Source: Eledone cirrhosa
Taxonomy: Eukaryota
Length of the DNA stretch: 64,000 bases
Direction of reading: 5' to 3'
NCBI GenBank assembly: GCA_964016885.1
Contig: OZ024743.1
Location: 364,622,001-364,686,000 of the forward strand
Below are positions 1-64,000 of this stretch, in pieces. The number at the start of each line of letters is the position of its first letter. Position 1 is the first letter of the stretch. A model generated the notes under the pieces. The model searched no databases. It saw only the letters and a program-made list of their open reading frames with translations, and was not told where the DNA came from. A program made the position numbers and the translations under genes.

Positions 1-200
1 TATTGGTAAATCCAACCTGTGACGGGCACAGACATTCAGTAGGCTTCTGCAGTTTTCGTCTACCAAATTCCACTCACAAGGCAGTGTTCAACTCAAGAGT
101 ATAGTAGAAGACATTTGCACAAAGTGCCATGTAGCTGGACTGAACTCAGAAGCAACTGGTTGCGAAGTGAACTCTTTAACCACTTAACCACGTTCACACC
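1..200 (-). mobile_element. SINE fragment (related copy ~35620-35755)
   Basis: Shared CAGTTT.CGTC.AC....TT..A.TCACA.GGC segment and a tRNA-like head on the minus strand. Confidence 0.5.
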
Positions 201-3200
201 TATATTTTTCTATTAGTTTTGCTTGGAGAATGGAACTAACCCCACAGCTTTTGTCCTTCATCCCCAAGACAAACGTAGACTGGTCTTCAAGGTAAGATTC
301 ACCCAATTGTTCTTCATAAATAATTACATACACACACATATATATGTATGTTTGTTTGTGTGTGTCCCTGCCTGTGTCAGTGTTTATGTCCCGTAACTTA
401 ATGGTTCAACAAAAAAGATATCAATAAAATAAGTACCACACTTGAAAATCGCTAGCAGCTCGTCTTACTGAGGTGATGCCCGTAAGGGTGCCTAGTTGTT
501 TCAGTGCCTTAGCATCGCCATCACCCGTGGTAATGATGCGAGCGTATTGCCTCACCTCAGTGTTTAGTTAACCTTTGTGATGTGATGTGCGGCCGACTGT
601 CGCACTTGGTGGTAAATTGATGATTGTTTTAGCTCCCCACTTTTTTCTCTTTTATGCGTTTATATTTATAAGTATCGGTAGAGGGTCGGACGCCATGCTT
701 TGCAGCATTGAATTACGGCCCTTTATGATCCGAGTTTAAATCCCGGGCACTACAACGCTATTCAGTCGTGAAAGCAGCCGATGAAAGTAGGCGAAGTTGA
801 CGTCATTCGCCATCGTTTATTTCCGTATTACTACCACGCGTAAGTGGAGTTTTCACGCGTTTTTTATTTTTTTTATTAAAGCATATCGATGTAAGTGGAG
901 TTACTTAAATGAAAATATAGGTGGCCCTTAAAAGTAGTTTATATATATGTTGTAAGGTGTTAGTGCCCAACGGCTGAGCGACAAACTCAAGGGCTGACCC
1001 GGGTGATAAACTAGCTACCTCATTGCCTCCCCTCAAAACTATTTTTCTTACCTAGAGAGGAGGATCTTTTATATATATTGTAAAGGAAATCGTGTTATAT
1101 TCATGCTTGCTTAAAAGCTACTGGCTCTCTGTACTGTGAGTTCCAATTTCGATTGATTGGTGGAACTGTGATAGTATCAGACGAGATGCTTTGCGGTGTT
1201 TATAAGGCTCTGTGCGTTTTGAGTTCAAATCCCGCTGTAGCTTAACACAGCTACCTGTCCATTGAGACTGGAGCAATGTCCACATTGTTGCAGGCATCTT
1301 TGGTTTGAGGATACTTTCTCAATTCCCTTCGTTTCACTATTCTACGAGACCTCGAAAAGAGCATGAGCCTACCTGTCCTCTCTGAATAAACAAACAAACA
1401 AAATACAAAACAAAAATAACAACCCTGGAATTGAAACAGTCTGGAATTTGTCTCTGATTATAGTGAAAGTTGACTTACCATTAAAAAATATCTTAGCTTA
1501 TTAGAATATATTCAGATAATTCAAACCTATTTCTGTAATAAATCCTTCGAATGACCGTATCTATGACACACAATGGAGGTGAAATTTGAACTTTCATTAT
1601 AAAGAAAAAAAAAGTAATAATAATAATTTAAAATTATCTGCAGTAATCTCCCTTGATTTTAAGGCCATAACTCTCAACCTCGTTTTCGTTCTTTCTTCCG
1701 GTAGCAAGCACAAGGTAAAGTTCGTTATTAATTTCTCTTCTGGTAAATCGTGTTTAATCTTATTAATAAATAGAAAAATTTTAGGTAAGAAACAATTTAA
1801 TAGCAAGATAAGTTAGTCGTAAGTAATATCTGCTGGGTTGTTTTTTCATATAGCTTTCTGTTTTAGTTATTTTTCGATCGACAACGTGATGTCTGAATCA
1901 CCTATAAAATGTTGATACGTAAAATTCCCGATTGAAAATATTTAAAAATGAAATTTATCTGACTTTGTATATATAATAACGCTTATTCTTGATTTGTGTG
2001 GCTAATTTTGCAAGTATTAACTGAAATTTCAGTGCATTTATCGAATTTACGAATACTTTTTCTCAATGTATCCGATTCTAAATTACATGATCTTTTGGGA
2101 TGAACTAAATCAACTTTAACACGTTATGTATTTCCTTTTACTATTTATTCAATGTTATTACTTTAAAACAGAAACATCGCTACTATTGAATTCCTGTATA
2201 TATGTTTGAACCTACTACACATTCTATACATCTTCCTTACATCGTTCTCAATATTGTTTATCGTCTATAGCTGTAAGTATGTTCGTGTATCATATCCATA
2301 TTTCAAAGCAACTCTTAAAATGCCAATCCCTTCTAAACAAGAGCCAGCAACATGAATATCCCTCGTATTCTGTGAAGGAGGAAAATATTTTCTCTTCGCT
2401 TTTATACGGGCGATCGACAAGTATCTTAAATATGATCATTTGGTATCCGGTAAGGCTACACTTATACCAAGGTAGAAATGATCCTCTTCTGAGTATTGAT
2501 GGGCATCAATACGAGAAGCGATAGTTGAGCAGGTGTTGGTCCACTCCTCGGGCATTAACGTTGGAAAAAAGTTACCAAATTCGAATAAAATAATTTAAAG
2601 TGAAATTTAACTGACTTTGTATATATAATAACGCTCCATGTTGAAAAAGGTTTTTCAATAAGATCCTAACGGACGGGATGACGGGAATATTTTTGACCAT
2701 ACATTTAAAATTAGGTCTGATCTGGGAGATTGCCAGCAACGCATCATTACGATCATAAAAAAAAAACAACTACTATAGTTACTCGCCCTGATAAATCGCG
2801 GGCAATTTCTCATAAACCATATCTTGTCTTAAAGGGCAGACTACATTGAATAAACAGTAGATATGGTTACAACTGGAACTCGTTCCGTTTTAGTTATTCT
2901 TATTAGCTACCTATATATAAAATGTATTAGTTTAAAGATAATAAATAAAAAGGACATAACGATAGCCGTTATACTGAATAGTTTAATTAAAACATTGAGG
3001 AATCCTTGAGAATAGATATCGAAAAATATCTCGTTTGATTCGTCGTGGACGTGATATTCATTTTTTAAATTTCAGTATTTATTGTCAATGCTACCTCAAA
3101 CATTTTTACTTTTGAAAGTATGTTCCCATGGCTAATAGCTAAAATTGCACATTCCTTATAACTACATTAGATTTTGCTCAGTCATTGCCGGAAGGGTCTC

Positions 3201-3345
3201 TCTCATGTCGTTTTCTAGGTCCTCCAAGACAAGTTTATCCTGAAAAGTCTGGCCAAAGCGCATGGATGGTGTTTCTTTTTTTAATGTAGTGGGCTTCCAT
3301 ACTTTATTATCAAAATTCGCTCGTTTTTTACCATGTTAATCCCGT

Positions 3346-3363
3346 CTCTTCCTCCATCATTCT
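3346..3363 (+). promoter_or_regulatory. RPS15A: Putative TCT/5'-TOP transcription start and short non-coding exon 1 of RPS15A
   Basis: Pyrimidine tract tCTCTTCCTCC at 3345-3355 fits the YC+1TYTYY TCT initiator typical of ribosomal protein genes. It is followed by a GTAAGA donor at 3364 and a TTTTGCAG acceptor ending at 3571, 8 nt before the ATG. An ETS-like CCGGAAG lies at 3188-3194. Confidence 0.55.
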
Positions 3364-3579
3364 GTAAGAGTTGTCCCCGTTGTTTAGTTAAACAAATGCG
3401 ATTTATATTTTGAAAAAAGAAAGAAAAAAACATTCACTGTATATCGATCGGCTAAGGATGACAGGATCTCAATACTTTGTAATATTTGCGACAGTTTTGT
3501 TGTCTAGGTTCCCTCTAGTAAGATTGTTAGTTCTCTTTTATAAGATGCTTAATGTTTACATTATTTTGCAGCTCCCAAA

Positions 3580-3712
3580 ATGGTGCGTATGAACGTATTA
3601 TCCGATTCGTTGAGTACTATTCAAGCAGCTGAGATGGGTGGTAAAAGACAGGTGATGATCAGACCAAATTCTAAAGTCACATGCAGGTTTCTCTCTGTCA
3701 TGATGAAGCATG
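3580..3712 (+). CDS. RPS15A: 40S ribosomal protein S15a (uS8), coding exon 1
   Basis: Translates [45 protein letters not shown], the recognisable uS8 N-terminus. 133 nt, followed by a GT donor at 3713. Confidence 0.96.
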
Positions 3713-5059
3713 GTAGGTACATTTTTGCTTTTTTACACATCATCCTACCACTGTCCTTCACACTCCACCATCATATCAATGTTTTCTCTTTCACATTCAT
3801 CAATACTTGTGTGTTTCAACACACTTCTAGAACTGATTTTGTAAAATAAAGGAAAGACAACTTGGCATTCTGATAAACGCACAGGCAATTGCACAGAGGT
3901 AAAATAAGGTAGGACTATTTGGTGACTGAAGACAAAATGCACTCAATGTACTGTAGTTTGGTGTTAGAGAGGGCCTCCAGCTATATCATACCAAAAATAG
4001 TGAGATGCAGTCTCAAGCCATCTAGGTAGGCAATAACTCAACTGACCATGGGAAGTTGACATAAAATAATATTTTGCTTGGTTTTATCTCTGATTGACAC
4101 CAGAAGTCTTTTTTTTTATTCTTGTATACATAATACCAGACTAGATTAAGGAAAATTTATATCCAGCACCTAGAAATGAAGTAAATAGTTTGAATATCTA
4201 TAATCTTATTGACAAATCAGTCATCTTAGATATTCAATCAGTGGTGAGTTAAACTGCTGGTTTAACTGGAAACTATACATATTGGATAAATGATGACTTG
4301 GAAAAATGCTTGACCTGCTTGAAATGACAGCCAAATGTTACTGCTAATTGTGTAGGACATGTAATAGTGTAAATAATTTGCTGTATAGAGAAATATTTCT
4401 AAATATTATAGATTACATCCATGAGGGATGAATTAAGATTCCTTTTGTTATCAGTTCACATAATCCTTTCATATTCTGGCAAGACACTAATTTGAAAATA
4501 AAGAATTTAGAGAGACTTGGTAATATAATTTTTGCATAATCAAACTTGTAGAAATAGTTTTGTACCTTCAGGCATTCTCTATCAAGGAATTTCATTAATC
4601 TAGATCCAGGTGCAAAAGCTAAACTTATTCAAAATAGGTGCCCCATTAATTTCACATGAAAAACAAAAGTAGTGCAGTTTGCAGATGATATAAAATCTAT
4701 ACATAATATGAAGGGAAGTCCCATAATACCTAAACTATTTCCATTATTAGATGTATTATGTTGTAACTTTGTTATATATCACTTTGTGCAGTTTCATATT
4801 GCACTTCTTGGGTCTGTCTTAAGTACGTAGATGTATTCCAAATTGGTTCATTGTGGGTAGAAATCGATTTCTTTTGAATTTTTTTTCAAAAGAAATCGAT
4901 TCTTAGGCTTTGGCCATGCTGGAGCACTGCCAATGAAAAAATATATTTTTGTTTAAGTGCTGATCACAAGATATCTTGCAAAATATTTGGTTTTAAATGG
5001 CAATATATAATTATGATTTCACCCAAATAAATGTTCTTTTTTTATACTTGTCATTTTAG

Positions 5060-5139
5060 GATACATTGGAGAATTTGAAATAGTTGATGATCACCGAAAT
5101 GGCAAGATAGTTGTCAACCTTAATGGCAGGCTAAATGAG
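5060..5139 (+). CDS. RPS15A: 40S ribosomal protein S15a, coding exon 2
   Basis: AG acceptor at 5058-5059; encodes (G)[26 protein letters not shown]; GT donor at 5140; phase matches exon 1. Confidence 0.96.
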
Positions 5140-5188
5140 GTAATATTTTTTTTTTCAATAAAGTGACTTATTTGGCTCATTAATAATT

Positions 5189-5284
5189 TCATCCTTGTGT
5201 ACGACTGACCTCTACAAAATGGGTCATTTAAGAAGGGCTGGATGATATATGAAGTATTCTGAAATTGTGATTTTTGTTTTTTAA
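5189..5284 (+). pseudogene. Truncated H/ACA snoRNA copy 1 (5' hairpin and box H present; 3' hairpin broken at a TTAA)
   Basis: TCATCC...GGATGA stem, same TGTGTA/AAGGGC pocket as the other copies, box H ATATGA. Similarity ends at ttttTTAA. Confidence 0.65.
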
Positions 5285-5900
5285 CTTGTCCGGCGAAAAT
5301 TGCATTGTGCCATGTCAAAGCACAGAAAAAGACTACATGGTGCACATGAATAGAGTGAATCATGCAGAGCAGTTGAGAGCCAGCTACTGCATTGGAAGGA
5401 AGTAAAATAGGACTCTATTGTATCACATTGTTCCTTCGTTTTGCTGAGGTAATGGTTTTTTGGCAGTCTTTCCCATTTTTTTTGTTTGTTTCAATTGCCA
5501 GCATATTGAACAAATGCCTATTAAATATTTTGAAAGAAAAAAAAATCTCGTTCTTTCTTTTAACAATCCAAAATATTTATTGGTCTAAGATTTCCTCTGA
5601 ATGTATCAACATTGACATGTCAGATTCTGATATTAAGCAATATCTGATAAATTCTGTTCTTTTTCAATAAAAGAATCTTATTTCTTTTGTACTTCAACTC
5701 TTCAACTCAATCAGTTTCAGTAAAGCCTTCGAGAAAAAATTTCATTTTCATTTCTTGATGCCATATTTGTTGATATGAATTATTATTGAAACATGTCGCT
5801 CTCTCAAAAGGCAGCAATTAATTGCAAAGTACCCTTATATTCAAACATTATTTATAAAACAACCTAATTGGTTTAAACTCCCTCAGACCACAGCAGTAGT
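5285..5900 (-). mobile_element. Degenerate piggyBac-like fragment (boundaries approximate)
   Basis: 5484-5600 matches 11940-12050, which lies in a piggyBac transposase remnant. It begins right after a TTAA that cuts snoRNA copy 1. Confidence 0.45.
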
Positions 5901-6215
5901 GGTTCGATTATAAATGTGAAATGTAAACAAATGACTAATGATAATGATGTGCTTTGACTTTCATTGACATTTTTTTTGTCACTGCAAGTGTTGTAGTTAA
6001 AGGCAAGGGATTAAAAAAAAATAATACAATTTTACCTAGAGAAGGTAGCTTTGTGCAACATGGTATTTGGAAGGGTTTCTAGCCATAGAAACAATATACA
6101 CTTAATTCACTTTACTAAAATTTTTATTCAGAGAACTTGATAATCAGAAATGGTAAAATATTTGTCAACCTTACTTGGAATCTAAAATGGGAATATTTTG
6201 CTTATTATATATTAT

Positions 6216-6347
6216 GTGCATCCTTGTGTACGGCTGGCCTCTACAAAATGGGTCATTCAGGAAGGGCCGGATGCTATATAAATTAAATATTCTAAAATTA
6301 TTGTGATGGTTTGTTTTTAAATCAATCACTTAGATGTTTATACATTT
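6216..6347 (+). ncRNA. Intronic box H/ACA snoRNA copy 2 (predicted guide for the 18S site equivalent to human Psi1692)
   Basis: Hairpin GCATCC/GGATGC with inner TGGCC/GGTCA stem; box H ATATAA 14 nt after the pocket; second hairpin; ACA+3 nt at 6342-6347; 132 nt. Confidence 0.8.
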
Positions 6348-7113
6348 TTGTTGTTGAATATAGTCAATTCTATATTGTGGAAACAACTTGGTCATCAGTA
6401 AATCTCCCTAGTTTGTGATGCACTAAAGTTACAAATGCTATATAAGCTGTAATGATTTATCAGAAAATATGTAAAAAAACAAGGTTTAATTCAAATATAG
6501 TATATTTACTAATGGTCAGATTGTGAACATTTGCAATATTAGAGTAAAGCGTTTGTTATTCTTTCTGATTTCTTTTTATAATTATCCCTTGTTACCATAT
6601 TTTTAATGAAAGGCACTGATTTTCAAATAATTTGAAAATCAATCATTTGGAGGGATTTATTAATATATGTTTAGTAATCAATCATTTGGAGGGATTTAGT
6701 AATATATGTTTCATTAGGCTTGAGCTTGTAGCACAAATTAACTGTTAACATCCTAAATATCTAAAAAATGAGCTACTTAATTCAAATATTTATTGTATCT
6801 TTACTTGTGGAGAGGTTGTGAAAATTAGTGGTAAGCTAAAGACTTTAATGTGAGGCAGTTATAGTACTGTATTGTATTTTTCAAGAATGTCTTGCGAAAG
6901 GAGTTTGATACAGTAAATGAATTTACATATTGATTCAAATAAACTATTATTTAAAATTGAGAACCTATTTTTTTATGTAGCTTTGTTTGTAAACTATTGC
7001 CTATTGCCAAAATTTATATTTATATACTTTGTTGTTATTTTAAAAAGAATATAATTTTGCATAGAGATGGAAAGGCATAGAAACCATATCATGTATGTGA
7101 TTAACTTTATTAA

Positions 7114-7319
7114 CCCATTAGCATTTACATTACTCTATATTTACTATTGTATTTTCACGGTAAACAATTTATCTCAGATAATATTGAATCTGAGATTTTG
7201 ATATTATTTATTTTGAGAACAATATCTTAACATAACTATGAGTGGTTGGTTATGGCTAGTTTGAACAGAAAGAGGTGAGAGAATTCTTGCCAGATATGGC
7301 CAGTTTAAATGCTAAAGGG
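7114..7319. mobile_element. piggyBac-family MITE
   Basis: TTAA-CCCATTAGCATTT...AAATGCTAAAGGG-TTAA. The paralogous unit near 13957 shows the empty TTAA site. Confidence 0.9.
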
Positions 7320-7441
7320 TTAAAATTAAATTTTATCTTTTGAACTATATCGGAGAACTTAATCAGAAATGGTAAAATATTTGCCAACCTTACTGGGAAT
7401 TTAAAATGGGAATATTTTGCTTATCGTATACTATATGTTAA

Positions 7442-7574
7442 GTGCATCCTTGTGTACGGCTGACCTCTATAAAATGGGTCATTCAGGAAGGGCCGGATGC
7501 TATATAAATTAAATATTCTAAAATTGTTGTGGTGGTTTTGTTTTTAAATCAACCACTTAGATATTCAAACATGA
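7442..7574 (+). ncRNA. Intronic box H/ACA snoRNA copy 3
   Basis: Same architecture. Compensatory change in the 3' hairpin (GTGAT/ATCAC to GTGGT/ACCAC). Ends ~66 nt upstream of the 3' splice site. Confidence 0.82.
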
Positions 7575-7640
7575 TATTTCTGTTAATTATAATCAACAGT
7601 TTTATATTCAGTGTTTAATTGAATTTTGTCTCTCTTACAG

Positions 7641-7726
7641 TGTGGAGTCATTAGCCCTCGTTTTGACGTATGCCTTCGTGATTTGGAGAAATGGACCAAC
7701 GTCTTACTACCATCTCGACAGTTTGG
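7641..7726 (+). CDS. RPS15A: 40S ribosomal protein S15a, coding exon 3
   Basis: TTACAG acceptor; encodes [28 protein letters not shown](G); GTAAGC donor at 7727. Confidence 0.96.
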
Positions 7727-7848
7727 GTAAGCAAACACTTCCAACATTCTGGTTAATTTAACCCTTTAGCATTTAAAACGGCCGTATCCGGCCAGAACTA
7801 TCTCTGTTCAAACTGGCTGTAACTGGCTGCTCATACCTACATTATTAA

Positions 7849-10377
7849 CCCATTAGTGTTCAAACCGGCCGAAATTATTTCCCTTTCATTTGTTCAAACT
7901 GCTCGAAACCGGCTGATAACACCCACACTAAAATATCGTTCTAAAAATAAACAATACTGTCATCAAAATCTCAATTCGAGATTACTACGAGATTAGGCCC
8001 TTACCGAGAAAATTAACACTTAATATAGTGAAACAACTTAAAACAACACGTTTTTTTAATGTTGAAAGTAGAACAGATTTTTTTTGTGTATCAAACATGG
8101 CCTGTGAAAGTAACGATACCGATTTTGAAGGTTTTACACACGACGACATTCAGAATGAACAAGAAACAAAAGATATTAGTGATTTATCTTCAAATGAATC
8201 TGATTATATTTCTCAAATTTCATTGTTGTTTTGAAAGTGAAAATGAAGATCTCCAGGATGCCATTGAAAATATTACAGCAACGTGGTTGAAAAATACCAT
8301 ACCAATATATGTTCCTGATTTTATTCAAAATACTGGTCCACAACACACATTAGCTCCCGATGCTAAAGTACTGGATTATTTCCTTTTGTTTTTACCACAA
8401 ATTTCCTTCGAAGTTGAGGCAGAGGAGAGTAATCGATATGCCCAACAACAGATTTCAAATCGAGGAAAACCTGGTCTGTTTGGCAACCAACCGATGCTGC
8501 GGAAATGCAAGCATTTTTTACCATAAATATTATGTTCGGTATAAAACAATTTCGAAGACTGTGGAATTACTGGAGCTCTGATATAAAGTTTAGTGATCCT
8601 TATATATCAAGTTTTATGCTGAAAACAACGTATTTAAAATTAAACCATATTGATACTTCAAATGCCCCTATTAATTAATTTCACCTGCCCATAAAAGTCA
8701 AATTTAACCTGAAAAAATCAGGTAAAATTATATAATTGTAAATTTTTGATATTTAACCCTTTAGCATTCAAAGCGACAAAAACCGACAAGATTATGTCCC
8801 CTTTCATTTATTCAAACCGACAAAAACCGACATTTAATACCACACGGAGATTTCCTTCTAAAAATAAACATTGACATCATCGAAATCTCGTCAATTCGAG
8901 ATTACTGCGAGATAAAGCCCTTACGCGCGAAAATTAACTCTTAGTATAGTTAAAGAACTTGCGATAACACGTGTTTTTAACGTTGAAAGTGTAACATGGC
9001 TTCCGAAAGTAGCGACAACGAATTTGAAGGTTTTACGTCCGACGACATTCGAGATCAAAAAGAAACAGAAGATAATATCAGTGATTTATCTTCAAACGAA
9101 TCAGATATATTTATTTCTGATATATCTGATAATGATGATAGTTACTTTGAAAGTGAAAGAGAAGATTTGACTGACACCATTGAAAAAATAGCAATGTGGT
9201 TGAAAGAAACAACATCGATACATGTTTCGGATTTTACTGAAAATATTGGACCACAACACACATTACCACCCGATGCTAAAGCACTGGATTATTATTTTTT
9301 ATTTTTACCACAATCTTTCTTCGAAGTTGTGGCAAATCGCTATGCACAACAACAAATTTCTAATATCGGAAAACCCGATCTGTTATGTTGTCCGACAGAT
9401 TCTGCCGAAATGAAAGCGTTTTTTACCATAAATATTATGTTTGGTATTAAACAATTTCCACGACTGTGGAATTATTGGAGTACTGATATAAGGTTTGGTG
9501 ACCCTTATATATCTAGTATTATGGCAAAAACGAGATTCATTAAATTAAACCAGTATTTGCATCTGGTTGATACTTCAAATGCCCCTGGTAGAAATGAATC
9601 AAATTACGACCCACTGTACAAAGTACGACCATTAATTGAAATATTGTCAGAAAAATTTAAAAGTGTGTATAAACTTATATATTGGGAACTTTCTATTACG
9701 TAATTTTACACCGTACATTTACAGAGTACATTGCCAATATTATTTTGACTGGTGAAAAGGTTTTATACATTTTTTTCAATGAAAATATTTGCCTGGAATG
9801 TAGAGAAAGACTAAAACCGTGTACTGATTACACCTGCATTTTTAATTAATTCACCTGTTCAGAAAACTGCTAGAATTGATGGAAATCAGCATCTAGGTCA
9901 TTATTGGATTTTTTTGCAACAAATCTAACAGATAAGGCAGATAAAGTTTAAATTTTTGTGTTTATCCATAAAGTTATTACTTTTACACCTGTTAATTAAT
10001 TTCACCTGCCCATAAAAGTCAAATTTAACAAAAAAAATCAGGTAAAAATATATAATTGTAAATTATAGTTATTTAAACATCTACTGACAAAATTTCAAGT
10101 CTGCACATAGAAAATTAAAGTAATTACAAACAAATAAAATTGATAACCCTCTTGAGTATAATTAAGTGAAAATAATGCGAATAGATGAACATGACATTTG
10201 ACAATTCAATGTGAATGCTAAAGGGTTAAACATCTACTGACAAAATTTCAAGCCTGCACATAGAAAATTAAGAAAATTACAAACAAATAAAATTGATAAC
10301 CCTCTTGAGTATGATTAACTCAAAATAATGTGAACAGATAAGCATGACATTTGAAAATTAATGCAAATGCTAAAGGG
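7849..10377 (+). mobile_element. Older internally deleted piggyBac element (transposase N-terminal remnant)
   Basis: TTAA-CCCATTAG...GCTAAAGGG-TTAA. Frameshifted ORFs 8028-8581 are homologous to the 8996-9703 ORF. Confidence 0.85.
8757..10225 (+). mobile_element. Young non-autonomous piggyBac element, truncated transposase ORF 8996-9703
   Basis: 14-bp TIR CCCTTTAGCATTCA/TGAATGCTAAAGGG with TTAA TSD. The ORF has an acidic N-terminus and piggyBac motifs (EMKAFF..GI, YWST, M.KTRF, DPLYKVRPLI) but stops before the DDD core. Confidence 0.92.
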
Positions 10378-10899
10378 TTAAAGTATTGTTATCAAAATCT
10401 CGTATATTCGATATTGTGAAATAATTATGTAAGATAAAACCTTTACTGTGAAAATACAATAGTAAATATAGAATAATGTAAATGTTAAAGGGTTAAACAC
10501 AAATCTATTTGTAATATAAAGTTTTCTAATTTCTTCAATATAAAAAAGATTGATGTCTTTTGTTTTTTTTGTTGAAATGTTTTAGTAGTCATATATGATT
10601 ATTTCTATTAGTATTTGACACTACCTCCCTGCGTGAAATAGTGAGAATCAAGTTTTTTAACATGACCATACCAAAATTGCTCTAAGTTTATAAATTAAGA
10701 TAAAAGCATGGCATTTTCAATGAAGATTCCAAACTGAATTTTTTAAAGGATATTGCAAAAAATATCATATTTACAGATTATTAAATAAAATAAACAATTT
10801 ACTATAAAATGTAAGCAAAATCAGGAAAAAAGATTTTCTGTATCAACATACATTTGAGGGCTTGAAACAGTTAATACAGAGATCTGTATGGCTCCCAGT

Positions 10900-12100
10900 C
10901 TGTTTTTGTTGGTTCCCTTTCAATATTTTGTTTGGAACACCTTGAACCTAAGGAATTTTTTCCAAAGGCATTTTCCTTTTATAAGAATAGTTACAAATAA
11001 GTTGATGGACCAGGTTCATTTTGAAACTCAAATGGGTACACTTTCCCCCCCCCCCCTTGCCTTTTCTAAACAGGTTATGGTTTGGGGATTCTCTTAATAA
11101 AACAAATACTTCCACCATTTATTTGACTTCCTTCTAATGCAGCAGCTGGCTCTCACCTGGTCTGCATGGTCCACTCCTTTTATGTATTCTGTGGAGCTTT
11201 TCACTGGACACTTGTAAAATCATTGGGACTGGAATTTGTGGCCAGCAGTGCCACAGTCCTTATATGTGAGGCTGTTGCCTTCAGGTTTCCTTTCTATTGT
11301 ATCACTTTGTTCCTTCATTTTGCCAAAGTAACAACTTTTGGCATGTCTTTTCTATTTTTTCTTATTGTACCACGAGCATAGGTCCCATTTTTAAAAATGT
11401 TTCTGAAAGAGTGATAGCAAAAATTATCACAATACACGATTTTTCCCCCCTCTTGTCCTTTGTGAGGTCCTTCACAACTCTTTATCAAAGTCCTTGTTCC
11501 ATTTGATTTGGGACTTTCCCTGTATAAACTTAGAAGTCATTTATATAGCCGTTGTGTGGATCATCCCACAGTTATGCAACACTTTGTGGTGTTCAGTGGA
11601 AGATATTGTTTGAAGACAAGCAACAATGCCTACATCAATTGAACTGTACTGTAACTTAAAGTTCCAACGCATCATTTCAATAAATGGCTGAACATTGGCA
11701 AGTTTGTCATGGTCGGGGTGGCCATGTGCTGGATTCTGGGTAACATCTAAAATATGGAAATACTGGTTCAGTTTGTCCAGTCTGTTTCTTGTAATCAATT
11801 CCCTGATCCCTGTCAATTGGAATAAATTCTTTTAAAAAATGCATTTCCTGATTAGGGACTGAAACAACTTCCATCTGAAATGCATTTCTGTAGCAGTTGT
11901 TTTGCTATATCTGATCAGAGCCTTTTGTTTCAGTGTATTTGTTTGTTTCGATTGCCAGCATATTGAACAAATCTTTATTAAATATTTTAAAGAAAAAAAT
12001 CTAGTTCTTAGCAATCCAAAATATTTACTGGTCCAGGATTTCCTCTAAAGAAAATTGTTTGCTCCATTCCAATGTAGGTTCACTGTCATCTTCATTTTCA
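10900..12100 (-). mobile_element. Degenerate piggyBac transposase remnant of a second family (boundaries approximate)
   Basis: Minus ORF 11541-11816 GIRELITRNRLDKLNQYFHILD...DKLANVQPFIEMM resembles the piggyBac MSRNRF..I...LHF..DKL.KVRP motif. Confidence 0.65.
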
Positions 12101-12103
12101 CAT

Positions 12104-12431
12104 TCTATATAATACTAAAAGTCTGTTTGCTTGCTTGTCTAATGTAATACAGCCAAAAGAGCTCATAATGGGAAAATACTTTGAAAGGAAGTTGACCCTG
12201 AAATGGGAATACAAATGGAATAAAACAAGTTTCGTGTAAATCGAAGCACGGGTTCCCGATATATGGGTTTTTTCTGGGTACCTTCATAAACAGAAAGAGA
12301 TGGTGGTTGTGAGAGAGTAGATTGAAAGAGAGACAGAAGGAAAATGGAAGAGATTTGGTGGTGTTTTGTGTGTATGTATATATATATATATGAGTGTGTA
12401 TATGTGTCTATGACCAGTGTACATAGACCAG

Positions 12432-12504
<73 letters not shown>

Positions 12505-12824
12505 TGTCTATTTTAATTATATAAAAATTATTTTTAAGTGAACGTGACCCAATGGGTCACAGGGGGTCTAGTTTACTACTAAAACTCTGTGATTGTGTGC
12601 TTGTCTGTAATTTAATACAGCCAAAATGGCGCATAATGAGAAAATACTTTGAAAGGAAGTTGCCCCTGAAATGGTAATACAAATGGAATAAAACAAGTTT
12701 CGCATAAATTAGAGCATGGGTTTTTCTGGGTACCTTCATAAATAGGGAGAGAAAGAGACTGGTTGAAAGAGAGAGAGCTGTAAAAAAAATATTTTTAAGT
12801 GAACATGACCTAACGGGTCACTAG
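12104..12824 (+). mobile_element. Two tandem non-autonomous Helitron-like elements (12104-12571, 12572-12824)
   Basis: 5' TC start; 3' hairpin GTGACCCA-A-TGGGTCAC followed by CTAG-T; internal (CA)/(TA) microsatellites. A related copy lies at 41771-42392. Confidence 0.7.
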
Positions 12825-13028
12825 TAGTCCAGATTTCTATAAAAGAAGCATATTTCTTTTCTGCTTCAAATAAATCTTGTAAAATGGTATTTGGAAGGGT
12901 TTCTAGCCATTACACTTAATTCACTTTATTAAAATTTTATTCAGAGAACTTGATAATCAGAAATGGTAAAATATTTGTCAACCTTACTTGGAATCTAAAA
13001 TGGGAATATTTTGCTTATTATATATTAA

Positions 13029-13160
13029 GTGCATCCTTGTGTACGGCTAGCCTCTACAAAATGGGTCATTCAGGAAGGGCCGGATGCTATATAAATTAAA
13101 TATTCTAAAATTATTGTGATGGTTTGTTTTTAAATCAATCACTTAGATGTTTATACATTT
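13029..13160 (+). ncRNA. Intronic box H/ACA snoRNA copy 4
   Basis: Near-identical to copy 2; H and ACA boxes intact. Confidence 0.75.
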
Positions 13161-14202
13161 TTTTTGTTGAATATAGTCAATTCTATATTGTAAAAATAAC
13201 TTGGTCATCAGTAAATCTCTCTAGTTTGTGATGCACTAAAGTTACAAATGCTATATAAGCTGTAATGATTTATCAGAAAATATGTAAAAAAACAAGGTTT
13301 AATTCAAATATAGAATATTTACTAATGGTCAGATTGTGAACATTTGCAATATTAGAGTAAAGCCTTTGTTATTCTTTCTGATTTCTTTTTATAATTATCC
13401 CTTGTTACCATATTTTTAATGAAAGGCACTGTATGATTTTCAAATAATTTGAAAATCAATCATTTGGAGGGATTTATTAATATATGTTTAGTAATCAATC
13501 ATTTGGAGGGATTTAGTAATATATGTTTCATGAGGCTTGAGTTTGTAGCACAAATTAACTGTTAGCATCCTAAATATCTAAAAAATGAGCTAGTTAATTC
13601 AAATATTTATTGTATCTTTACTTGTGGAGAGGTTGTGAAAATTAGTGGTAAGCTAAAGACTTTAATGCGAGGCAGTTATAGTACTGTATTGTATTTTTCA
13701 AGAATGTCTTGCGAAAGGAGTTTGATACAGTAAATGAATTTACATATTGATTCAAATAAACTATTTAAAATTGAGAACCTATTTTTTTATGTAGCTTTGT
13801 TTGTAAACTATTGGCTATTGCCAAAATTTATATTTATATACTTTATTTTAAAAAGAATAAAATTTTGCATAGTGATATCAGTTTTTGTGCAAAATGGTTG
13901 GTATTTGGAAGGGCATCTAAGCCATAGAAACCATATCATGCATGTGATCAACTTCATTAAAATTAAATTTTGTCTTTTGAACTATAATTGGAGAACTTTG
14001 TAATCAGAAATGGTAAAATATTTGTCAACCTAGCTGGGAATCTAAAATGGGAATACAGTAGAACCTCACAGTACAAGTGCCGCATTGTACGAGTAATTTT
14101 ACTGTACGACCTGAGCTGGAACTGATTTATATTTTAATTAATTTCAATAGGGAAAATTTATTTTTAAATCGTAAAACGAGCTTGGCCAATGGAACAAGTT
14201 AA

Positions 14203-15670
14203 CCCTTTAGCATTCAAAGCGACAAAAACCGACAAGATTATGTCCCCTTTCATTTATTCAAACCGACAAAAACCGACATTTAATACCACACAGAGATTTC
14301 CTTCTAAAAATAAACATTGACATCATCGAAATCTCGTCAATTCGAGATTACTGCGAGATAAAGCCCTTACGCGCGAAAATTAACTCTTAGTATAGTTAAA
14401 GAACTTGCGATAACACGTGTTTTTAACGTTGAAAGTGTAACATGGCTTCCGAAAGTAGCGACAACGAATTTGAAGGTTTTACGTCGGACGACATTCGAGA
14501 TCAAAAAGAAACAGAAGATAATATCAGTGATTTATCTTCAAACGAATCAGATATATTTATTTCTGATATATCTGATAATGATGATAGTTACTTTGAAAGT
14601 GAAAGAGAAGATTTGACTGACACCATTGAAAAAATAGCAACGTGGTTGAAAGAAACAACATCGATACATGTTTCGGATTTTACTGAAAATATTGGACCAC
14701 AACACACATTACCACCCGATGCTAAAGCACTGGATTATTATTTTTTATTTTTACCACAATCTTTCTTCGAAGTTGTGGCAAATCGCTATGCACAACAACA
14801 AATTTCTAATATCGGAAAACCCGATCTGTTATGTTCTCCGACAGATTCTGCCGAAATGAAAGCGTTTTTTACCATAAATATTATGTTTGGTATTAAACAA
14901 TTTCCATGACTGTGGAATTATTGGAGTACTGATATAAGGTTTGGTGACCCTTATATATCTAGTATTATGGCAAAAACGAGATTCATTAAATTAAACCAGT
15001 ATTTGCATCTGGTTGATACTTCAAATGCCCCTGGTAGAAATGAATCAAATTACGACCCACTGTACAAAGTACGACCATTAATTGAAATATTGTCAGAAAA
15101 ATTTAAAAGTGTGTATAAACTTATATATCGGGAACTTTCTATTACGTAATTTTACACCGTACATTTACAGAGTACATTGCCAATATTATTTTGACCGGTG
15201 AAAAGGTTTTATACATTTTTTTCAATGAAAATATTTGCCTGGAATGTAGAGAAAGACTAAAACCGTGTACTGATTACACCTGCATTTTTAATTAATTCAC
15301 CTGTTCAGAAAACTGCTAGAATTGATGGAAATCAGCATCTAGGTCATTATTGGATTTTTTTGCAACAAATCTAACAGATAAGGCAGATAAAGTTTAAATT
15401 TTTGTGTTTATCCATAAAGTTATTACTTTTACACCTGTTAATTAATTTCACCTGCCCATAAAAGTCAAATTTAACAAAAAAATCAGGTAAAAATATATAA
15501 TTGTAAATTATAGTTATTTAAACATCTACTGACAAAATTTCAAGTCTGCACATAGAAAATTAAAGTAATTACAAACAAATAAAATTGATAACCCTCTTGA
15601 GTATAATTAAGTGAAAATAATGCGAATAGATGAACATGACATTTGACAATTCAATGTGAATGCTAAAGGG
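14203..15670 (+). mobile_element. Second copy of the young non-autonomous piggyBac element
   Basis: Nearly identical to 8757-10225 but with a CGA>TGA stop at 14907. TTAA TSD; empty site at 20806-20809. Confidence 0.92.
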
Positions 15671-15737
15671 TTAAACTCGTACTCCGAGGTATCACTATTG
15701 AAAAAAAAAAATGTAGTCTTATTTTGCTTATATGTAT

Positions 15738-15869
15738 GTGCATCCTTGTGTACGGCTGACCTCTACAAAATGGGTCATTCAGGAAGGGCCGGATGCTATA
15801 TAAATTAAATATTCTAAAATTTTTGTGATGGTTTATTTTTAAATCAGTCACTGAGATATTTATACATTT
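15738..15869 (+). ncRNA. Intronic box H/ACA snoRNA copy 5
   Basis: Same two-hairpin fold, box H ATATAA, terminal ACAttt. Confidence 0.75.
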
Positions 15870-16194
15870 TTTTTTTGTTGAATATAGTCAATTCTATATT
15901 GTGGAAACAACTTGGTCATCAGTAAATCTCTCTAGTTTGTGATGCACTAAAGTTACAAATGCTATATAAGCTGTAATGATTTATCAGAAAATATGTAAAA
16001 AAACAAGGTTTAATTCAAATATAGAATATTTACTAATGGTCAGATTGTGAACATTTGCAATATTAGAGTAAAGCCTTTGTTATTCTTTCTGATTTCTTTT
16101 TATAATTATCCCTTGTTACCATATTTTTAATGAAAGGCACTGTATGATTTTCAAATAATTTGAAAATCAATCATTTGGAGGGATTTATTAATAT

Positions 16195-19100
16195 CATCAT
16201 CATCATCATCATCACCGTTTTACGTCCGTTCTTCCACGCTAGCATGGGTTAGACGGGTTGTCCTGTTGTGGGCAGTGTCTGGTCGGCTGACCATGCCTTG
16301 CTCATACAGGAACTGATCTGGCTTGATTTCTACAGCTGGATGCCCTTCCTAACACCAACCTCATTTACAGTGAGTGCTGGGTGCTTTTTCGTGGCGCCTA
16401 CACGTCCACTTTACAGTGTGGGCTGGGTGCTTTTTTGCCGTGGCACCTCCACGACCACCTTGCGGTGGGGGGGGGGGGGGCATATTTATATGCTTCAGCA
16501 TGTACCCATGGGAGGTCGGGTACCCTGTATTACTGCGTGACGCCAGAAGTCACGGTCGTGTGTCATTGACTTTGAGAGGTGTAGTTGGGTAAGGTCGGCT
16601 TTTATCACCTCATCCCAAGTCATCTTGGGTCTCCCCACTCCGCGGTTTCCATCAACTTCTAGTGCTCTGCACCTTTTTATGCAGCTGTCATCCTTCATAC
16701 GCATCACATGTCCATACCAGCGTAACCGCCTCTCCTGCACGCAGCATTTGATTCCTCTTATGCTCAGTCTCTCTCTCAATTCCTTTATGCTTTGTCGTTC
16801 ACGTATATTACTGTTACACATCCATCGGAGCATGCAGGCTTCGTTTCTCTCTAATCTACGTAAGTCTTCCACCTTCACCGCCCAGGTCTCACTACCATGC
16901 AACATCGCTGTTCGGATACACGCATCATACAGTCTGCCTTTCATTCTGAGGGAGAAGCCTTTTGCAGCTAGCAGTGGTAGTAGTTCCCTAAACTTCTTCC
17001 ATCCCGTTCTTACCCTAGTTATTGTACTTTCTGAGCACCCACCTCCGCTGCTAATTCGGTCACCTAGGTAGCAGAAGCTGTCTACTGTTTCTACAGGGCC
17101 CTCCCAGAGATTGGTGGTACTTGTTTCCTGTGGCTGTTTGCTTGCTGTTTCAGCACAGCTGCTGCATGTGAATCCTACATTCTTAATTAAGCTTCCTGAG
17201 ATAACGCTACATCTCTTGTGTACCCATTGTTTGCATTTGGGGCAGAGAATGGAGTTCCTACCTACACCTTTCCTACATACTGAGCAAGGCCATTTCCCTG
17301 AGGGGATCTGGGTTCTGTTTTCTCGTCTACTTATAAGGACCTTAGTCTTTGTCATGTTGACTTTGAGGCCCTTTCTCTCTAGTCCCTGCTTCCAGGTTTG
17401 GAATTTATTCTCTAGTTCTACCATAGATTCAGCTATGAGTGCGAGGTCATGGGCATCCGGTCTTAAACTCCTCCGTTATTGCCTGCAGGACTATGATGAA
17501 CAGGAGAGGGCTAAGAACAGAGCCCTGGTGGACCCCAACCTGTACGCTAAATTCCTCGCTATACTCATTGCCAATCCTAACTTTGCTGACTGCTCCCCTA
17601 TACATGGCTTGTACCGCTTTCACAAGCCATTCATCTACTCCTAGTTTTCTAAGAGCCCACCAGATTACTGCACGTGGAACTCTGTCAAAGGCTTTCTCAA
17701 GGTCGACAAATGCCAAGTAGAGTGGCTTACTTTTAGCTAGGTACTTTTCCTGTAATTGCCTCACAAGGAAGAGGGCATCAGTGGTGCCTTTCCCTGGTAC
17801 AAACCCAAATTGCATCTCGTCTATATTCACCCGGTCCCTAATCAGCTGTGCTATAACTCTTTCTGTTACTTTCATGACCTGGTCCATCAACTTTATACCT
17901 CTATAGTTTCCTCTATCTAGTGCATCGCCTTTACCTTTGTAGCAGTTGACAATGATGCTACTGCACCAATCTTTTGGTATGGCCCCCTCTAGTATTACCT
18001 GGTTAACGATACGTGTGGTTATAGTGTGACCTACAGACCCAGATGCCTTCAGCATCTCGGCAGCTATACCCGATGGACCGGTTGCCTTCCCTATCTTCAT
18101 ATCTCTGATTGCCTTACTTACTACGCTGCCGCTGACTTGTACTGCTGGTCCCTCTATAGGGTCTACGTGGGGTAGGGTCTCTTCTTCCCATGCATTCTCC
18201 TCATTTAGTAATCTATCATAATGACTCTTCCATGCATCTTTCTTCTCAGCACTTGTGAGGGCAAGCTCACCTTTATCATTCCGGATACACTTCTCTCCAA
18301 TGACATCACAACTATCTCTGACACACTGCCTCGCAATCTTGAATACCTCCTGTTTCTGGTCCTCATGTTGTAAAACATGCTTGAATTTTCTATCCTCTGC
18401 TTCCCTCCTAGCTAAGTATACTTGTCGCCTAGCTTCCCTCTTGGTCTCTATGTAATGTACCCTGCTCCCCCCGTTCTTCCATTCTTTCCATGCCTGTCTC
18501 TTGGCCTTGACTGCTTCATCTACCTTATTGTTCCACCACCAAGTCACTCTCCTCCTGCTTGAGGTCTTACTCCAGCCACAAACCTCATCCGTCGCCTCTA
18601 GTAAGTTATTTTTTAGGAACTCCCAGTTCTCTTCTACGTTAAATGTCTCTATCTGTTCTTCTTTACTGTCGTAGGCGTTGAGTAAAATATCTTTACATCT
18701 GTTACTGGTTGAGGGGACTTTCAGCTTCCAGATCTTTCTTCTCCAGGTTGGCCTCTGTTTCAGGGCTCGTCTAGTTCTGACCGTGAGGTCGCTGACAACT
18801 AAGCTATGTTGGGATGTACATTCCTCACTAGGGAAGGCTTTTGTGTTTACGACCGTCCATCTGTCACGTCCTCTGATGAGGATAAAATCTAACTGACTAG
18901 AGTGCTCCCCTGATCTATAGGTGATCAGGTGGTTGTCGGGTTTTTTAAAGTTTGTGTTACATATCGACATGTCATTGGCGTCGCAGAATTCTAGAAGTCT
19001 GAATCCTTCCTCATTCCTTGTGCCAACTCCATGGCCTCCATGTACTCTATTGAAGCCGTCGCAGTGTTTACCTACGTGTCCGTTAAAATCTCCTGCAATG

Positions 19101-20087
19101 ATTAGGAAGTCCTTGTCGTCTGTTAGAGCAGTAGTGTGTATTAGGGACTCGTAAAACCTATCCTTAAGTTCGTCTGGCAGCCCCGATTGGGGTGCGTAAG
19201 CTGATATTATTGTGGTAATTGTCTTATTCAGGACTAGTCTGAGTTTAATGATTCTTGCATTTACCCTGTACACTGAGATTACTTTATCTACCCACTTGTC
19301 AGCTAATAGTATACCTACACCACCCATCCCATCGTCATTTCCCACCCAGAAAAATTTGTAGCACTGGCTTTTTCCTACAAGGACTCTAGCAGACCCTCCT
19401 CTCCATCTAGTCTCTTGCACACAGCATACATCAACTTCATTTCGCTCTAGCATTTCTACGATTTCTCCTGCTCTTCCTTTCATTGAGCCTACATTGATGG
19501 TACCAACTCGGAGTTTTGGGCATTTGTCGACACTCGTAGGGGAGGGTCTCTGGGTTGGCGCTTCACGTGGGTGCTTGGTAGCTCGCAGATTCATATTTCA
19601 TCTATTGATTCAGAGTTGCTCGTGTATTCCCAGCTCATCCATCCATAACGGTGGGAAAATTGAGGGCTAGAAGAACAGTGGTGGTGGGGTAATGGCAGGG
19701 TGTGTTGGGATGCGCCAGAGGAGGAGAGAGTTAGTTAGGCAGGTAGTAGCAGCAGCAGTGGAAATGGCATGCTAGGTTTGATTGGTCGAATAGACTATGG
19801 TGGTGTGTGGGGGTGGGGGGGAGGGAAATTGTGAGGTAGGAACTGAGGGTCGCATGGTAAATATCCAAGTTAATACTACATCAGTAAAATTAACAATAAT
19901 AACGTCATGAAAAAACTACTAAGAGAAACCCTCGAAAATTTATCGCTAATACAGCAGGGAAAATTTAACGCTAATACAGCAGGGAAAATTTATCGCTAAT
20001 ACAGCAGGGAAAATTTAACGCTAATACAGCAGGGAACATCATAATATTAACGACAATATGTAGGCTAAAATACCTTCGTAGATTAGG
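16195..20087 (-). mobile_element. Near full-length RTE-clade LINE (APE endonuclease + reverse transcriptase), frameshifted
   Basis: ORF 19594-17447 has APE motifs (GTINVGS, VQETRW, GDFNGH, QLDFIL) and RT motifs (YRGIKL, DLEKAFD, GVHQGSVLSP); it continues in 17424-16495. (GAT)n 3' tail; 7-bp TSD TTAATAT at 16188-16194 and 20088-20094. Confidence 0.95.
19934..20035. repeat. ~26-bp minisatellite x4 in the RTE 5' UTR
   Basis: Unit GAAAATTTA(T/A)CGCTAATACAGCAGG repeated four times. Confidence 0.9.
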
Positions 20088-20666
20088 TTAATATATGTTT
20101 AGTAATCAATCATTTGGAGGGATTTAGTAATATATGTTTCATGAGGCTTGAGTTTGTAGCACAAATTAACTGTTAACATTCTAAATATCTAAAAAATGAG
20201 CTAGTTAATTCAAATATTTATTGTATCTTTACTTGTGGAGAGGTTGTGAAAATTAGTGGTAAGCTAAAGACTTTAATGCGAGGCAGTTATAGTACTGTAT
20301 TGTATTTTTCAAGAATGTCTTGCGAAAGGAGTTTGATACAGTAAATGAATTTACATATTGATTCAAATAAACTATTTAAAATTGAGAACCTATTTTTTTA
20401 TGTAGCTTTGTTTGTAAACTATTGGCTATTGCCAAAATTTATATTTATATACTTTATTTTAAAAAGAATAAAATTTTGCATAGTGATATCAGTTTTTGTG
20501 CAAAATGGTTGGTATTTGGAAGGGCATCTAAGCCTTAGAAACCATATCATGCATGTGATCAACTTCATTAAAATTAAATTTTGTCTTTTGAACTATAATT
20601 GGAGAACTTTGTAATCAGAAATGGTAAAATATTTGTCAACCTAGCTGGGAATCTAAAATGGGAATA

Positions 20667-20832
20667 CAGTAGAACCTCACAGTACAAGTGCCGCATTGTA
20701 CGAGTAATTTTACTGTACGACCTGAGCTGGAACCGATTTATATTTTAATTAATTTCAATAGGGAAAATTTTTAAATCGTAAAACGAGCTTGGCCAATGGA
20801 ACAAGTTAAACTCGTACTCCGAGGTATCACTA
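20667..20832. mobile_element. Tc1/mariner-type MITE (second copy at 14057-15697 interrupted by piggyBac)
   Basis: TA-CAGTAGAACCTCACAGTAC...GTACTCCGAGGTATCACTA imperfect TIRs; absent from the 7410 copy of the unit. Confidence 0.6.
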
Positions 20833-20871
20833 TTGAAAAAAAAAATCTAGTCTTATTTTGCTTATATGTAT

Positions 20872-21003
20872 GTGCATCCTTGTGTACGGCTGACCTCTAC
20901 AAAATGGGTCATTCAGGAAGGGCCGGATGCTATATAAATTAAATATTCTAAAATTTTTGTGATGGTTTATTTTTAAATCAGTCACTGAGATATTTATACA
21001 TTT
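20872..21003 (+). ncRNA. Intronic box H/ACA snoRNA copy 6
   Basis: Identical-looking to copy 5; lies in the last intron before the final exon. Confidence 0.75.
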
Positions 21004-21186
21004 TTTTTTTTGTTGAATATAATCAATTCTATATTGTGGAAACAACTTGGTCATCAGTAAATCTCTCTAGTTTGTGATGCACTAAAGTTACAAATGCTAT
21101 ATTATTGATAATAGACCGGCATAGACTGATTTAATATAGTCAATTGAGAAATATTTTTATTTTATAATACCCATGGTCTTTTTCAG

Positions 21187-21280
21187 GCGTTTGGTACTAA
21201 CCACTTCAGGAGGGATCCTTGATCATGAAGAAGCAAGGAGAAGACATCTTGGAGGCAAAATTTTAGGATATTTCTTTTAA
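21187..21280 (+). CDS. RPS15A: 40S ribosomal protein S15a, final coding exon
   Basis: TTTCAG acceptor; encodes RLVLTTSGGILDHEEARRRHLGGKILGYFF then TAA. The four exons sum to 393 nt = 130 aa + stop, the canonical length. Confidence 0.96.
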
Positions 21281-21281
21281 C

Positions 21282-21287
21282 AATAAA
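21282..21287 (+). terminator. Polyadenylation signal of RPS15A
   Basis: AATAAA 1 nt after the stop codon, with T-rich sequence downstream. Confidence 0.7.
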
Positions 21288-22243
21288 TGTAATTCTCCAT
21301 GAATATTTTTTGGATTTGATTTTTTTCATCTATTGGAAAAAAAAAAGAAGATAATTTAGCTTAACCCTTTAGTGTAGTGTTGAAATCGCCCGTAATTATT
21401 TCCCCTTCATTTGTTCAAACACCCACACTAAAAAATCGTTATAAAAATAAACAAACCATCATCAAAATCTCGTCAATTCGAGACTGCTGCGAGATTAGGC
21501 CTTTACCGCGAAAATTAACACTTAATATAGTGGAACAACTTAAAACAAGTGCTTTTTTAACTTTGAAAGTGCAACAAATTTTTTTTTGTATCAACATGGC
21601 TTATGAAAGTAGCAATGCCGAGTTTGAAGTTTTTACACACGACGACATTCAGAATAAACAAGAAACAAACGATAATATTAGTGATTTTTCTTCAAATGAA
21701 TCTGATGTTTATATTTCTAAAATTTTGTTCAGCGGTGATTATTTTGAAAGTGAAAACGGAGACTCCAGAGCGCCATTGAAGATATTTCAGCAACATGGTT
21801 GAAAAATACCACACTAATATATGTTCCCGATTTTATTCAAATTACTGATCCACAACACATGTTAACTCCCGATGCTAAAGCACTGGATTATTTCTTTTTG
21901 TTTTTACCACAAACTCTTTTCGAAGTTGTAGCAGAAGAGATTAATCGATATGCCCAACAACAGATTTCAAATCAAGGAAAACCCAATCTGTTTGATGATG
22001 CTGCAGAAACGCGAGCATTTTTTTTACCATAAATATTATTATATTCGGTATAAAACAATTTCCAAGACTGTGGAATTACTGGAACTCTGATGATATAAGG
22101 TTTAGTGATTCTTATATATCAAGTATTATGCTGAAAACAACGTATTTAAAATTAAACCAGTATTTGCACCTGGTTGATACTTCATTAATTTCACCTGCCC
22201 ATAAAAGTCAAATTTGACTAAAAACATCAGGTAAAATTATATA

Positions 22244-22864
<621 letters not shown>

Positions 22865-22984
22865 TAATTGTAAATTATTGATATTTAAACATCTATTGAC
22901 AAAATTTGAAGTCTCCACATAGAAAATTAAGAAAATTACAAACAAATAAAATTGATAACCCTCTTGAGTATGATTAACTGAAAA

Positions 22985-23207
22985 TAATTGTTTCTACATT
23001 TAGCACAAGGCCAGCAATTACCCAGTGCATTATTTATTTTATCGACCCCCGTAAGGATGAAAGGCAAAGTTAACCTCAATGATTAACTGAAAATAATTGT
23101 TTCTACTTTTGGCACAAGGCCAGCAATTATCCAATGCATTACTGGTACTTTTTTCTATCGACCCCGGAAGGATGAAAGGCAAAGTTAACCTCGGCGAGAT
23201 TTGAACC
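22985..23207 (-). mobile_element. Two tandem SINE 3' fragments
   Basis: Both are reverse complements of the SINE at 38044-38225. Confidence 0.7.
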
Positions 23208-23714
23208 TGAAAATAATGCGAACAGATAAGCATGACGTTTGAAAATTAATGTGAAGTGTAAAAAATTTTGGTAGATCTCAAAATTAAATTTTTTAAATAT
23301 TTTACATCGGCTTTTATGCTGGATTGCATTGTGCGAGACACTTTTTGGGGCAGTTTTTTATGGCCAACCCATACTAATTTTTAGAAGTATTTCCATACTG
23401 CTCGTCTTTGAACTGGTGCAAAAAAAAAAATGTAATGCTTTTAGATGTTGATATGATATATATATATATCACGATAAATTAACGGAGCCATAGACTCGTT
23501 ATTCCGTCAATAATGTGCTCAAAGGAAAAGGAATCCTGAGCTCTTTAAAATACAATATGTTGAAAAGGTAACACACTAGAGAGAGATAGTGTGCCATCAA
23601 TAAAATAGGGAAAACCACCAGTGTATAGAATCTATAATCTATGGAAGGCAGGGTAGATACACAATAATTAAAAATATAAATTAAAATGTATATACGCACC
23701 TCTATAACTATATA

Positions 23715-23793
23715 ACGCGTACAAATCCAAAGAGATCTGTTTCGCCAGGAAGTTGTTGACTGAAATGGAATAGCCTATGGTTCATCAGCGCGT
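23715..23793 (-). ncRNA. Type I hammerhead ribozyme motif
   Basis: Minus strand: ACGCG-CUGAUGA-ACCAUAGG...CCUGGC-GAAAC-AGAUCU-CUUU-GGAUUU-GUA|CGCGU. Stem I perfect, stem III long; the first stem II pair is an A-C mismatch. Confidence 0.8.
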
Positions 23794-23853
23794 GCAAGAC
23801 TATACATTCCAGACAACAAGAGAATCGAAAGCGACTGTCCAGCTATATATATA

Positions 23854-24600
23854 CTAGCAGCAGTACCCAACGTTGCCTGGGTAGGTAAAATAATATCTGC
23901 TTTGATGAAAAGGTGTTGATCTTAGCGACTGCGAGTTTCTTGGAAATCGGCCGTAAGGTGTAGCAAATGGCGAAATGTTGAGTGAAATCGTATGGAATAT
24001 GTTGGTGGAAAAAAATCGTATTTTGAAGAGTTAAACGGCTGCCACACCGTCCCTGAACAAAAAATGCAAAGTGTAAAGCTACTATAAGATGTGCAATGAT
24101 AGGCAATCGTAGTATAAAAGTTGAACCAAAGAAATTGAGTTATGTGTGAGGTGGAGCCAAAGTTTCGAATTTGAACGAAATCGGTTGAAAAATGTGGGAG
24201 CTAGAGCCGAAAAAGTGGAAATTTGAGTTTAAAAGTGGTATTTTTGAATATTTATGCGGCTGCCACGCCGTCCCTGAACAACAAATGCAAAATATAAAGC
24301 CATTACAGGATGTGCAATGATAAATTCTATTTTGCTTTAAAATTTGAACGAAATCGGTGGCAAAATGTGGGAGCTAGAGCCCAAAATCTTATTTTTCGAT
24401 ATCTAAAAAAAGTGACCCCCCCCCCCCCCCCCCCATTCGATTTTTATCTGCAGAATGACCGGAATAAAAAAAACGATACGCTGATATATAGAAAACACTC
24501 CCCGATGACTAATCTATAAGCCTGTAAAGTTTCATGAAAATCGGTTGTAAGATGTAGGCCCCTATAGGTAATACACACACACAAACTTAATTTTATATAT
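23854..24600 (-). mobile_element. Non-autonomous Helitron-like element with internal ~215-bp duplication
   Basis: CTAG end at 23854-23857 with adjacent hairpin TACCCA..TGGGTA; TA-rich other end; 24038-24210 similar to 24257-24380. Confidence 0.65.
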
Positions 24601-24753
24601 ATACATACATGTTTATCAACATCATGTATACATATATATATATATAAATAAAATCATTAAGTGTGAGCTATTTGCACCACTAAGTAATCTGAATGTAAGC
24701 CGGATTAAGCACTGAATGCAGGCAGTAGCATTCCATAGATAGTATGAGTCCTT

Positions 24754-24925
24754 ATCATCATCATCATCATTTCATTTTACGTCCGCTTTTCCCTGCTTGC
24801 AAGGGTGGGACGGGAACTGATTCTAGCTTGATTTCTACAGCTGGATGCCCTTCCTAACACCAACCTCATTTACAGTGAGTGCTGGGTGCTTTTTCGCCGT
24901 GGCACCTACACGTCCACTTTGCAGT
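24754..24925 (-). mobile_element. 5'-truncated RTE 3' UTR fragment
   Basis: (CAT)n tail and strong similarity to 16195-16415. Confidence 0.85.
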
Positions 24926-24939
24926 CCCTATCATCTCAT

Positions 24940-25078
24940 TTCTACAGCTGAGTAAACTGGAGCAATGTGAAATAAAGTGTCTTGCTCAAGGAAACAACAC
25001 ACCACCCGGTCTGAGAATTGAACTCCCAACCTTTCGATTGCAAGGTCAATGCTCTAACCACTAAGCCATGTGCCTCCT
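24940..25078 (-). mobile_element. tRNA-derived SINE
   Basis: Minus strand shows a tRNA-like head (GGCTTAGTGGTTAGAGC...GAGTTCAATTCTC) and a core GTTTCCTTGAGCAAGACACTTTAT shared with 51035-51085. Confidence 0.7.
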
Positions 25079-25109
25079 TATATAGTTGGTTACCTACAGT
25101 TTAGATACA

Positions 25110-25855
25110 TTATCATTTTGTCTGTTTTTCCATGCTTGCATGGATTGAAGGTCTTTTCCAGCACATCCTCCCACTTGTGGCTCTGTCAACTTGTCTGAGG
25201 TTCAATGATTTAACATTGGCTCTTGCAACCTCAGCCCACGTTCTCCTTAGTCTCCCTCCATTGTAGCTCCTTACCACTGGGATCTCTTGACACTTCATCC
25301 ACATGTATCACATAACCAAACCAGTACAATCTTCTCTCCTGCACACATCTGAGTATCCAACTTTTCTTGCAGCTCATTCATGCACTATAATTGCACGTAG
25401 CACTCTGCTCACAGAGCCTGTCTTTCTTAGTAAGAAAGAAAACAAATCACGGTAGTAGCTGCCTGAAATGTTTCCTTATCTCAGTCACCTTCACTAATTA
25501 GATGATTTAGGTAGCAGAAGCTATCAATCACTTCTATGGAGCCTTCCTGGGATTAGAAACTTGATATCTCTTACTTCTAACTATCCCTGTTCATTGGCCA
25601 CATACAAAATTTACCTTTTCTGTTAGTCTGTCTGCTACCCCACTACACCTTGTGTAGCTAAGATTTATATTGTATAGAGTTACTATGTTCTTCTTTTCTG
25701 CATATAGAACAGTGTCCCTTTCCTGATAGGATAAGTGTCCTGTCTTTCCTGCTTACCAAAACCTTTGTTTTACCCAAGTTTACTCAGCTGGAATTTCTTC
25801 TGTAGCTCTCATTGATGTCATTAACATACAGAAGTTCCCATGGGCATCTTGCTTT
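25110..25855 (-). mobile_element. Old degenerate RTE RT fragment
   Basis: Colinear similarity to 16220-17460; retains CPWELLY(V)ND at the RT active site. Confidence 0.75.
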
Positions 25856-26191
25856 AACATTTACATTTTTCTATATATACTATTATATTTCCACAGTAAA
25901 GGCGTTACTCACGTAATATTGAATCTATGAGATTTTGATATTATTTATTTTGAGAACAAAACATCAGTATGAGTGGCTGGTTTGAAAAGAAAGAGGTGAA
26001 AGAATTCTGGCTGGATATGGCTGCTTTAAATGCTAAAGGGTTTAACTCATCTGCTATTGCTCGGAGAACTATAATAAACAGCTGATGGATGACCGAGCCC
26101 TGATGAATTCCTCACAACCTACTCACTTTACTGACAGTTCCCCTATGGCTTGCATTGCTCTTTCACGTTATATTACACCTAGTTACCTTAA

Positions 26192-26377
26192 CCCTTTAGA
26201 ATTTAAACCTGCCTTATCTGGCCAGAATGTTCTTACCTCTTTCTGTTCAAACTGACCTTAACTTATGTGATAGTATTGTTCTCAACATAAATAATATCAA
26301 TCTCATAGATTCGATATTATGTGAAATAAATCCTTTACTACGAAAATACAATAGTGTATATAGAGTAATGTAAAGGG
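26192..26377. mobile_element. piggyBac-family MITE (a further partial copy at ~25860-26040)
   Basis: TTAA-CCCTTTAGAATTT...TAAAGGG-TTAA; same family as 7114-7319. Confidence 0.75.
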
Positions 26378-26539
26378 TTAAGGACCACCATATAAGATTG
26401 CTGCATAACATTACATGATTTAATCCACCATTCTCAGTGGGCTTAGAGACTAATATAGCTAAAGTGTTCTTTAGCATTTATACTGGCCATAATTCTCTTC
26501 CCTCTTTCTGTTCAATCAGGCCGAAACTGGCTTTTTATG

Positions 26540-27074
26540 TCGTGATGCGCATGAAAAAAAGTGTAGGGCAATCAAAATTGAAGTTAGGAGTAGGTAGACC
26601 CAGAAAAACCTGGGACGACATGATAAAATCTGACCTTGCATACTTACATCTCTCTAAGACAATGTCACTGGATCGAGACCTTTGGCGCTACGCCTTTCCA
26701 TACAGTTAAACCTACAGTCAGTAGGCACCTCTTAACCAAATATACACCCCTACTCCATCCTCCCAGCAACACCACCCTTTCTATGTAAAATTATGTTGGT
26801 ACCACAACATCCAGCCCACACTAAAGAGGTCATGTAGGTGTCACGACAAAAAGCACCCAGTCGACGCTGTAAAGTGGTCGTGTAGGAGACGCGGTAAAAA
26901 GACTCCCAGTCCACACTATAAATGTTGGTGTTAGGAAGGGAATCTAGCCGTAGAAAACCTGCCAGATACAGTCCTATACGAGTGAGACACGGTCACCCGA
27001 TCAATCTTGCCTCAAGTGGGACAATTCCCGTCTAACCCATGCTAGCGTGGAAGATAGACGTTAAACGATGATGA
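26540..27074 (+). mobile_element. 5'-truncated RTE 3' fragment inside a degenerate piggyBac copy (~26470-28130)
   Basis: GVGRPRKTWDDMIKSDL...DRDLWRY C-terminus and (GAT)n tail. Flanks match the piggyBac derivative. Confidence 0.8.
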
Positions 27075-28184
27075 TAGTCAATGTATTGTTCTAAAAATAA
27101 ACTGCCATCAAAATCTTATAGATTCGAGATAAAGCCTTTAGTGCGAATATACATTAGTAAACTTGTGGTAAAACTTGTTTTAACGTTTGAAGTAAGACCA
27201 ATTTTTCGTATGTTTCAATATAACTTCTGAAAGTAGCGACACCGACTTATGAAGATTTACAAAATGATAAAAAAAAATTACTGATTTGTCTTTGAACGTA
27301 TTGGATCTATACATTTCTGAATTTTCATCTGACGATAGTGATAGTGAAGTTTTCCACGTTGTCATTGAAAACATTAGTGACATGGTTGAAAACAATAACA
27401 ATACCTGATTTCATTGAAAAAACTGGTCCACAACACATATTCCCAATGCTCAACCACTGGATTATTTCTTTTTGTTTTCGAAGCTGTGGCAGAAAAAACA
27501 AATTGATATGTGCAACAAACAATTTCTAATCAAGGAAAACCCGATCTATTATGGTGATTGACAGAAGCTGTGAAAATTCGAGCATTTTTTACCATATATG
27601 TTTGGTATAAAACAATTTCCAAGATTGGTATTACTAGAGCCAAGACATAAGGTATGGGTGGGGTTAAGAAATCTGACCAGTATTGTGCTTACTACCCAGT
27701 TGGATGTCCTAGACAGAAATAGTGGAGATATTTTTGTGGGTTTTAGTGAATTTAACCATTGTGAATTCTTTTATTGTATTTACTCAATGCCACAAGTATC
27801 CACCACCAAAAGACTACTGCCACATGGAATTTCGTGTGGACATGGAAGGTACACTTCCTGAAAATAGCTGCGAGAAAATCAAAATTAACTGAAGTAGATA
27901 TTAAGAGAAAATATTTATTTTCATAAAATAGAAAAAATGAATGGGAGGAAAAAAGTAAAAATACATAGTTGTAAATCATTGATATTTAAACGTCTATTGA
28001 CAAAATTCCAAGTCTGCACATAGAAAATTAAGTTACAAACAAATATAATTGATAATCCTCGCGAATATGATTAACTCAAAATAATTTAGATAGATAAACA
28101 TGACATTTGACTAATGTAAATGCTAAAGGTATAAGGCACTAAATAAATATTTCCTTCTAATATAGGATTTTTAATAGATATAAA

Positions 28185-31100
28185 CTGTCTTAAAGACACC
28201 GAACCTCACCCAAAATATAGTCAAAATAAACAATAGATTAAACAGTAAATCGAATAGGAGGTATATCACCCCAAATAAATTAGGTGAAACAGTCAACAAG
28301 TATAACCAGGATTCAAAACACCCTCTAATGATACTAAAACCAATCCAATAAACGAAACAGAATAAGAGATAAACCACATTAGAAATTTGAATTCAAATAA
28401 ATCCCAGTCTGTTAACCCTCGTGCAATTGACGTAATCCCCAGAATGCCCTCTCCTCTGAACTAAGCTAACATTGGAACCTCCCACAAAAAATCCCCGTAG
28501 AATACTCTATCATAGCTGTTAATAAACAACTGCCTTCTACAGTACGTTTCATTTAACTTACGCAGCATATTTATTTGTTTACATGCACAGACTCTTCTAC
28601 ACACGCACAACATTTAGGAAAACGGAAACAAAATACACAAAAAAACAGACATTTTATTTCTATCGTAATCAAGTGCGCTAAACCTATATTGTTTACATTC
28701 TGTGTTTTTCTACGGATGGGTAGAAATAACAAAATTGCCATGGTGATATCCATCGATGAAATTTGCGACAAAACCGGTCGATGTCCCAAAATAGAACATT
28801 GCCCAGAAAATCACATCTGCCATATCTGTGCGGAACCCGAAAACTCGTTCCGTAATCGCTGGGTCGAATGCGGAACCTGTCGCATCTCTGTCTGCCTTCA
28901 ATGCGCCACAGGCTTCCGGAGGATCCCAGGCCCAAAAAAGAGACATCATAATGCTATGATGGATGGGAGATGGTCCAGCTAAAATCCTGGTCCTTTCAGT
29001 GTCTGGCCTGTGTGCCTGCCTCCACTAATGTTATTGAAAAACAACAACAACAACAACAACAACAAAAACCAATGACTGAACAACGGCAAAAACCTATGAC
29101 ACTGGCTTCTACTGCTATTCCTGTGGGAGAACATCAGAAACAACAACAACCCATGTCTTCCACTTCCAGTACATCTCGACACCAACAACTAGTGACTGTG
29201 TCTTCCCCTACCATTCCCGTGGAGGAACATCATCATCACCAACAACAACAACAACAACAACCTGCGACTGTGTCCTTCCCTGCCATTCCCGTGGAGGAAC
29301 ATCATCATCACCAACAACGACAGCAGCAGCAGCAGCAATAACAACAACAACAACAACAACAACAACAACCGACCAGTACAGATTTTGCGGAACTGCAACT
29401 AATGATTTCTGCTCTGAGAAGGGAAGTTGCAGGAATAAAGGCAGGCATTCGGGTAGGACCCCACAATGAGGGGTCTTATCGGAATGCCTTGCTAAAGAAT
29501 CTCCCTGTACCTCTTGCTGAAAAGACTGAAAAGACTGCGGAATCTGCTACCCATGAAGTGATTGCCATTGGGGTACCAGAGGACAAGGCTGATCTTCAGG
29601 CATTTGCTGCCAGCTCAGCCAAAGACCTAGGCTGTGTTCCCCCAAAGGGTGCTCTCCGCCTTGGTCGACCTGGTCCAAAACCCAGACTCATCAGGCTGTC
29701 TTTTTCGGACCCCACAGAGGCAACCTCATATCATCTGGCCTCTGCTAAAGCTGGGCGTGAAAATAGGATTACCTTCCGAACACGCCCAGGCCTACTACCC
29801 CATGTACGTCCAAAGCTACGTGCTGCAGCTTCCTTGAATCGGAACTCAGCACAAGATGAAAGTTTTAGTCTGCGTGATGATGGGCAGATCTGGAGGTTTG
29901 TCAAGGCTGGTGAAACGTGGAAGAGAGATACCAGCTGGTCTGAGTGTGATCTACCCACAATAACTGGCAATGTAAAAACTGCTACAACTCTGGGAAACTA
30001 AACCAGAACAACCTGCCACCCTCTACACACCATCATAAACTGCGAGCAGGATACAAATTGTTGTCCTTAAATGCTCGCAGTTTATGCAACAAGATACATC
30101 TATTCGAATCCTACGTCAGAAGCATCGACCCTGACTTCATCACAGTCACGGAAACATGGGCACATTCCTTAGTCTGTGATGGGGTTTTCAGCATTACTGG
30201 GTACAACCTTTTCCGCAAGGACCGCATTAACCGCCGTGGTGGTGGTGTGATGGTCTACGTTCGTTCAAACTTTTCGGTAATTCCTTGCGTTGATTTCAAC
30301 GAATCACAGGAAGAAGTTTTTTTCTGTGACATACGTATGACCATGTCAACACTTCTGCTTGGTGTTGTTTATCGCCCCCCAAACTACCATCAGGACACAC
30401 AGCTTTGCGATATCCTCAGAGTTGCTGCCAAGAAAACAGCCACTTATGTGTTTATTGCAGGTGACTTCAATCATCCGGAGATCGATTGGGAAACCTTTCG
30501 TTGGCCACAAGGTGCAAACGATTTCCTTGAACTAGTGCTGGACTCAAACTGGTCACAAGTAGTCACCTCTCCAACAAGAGGTGACAACACTTTGGACATG
30601 ATCTTCACCACTACTCCTGAAGTGGTTATCAGTTGTACTACTGAGGAACCTCTAGGCGACTCTGATCATGCTATGATCATTGCCAATCTGGCACTTGAGG
30701 GCAGCAACAAAAACCAGAGCCATCTCCAATCTGCTTGCTTTGATTGGAAGAGGGCGGATTGGAACTTGTACTGCACTGAGCTACAGCGCCCAAACTGGCA
30801 TGAGATGTATAACTCTGGAGATGTGAACTCTATACTCCAGAGCATCCTGGACACAATATGGATAGCATGTGCAGCATCAGTGCCACGGAAGCGGAAAAAT
30901 AACCACCCCAAAAGTGCAATCTGGGAAACTTCAGCAGTCCGACTTGCCAGGAAAGAACGTCGGAACGCTGAACGGGAATATAAACTGCATAGATCAGATG
31001 CCAACAGAAAAAAGCGGAATAAATCTTCTAACCATCTCAAGCAAGTGACAAAGAAGGCAGTGCTTGAATTTGAACAGTGCATCGCAACCAATCCTGACAG

Positions 31101-32971
31101 TAAGGTGTTCTGGAAATATGTTCATTCAAAGCAGAGACCTCACTCTCCAGTTGGTCCTCTTCGCAATCCCCACACAAGCCAGATCACTGACGATCCCAAG
31201 GAATGCGCAGAACTCATTGCTGAGTGCTATGCAAGTATTTTTACTGTTGAAAACCAGAATGTACCATCTCCACCATCTCTAACATCAAATTCCATAACAA
31301 CTATGGAATTTACACTTGCAATGTTGCGACGTCACCTTAAGAATAAGCGCAACTATGCCTCCCCTGGTCTTGATGGTGTGACATACCTGCTTCTCAAACG
31401 TGGCGGGTATTTCCTTTTGCGCCAGCTTTCTTTCTTCTTTCAATACTGTCTCAACAATGGTGCTACTCCGGAGCAGTGGAAAACTGCCAGTATCATTCTC
31501 CTGTTCAAAAAGGGCAACCGCATGTCACCTGTCAACTATCGTCCAGTCAGTCTTACTAGCTGTATGGCCAATCTGATGGAATCCTGTGTCAGAGAAACAC
31601 TTTGGAACTTCTGGAGCTCTCACAGCCTCATCCGGCCTTCACAGTTTGGATTTATCCCTAACTCCAGCTGCTGTGATCAGCTTATCGAGTTCCTTGAGGA
31701 CATCACCCGGATCACTGACAGCGGCTCATGGGTGGATGTTGTTTACCTTGACTTTGCTAAGGCTTTTAATTCTGTGCCACACAAAAGACTTATGGCAAAA
31801 CTCTCTGCAATGGGTGTGAGGGATGATCTTTTCGACTGGTTGAAATCCTTCATTCTCAGCCGAAAAGAAGTAGTCACGGTTCTAGGACAGCATTCTTCAC
31901 CATATGAGATGTCATCTGGTGTACCACAGGGATCTGTTTTTGGTCCTCTTTTGTTTGTGGCATATATTAACGACATAGATGCCAACTTACAGAATGCCAC
32001 GGTACTAAAATATGCAGATGACATCAAGCTGTACCTTGAAATCGAAAGGACTGATCCTGAAATTTACAACTCTTTCCTACAATCAGACCTGGACACAATG
32101 CAGCAATGGATCACAGACTGGCAACTGAAGCTGGCTGTGGACAAGTGTACCACCATGCATTTTGGAAGGAAAAATCCAGCGTCCACATACTCCCTCCACA
32201 ACACTGATATCAAAAAGTCCTCTTGTGAACGTGACCTGGGCATTACTGTCAGCAACGATTTGCGTTGGACAAAGCATGTCTCTAAGATTGTCAAGAAGGC
32301 CGAGGGTGTCTTGGTATCACTCAGCAAGACCTTTGTTAGCCGCTCTCCAGCCATCTATTTAAAACTGTATACAGCTATGGTACGACCACACTTGGAATTC
32401 GCATCATCAGTCTGGAACCCCTATCTTGCTCAGAATATTGACCTCCTGGAAACTGTTCAGAGACGTGCAACCAAGCGCATACCCTCCATCAGACACCTAC
32501 CATACTCTGAACGCCTTGCTTCCTTGGGCATGGATTCATTGAAGCTCCGACGTCTGGCAATGGACTTGGTGAATACCCACAGTTTTTAACCATCTCGCCA
32601 ATTGCAACCCTCAGCGCCTCTTTGATCTCCATGTGTCTAACACACGTGGACATGCCTACAAGATCAGAAAACAGCACAGCTCCCATGACTTTCGTAGACA
32701 TTTTTTCACGCTCAGAGTTGCTGAAGCATGGAACAAACTGCCTGCGTCAATTGTTAGCTGCCGAGACACTGCATCCTTTAAGACACTCATGCTTCCCGAA
32801 ATACGCCAAAACTACACCTGATGTACCCCTTCCATGCACATGCACACGTGTGTATCATGACTCGTGCACTGTTCATTTTACTGATGTTTGTGCATTGCCC
32901 TATGTACTGTACATGCACTTTTTTGATGAGTTGTGGTGCACCTGGGCACTGTACACAATATTTCATTATTA
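28185..32971 (+). mobile_element. Near full-length CR1-type LINE (5' boundary approximate)
   Basis: ORF1 remnant from ATG 28716 with a Cys/His PHD-like finger, polyQ tract and C-terminal domain (29402-30001). ORF2 with APE and RT. CR1-type C-terminus TRGH..K......R.FFT.RV...WN.LP in a shifted frame (32633-32821). (ATT)n tail. Confidence 0.88.
30058..32589 (+). CDS. LINE ORF2: APE endonuclease-reverse transcriptase (CR1-type), frameshifted near the C-terminus
   Basis: Motifs LNARSL, TETW, GDFN, SDH; NYRPVSLTS, YLDFAKAF, GVPQGSV.GP, YADD. Confidence 0.9.
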   Translation: MLSLNARSLCNKIHLFESYVRSIDPDFITVTETWAHSLVCDGVFSITGYNLFRKDRINRRGGGVMVYVRSNFSVIPCVDFNESQEEVFFCDIRMTMSTLLLGVVYRPPNYHQDTQLCDILRVAAKKTATYVFIAGDFNHPEIDWETFRWPQGANDFLELVLDSNWSQVVTSPTRGDNTLDMIFTTTPEVVISCTTEEPLGDSDHAMIIANLALEGSNKNQSHLQSACFDWKRADWNLYCTELQRPNWHEMYNSGDVNSILQSILDTIWIACAASVPRKRKNNHPKSAIWETSAVRLARKERRNAEREYKLHRSDANRKKRNKSSNHLKQVTKKAVLEFEQCIATNPDSKVFWKYVHSKQRPHSPVGPLRNPHTSQITDDPKECAELIAECYASIFTVENQNVPSPPSLTSNSITTMEFTLAMLRRHLKNKRNYASPGLDGVTYLLLKRGGYFLLRQLSFFFQYCLNNGATPEQWKTASIILLFKKGNRMSPVNYRPVSLTSCMANLMESCVRETLWNFWSSHSLIRPSQFGFIPNSSCCDQLIEFLEDITRITDSGSWVDVVYLDFAKAFNSVPHKRLMAKLSAMGVRDDLFDWLKSFILSRKEVVTVLGQHSSPYEMSSGVPQGSVFGPLLFVAYINDIDANLQNATVLKYADDIKLYLEIERTDPEIYNSFLQSDLDTMQQWITDWQLKLAVDKCTTMHFGRKNPASTYSLHNTDIKKSSCERDLGITVSNDLRWTKHVSKIVKKAEGVLVSLSKTFVSRSPAIYLKLYTAMVRPHLEFASSVWNPYLAQNIDLLETVQRRATKRIPSIRHLPYSERLASLGMDSLKLRRLAMDLVNTHSF

Positions 32972-33910
32972 GTGGGGGAGGGTGCTCTGAAAGTACAGTA
33001 GCTAGAGTCAGAACTGGATGGAAAAAGTTCAGAGAGCTTATACCACTATTAGCCGCTAGAGGGTTCTCCCTAAAAATGAAAGGCAGGTTATACGATGCCT
33101 GCATACGAACAGCAATGCTGCATGGCAGTGAGACCTGGGCATTGTGTGCAGAGGATATACGCAGACTAGAGAGGAACGAAGCTTGCATGCTCCGCTGGAT
33201 GTGCAATAGTAATATACGTGAACGGCAAAGCATAAACGAACTAAGGAAAAAATTAGAAATAAGAGGGATCAGATGTTGTTTACTCGAGAGAAGGCTACGT
33301 TGGTACGGTCACGTGATGCGCATGAAAGACGACAGCTGTATAACAAAGTGCAGGGCAATAAAGATAGACGGTAGCCACGGAGTAGGCAGACCCAGAAAAA
33401 CATGGGACGAGCTGATAAATTCCGACCTCACACGCCTACACCTCTCCAAGACAATGTCACTGGACCGAGACCTTTGGCGGTACTCAGTAATAGAGAAGAC
33501 CCGCCTTACCTAAATACAAAGTAAAAACCTACTACAGTCAGTAGGCATCTCTATCAAAACACACCCCCGTCCCACCACCTCCACCCCACCCACACCGCCC
33601 CTTTCAATGTAAAGTTATGTTGGTCCCACAACATCCAGGCCGAAACAAATGAGATCGTGTAGGTGTCACGACAAAAAACACACAGTCCACGCTGTAAATG
33701 TGGCCGTGTAGGCAACACGGTAAAAACCTCCCAGCCCCACACTGTAAATGTGGTTGGTGTTAGGAAGGGCATCCAACTGTAGAAAACCCGCCAGACAGTC
33801 CTATGCGAGCAAGACAACCACTCTTGCCTCAAGTGGGAAAACCCCCGTCCAAACCCATGCAAGCGTGGAACACGGACGCTAAACCTGATGATGATGATGA
33901 TGATGATGAT
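32969..33910 (+). mobile_element. 5'-truncated RTE copy inserted at the CR1 tail
   Basis: SGGGCSEST...RVRTGWKKFREL protein ~80% similar by eye to ORF 16495-17424; (GAT)n tail to 33910. Confidence 0.92.
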
Positions 33911-33923
33911 GTTATTGTTATTA

Positions 33924-34041
33924 TATCATGACTCGTACACTGTTCATTTTCCTGACATTTGTACATTATTCTATGTACTATACATGCACCTTTGATGAGT
34001 TGTAGTGCACCTGAGCACTGTACACAATAATTTCATTATTA
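33924..34041 (+). mobile_element. Second CR1 3'-UTR fragment
   Basis: Diverged copy of 32853-32971. Confidence 0.85.
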
Positions 34042-37000
34042 TATAGTAAAAAATTAGATCAGCATATTTATACAGCGGAGGTGAGGTACCTGTAACTTGC
34101 ACATAGCTCTACACAAGCACCAACCTTCTCCGGAAGGTAGAGAAAAATATCATGGACAAATAAAAGTTTATAGGTTGATCATATGTTTTTAACACTTTCC
34201 TTTGCAAGGCAAGTAAATACATTACAAAGAATTACTTCATTGAATTGAAATTATCCAATTTGCCAACATAACTTCCCTAAAATAGACAAGGGAGTTAACT
34301 CCAAAAAAGATCATTTCATTAAAAAAACAACAAAATCACGAACGACAAGGGAGACAACCCTAACATTAAAAACAAGACAAGTATGATGAAAAGGCACCCA
34401 AGTACTAAATGTTAAACAAGGTAAAGCATGAATTCTTCCACCAAGCATCTAGTACAGTTATACCAGCCTTTTATATTCCGCTTGACTTTTGTTGGGGAAC
34501 CTTGAACTGTTTCATTTTATACTTGTTGTGACTCTGAGTTCATGTCCCACTGAGGTTAACTTTTTCATCTTTCCGGAGTCGAGGTACCAGTCAACAGCGA
34601 TGGATGCTGTAAGTTTAAATATTGTCGTGGTCTTTGGCTGGTTTAATAATTTTTGGTCCTTGGGTGCCTATAGTGTTCTATTACAATCATGTTCGTATCT
34701 ACTTTGAGGTTACTTCCTTAAACCAGTCATGGAGGCACTGAAAAAGGTTAAAAAATATGCACTACCGCTCCATAGAATTTAAAAATCGTTTGGGTTATCT
34801 CCCTTGCAATAAACTTAGTCTGCTAGATTTGTTTTGCTGGAATATAAAGACTCCGATATAAGCTTTGGTATTGACTTCAGCTCGTGTTTGGTCTCTCTGG
34901 TTTCAATTATAAAGATACAGATATGGGTGTGTGTGTTGGATCTTTCAACAACGAAAAATGAAAATATCAGAACAGGCAATGGAGAAAAAAATTGTAAGGA
35001 AGACTGAAGACAACTTTTTCATTGCTGAAAAATAAAGGAGCCGAGCGTTAGACCGGATCAAGAAAGTACTGGTAATATCTGCTGGTCGCAACTTCTGGCG
35101 AAAGGAAGAAAGATCTGATATTGCAAAGCATTTTGTCCGACTCTGTAGCAACTCTGCCAACCCACCGCCTTTTGACCTGTATTTATTTATTGAACACTGA
35201 AGGATAGAAGTTTACCTCGGTGGGATTTGATCTCAGAGTGTAGTGTCACAGAACAAATAGGTGTTTTAATACGATGCCCTAACGATTTCCCCGATTCGCC
35301 ACCAAAGACCTTCGCTATGTAAGTTTTTCACGTATATCAAGCTTTTGAAAGATCTGCCTACTCAACCAGCTGATGGAGTTCCTAGGGGTCAGCTGATCAC
35401 CGACTGGGAAGCGCGTAGGTAAACGATATAGATTAAAAAAGAAATCAAAGATATGTTTGGGGAAAGTGGAATGGGCCTCCGTTGGTTTCAATGATGAGTG
35501 TTTGATCAACGTAACAACCTGCTTATAAAACTAACGTGCAAGTGGTTCAGTATTCCTAAGACACGTGTACTTTTAATGTAATTTTCAGAGAGATTCAGCG
35601 CGACACAATGCTATAGTCCATACGACAGACTTCCAAACAGTTTCCGTCCACTCGATTTCATTCACAGGGCATGGGTCGACTCGAGACTACGATATGTGAA
35701 AATTGCACACTGGGATAGACTCCGGGGCCTAGTGAATGTAAAGCGAACTCAGCCATTTGGATAGGGGTAAAAAATAAATTAATTTAAATTATATAACTGC
35801 GTTTTCATCTTTTAAAGTTAAATAACTCTTGAACTTATTCTTAAGTTAACTCCCTTGATTTTTTTTCTTTCATCGTAAACATTTCTTCACTAGCCGTATC
35901 AATGATATAAAACTCGCAGCTGTCCGAATTTATATGCTATACATTCTATTCTCTGTTGTCTTCGGAGGTGAAATATCACTATCAAGTTAAAAGTTTGTTC
36001 CTGGTGATCATGTAAACAACTGACGAACTTTTGAGAGGAATATGCTGATATGGGTTATTTTAAAACTACTCTATATCCATAGGATGACGATTTTAGCTCA
36101 GCACAGCAAGTTATCGCAACACTAACTTAATTATATAAAAGGTGGGAAATTGGCAGAGTAGTTAAAACGTCGGATAGAATGCTTTGCGGCATTAGTTCTG
36201 GCTATTAGCACTGTGAGATCAAATCTCGTGGAGGTCAACTTTGCATTTTGTTCTATCGAAGTCCATAAATAAAGCAACAGTTTATAACAGCGGACTATTC
36301 TCACTTCCTGTCTCTTTCTCTAGAAGAAAAATGTCTGTTTAAATATTCAAGACACGTCGTATATCACAATGGCGCTTCTACGGCTCCATCAAGAGTTAAA
36401 GGCCCGTGACCACAACATTGGCAAGTTAATTATACTATGCTCCCGCTGCCAGTAAATTTAATTCACAGCTATATGGAGTGAATCATCGAAGTTTATTTCT
36501 TTTGGATAATCTTGTATTCTTTCACTGGTTTCTGTCATTTGGCGGCGGTCATGCTGGCGCACCACCTTGAAGGGTCGGTCGTTTCGAACTCTTTCTGTTG
36601 AACTGTTAAATACAGAACTTAAACAAACACCCGTTATTAATGGATGTAGATATAAACACACATACATGTATATATATATCCTAAAGTCATTATTGCCGGG
36701 GTGGGAGTAGCCCGAGAATCTCTCTATTAAGATGCCTCAAATGGCATGCGTCTCATATAGCCTCTGGCAACCAAAGTTCTAATCCTGACCTTCCCGTAGC
36801 AGAGATGTTTGGAATTGGATAAAGAGAAGGGACAAAGGTGAGTTACTGGCGCTTTAAAACCACTTGTTCCGGGTAGACATAATTCGTCAGCCTTGGGTGG
36901 CAGTTTGCCTATAGGAGAAGAGTCACTCTGATTTCAGAACATGAGTAGATGGGACACCTTAATCGTAATTATGACAACCCATGTGTTCGCGGGAACTCAG

Positions 37001-37504
37001 AAACCCCTCTGATTGATACCAGAGTGTCTAGTAACTTCACTGGGAGTGAAGGATCCTGAATTGTTGCCACAACATTCTTTTAAGAGAAGGAAATTCTGAA
37101 GTAAAACCTGTGGTTTATGTGATTACTGGTAATTTTGCTTATGCTTATAAGATAATAATCGCTGAGATTGAGTGTAGTAAAGCATTTGTCACTATAACCC
37201 ATGATGTACAGATGTCTCTTTTGCAACCTCCCCATCTGTCCGTTTATCGCTGCAGCAAATACAGGCCGGTAATCTGAATTCTTGGTCCTAAATATACATT
37301 GGACTTATTGCTGAAGCTATTGGGGTGTCACGCGAATTTGCGTCAATGAAATACCGCCACTTCCAAGGCGGGAGCAGTCACAGTTCCCCAGTCACCTGTG
37401 TCATGTGTACTATGTCGGAGTGTTGTCAGTGCCTGGAGCTGGGGTCTTAATCTTGCTTTTGTTGCTGGATACACACACGCACACAAACATGTATATATAT
37501 ATAT

Positions 37505-37955
37505 ATACGATATTAATAAATGGAAACTATATTTATAAAACCATATTTATTTCATTATACATATTTCAGGGATACCAAAAATTTGTCGATATATATATAT
37601 ATATATATGCAAAAGTTCTATTTAAAATTGTTGGGATACAACAAGTAAATATTTTTATAACTGATATAAAGCACTCGACACGCTTTTCTCCACGCTTTTC
37701 TCTCTCTCTCTCCGTCTTTTGTTACTTATCCTTAACACTACGACTTACTAAAATTAATATAAACAAACCACTATCCTGATGTCCTCCAAAAGTAATGGTC
37801 GCATTTTGAAAGGGTACGTCAATGCTTATTTATAAAACTGATATATATTGTATTTTTGTCTGATGAAGGCATACTATAATTTAACTTGGTATCCTTGAAA
37901 TATGTATAATGAAATAAATATGGTTTTATAAATATAGTTTCCATTTGTTAATATC

Positions 37956-37958
<3 letters not shown>
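37505..37958. mobile_element. Penelope pseudo-LTR-like remnant with inverted ends and a minimal hammerhead
   Basis: 37505-37577 is the reverse complement of ~37887-37958; flanked by (TA)n; hammerhead core at 37860-37908. Confidence 0.6.
37853..37914 (+). ncRNA. Minimal hammerhead ribozyme motif
   Basis: UUUUGU-CUGAUGA-AGGCAUAC...GUAUCCUU-GAAA-UAUGUA-UA|AUGAAA; near-palindromic stem III. Confidence 0.6.
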
Positions 37959-38000
<42 letters not shown>

Positions 38001-38043
38001 AGTCGCCCAAAACCAAATGGCCATAATAATAGTCGATCATTAT

Positions 38044-38225
38044 TGGCAGTATCGGTAGAGAGTCGGACACCATGCTTTGAAGCATAGAGTTACGTCCCTT
38101 TACGGTCTGAGTTCAAATCCCGCCGTGGTTAACTTTGCCTTTCATCCTTACGGGGGTCGATAAAATAAAGTACCAGTAATACACTGGGTTATTGCTGGCC
38201 TTGTGCCAAAAGTAGAAACAATTAT
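38044..38225 (+). mobile_element. SINE (family also at ~674-750, 1160-1240, 36145-36270, 35180-35300)
   Basis: A/B-box-like TGGCAGTATCGG...GAGTTCAAATCCCG, with multiple dispersed diverged copies in the window. Confidence 0.7.
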
Positions 38226-39795
38226 GAATAATAGTTGAGAAAAGGTGACCAGCAGCGGAAACAACTGCTATTTATAGCTATCAACTTCAGACGATAAAAA
38301 ACAACACCATCACACACACTCTCTCTCTCTGTCTATCGATCTACATAACTACATACATATATGTAGATCTATCTAGCTATCTACCTGCCTATATATCTAC
38401 CTACATGCATCTCTGTCAGTCTATAGTTATCTGTTTGTGTATATTTACCAGTGCATCGATCTTCGGACGAGCACAACAACAACAAAACACAAATCCCAAT
38501 AGCATTCCGAACAAAGATAGATAGAACTAAGTTATCGGAATTTAGTGGATACATGTTTGATAATGATTAAAGAAAATATGAAAGAAAATTGTTGTAATTG
38601 AGATAAAATGAAATACAGCAATAGCTAGAGCAATAAGAGGTAGATCAAGGAAAATCGAGGATTCAAGCATCTTTACAGAGAGTGTTACTATTAAGGGATT
38701 ATTACATTTTACTATAATCTCCGGCATTTTTGACGGATAATATATTAGTATATAATATAATTAACAAAATACAATGGAGTTTACAAATAGTAGTTTATTA
38801 GACTCGTTTACATTTGTTTCAGAGCATAAATTCAGTAAAAGTAACATGCTAAAATAAACAAATCCTATCAAGGAAAACACAGACCAGAATTTAACACATA
38901 TCTCCTTGGTCATCTCCAAAAAGTCACTAGTAATATAACACTTCAATATAATTGTAAATGTTAAGCATTTCGTAATGTGTTAAACTGCGGCTATACTGGG
39001 CCACCCACCGAAGGAGGTTTTAGTCGATCATATCGCAGAACCACCGGGAATCGAACTCAGGATATTGCGATTGTAAGCCAAACACCCTTACCACAAAGCC
39101 ATAAATCAATAAAGAAATAGGAACATTTATGATACGAGGAATTTCCACGAGTCTCACTAGTAAGTACAATACTGCGCAATAAAAAAAATGTGTTTATTTA
39201 ATGCAAAATACAGACTTGTTCGAGAAGGCCGTACTTAATGGAGTCTAACGCCCCAGGTTCTTCTATGGCTCAGACTCTTTGGTTGTATTTATGTACTCCA
39301 GGAGAAGAAGCATTCACCACTGTAAATATGGTAACGCTGTTAAACTGACGTTAGTTAACAGCGTTAAGGCTAATTCTTCTTTTGGATATAATTCGTTGGG
39401 TATAATTCGAACAGTGCCGTGTCCCGCCAAGTTTACATACAGCTTATATAAATTATATGTCTTCATTTGTGATTCTGAGATGCAATGGGTAACGTGACTC
39501 CACTCTTCATATGTATTCATTAACAACTCATAATTTCAGTATATATTGATGGGTGGAATATTCTCAGCAGACAAGTGGATAAGGTGTTGTAATTTCAAAC
39601 GAAGAATCATGTGTTCGTATAATGTCATTAACATTGCTGTACTCTGCCCTGGATAAGGTGCTAAGCATTTTATATTCCAATTGCTCTGGCAAATGATTAT
39701 GTTAAGTAAGTGTGTTGAAGAATTCCATGGGTAAGTTCGGGATTAAGAGATATATATCTGTAAAAAGTTATGTATGTCAAAGTGTGTCATCAGCT

Positions 39796-40483
39796 AGGTG
39801 GAAACACGGTATAGCCCCGATGGAATTACCCTCTTCCCATTCGAAGAAAGTAAATCCCTCATCTGTGACGCCACATGTTGTGACACATTCTCCGCCTCCA
39901 ACTTAGTTGCTTCGGCCACAAATCCTAGTACTGCGACCCATAATGCAGAGGCCAGGAAGACAATCAAATACCGGGGATTGTCCGGCCGCTTCCTCTTCGG
40001 ATTGGTCTTCGACGAAATCTCAGGCGTCCTCGGACTCAGTACTGCCGAGCTCCTCCGCAAGATCGGAACGTCAGCAGCCTATCTGAGGAAGGACCTCTGC
40101 GAGGTGGGATGGCTGTTGCAGCGGGTGTCGCTGGCTATTGTTCGCAGAAATGCCTTTGCAGTTCTGTCCGCGGGGCGTAGCCCAAACACCCTAGGCTTAG
40201 AGCCCACCGTCCTCTCCCCTTCCTCTTCTCTTTCTTCTGTGGCCCCAGAGTCCTTGTTCCCCACCATTTTCTTCTCATTTATGGCATTTATAGTCCTTTT
40301 CTCTACTTTCCCATAGAGCCAGATCTGTCCTTCTTTACCTTCCTTTTTCTCATTACGTAATTTTTGATTTTATCTTTTTTTTAATAATAATGTAATTATC
40401 AGTAGTTTTTAAGCCAACTTTGTGTGTGAAACATGTATTGAAAATAAACATTTATTTTATTAAAAAAACAAAAAACAAACAAA
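39796..40483 (+). mobile_element. 5'-truncated CRE-like non-LTR retrotransposon (restriction-like endonuclease domain)
   Basis: PDGITLFPF...LICDATCCDTF...AEARKTIKY...WLLQRVSLAIVRRNA resembles the PD..D REL domain. AATAAA and an A-rich tail follow at 40442-40483. Confidence 0.75.
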
Positions 40484-41770
40484 CTGGAAAGTTAAATCTG
40501 TGAGTCGTACCTCGTTGATCAAGCGATTTACTGTATGGCATATCACTGCACACGACTCTACTACTCTACCAACCGACGAATATGCCTATATACTGTTACC
40601 AGACCTGTTAGATAGTAGCACAATCTACCTCAAATTACACCCTAACGTCTTAAAAAAGTAAGCACGTTCAATAAATCGATAAAAAGCAGAATGCTCGTCT
40701 TTGATCATGCGTCTACTCCATATGGGCTGACCTGTTGCTAAACAACAACAAAACAACTTTATTAGACTACTTTGCTACGCTTTTCAACTACAATAAATTA
40801 GATTACCTTACCCTAAGTAAAACAACAAACCCTCTACTACAAAATACTGCAGCATATTAAGACTATCACGCCTCCATATTTCATTTATCTCGATTCTATG
40901 AAAAAAAGAATTTTTTTTCGCAACAACCACACCCGGTTTCTATTTTTTTTATGACATATTGTTTTCAAAACAAGAGATTAGGGACAGGACGAGTTGTTAA
41001 CTGCCTTATTAAGATCATAAAACGGTCCTTAGCTCTCCTATAATCCAGCCCAAATGTAAACAAGTAGTGATGCGGAGAAAGTAGAGCACTTGAAGCTTCA
41101 TATCTCAGCAGTTAAGAAAAATACGCCGAGAGATCTTAAACGTTATCTTTTTACTACATTTTCACGTGCTGTTTCGTCCATGTATATTTTATATATATGA
41201 CAAGACAGCTCTTTCTACTGGAGTGAACTGTTGCCCGAGACGAGAGGAAGAGAGCAAAGTACTAGGAGTTATGGAGTACTGTCGCAAGAACAGACGGAGG
41301 ATCATGTGCAAAACCTTCGGAACTCTAGGCATTATGGGAGTAAGAAAAAGGAGAAATACAAAAAGCAACATATCATCATCATCATCAGCAGCAGATAAAC
41401 CACAGATGGTTATGGCTGAAGAGAGGTGACTGTGGAGTCAGTAGTATATATGCCACTTGGACACTGACTGGGGTTTGATCAACTTTGGTTGGGTTACCTG
41501 GTTGAGGGTGTATGTTGTAAGACTCGAAACACCCAGTGACTCCAGAATACATCACTGATAATGTAATTTTGTATCCTTGGATATGTGAAGAAGAATTTAG
41601 TAATACATAGTCTTCGTGGCTTTACATGGGGTTGAACTAACATATACATACATATATATATATGGGTATGTATGTATGCGAAAAGTAAACGAATAAGCAA
41701 CACAGGGAAACGATATAGTGCAATGAAGATATATATTAGGTGAATGCTTGATATAGTAGGAAAAGAGTTT

Positions 41771-42391
41771 TCCTATATATATAATACTAAAAGTCTGTGA
41801 TTGCTTGCTTCCTTGTCTGTAATGTAATACAGCAAAAAGGGCACATAATGGGAAAATACTTTGAAAGCAAGTTGATCCTGAAATGGGAATACAAATGGAA
41901 TAAAACAAGTTTCGCGTAAATCGGACCACAGGTTCCCGAGATATGGGTTTTTTTCGGGTTCCTTCATAAACAAAGAGAGAGAGAGAGAGAGAGAGAATGA
42001 TAGAGAGGAAGAGATAGTGGTCGTGACAGAGTAGATTGAAAGAGAGACATAGAGAGAGAGGGAGAGGAGACAGAGCAGGAGAATGGAAGAGAGATGGGGG
42101 TGGTGTTGTGTATATATATGTGAGTGTGTGTGTATATATATATGTGTATGTGTGTCATTGATCAGGGGATATAGATCACAGACACCCATATATGTATATA
42201 TATATATACACACACATACATATATATATACACACACACATTTATATATATATATACACACACGTATATATATTGGCCTTCCAGTTTAATTTCACATTAT
42301 ATACAATTATTTAAAAATTATTTTTAAGTGATCATGATTTAAAAAAATATTTTAAAGTGAACATGACCAAACGGTGGTCACAGGTGGTTTA

Positions 42392-42392
<1 letters not shown>
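41771..42392 (+). mobile_element. Non-autonomous Helitron-like element
   Basis: Same family as 12104-12571; TC start, subterminal hairpin, TTAG end. Confidence 0.7.
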
Positions 42393-42438
<46 letters not shown>

Positions 42439-42521
42439 ATGTATGTATACGTACATTTAAGTAAGTGCTGTACTAAGAGTGAGAAATCAAATTTCGTTTC
42501 ATTCTATTCCATTTATATATC

Positions 42522-42707
42522 TAGTATAAACAAAGATTCATACACTTAACATGTATGCGCGACCATTGGTTTCAGTTATGGTCACCATAATATATTGGAG
42601 GAGGCACAGTTTAAGTGTCTCCTCAAATATACATTGGTGGCCATAACTGGACCCCCAATCCAATGGTCGCACATACATGTAAAGTGTATGAAACTTTGTT
42701 TATACTA
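42522..42707. repeat. ~186-bp foldback palindrome (MITE-like)
   Basis: TAGTATAAACAAAGATTCATACAC... mirrored by ...GTGTATGAAACTTTGTTTATACTA, pairing almost to the centre. Confidence 0.85.
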
Positions 42708-42766
42708 AATAAGCTCTCTTGCAACAAATTGAGCAGTTTTCCTTGATCTTTCATGTACGGATTTCT

Positions 42767-42865
<99 letters not shown>

Positions 42866-42971
42866 TTAAATCCAATGTTTCAGACGGAATTTACACCGTT
42901 CTATATGCGGATTGGAGAAAAACATTGAGCTTGAAATTTTCTTGCCAAGTTTTAGCTTTCAATTTATTACC

Positions 42972-43040
<69 letters not shown>

Positions 43041-43254
43041 TTTACGTATCGAGAAAGAGAGAAAAAAAAAGGAGGGATAGGTGATACATATAGTTATTTG
43101 CCAAGTAGCGTATGCCAAAGGTGCTCGATACTAGTGCCGGCAGTATTAAATATTCGAAGTGTTAATATTTAGTGGGCTAGAGAGTTAGCAGAGCGTAAGC
43201 ACGTGGGAAAGTGAAAAATCGGAGAATAGACCGTTAAAACATGTTTATTTAAAA

Positions 43255-43299
43255 TATCACCTACGTACGTTTCGCCCAGTTGGGCTTCTCAAGGGCATA
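43255..43299 (-). ncRNA. Variant minimal hammerhead in the Penelope pseudo-LTR (inverted copy at 46464-46508, + strand)
   Basis: UUGAGAA-GCCCA-AC-UGGGC-GAAA-CGUACG-UA|GG: U3-A8 core variant, palindromic stem III, weak stem I. Confidence 0.6.
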
Positions 43300-43547
43300 A
43301 ACAATCACAAGTGTTCCTTATATAGTTCGGAAAGAGTTTTGGGGGTTAAATCCACATCAAGATTCATTGTTCGCAAAAATATCTTGTTTTGATTTTGCAG
43401 CAGGTCAAGGGAGGTAACTTTGGCCGGTGTTAGGGCAGTCTTTCCCGGATAATTTTTGGTATGCAGGGATTGTTTTCTGGGTGTTATTTTGCTGCGCCTG
43501 CCCGCCGGGGTGTTAAGACTTGTTGCAGTGAGATCCAGTGTGCTATT

Positions 43548-46283
43548 TCACTCTTCATTCTTGACCCATCTAAAGAAGGATATTTTTAAGCGATGTGTAC
43601 AACTTATCGCTGTTTCAGCTCTGCTGTTGATGAGCTCGTGGGGTGCAGTTATGATGTGGTAGAGCTCCATGAGGCAAAGATCGCATTTCCTCTTGAAGTT
43701 GTACGGTGCAGCCCTGTCGACAATCTCCCAGTGCGTGGAGAAGCTAATGTTTAAGTCCTTTAGTGATGTGATGTAGTCCGCGAGCGAGGTGGAGTGCCTT
43801 AGTTTTCTATTTGTGAAAGAGTGGAGATGTGTTCGAAACCTAATTTTGAACGGGCCGGAGGTGGCCCCTATATAATGTTTAACGCTATTGTGGCTAGTAA
43901 TAGTGCATCTATATATAACCCTATCGGTCAAGCAGTATCCTCTAAGGGGGCACCGTCCTCTGTCGCGGCAGTTGCAATTTCTGTCGCTGTTCCGTCTATT
44001 TCCCACGATAAGGCTATCATTGTTGCTGCCTACGTTGCTAGCTGCGCTACCGCAGCTGTCGTTAGCACAATTACAACCCACAGCACGCGGGATGGTGCGA
44101 TTGTTATTCCGCACGCCATGTTTTGCATGCTCCCCAGTCACTTCGCGGTCATTCTGGTTGCGTCTGCGAATGCCGTTGCCAACACTATTGGATGCTGTCA
44201 GGGAGTTGTTAAGGCCGATACAGTTATTGTCAGGTGTAGGTGCGTCTGCGTCGAGGTGCTGTGTCTTGGTGATCTTACTGTGGTTCGTTGTTCCTATGAT
44301 GTCTGCTAGGTTAGGAGTAGTAGAGAAGGATATTTTTATATTGTTCCTATTAAGAATTTTTCTATACCTATGGTTGGGTGGGAAGTTCTTCTCTAAGGCT
44401 TCGAAGAATATCCGGGGTATGTTGGAGGCCACACTTCGAGAGTAGGGGGGGGGGTGGAACCATAGGACGTTACGGTGGCGATTACGTGTCCTTGTACTTT
44501 TGCTACGGGTGGTTCCATCTAAGTGATCGCTCTTATGTGTGTTAATGCGCTGTCGCCCGTTCGGTGCCCCTTTCACTTTATGCTCGGGTGCACTCTTTCT
44601 ACCACTTCCATGTTTATGTACACGAAGATGTTGGTTGGAAGGCGTTGGTAGTAGGCCGTCGCCTTTGTTGGTTTTGTAATAGGGGAATAGTTTGAGTAAT
44701 CTACAGTATTCACCGTCGCCGGGGACGTGATCTTTGGTGCGGTTATCTATTCTATTATATCCGACTTTAACGAGGTCGCCGCGTGATCGGTTATAGGTAT
44801 GGCTTACTATAACGTTAGTTTTATGAGGGGGGTGGTTTCTAGAGCTAGCGTTAGGGATGTAGGAAATTCCTCGGTTAAAGCCGGCGCTTATCAGGGCCCT
44901 ATTGTAGTAATCAGCCGCTTGGTTGAAGATATCCTCATTGGCGGATAGCCTCGAGATTCTATGTGAGATACTATAGACTATGGAGTTGAGAGTCTGCTTA
45001 GGGTGGTTGGAGGCATAATTAATATAAGAGAGGCACTCTCCAGGCTTATGGTATGGCTTGTATAAGCCCGTACTCAACTCCAGGGTCACGTCCAGGAAGT
45101 TGACAACCCTGTGGTTGAGGTCCATAGTTACGGATAGGCCGTATGACTTAAAGAACCTGTGTATATGTTTGTTAATGTTCTCTATCCTACGGGGGCTATG
45201 GTTCCTAACGGTAAACAGGGCGTCGTCCCTATATACACCTCCTTGTAGGGCCGGTATTTCTTCCCTAAGCTTATGTAGGAGGTATATCCCAACCAGGTCA
45301 GTTGCTTGCGCTGAGTCGCTGGATCCCATCGTGACATCGAAGTTATCAGGACGGTTGGTTCTGGTCCAGTGGGAGCCTTCGAACTGGATAATGGTTCTAC
45401 GTGCCGCTAGAATTATGTCTATTTCTTTTTTGGTGAGGCTAGTGTTAGATCTAGCTAAGATAAGTGCCTTATTTAAGAGTATGGGGGAGATAGAGGCGTA
45501 GTAGCTATCTATATCAAACTGGATGAATTTCAGGGTGGCTTTATCCGGCAACTCGGTGAACCAATTTATGACCTGGTCGGTGTTGCCCCAGAGGCAGACC
45601 TTAGCCTTTCTATTAAGCTCGGGTAGTACTCTGTCAAGGATCACTTTACTAATCTTACCTATATCTGATGTAGAGGGGCATATAAGTCTAATAGAGGGGC
45701 TTTCATTAAAGTCATATTTGTGATCCTTAAGAGAGAATTTAGGCGTCAGAGGGACGTACGGGTTAGTGTACTTTTCTATTTCTAAGCTGGTGACTATATC
45801 CTTCCCTACTCTATTTATGTCATTTAGGGTACTAGAGGGTGTCTTTTTGTAGTCTTTGTGTAGTTCTTTATAGATGAATTTTTTATACTCACTCGCGTCC
45901 ATCTTGTACAGCTTTTTGGTTTTGTCGGAGGTGACGAAGAGGTGCGGGTCATTCTTGATCTTAGTTATTAGTGTATAAAGGGACGTTAAGAATGGATTGC
46001 TGCGTTGGTGTTTCTTTCTGAGCTTAACGTTTTTGATCATTTTCAGCAGGTCCTCTTCAAAGGAGTCCAGTAAGGTGTTGTGCGGTGGGTTTCGGTATGT
46101 TTTGAAACCATACCTCTCTTTGGGTTCAGGAAGGTTACAGGTGTTCTTATCCAGGTGGTATGCCTTCCATCTGACTCTCCGTATAAACGAATTAGTAGCG
46201 TCTATAAGCAGTTTAAGGTAGGTTTTTCTGCTGGGTAAGGGGATACACTTGAGAGACATGGGTAACGGTTGGTTCTCCAACAT
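43548..46283 (-). CDS. Penelope-like RT + C-terminal GIY-YIG endonuclease, 911 aa, uninterrupted
   Basis: RT motifs QFDIDSYY, MGSSDSA, YRDD, FLDVTL, YHKP; Cys linker CNCR...CPL.G.C; VIY...YIG.T...R...H endonuclease. Confidence 0.92.
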   Translation of the reverse strand: MLENQPLPMSLKCIPLPSRKTYLKLLIDATNSFIRRVRWKAYHLDKNTCNLPEPKERYGFKTYRNPPHNTLLDSFEEDLLKMIKNVKLRKKHQRSNPFLTSLYTLITKIKNDPHLFVTSDKTKKLYKMDASEYKKFIYKELHKDYKKTPSSTLNDINRVGKDIVTSLEIEKYTNPYVPLTPKFSLKDHKYDFNESPSIRLICPSTSDIGKISKVILDRVLPELNRKAKVCLWGNTDQVINWFTELPDKATLKFIQFDIDSYYASISPILLNKALILARSNTSLTKKEIDIILAARRTIIQFEGSHWTRTNRPDNFDVTMGSSDSAQATDLVGIYLLHKLREEIPALQGGVYRDDALFTVRNHSPRRIENINKHIHRFFKSYGLSVTMDLNHRVVNFLDVTLELSTGLYKPYHKPGECLSYINYASNHPKQTLNSIVYSISHRISRLSANEDIFNQAADYYNRALISAGFNRGISYIPNASSRNHPPHKTNVIVSHTYNRSRGDLVKVGYNRIDNRTKDHVPGDGEYCRLLKLFPYYKTNKGDGLLPTPSNQHLRVHKHGSGRKSAPEHKVKGAPNGRQRINTHKSDHLDGTTRSKSTRTRNRHRNVLWFHPPPYSRSVASNIPRIFFEALEKNFPPNHRYRKILNRNNIKISFSTTPNLADIIGTTNHSKITKTQHLDADAPTPDNNCIGLNNSLTASNSVGNGIRRRNQNDREVTGEHAKHGVRNNNRTIPRAVGCNCANDSCGSAASNVGSNNDSLIVGNRRNSDRNCNCRDRGRCPLRGYCLTDRVIYRCTITSHNSVKHYIGATSGPFKIRFRTHLHSFTNRKLRHSTSLADYITSLKDLNISFSTHWEIVDRAAPYNFKRKCDLCLMELYHIITAPHELINSRAETAISCTHRLKISFFRWVKNEE

Positions 46284-46560
46284 AATGGCAAATAAGGTGA
46301 GATGCTCTACAAAAGGAGCACGGTAATATAGTATTTACGTATCGAGAAAGAGAAAAAAAAAGGAGGGATAGGTGATACATATAGTTATTTGCCAAGTAGC
46401 GTATGCCAAAGTAGCGTATGCCAAAACTCTTTCCGAACTATATAAGGAACACTTGTGATTGTTTATGCCCTTGAGAAGCCCAACTGGGCGAAACGTACGT
46501 AGGTGATATTTTAAATAAACATGTTTTAACGGTCTATTCTCCGATTTTTCACTTTCCCAC

Positions 46561-46599
<39 letters not shown>

Positions 46600-46602
<3 letters not shown>

Positions 46603-47758
46603 GTTAGACACGCAGTGACTAACAACAGAGTGTTTTAAGTCTGCGTGTCTGACATATATGCGTAGCTTGTGAATAAAAAATTCAAGGGGTGTCGCTGGCC
46701 GTGGTGATCGCTGCCAAACATGTTTTGTAATGTATCGTCTTATTGGATAATTTCATCGGCTTATTGGCTAATCAACCAACGAGAGTAATTGTTGCTCAAA
46801 AGCAGCCGCCATTTTGTTTCCACGTTTATTTATCGTTTCGCTTTCGAATCTTCCTCCTGTATTTCGTCATTTATCATCAAAATATTTTTCTCGTTTTGGT
46901 AAGTTATATTGTTAATTTATATATGATTATTTTAAATTTATATTAACTATTTTTTTCCGTTCGTTATAACATGCTTATAATATTGGTTGTATCATATTTA
47001 CTTGTTTATTTGTCCATATTATTGTTCGTTTTATGTTAGATTATTTTATTATTATTATGTTAGACTATTTGTATGTAATATTTAATTTTTATTAATTCAA
47101 CTATAACAATTATTATGTAAAATATATTTATTTAATATTGATTGTTTTTTGTAGTTTATATTAAAAGTCTGAAAATATTTTTATACATCTTACAATAATA
47201 TTTATAAAATAACAATTATATAATCTAATTACATTACAACGATAATTTATTATTAATATATATCATGTTTAACTAGAGTTATTACAAGTGTTGCCTTAAA
47301 AAAATATTAAACTAGACCTGAAAAATGCGCAAGCTCAAAAGATCCACAGAATGTTATAATAAACCTTCAAAAGTGTGGGACTAGAGTTGTTGCTCAAAAA
47401 TATTGTAATGATTATCTATATTACACTCTGTGGCATCGTTTTATAAAAAAGCGACTCATAACGAACTCAAGACAACACGATAATTATTTAAGTGAATTTA
47501 TAATATAGAATTCGGTTTAAGTGCATTTCGTATTAATCATTACTAAACATCTAATATGAGATATTGAACATTAGCTTAAATAATTATCGTGTCGTCTTGA
47601 GTTCGTTATGAGTCTCTTTTTTATAAAAGGATGCCACAGAGTGTACGATAGATAATGATTACAATATTTTTTAGCAACAACTCTAGTCCCACACTTTTGA
47701 AGGTTTATTATAACATTCTGTGGCTCTCTTGAGCTTGCGCATTTTTCAGGTCTATCTA

Positions 47759-47759
<1 letters not shown>
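46600..47759 (+). mobile_element. Unclassified element (Helitron-like TC...CTAG ends) with a long 3' inverted repeat
   Basis: Bounded by (TA)n; 5' hairpin TGTTAGACACGCAG..CTGCGTGTCTGACA; ~180-bp inverted arms at 47313-47492 and 47575-47754; ends CTAG-T. Confidence 0.5.
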
Positions 47760-47826
<67 letters not shown>

Positions 47827-47835
47827 GTTTATATA

Positions 47836-48005
47836 TATATCCCACTCCTACCTCGACTTCACCTCCTCCCACCCTACACACACAAAACACTATTCCCTAC
47901 TCCCAACTCCTCCGGATCCGCCGCCTCTGCAGCCGAGATGCTGACTTTGAGTCCCAGGCCCTTTCCCTAGTCAGCCATTTCATCCGCAGAGGTTCCCCTA
48001 CAGAC
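47836..48005 (+). mobile_element. Penelope-like RT C-terminal fragment (different family)
   Basis: HSYLDFTSSHPTHTK / IPYSQLLRIRRLCSRDADF, a typical PLE thumb motif across a frameshift. Confidence 0.75.
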
Positions 48006-48660
48006 CGCTCCCGGCCTGATCTCCCCACCCCTATTCCTTTAGCCTTCGACCGCCCTGTTTTCCTCCCCACACACACATATTCCCCACTAACACCACTAAC
48101 ACACTCCTTCTTTTCACCGCAAAATTTCGAGTTCAAATCACGAACTGGCGCCATACAGAACTGTTCCCGAGATGAGGGTGTATGATGAAGAAACAATTTT
48201 GTCTAGTGTCGTGTGTAAAGATAGAAGGTAGGGGCGGAAAGGTCAATGTACTGCCACTAGAAATAGCAGCAGTTAAAACGACCAAAATGTTATCTCGACC
48301 AGGGGAGATTAATAATAATAATAAAGTATGTCTCCCTACATGCAAAATGCATATAGGGACACATGTATTATACAACCGTATGCCAATGTGGTTCTATGGC
48401 AGGTTAATAAATTAACGAGCCAGAACATATATAATCAAGGTTTAGCAAATAAGAAAAAGTTTAAAAATAAATATATGTATATATATAAATAAACTTTATT
48501 CACATATGACTGGCGAACCGCCTGTAACTATCGTTACACACCTACCTACTATATATAGTAGGTAGGTGTGTGTATGTAGTAAACATCTACTTAGTTACGA
48601 TGTGAAATTAAGACCTGTTGAAAAAAAAAAGAACATCTTTGGCAGTTTGGAACGCGGACG

Positions 48661-48700
48661 GAATCGACCAGTTTCGTCTGTTTTAGACTCATCAGATATC
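48661..48700 (-). ncRNA. Minimal hammerhead ribozyme core
   Basis: Minus strand CUGAUGA-GUCU-AAAAC-AGAC-GAAAC-UG-GUC; stem I poorly paired. Confidence 0.6.
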
Positions 48701-48879
48701 ATTTACTTCTTTCATCCAAACGGACGAAGCTAAGACTACTTAATGAAACAGAAAAGACGCTTGTAGTAACACAACTTAATTTACATAGTAATAGTATAAG
48801 GTGATTTTGAGTACCAACGTGGACTTTGTGTATATATCTTTTCTTTTTCTTCTTGGGTTATCCGATGCCTTGAGGCGCT

Positions 48880-49875
48880 GGCGAAGCATGGACAAAGTTC
48901 GAGCTCCAGCATCCTCAGTAGACCATTGCAACACGTAGATCCACTTATTCAAAGCCTGACCATTGCAGAACGCAATTCCACTTCTTTACGGCCTGTGCCT
49001 ATCGTGATGATTGATTTCAAGAGGATATACGCCCGACCAGCTCGTCTCTTTGCACCTGGGATTCAGAGCAGCAATCTTCCAGCGGGTTCATCATGGCGAG
49101 TGACATGGCCGGCAAGCGCCAGACGACGATGCCTCACACCATCAAATATGAAAAACTAAGATTTATACAGAGACTTGTTTGTTGGATGACGTATCCTTGT
49201 GATGTTGTATGTCGAACACAGCATTCTGGTATATGCACCATAGAGTCTCTTGCGGCGAACAACATTCAACGTCCACGACTCCGAATTGTACAGAAGGATC
49301 GTTTCTATACAGGCCAGAAACGTCTTTGTTTTTGTGTCCTTGTGGATGGCCGTCTTCCACACCCTCTGCAAAGAGTCAAACGCACTCTACGACTGAGCAG
49401 TCCTGATATACATGTCACGGCCTGAGTCAGTGTAACCACCCCGATACTTGAAATTACTCGCGAGTTCAATAACTGAGCCATCTGATACTTACAGTTGCTC
49501 ATTGGTAGATGGACTCAAGTGCATGTAATTTGTCTTCGGCGCTTTCAGAAACAGACCAACACCCTGACATGCCTTCTCAACTCTGATGAGAAGATCCTGT
49601 ACAGCTTCGATTGTATTTTCGAGAAGCACAATGTCGTCAGCGTAGTCACGGTCATCTATGACTTGGGCAGGATGACGGTGACAACAATGCCGTCTCGGTG
49701 CCAGGCCATCAATGATTGAAGTGCACAATGTATAGTTCACACAGTTGATGAATAAGACTAGGGTGAGAGGATCACCCTGGAGAATGCCCATGTTGATGTT
49801 GAATACATCACATGATCGGATTGCGTTGACTACATCAGGTGAAATGCCGTTAACTTCGAGAATTTCAAGCATGAT
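48880..49875 (-). mobile_element. Degenerate non-LTR RT fragment (RTE/RTEX-like)
   Basis: GILQGDPL...DYADDIVLL and IETILLYNSESWTL in minus-strand ORFs. Confidence 0.8.
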
Positions 49876-49896
49876 GACACACACACACACACACGC

Positions 49897-49934
<38 letters not shown>

Positions 49935-50974
49935 GGGGCCATATGTTCATTAAGCATATAGTTAGTATAACTGTGAAAATGATAAGAACATCTCATAAGA
50001 TGTATCTAAATGTCACCTTCTACAATAAAATTTGACGATGGAGATTTATTACACATTTTTCATCCATATAAATTATTTTGCTCTCTAAAACAATTTTTTG
50101 TTTCATTTAATATTATATTAAAATTGAGTTTCTGGGGATTGCTCGTAAAATGTAGTAGTCATATGTTCAGGGATTTTTGGAAAATTGTATAAGAGTTTCA
50201 TAACAAAATAATATTGGAACCACTCCACTGAAGTAAAACTCCGACGGTAACAACAACTCTGACTCTCCATTTCAAGAACCATCCGTAAGTTAACACCATA
50301 ACACATTATGAAAGTCGCTCTCTGTGTAGCTGGCACACACCGCATGTCGATTAAGTTCAAACGACAGGAAATAAATTAGACTAGTAAATAAAAAATGAGG
50401 GTTAAACCAAAAGAAATAATAAACAAACGTTCAAGATGAAATAATGTAATTATCAACCTGCCGCCTGCCTAGACAGGCATTCGTTTGGAGTAGGTAAAAA
50501 TGACTTCTGAAAATGTAACAATTCGGCTAAGTTTAGATAGCAGGAATGTTAAGTGGCAATCTTAGATAGTGAGAAGAGACGTAAGAAAGTCTGTAAGAGG
50601 GTTGAACCACGTCGTTAATATTATTAATATAAATACTGATAGCGCTAATTATGTTATACTGCATATTTTCTTATCACTGTTGATATACTCGCTCCTGGGG
50701 ACACAAATGTTTGTACAGTTCCATGTTTTATCTAAGAACCAAATGATGGGGAGTCTGATGAAGAAAAAAAAAAAAAAGAAATTGTACGATGTGGTAGTGA
50801 TTGTAAAGAGAATAAAAAGTAAAAGATATACAATAAAATGACACAAACGATTTGCACACATAATTCTAAGATAAAGATTAATTAGTAAATGTTGATATAA
50901 TATATAAATGTCAGTAGAGCTTGATTAATTTGGCATTGTTGGCTCTTCTAAGCTGTTAAAGTAGATTTGTGAAG

Positions 50975-51232
50975 GTAAGTAGGCTGTTTGGCTCATGACC
51001 GTAAACTCGGGAGTTTGATTCCCGATCAACGTTGTGTCATTGAGCAAGACACTTTATTTTATGTTGCTCCAGTCGACTCAGTTGGCAAAAATGAGTTGTA
51101 ATTCAATGAGTTAGCCTTGTAACTCACTGTGTCATGCTGAATATCTTTAAGTACTTCATCAAGAGTACACATAGCTGTGGGATACTCAGCCACAAATACA
51201 TTAATTTCACGAGCAGGTTGTTACGGAGGTCC

Positions 51233-51235
<3 letters not shown>
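50975..51235 (+). mobile_element. tRNA-derived SINE
   Basis: B-box-like GAGTTTGATTCC and a core shared with 24940-25078; followed by (CA)n. Confidence 0.6.
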
Positions 51236-51300
<65 letters not shown>

Positions 51301-52200
51301 AAGTAGATTTGGTTGAAAAAATCTAAGGGATCTAATTTCGTAAAACTTATTCCGTTCTGTCAAGAAACCTACTCGACCGAGTCAATTCAACTGATAGAAT
51401 GATAGAAGAGTCGCTGGTTTGTATTCTGCTAATTGTCAAATCATTTTGTTGTCAGTGGACCCGTATCGATCTAGCTGCCAGCCCCCCCCCCCACACAAAT
51501 ACCCCCCCCCCACAAATACCCCCCCCCCCAAAAAAAAAACAACAACAACAACAACAAAAACAACAACAACAAAAAAACACCAAATAAACAAAACAAAGCA
51601 TTGCGCTTTTTGTAGGTTCAATTCGCCACTGTAGGCAGTTGGGTATTCAGGGCCGGCGTGAGGGGATTTAGTTCCTTAGGTTAGCTCCACATTGTGTACC
51701 AGCTCCTCCCAAATAAAACGATTTCAACTTACAGTTTGGTAAGCTGACGAACTTTGTTTTTGACAATTCTTGCTCTGATCACACTAAAAAAATTACTATT
51801 TTCCTCGACACAGTCTACACCCATCCACAACACTACATGATCTTCTGTACCGTTTTGGATATTTCTAGAACATTTCTATGCGATAAAGATGTTTAGCGAT
51901 ATATTTATTCATCGCAGGAAGTTATTTGATATTCAATTTAATTATATACAATTGTATAAAACTGCGACATTTTAAGTTTCAGTAATGCGCATCTCTGAAG
52001 TTTGTGTCCTAGGCGGTTGTGTTGTTGGCTTTAATTGTTTAAAGGTGGCACCGCTTTTAGTAGTATTCTATAACTTAAAAGTGTTTTGTCAGCTTGCAAT
52101 GTTGAGTTCAAATCCTTCCATGGGTTTGAAATATACTACGGGAAACCACTCTTGTATATTCTCATGACATTAACAAGAAGAGCAGGAATTAAAAATTGTG

Positions 52201-55200
52201 GAAACACTGGCATGGATGTATATTATTGAGAAGAAACCAAGTATACAAGAAACACTGGCATGGGTGTATATTATTGAGGAGAAACCAAGTATACAAGAAA
52301 CACTGGCATGGGTGTATATTATTGAGGAGAAACCAAGTATACAAGAAACACTGGCATGGGTGTATATTATTGAGGAGAAACCAAGTATACAAGAAACACT
52401 GGCATGGGTGTATATTATTGAGGCGAAACCAAGAATACAAGAAACACTGGCATGGATGTATATTATTGAGAAGAAACCAAGTATACAAGAAACACTGGCA
52501 TGGGTGTATATTATTGAGGAGAAACGAAGTATACAAGAAACACTGGCATGGGTGTATATTATTGAGGAGAAACCAAGTATACAAGAAACACTGGCGTGGG
52601 TGTATATTATTGAGGAGAAACCAAGTATACAAGAAACACTGGCATGGGTGTATATTATTGAGGAGAAACCAAGTATACAAGAAACACTGGCATGGGTGTA
52701 TATTATTGAGGAGAAACCAAGAATACAAGAAACACTGGCATGGGTGTATATTATTGAGGAGAAACCAAGAATACAAGAAACACTGGCATGGGTGTATATT
52801 ATTGAGGAGAAACCAAGAATACAAGAAACACTGGCATGGGTGTATATTATTGAGGAGAAACCAAGAATACAAGAAACACTGGCATGGGTGTATATTATTG
52901 AGGAGAAACCAAGAATACAAGAAACACTGGCATGGGTGTATATTATTGAGGAGAAACCAAGTATACAAGAAACACTGGCATGGGTGTATATTACTGAGGA
53001 GAAACCAAGAAAAAAACCAAGAATACAAGAAACACTGGCATGGGTGTATATTATTGAGGAGAAACCAAGAATACAAGAAACACTGGCATGGGTGTATATT
53101 ATTGAGGAGAAACCAAGAATACAAGAAACACTGGCATGGGTGTATATTATTAAGGAGAAACCAAGAATACAAGAAACACTGGCATGGGTGTATATTATTG
53201 AGGAGAAACCAAGAATACAAGAAACACTGGCATGGGTGTATATTATTGAGGAGAAACCAAGAATACAAGAAACACTGGCATGGGTGTATATTACTGAGGA
53301 GAAACCAAGAAAAAACCAAGAATACAAGAAACACTGGCATGGGTGTATATTACTGAGGAGAAACCAAGAATACAAGAAACACTGGCATGGGTGTATATTA
53401 CTGAGGAGAAACCAAGAAAAAACCAAGAATACAAGAAACACTGGCATGGGTGTATATTACTGAGGAGAAACCAAGAATACAAGAAACACTGGCATGGGTG
53501 TATATTATTGAGGAGAAACCAAGAATACAAGAAACACTGGCATGGGTGTATATTACTGAGGAGAAACCAAGAAAAAACCAAGAATACAAGAAACACTGGC
53601 ATGGGTGTATATTACTGAGGAGAAACCAAGAATACAAGAAACACTGGCATGGGTGTATATTATTGAGGAGAAACCAAGAATACAAGAAACACTGGCATGG
53701 GTGTATATTACTGAGGAGAAACCAAGAAAAAACCAAGAATACAAGAAACACTGGCATGGGTGTATATTACTGAGGAGAAACCAAGAATACAAGAAAAACT
53801 GGCATGGGTGTATATTATTGAGGAGAAACCAAGAATACAAGAAACACTGGCATGGGTGTATATTATTGAGGAGAAACCAAGAATACAAGAAACACTGGCA
53901 TGGGTGTATATTACTGAGGAGAAACCAAGAAAAAACCAAGAATACAAGAAACACTGGCATGGGTGTATATTACTGAGGAGAAACCAAGAAAAAACCAAGA
54001 ATACAAGAAACACTGGCATGGGTGTATATTATTGGGGAGAAACCAAGAATACAAGAAACACTGGCATGGGTGTATATTACTGAGGAGAAACCAAGAATAC
54101 AAGAAACACTGGCATGGGTGTATATTATTGAGGAGAAACCAAGAATACAAGAAACACTGGCATGGGTGTATATTACTGAGGAGAAACCAAGAATACAAGA
54201 AACACTGGCATGGGTGTATATTACTGAGGAGAAACCAAGAATACAAGAAACACTGGCATGGGTGTATATTATTGAGGAGAAACCAAGAATACAAGAAACA
54301 CTGGCATGGGTGTATATTACTGAGGAGAAACCAAGTATACAAGAAACACTGGCATGGGTGTATATTATTGAGGAGAAACCAAGAATACAAGAAACACTGG
54401 CATGGGTGTATATTACTGAGGAGAAACCAAGAATACAAGAAACACTGGCATGGGTATATATTACTGAGGAGAAACCAAGAATACAAGAAACACTGGCATG
54501 AGTATATATTACTGAGGAGAAACCAAGTATACAAGAAACACTGGCATGGGTGTATATTACTGAGGAGAAACCAAGTATACAAGAAACACTGGCATGGGTG
54601 TATATTACTGAGGAGAAACCAAGAATACAAGAAACACTGGCATGGGTGTATATTATTGAGGAGAAACCAAGTATACAAGAAACACTGGCATGGGTGTATA
54701 TTATTGAGGAGAAACCAAGTATACAAGAAACACTGGCATGGGTGTATATTATTGAGGAGAAACCAAGTATACAAGAAACACTGGCATGGGTGTATATTAT
54801 TGAGGCGAAACCAAGAATACAAGAAACACTGGCATGGATGTATATTATTGAGAAGAAACCAAGTATACAAGAAACACTGGCATGGGTGTATATTATTGAG
54901 GAGAAACGAAGTATACAAGAAACACTGGCATGGGTGTATATTATTGAGGAGAAACCAAGTATACAAGAAACACTGGCGTGGGTGTATATTATTGAGGAGA
55001 AACCAAGTATACAAGAAACACTGGCATGGGTGTATATTATTGAGGAGAAACCAAGTATACAAGAAACACTGGCATGGGTGTATATTATTGAGGAGAAACC
55101 AAGAATACAAGAAACACTGGCATGGGTGTATATTATTGAGGAGAAACCAAGAATACAAGAAACACTGGCATGGGTGTATATTATTGAGGAGAAACCAAGA

Positions 55201-58200
55201 ATACAAGAAACACTGGCATGGGTGTATATTATTGAGGAGAAACCAAGAATACAAGAAACACTGGCATGGGTGTATATTATTGAGGAGAAACCAAGAATAC
55301 AAGAAACACTGGCATGGGTGTATATTATTGAGGAGAAACCAAGTATACAAGAAACACTGGCATGGGTGTATATTACTGAGGAGAAACCAAGAAAAAAACC
55401 AAGAATACAAGAAACACTGGCATGGGTGTATATTATTGAGGAGAAACCAAGAATACAAGAAACACTGGCATGGGTGTATATTATTGAGGAGAAACCAAGA
55501 ATACAAGAAACACTGGCATGGGTGTATATTATTAAGGAGAAACCAAGAATACAAGAAACACTGGCATGGGTGTATATTATTGAGGAGAAACCAAGAATAC
55601 AAGAAACACTGGCATGGGTGTATATTATTGAGGAGAAACCAAGAATACAAGAAACACTGGCATGGGTGTATATTACTGAGGAGAAACCAAGAAAAAACCA
55701 AGAATACAAGAAACACTGGCATGGGTGTATATTACTGAGGAGAAACCAAGAATACAAGAAACACTGGCATGGGTGTATATTACTGAGGAGAAACCAAGAA
55801 AAAACCAAGAATACAAGAAACACTGGCATGGGTGTATATTACTGAGGAGAAACCAAGAATACAAGAAACACTGGCATGGGTGTATATTATTGAGGAGAAA
55901 CCAAGAATACAAGAAACACTGGCATGGGTGTATATTACTGAGGAGAAACCAAGAAAAAACCAAGAATACAAGAAACACTGGCATGGGTGTATATTACTGA
56001 GGAGAAACCAAGAATACAAGAAACACTGGCATGGGTGTATATTATTGAGGAGAAACCAAGAATACAAGAAACACTGGCATGGGTGTATATTATTGAGGAG
56101 AAACCAAGAATACAAGAAACACTGGCATGGGTGTATATTACTGAGGAGAAACCAAGAAAAAACCAAGAATACAAGAAACACTGGCATGGGTGTATATTAT
56201 TGAGGAGAAACCAAGAATACAAGAAACACTGGCATGGGTGTATATTACTGAGGAGAAACCAAGAAAAAACCAAGAATACAAGAAACACTGGCATGGGTGT
56301 ATATTACTGAGGAGAAACCAAGAATACAAGAAAAACTGGCATGGGTGTATATTATTGAGGAGAAACCAAGAATACAAGAAACACTGGCATGGGTGTATAT
56401 TATTGAGGAGAAACCAAGAATACAAGAAACACTGGCATGGGTGTATATTACTGAGGAGAAACCAAGAAAAAACCAAGAATACAAGAAACACTGGCATGGG
56501 TGTATATTACTGAGGAGAAACCAAGAAAAAACCAAGAATACAAGAAACACTGGCATGGGTGTATATTATTGGGGAGAAACCAAGAATACAAGAAACACTG
56601 GCATGGGTGTATATTACTGAGGAGAAACCAAGAATACAAGAAACACTGGCATGGGTGTATATTACTGAGGAGAAACCAAGAATACAAGAAACACTGGCAT
56701 GGGTGTATATTATTGAGGAGAAACCAAGAATACAAGAAACACTGGCATGGGTGTATACTACTGAGGAGAAACCAAGTATACAAGAAACACTGGCATGGGT
56801 GTATATTATTGAGGAGAAACCAAGAATACAAGAAACACTGGCATGGGTGTATATTACTGAGGAGAAACCAAGAATACAAGAAACACTGGCATGGGTATAT
56901 ATTACTGAGGAGAAACCAAGAATACAAGAAACACTGGCATGAGTATATATTACTGAGGAGAAACCAAGTATACAAGAAACACTGGCATGGGTGTATATTA
57001 CTGAGGAGAAACCAAGTATACAAGAAACACTGGCATGGGTGTATATTACTGAGGAGAAACCAAGAATACAAGAAACACTGGCATGGGTATATATTACTGA
57101 GGAGAAACCAAGTATACAAGAAACACTGGCATGGGTGTATATTACTGAGGAGAAACCAAGAATACAAGAAACACTGGCATGGGTGTATATTACTGAGGAG
57201 AAACCAAGAATACAAGAAACACTGGCATGGGTGTATATTACTGAGGAGAAACCAAGTATACAAGAAACACTGGCATGGGTGTATATTACTGAGGAGAAAC
57301 CAAGAATACAAGAAACACTGGCATGGGTGTATATTATTGAGGAGAAACCAAGAATACAAGAAACACTGGCATGGGTGTATATTATTGAGGAGAAACCAAG
57401 AATACAAGAAACACTGGCATGGGTGTATATTACTGAGGAGAAACCAAGAAAAAACCAAGAATACAAGAAACACTGGCATGGGTGTATATTACTGAGGAGA
57501 AACCAAGAATACAAGAAACACTGGCATGGGTGTATATTACTGAGGAGAAACCAAGAAAAAACCAAGAATACAAGAAACACTGGCATGGGTGTATATTACT
57601 GAGGAGAAACCAAGAATACAAGAAACACTGGCATGGGTGTATATTATTGAGGAGAAACCAAGAATACAAGAAACACTGGCATGGGTGTATATTACTGAGG
57701 AGAAACCAAGAAAAAACCAAGAATACAAGAAACACTGGCATGGGTGTATATTACTGAGGAGAAACCAAGAATACAAGAAACACTGGCATGGGTGTATATT
57801 ATTGAGGAGAAACCAAGAATACAAGAAACACTGGCATGGGTGTATATTATTGAGGAGAAACCAAGAATACAAGAAACACTGGCATGGGTGTATATTACTG
57901 AGGAGAAACCAAGAAAAAACCAAGAATACAAGAAACACTGGCATGGGTGTATATTATTGAGGAGAAACCAAGAATACAAGAAACACTGGCATGGGTGTAT
58001 ATTACTGAGGAGAAACCAAGAAAAAACCAAGAATACAAGAAACACTGGCATGGGTGTATATTACTGAGGAGAAACCAAGAATACAAGAAAAACTGGCATG
58101 GGTGTATATTATTGAGGAGAAACCAAGAATACAAGAAACACTGGCATGGGTGTATATTATTGAGGAGAAACCAAGAATACAAGAAACACTGGCATGGGTG

Positions 58201-61200
58201 TATATTACTGAGGAGAAACCAAGAAAAAACCAAGAATACAAGAAACACTGGCATGGGTGTATATTACTGAGGAGAAACCAAGAAAAAACCAAGAATACAA
58301 GAAACACTGGCATGGGTGTATATTATTGGGGAGAAACCAAGAATACAAGAAACACTGGCATGGGTGTATATTACTGAGGAGAAACCAAGAATACAAGAAA
58401 CACTGGCATGGGTGTATATTACTGAGGAGAAACCAAGAATACAAGAAACACTGGCATGGGTGTATATTATTGAGGAGAAACCAAGAATACAAGAAACACT
58501 GGCATGGGTGTATATTACTGAGGAGAAACCAAGTATACAAGAAACACTGGCATGGGTGTATATTATTGAGGAGAAACCAAGAATACAAGAAACACTGGCA
58601 TGGGTGTATATTACTGAGGAGAAACCAAGAATACAAGAAACACTGGCATGGGTATATATTACTGAGGAGAAACCAAGAATACAAGAAACACTGGCATGAG
58701 TATATATTACTGAGGAGAAACCAAGTATACAAGAAACACTGGCATGGGTGTATATTACTGAGGAGAAACCAAGTATACAAGAAACACTGGCATGGGTGTA
58801 TATTACTGAGGAGAAACCAAGAATACAAGAAACACTGGCATGGGTATATATTACTGAGGAGAAACCAAGTATACAAGAAACACTGGCATGGGTGTATATT
58901 ACTGAGGAGAAACCAAGAATACAAGAAACACTGGCATGGGTGTATATTACTGAGGAGAAACCAAGAATACAAGAAACACTGGCATGGGTGTATATTACTG
59001 AGGAGAAACCAAGTATACAAGAAACACTGGCATGGGTGTATATTACTGAGGAGAAACCAAGAATACAAGAAACACTGGCATGGGTGTATATTATTGAGGA
59101 GAAACCAAGAATACAAGAAACACTGGCATGGGTGTATATTATTGAGGAGAAACCAAGTATACAAGAAACACTGGCATGGGTGTATATTACTGAGGAGAAA
59201 CCAAGAATACAAGAAACACTGGCATGGGTGTATATTATTGAGGAGAAACCAAGAATACAAGAAACACTGGCATGGGTATATATTACTGAGGAGAAACCAA
59301 GAATACAAGAAACACTGGCATGGGTGTATATTAATGAGGAGAAACCAAGAATACAAGAAACACTGGCATGGGTGTATATTACTGAGGAGAAACCAAGAAT
59401 ACAAGAAACACTGGCATGGGTGTATATTATTGAGGAGAAACCAAGAATACAAGAAACACTGGCATGGGTGTATATTACTGAGGAGAAACCAAGAATACAA
59501 GAAACACTGGCATGGGTGTATATTACTGAGGAGAAACCAAGAATACAAGAAACACTGGCATGGGTGTATATTATTGAGGAGAAACCAAGAATACAAGAAA
59601 CACTGGCATGGGTGTATATTATTGAGGAGAAACCAAGTATACAAGAAACACTGGCATGGGTGTATATTACTGAGGAGAAACCAAGAATACAAGAAACACT
59701 GGCATGGGTGTATATTATTGAGGAGAAACCAAGAATACAAGAAACACTGGCATGGGTGTATATTACTGAGGAGAAACCAAGAATACAAGAAACACTGGCA
59801 TGGGTGTATATTATTGAGGAGAAACCAAGAATACAAGAAACACTGGCATGGGTGTATATTACTGAGGAGAAACCAAGAATACAAGAAACACTGGCATGGG
59901 TGTATATTACTGAGGAGAAACCAAGAATACAAGAAACACTGGCATGGGTGTATATTATTGAGGAGAAACCAAGAATACAAGAAACACTGGCATGGGTGTA
60001 TATTATTGAGGAGAAACCAAGTATACAAGAAACACTGGCATGGGTGTATATTACTGAGGAGAAACCAAGAATACAAGAAACACTGGCATGGGTGTATATT
60101 ATTGAGGAGAAACCAAGAATACAAGAAACACTGGCATGGGTATATATTACTGAGGAGAAACCAAGAATACAAGAAACACTGGCATGGGTGTATATTATTG
60201 AGGAGAAACCAAGAATACAAGAAACACTGGCATGGGTGTATATTACTGAGGAGAAACCAAGAATACAAGAAACACTGGCATGGGTGTATATTACTGAGGA
60301 GAAACCAAGAATACAAGAAACACTGGCATGGGTGTATATTACTGAGGAGAAACCAAGAATACAAGAAACACTGGCATGGGTGTATATTACTGAGGAGAAA
60401 CCAAGAATACAAGAAACACTGGCATGGGTGTATATTACTGAGGAGAAACCAAGAATACAAGAAACACTGGCATGGGTGTATATTATTGAGGAGAAACCAA
60501 GAATACAAGAAACACTGGCATGGGTGTATATTATTGAGGAGAAACCAAGTATACAAGAAACACTGGCATGGGTGTATATTACTGAGGAGAAACCAAGAAT
60601 ACAAGAAACACTGGCATGGGTGTATATTATTGAGGAGAAACCAAGAATACAAGAAACACTGGCATGGGTATATATTACTGAGGAGAAACCAAGAATACAA
60701 GAAACACTGGCATGGGTGTATATTATTGAGGAGAAACCAAGAATACAAGAAACACTGGCATGGGTGTATATTACTGAGGAGAAACCAAGAATACAAGAAA
60801 CACTGGCATGGGTGTATATTACTGAGGAGAAACCAAGTATACAAGAAACACTGGCATGGGTGTATATTATTGAGGAGAAACCAAGTATACAAGAAACACT
60901 GGCATGGGTGTATATTACTGAGGAGAAACCAAGAATACAAGAAACACTGGCATGGGTGTATATTATTGAGGAGAAACCAAGAATACAAGAAACACTGGCA
61001 TGGGTATATATTACTGAGGAGAAACCAAGAATACAAGAAACACTGGCATGGGTGTATATTATTGAGGAGAAACCAAGAATACAAGAAACACTGGAATGGG
61101 TGTATATTACTGAGGAGAAACCAAGAATACAAGAAACACTGGCATGGGTGTATATTACTGAGGAGAAACCAAGAATACAAGAAACACTGGCATGGGTGTA

Positions 61201-63937
61201 TATTACTGAAGAGAAACCAAGAATACAAGAAACACTGGCATGGGTGTATATTACTGAGGAGAAACCAAGAATACAAGAAACACTGGCATGGGTGTATATT
61301 ACTGAGGAGAAACCAAGAATACAAGAAACACTGGCATGGGTGTATATTATTGAGGAGAAACCAAGAATACAAGAAACACTGGCATGGGTGTATATTACTG
61401 AGGAGAAACCAAGAATACAAGAAACACTGGCATGGGTGTATATTATTGAGGAGAAACCAAGTATACAAGAAACACTGGCATGGGTGTATATTACTGAGGA
61501 GAAACCAAGAATACAAGAAACACTGGCATGGGTGTATATTATTGAGGAGAAACCAAGAATACAAGAAACACTGGCATGGGTATATATTACTGAGGAGAAA
61601 CCAAGAATACAAGAAACACTGGCATGGGTGTATATTATTGAGGAGAAACCAAGAATACAAGAAACACTGGCATGGTTGTATATTACTGAGGAGAAACCAA
61701 GAATACAAGAAACACTGGCATGGGTGTATATTACTGAGGAGAAACCAAGAATACAAGAAACACTGGCATGGGTGTATATTACTGAGGAGAAACCAAGAAT
61801 ACAAGAAACACTGGCATGGGTGTATATTACTGAGGAGAAACCAAGAATACAAGAAACACTGGCATGGGTGTATATTACTGAGGAGAAACCAAGAATACAA
61901 GAAACACTGGCATGGGTGTATATTACTGAGGAGAAACCAAGAATACAAGAAACACTGGCATGGGTATATATTATTGAGGAGAAACCAAGAATACAAGAAA
62001 CACTGGCATGGGTGTATATTACTGAGGAGAAACCAAGAATACAAGAAACACTGGCATGGGTGTATATTACTGAGGAGAAACCAAGAATACAAGAAACACT
62101 GGCATGGGTGTATATTACTGAGGAGAAACCAAGAATACAAGAAACACTGGCATGGGTGTATATTACTGAGGAGAAACCAAGAATACAAGAAACACTGGCA
62201 TGGGTGTATATTACTGAGGAGAAACCAAGAATACAAGAAACACTGGCATGGGTGTATATTACTGAGGAGAAACCAAGAATACAAGAAACACTGGCATGGG
62301 TGTATATTACTGAGGAGAAACCAAGAATACAAGAAACACTGGCATGGGTGTATATTACTGAGGAGAAACCAAGAATACAAGAAACACTGGCATGGGTGTA
62401 TATTACTGAGGAGAAACCAAGAATACAAGAAACACTGGCATGGGTGTATATTACTGAGGAGAAACCAAGAATACAAGAAACACTGGCATGGGTGTATATT
62501 ACTGAGGAGAAACCAAGAATACAAGAAACACTGGCATGGGTGTATATTACTGAGGAGAAACCAAGAATACAAGAAACACTGGCATGGGTGTATATTACTG
62601 AGGAGAAACCAAGAATACAAGAAACACTGGCATGGGTGTATATTACTGAGGAGAAACCAAGAATACAAGAAACACTGGCATGGGTGTATATTACTGAGGA
62701 GAAACCAAGAATACAAGAAACACTGGCATGGGTGTATATTACTGAGGAGAAACCAAGAATACAAGAAACACTGGCATGGGTGTATATTACTGAGGAGAAA
62801 CCAAGAATACAAGAAACACTGGCATGGGTGTATATTATTGAGGAGAAACCAAGTATACAAGAAACACTGGCATGGGTGTATATTACTGAGGAGAAACCAA
62901 GAATACAAGAAACACTGGCATGGGTGTATATTACTGAGGAGAAACCAAGAATACAAGAAACACTGGCATGGGTGTATATTACTGAGGAGAAACCAAGAAT
63001 ACAAGAAACACTGGCATGGGTGTATATTACTGAGGAGAAACCAAGAATACAAGAAACACTGGCATGGGTGTATATTACTGAGGAGAAACCAAGAATACAA
63101 GAAACACTGGCATGGGTGTATATTACTGAGGAGAAACCAAGAATACAAGAAACACTGGCATGGGTGTATATTACTGAGGAGAAACCAAGAATACAAGAAA
63201 CACTGGCATGGGTGTATATTACTGAGGAGAAACCAAGAATACAAGAAACACTGGCATGGGTGTATATTACTGAGGAGAAACCAAGAATACAAGAAACACT
63301 GGCATGGGTGTATATTACTGAGGAGAAACCAAGAATACAAGAAACACTGGCATGGGTGTATATTACTGAGGAGAAACCAAGAATACAAGAAACACTGGCA
63401 TGGGTGTATATTACTGAGGAGAAACCAAGAATACAAGAAACACTGGCATGGGTGTATATTACTGAGGAGAAACCAAGAATACAAGAAACACTGGCATGGG
63501 TGTATATTACTGAGGAGAAACCAAGAATACAAGAAACACTGGCATGGGTGTATATTACTGAGGAGAAACCAAGAATACAAGAAACACTGGCATGGGTGTA
63601 TATTATTGAGGAGAAACCAAGTATACAAGAAACACTGGCATGGGTGTATGTTACTGAGGAGAAACCAAGAATACAAGAAACACTGGCATGGGTGTATATT
63701 ACTGAGGAGAAACCAAGAATACAAGAAACACTGGCATGGGTGTATATTACTGAGGAGAAACCAAGAATACAAGAAACACTGGCATGGGTGTATATTACTG
63801 AGGAGAAACCAAGAATACAAGAAACACTGGCATGGGTGTATATTACTGAGGAGAAACCAAGAATACAAGAAACACTGGCATGGGTGTATATTACTGAGGA
63901 GAAACCAAGAATACAAGAAACACTGGCATGGGTGTAC
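52201..63937. repeat. 48-bp tandem satellite, ~240 units, with higher-order repeats
   Basis: Unit GAAACACTGGCATGGGTGTATATTAYTGAGGAGAAACCAAGWATACAA; occasional 59/60-bp units with an extra AAAAAACCAAG; sharp ends. Confidence 0.98.
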
Positions 63938-64000
63938 AATAATTATGATTTAGGTACAAGCACAGCAATTTTGGGAGCGGAGAAAGTCGATTGAATCGAC

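Follow-up and report, generated by a model that had tools for sequence, protein, structure and literature searches.

Are the six related sequences in the introns of this octopod RPS15A gene box H/ACA snoRNAs, which nucleotide would they guide, and by what route did they become six? In the window, by which we mean the whole 64-kb stretch of DNA analysed, blastn placed all six copies on the + strand, sense to RPS15A (Table 1; copy 1 starts at 5187 or 5189), with copies 1-3 within intron 5140-7640 and copies 4-6 within intron 7727-21186. This agrees with the original prediction of a six-copy array with three copies per intron, but only five copies are intact and these are distributed 2+3, not 3+3. 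As a whole, we consider the best explanation, at a probability of about 0.85, to be an intronic H/ACA guide for the equivalent of human 18S U1692 together with the duplication history set out below.

The array and its host gene

The host is RPS15A (uS8), with an intact frame of 130 aa over four coding exons, AG acceptors at the exon borders and GT donors after the first three of the four. Its protein is identical to the Argonauta protein at 120 of 130 residues, which speaks against a divergent RPS15A paralogue as the host, and no second named octopod RPS15A cluster was found among the best 120 of 4419 matches; the 44-aa first exon taken alone gave no Pfam family. Copy 1 starts 48 nt past the exon donor, copy 3 ends about 67 nt upstream of exon 7641-7726, to which a contig of run X3 (7464-7783) joins it, and copy 6 ends about 184 nt upstream of the last exon.

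The hairpin-H-hairpin-ACA architecture is present in copies 2-6, which are 132-133 nt long. Box H (ANANNA) occurs in all six copies and starts 14 nt past the first base of the 3' pocket strand, while the ACA occurs in five of the six and is followed by three bases up to the predicted 3' end. Copy 1 is truncated, as had been predicted, its 3' hairpin having been lost to a repeat, and it is a probable pseudogene; loss of snoRNAs by transposon insertion has been described (PMC6984369). A descriptor match that would have made copy 1 a complete H/ACA RNA by way of an ACA at 5322 was rejected since this ACA belongs to repeat-derived sequence and on folding forms part of a stem. When the window was searched with a covariance model derived from the six copies, these scored 83-165 bits (a match by construction) and no further copy was found, the next hit reaching 20.5 bits. 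Copies 2, 3, 4 and the identical pair 5/6 can be told apart by copy-specific bases.

The proposed pairing was occupied in 96.3% of 164 cells, against 27.7-47.0% when slid, and all changes at paired sites in the 5' hairpin of copy 1 preserve pairing. Both compensatory changes noted earlier (GCATCC/GGATGC vs TCATCC/GGATGA and GTGAT/ATCAC vs GTGGT/ACCAC) are real double changes, in columns 3/59 in copy 1 and 91/112 in copy 3; covariation is not significant alone, since two double changes among five distinct rows were reached by 30 of 500 shuffles. Folding of the 5' hairpins is no more stable than that of shuffled sequences (z -0.97 to +0.6), and in the minimum-energy structures the pocket is closed or misplaced rather than open.

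Table 1. Positions of the snoRNA copies, host exons, decayed exon copies and transposons in the window.
Feature	Positions	Strand	Remarks
Copy 1	5187..5290	+	5' guide hairpin and box H intact; repeat replaces 3' hairpin from about 5290
Copy 2	6216..6347	+	intact H/ACA; pocket 6225-6230 and 6262-6267, box H 6276, ACA 6342
Copy 3	7442..7574	+	intact; box H 7502, ACA 7569
Copy 4	13029..13160	+	architecture intact, ACA 13155; one upper-stem pair of guide hairpin broken
Copy 5	15738..15869	+	intact; ACA 15864
Copy 6	20872..21003	+	intact, identical to copy 5; ACA 20998
RPS15A first coding exon	3580..3712	+	91% to Argonauta hians S15a-like over 44 aa; spliced contigs in runs X1, X2, X6
RPS15A second coding exon (the co-duplicated exon)	5060..5139	+	exon joints seen in contigs
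RPS15A third coding exon	7641..7726	+	joints in contigs
RPS15A last coding exon, with stop	21187..21280	+	frame
Decayed exon copy before copy 2	6135..6195	+	2-nt deletion, donor lost
Decayed exon copy before copy 3	7340..7415	+	
Decayed exon copy before copy 4	12948..13008	+	in 1019-bp, 95.7% duplicate of 6054-7068
Decayed exon copy of copy 5	13985..14055	+	separated from copy 5 by roughly 190-bp insertion holding piggyBac-like element
Decayed exon copy of copy 6	20596..20666	+	
piggyBac-like element	14199..15676	+	TTAA target duplication; 99.5% twin at 8753-10231; empty site near 20805
LINE (endonuclease and reverse transcriptase)	16195..20087	-	inserted in spacer between copies 5 and 6

The guide pocket and its predicted target in 18S rRNA

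Both pocket hexamers are invariant in the six copies, and the 5' pocket forms 6+6 Watson-Crick pairs around a single 18S U, 14 nt from box H, the spacing being the rule quoted in PMC2150573; the pocket originally described is confirmed in every copy. The target scan was made on the 3' 912 nt of the 18S of another eukaryote (L001), where the runner-up among 244 U positions reached 8 pairs without mismatch, or 9 with one mismatch. The selected U lies directly 5' of the bridging-oligo sequence used for human Psi1692 (PMC9610020) and is the equivalent of that site, as predicted; it is most likely the uridine that the RNA marks. The description of the site as belonging to the decoding region has to be amended since Psi1692 is placed on helix 28 at the neck-head junction of the 40S subunit rather than in the decoding site proper (PMC10227372).

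Chance gives 0.07 occurrences of the pocket plus box H per shuffled window, a figure of modest weight as the six copies represent one origin. When the full H/ACA descriptor was combined with a 6+6 pocket matching, without mismatch, one of the 245 U of the 18S fragment, 20 matches arose in 1534 gene shuffles, and none when it was limited to the U1692-equivalent site. For the 3' hairpin, a scan of the 3' half of the 18S found no site common to the copies; the best (13 pairs) was found for copies 5 and 6 only and has five G-U pairs on one side. Inspection of this AT-rich hairpin against the printed substrate found no guide for U1232, a site outside the L001 fragment. The 3' hairpin is probably structural. 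In copies 2-6 it has a 7-nt strand beginning 14 nt ahead of the ACA that might be a second guide.

By analogy with the known pathway, the RNA would be co-transcribed with RPS15A, freed from the spliced intron and bound by the dyskerin complex, and its 5' pocket would direct the conversion of the U1692 equivalent to pseudouridine in 18S rRNA.

Cross-species support comes from a single contig (185 nt, depth 4.9) of one run, X2 (organism B), which matches 6217-6305, the guide half, with 4 differences over 89 nt; the 67 and 29 bases on either side fail to align at 80%, and the coding exons of X2 differ at 30 of 300 positions. Comparison of the X2 snoRNA with these exons was not significant (p=0.13). 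Between copies 2 and 3 the guide hairpin shows 2 changes in 64 nt and the flanks 16 events over some 120 positions (p=0.035, in a test chosen after seeing the data), while the whole snoRNA against the flank (p=0.23) and the copy 1 hairpin against its pseudo-exon (p=0.10) gave no significant difference. In our reading selection acts on at least one copy, while the young additional ones are probably redundant passengers. Run X1 has a spliced RPS15A contig, but none of the pieces listed for this run falls on any copy. A contig of run X6 aligned from 6213 was considered as a mark of the snoRNA 5' end and rejected, as its coordinates show that the contig continues upstream.

Origin of the copies

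Five decayed copies of exon 5060-5139 precede copies 2-6, with scores of 47-58 where the 95th percentile is 30; none was found for the other exons. From this arrangement we infer that the copies arose by tandem duplication of a unit comprising the coding exon and the snoRNA. An ancestral short intron would have held one snoRNA just past exon 5060-5139, and tandem duplication of exon plus snoRNA would have followed. The first unit presumably kept its exon and later lost the 3' hairpin of its snoRNA (copy 1), whereas in the later units the snoRNA survived and the exon did not. A block of roughly 1 kb with a copy of the copy 2 type may then have reached the next intron and grown to three units, and this three-unit array would have taken up the piggyBac-like element and the LINE. 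Against this history counts that the block would have had to cross exon 7641-7726 and leave no copy behind: a decayed copy of that exon was sought and none found, and a duplicated unit that also held this exon was rejected for the same reason.

The spacers between units differ by 0.55-2.1%, and the units of copies 5 and 6 are 99.4% alike. Could the copy number itself have been selected for dosage, with all five intact copies active? These copies retain both boxes and the pocket, and the guide hairpins of copies 2 and 3 differ less than their flanks. However, spacers so similar mean that the copies have hardly had time to decay, the duplications also took in neutral flanks and dead exons, copy 1 is broken and copy 4 lacks a stem pair, so we regard such selection as unlikely. 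The youngest units are only 0.5-2% apart, and the number, which stems from recent segmental duplications carrying neutral flanks and decayed exons, need not be a selected amplification.

That there is no RNA gene here at all, only a chance match within a duplicated piece of intron or a dispersed repeat, or that the copies in intron 7727-21186 are an assembly artefact, we consider highly improbable. The region is rich in repeats, copies were counted within the 64-kb window, and the likeness of the copy 5 and 6 units is near allelic levels. Against this, the six copies are the only ones in the window, and X3 depth over the snoRNA bins is 11-20 vs >100,000 on the neighbouring repeat, which by these two measures disposes of a dispersed high-copy repeat, one of the outcomes that would have undone the original proposal. 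Conservation across species is limited to the hairpin, and the chance rate is low. Furthermore, filled and empty insertion sites differ between the units, and unit-specific variants appear in both X3 and X6, the latter with a contig of the copy 6 type; if X3 is the source sample, as it may be, it is not independent. Single X3 contigs carry exact variants of the copy 4-6 units at depths of 15.4 and 21.3 vs 7.4 over unique DNA, which would fit 2 and 3 copies, although depth itself gives no copy number.

As each intron has several copies kilobases apart, exonucleolytic trimming, if it acted by itself, would yield long RNAs with an H/ACA snoRNP cap at either end; these would be sno-lncRNAs of the SLERT type (PMC11028025) in an invertebrate. 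We think it quite unlikely that this occurs; the predicted products would be about 1.36 kb (copies 2-3) and about 8 kb (copies 4-6, enclosing the piggyBac-like element and the antisense LINE). If true, sno-lncRNAs would have been born from exon-plus-snoRNA duplications and would stabilise transposon sequence in the nucleus.

Relation to known guides

The Rfam comparison proposed as a check yielded no family for the array. At the gathering threshold the whole window gave no match, and an E-value scan of 3000-21500 gave 18 rows, mostly microsatellite, none on a copy. The SNORA70 model had no match in any Rfam scan, even at E up to 10. Among four narrow scans, that of copy 3 alone returned plant snoR135 (RF01431, H/ACA), in a full-length, in-register alignment over 7441-7571; its 15.4 bits (E=0.64) fall short of the gathering score, 45. 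Our model matched none of 80 metagenome RPS15A loci (80 kept of 137), mostly uninterrupted frames and uninformative for animal introns; 13 loose motif matches among them were not convincing. A literature search found no report of a cephalopod or RPS15A-hosted guide for the U1692-equivalent site.

Vertebrate SNORA70 (U70) is likewise a box H/ACA guide for 18S U1692 (PMC9610020; supplement of PMC6984369), about 135 nt long and in a ribosomal-protein intron, although it is listed as the guide for both U1232 and U1692 (supplement of PMC6984369) and its host from fishes to human is RPL10 (PMC1687206), not RPS15A. Its extra copies arose by retroposition, unlike the DNA-level tandem duplication proposed here. 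Its U1692 pocket probably lies in the 3' hairpin, as indirect hints suggest. The idea of a functional counterpart of SNORA70 with another host and a guide in the 5' hairpin stands. We judge it very unlikely that the RNA is a rearranged SNORA70 orthologue whose U1692 hairpin moved to the 5' position: the target is the same and shuffling of antisense elements between snoRNA families is described (PMC6984369), but the missing model match and a second hairpin in which inspection showed no U1232 guide count against it, and it is already largely excluded.

Drosophila snoH1 (snoRNA:Psi18S-1820), an intronic H/ACA RNA of about 140 nt, was proposed as the functional equivalent of U70, and its target site has been shown to be modified in Drosophila (PMC2150573, PMC12239590). 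It is present as one copy in the fourth intron of mfl/Nop60B (PMC2150573) and has been known since 1999. The snoH1 figure legend boxes the 3' ACA, suggesting a 3' pocket where ours is 5', and U1820 is called the first of three modified uridines in that paper while the pocket here selects the third.

The snoR135 consensus shares the 5' pocket strand and the 14-nt distance to box H with our copies, and the best fit of its pocket motifs is again to this 18S U (13 pairs with one mismatch vs 9 at the next site). This sub-threshold match argues against the guide being lineage-specific, as the original prediction had it. A deep homology, in which an old 5'-pocket guide was kept in plants and molluscs and replaced in vertebrates and flies, nevertheless seems unlikely to us: the score is far below the family threshold, the stems differ, and a common target forces common pocket letters so that convergence explains the likeness.

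The novelty first claimed was overstated because guides of this site already have varied hosts (RPL10, Nop60B) and intronic clusters of H/ACA RNAs are common in flies, where several copies per intron are a described pattern (PMC3089462). In chicken, cis-duplication within the host gene is the main route of snoRNA expansion (PMC2653536). What differs from known intronic clusters are the spacers of 1-5 kb with transposons and a duplicated unit that carried a coding exon, since decayed.

The guide is therefore an uncatalogued member of an ordinary gene class, and what is new is the co-duplication of exon and snoRNA. It fills an annotation gap, as no Rfam model finds the RPS15A-intron guide, and brings to three the host genes for guides of this conserved 18S pseudouridine, in keeping with the accepted mobility of snoRNAs; thinking on how H/ACA RNAs work is left unchanged. 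Most useful are the dead exon copies, a fossil record that reveals which unit was copied and that its exon and its snoRNA survived in separate units.

Six copies within the RPS15A introns

As predicted, six related copies lie sense to RPS15A, three in each of the introns following its second and third coding exons (see table). The four coding exons encode an intact 130-aa frame, and the first three are joined in spliced contigs from sequencing runs X1, X2 and X6. The protein is identical to that of Argonauta hians at 120/130 residues and to the seven other proteins compared at 101-108/130, which points to an octopod as the probable source of the window. For a conserved gene it is unusually changed (101-105/130 against three other molluscan proteins and one bird protein), and its changes near residues 8-21 are absent even from X1 and X2.

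Features of the window
Feature	Position	Strand or relation	Remark
Pyrimidine tract, then donor site	1691-1714		candidate first exon for RPS15A, non-coding and of 5' TOP type
RPS15A coding exons	3580-3712, 5060-5139, 7641-7726, 21187-21280	sense to copies	
Intron with copies 1-3	5140-7640		
Intron with copies 4-6	7727-21186		
High-copy short element	7110-7324		between copies 2 and 3
piggyBac-like remnants	7758-10382, 14199-15676, 21375-22243		
LINE	16195-20087	-	endonuclease and reverse transcriptase domains
LINE	29950-32589	+	endonuclease and reverse transcriptase domains
928-codon open frame	43548-46334	-	no Pfam match
48-bp tandem array	52201-63936	both (open frames)	about 239 copies, 94% matches

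The predicted snoRNA array is real and well formed. Both hexamers of the 5' pocket are kept in all six copies, and so is a box H that follows the first base of the 3' strand of the pocket by 14 nt, in agreement with the original prediction. Copies 2-6 are complete, with a second hairpin and ACA, and copy 1 is truncated, its match ending at about 5290 where a repeat starts. This break is real, since 3500-5399 is covered by a DNA contig that matches it at every position. The compensatory changes proposed earlier are present as two double changes, with pairing in 96.3% of 164 cells of the named structure, but 30 of 500 shuffles equal that. Folding energy supports an H/ACA structure weakly (whole-copy z = -0.28 to -1.46 for copies 2-6), that of the 5' hairpin being no better than shuffles.

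The best outside evidence for selection on the putative guide comes from X2, a run from another species whose coding exons differ from the window gene at 30/300 positions. One X2 contig matches 6217-6305 with 4 differences, and its flanks gave no alignment to the window at 80%. Within the window, copies 2 and 3 differ less in the guide hairpin than in its flanks (p=0.035, in a test picked post hoc); three other selection tests were non-significant (p=0.23, 0.13 and 0.10).

The predicted 18S target

Targets were sought in a eukaryotic 18S rRNA that is not the host species' own, using its 3'-terminal 912 nt, a 3' half carried by a contig of the viral collection (L001:1769-2680). The pocket forms 6+6 Watson-Crick pairs around one U of this fragment, where the next-best site offers 8 pairs. 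This U corresponds to the predicted site, human Psi1692: the bridging oligo for human Psi1692 in PMC9610020 begins one base after it. When the gene was shuffled 1534 times with any of 245 U positions allowed as target, the full descriptor arose 20 times for any U and never for the Psi1692-equivalent site. The 3' hairpin shows a one-sided bulge and has no target common to the copies within the 912-nt fragment. Eukaryotic 18S rRNA is also matched, at 88.9%, by NZ_CP050525.1, 1764 bp long and labelled an Acinetobacter plasmid but probably a contaminant contig.

Position, boxes, pocket and spacing are established, and we put at 0.85 the probability that the copies encode an H/ACA guide for this U. 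Dyskerin, Nop10, Nhp2 and Gar1 are the H/ACA-binding proteins. By the H/ACA pathway, the predicted snoRNA would be freed from the intron lariat, trimmed and bound by these four, and the target U would be isomerised. Because each intron holds more than one copy, the release of single snoRNAs would require either cuts between the copies or that each transcript yields just one of them; failing this, long RNAs with snoRNA ends would result (PMC11028025).

Relation to known guides

The Rfam comparison proposed with the original prediction assigned no family to any copy in scans of the window and in narrower scans of four copies. SNORA70 guides U1232 and U1692 (supplement of PMC6984369) and is hosted by RPL10 from fishes to human (PMC1687206); the predicted counterpart with a different host stands. 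PMC2150573 proposes Drosophila snoH1, in mfl/Nop60B, as the SNORA70 equivalent. Its target, U1820, is described there as the first in a set of three modified uridines, and its register may therefore differ from that of the octopod guide by up to two bases. The octopod RNA would thus act in the manner of SNORA70 and snoH1, but neither its model score nor its host makes it a member of the SNORA70 family. There is a weak alignment between copy 3 and plant snoR135, whose motifs in the 5' pocket suit this U as well, a resemblance that serves as a lead only. The literature covered, mostly outside subscription journals, yielded no cephalopod or RPS15A-hosted guide for the Psi1692 site.

Intronic clusters in Drosophila were reportedly described by Huang et al. 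in 2004. The three copies per intron are as predicted, but the contrast with a usual single copy does not hold generally, since Drosophila H/ACA loci are generally clustered within introns (PMC3089462). PMC2653536 gives cis-duplication as the usual source of snoRNA paralogues, and PMC4696412 describes guide redundancy as common.

Proposed duplication history of the array

Decayed copies of the second coding exon lie upstream of each of copies 2-6, and no decayed copies of any other RPS15A exon were found. Copy 1 starts 48 nt downstream of the true exon, and about 67 nt separate the end of copy 3 from the next exon. The simplest reading is a short ancestral intron with a single snoRNA, after which exon and snoRNA were duplicated together in tandem; the first unit then retained the exon and later ones the snoRNA.

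Several repeats lie in the window. The piggyBac-like stretches 8753-10231 and 14199-15676 are 99.5% alike, and hence were recently mobile or recently duplicated. In the minus-strand LINE the coding region is divided between two frames, and the target duplication is short. The short element between copies 2 and 3 is of very high copy number, its summed depth in X3 exceeding 100,000, and ends related to it occur at 7758-7800 and at other places. The 48-bp array contains open frames as long as about 1900 codons and may be a satellite or a repetitive coding exon.

Copy 4 lies within a 1019-bp duplicate of the copy 2 region (95.7%). Exact variants of the copy 4-6 units occur in X3 and X6 contigs. 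The depths of single contigs, 7.4, 15.4 and 21.3, would agree with copy numbers of one, two and three, although the tool warns that depth does not measure copy number and X3 is possibly the source sample. These units diverge by 0.55-0.93% and are broken by two insertions, a LINE and a piggyBac-like element that shows a TTAA duplication; for both, a sister unit retains the empty site. On this evidence the expansion of the array is recent and may be neutral.
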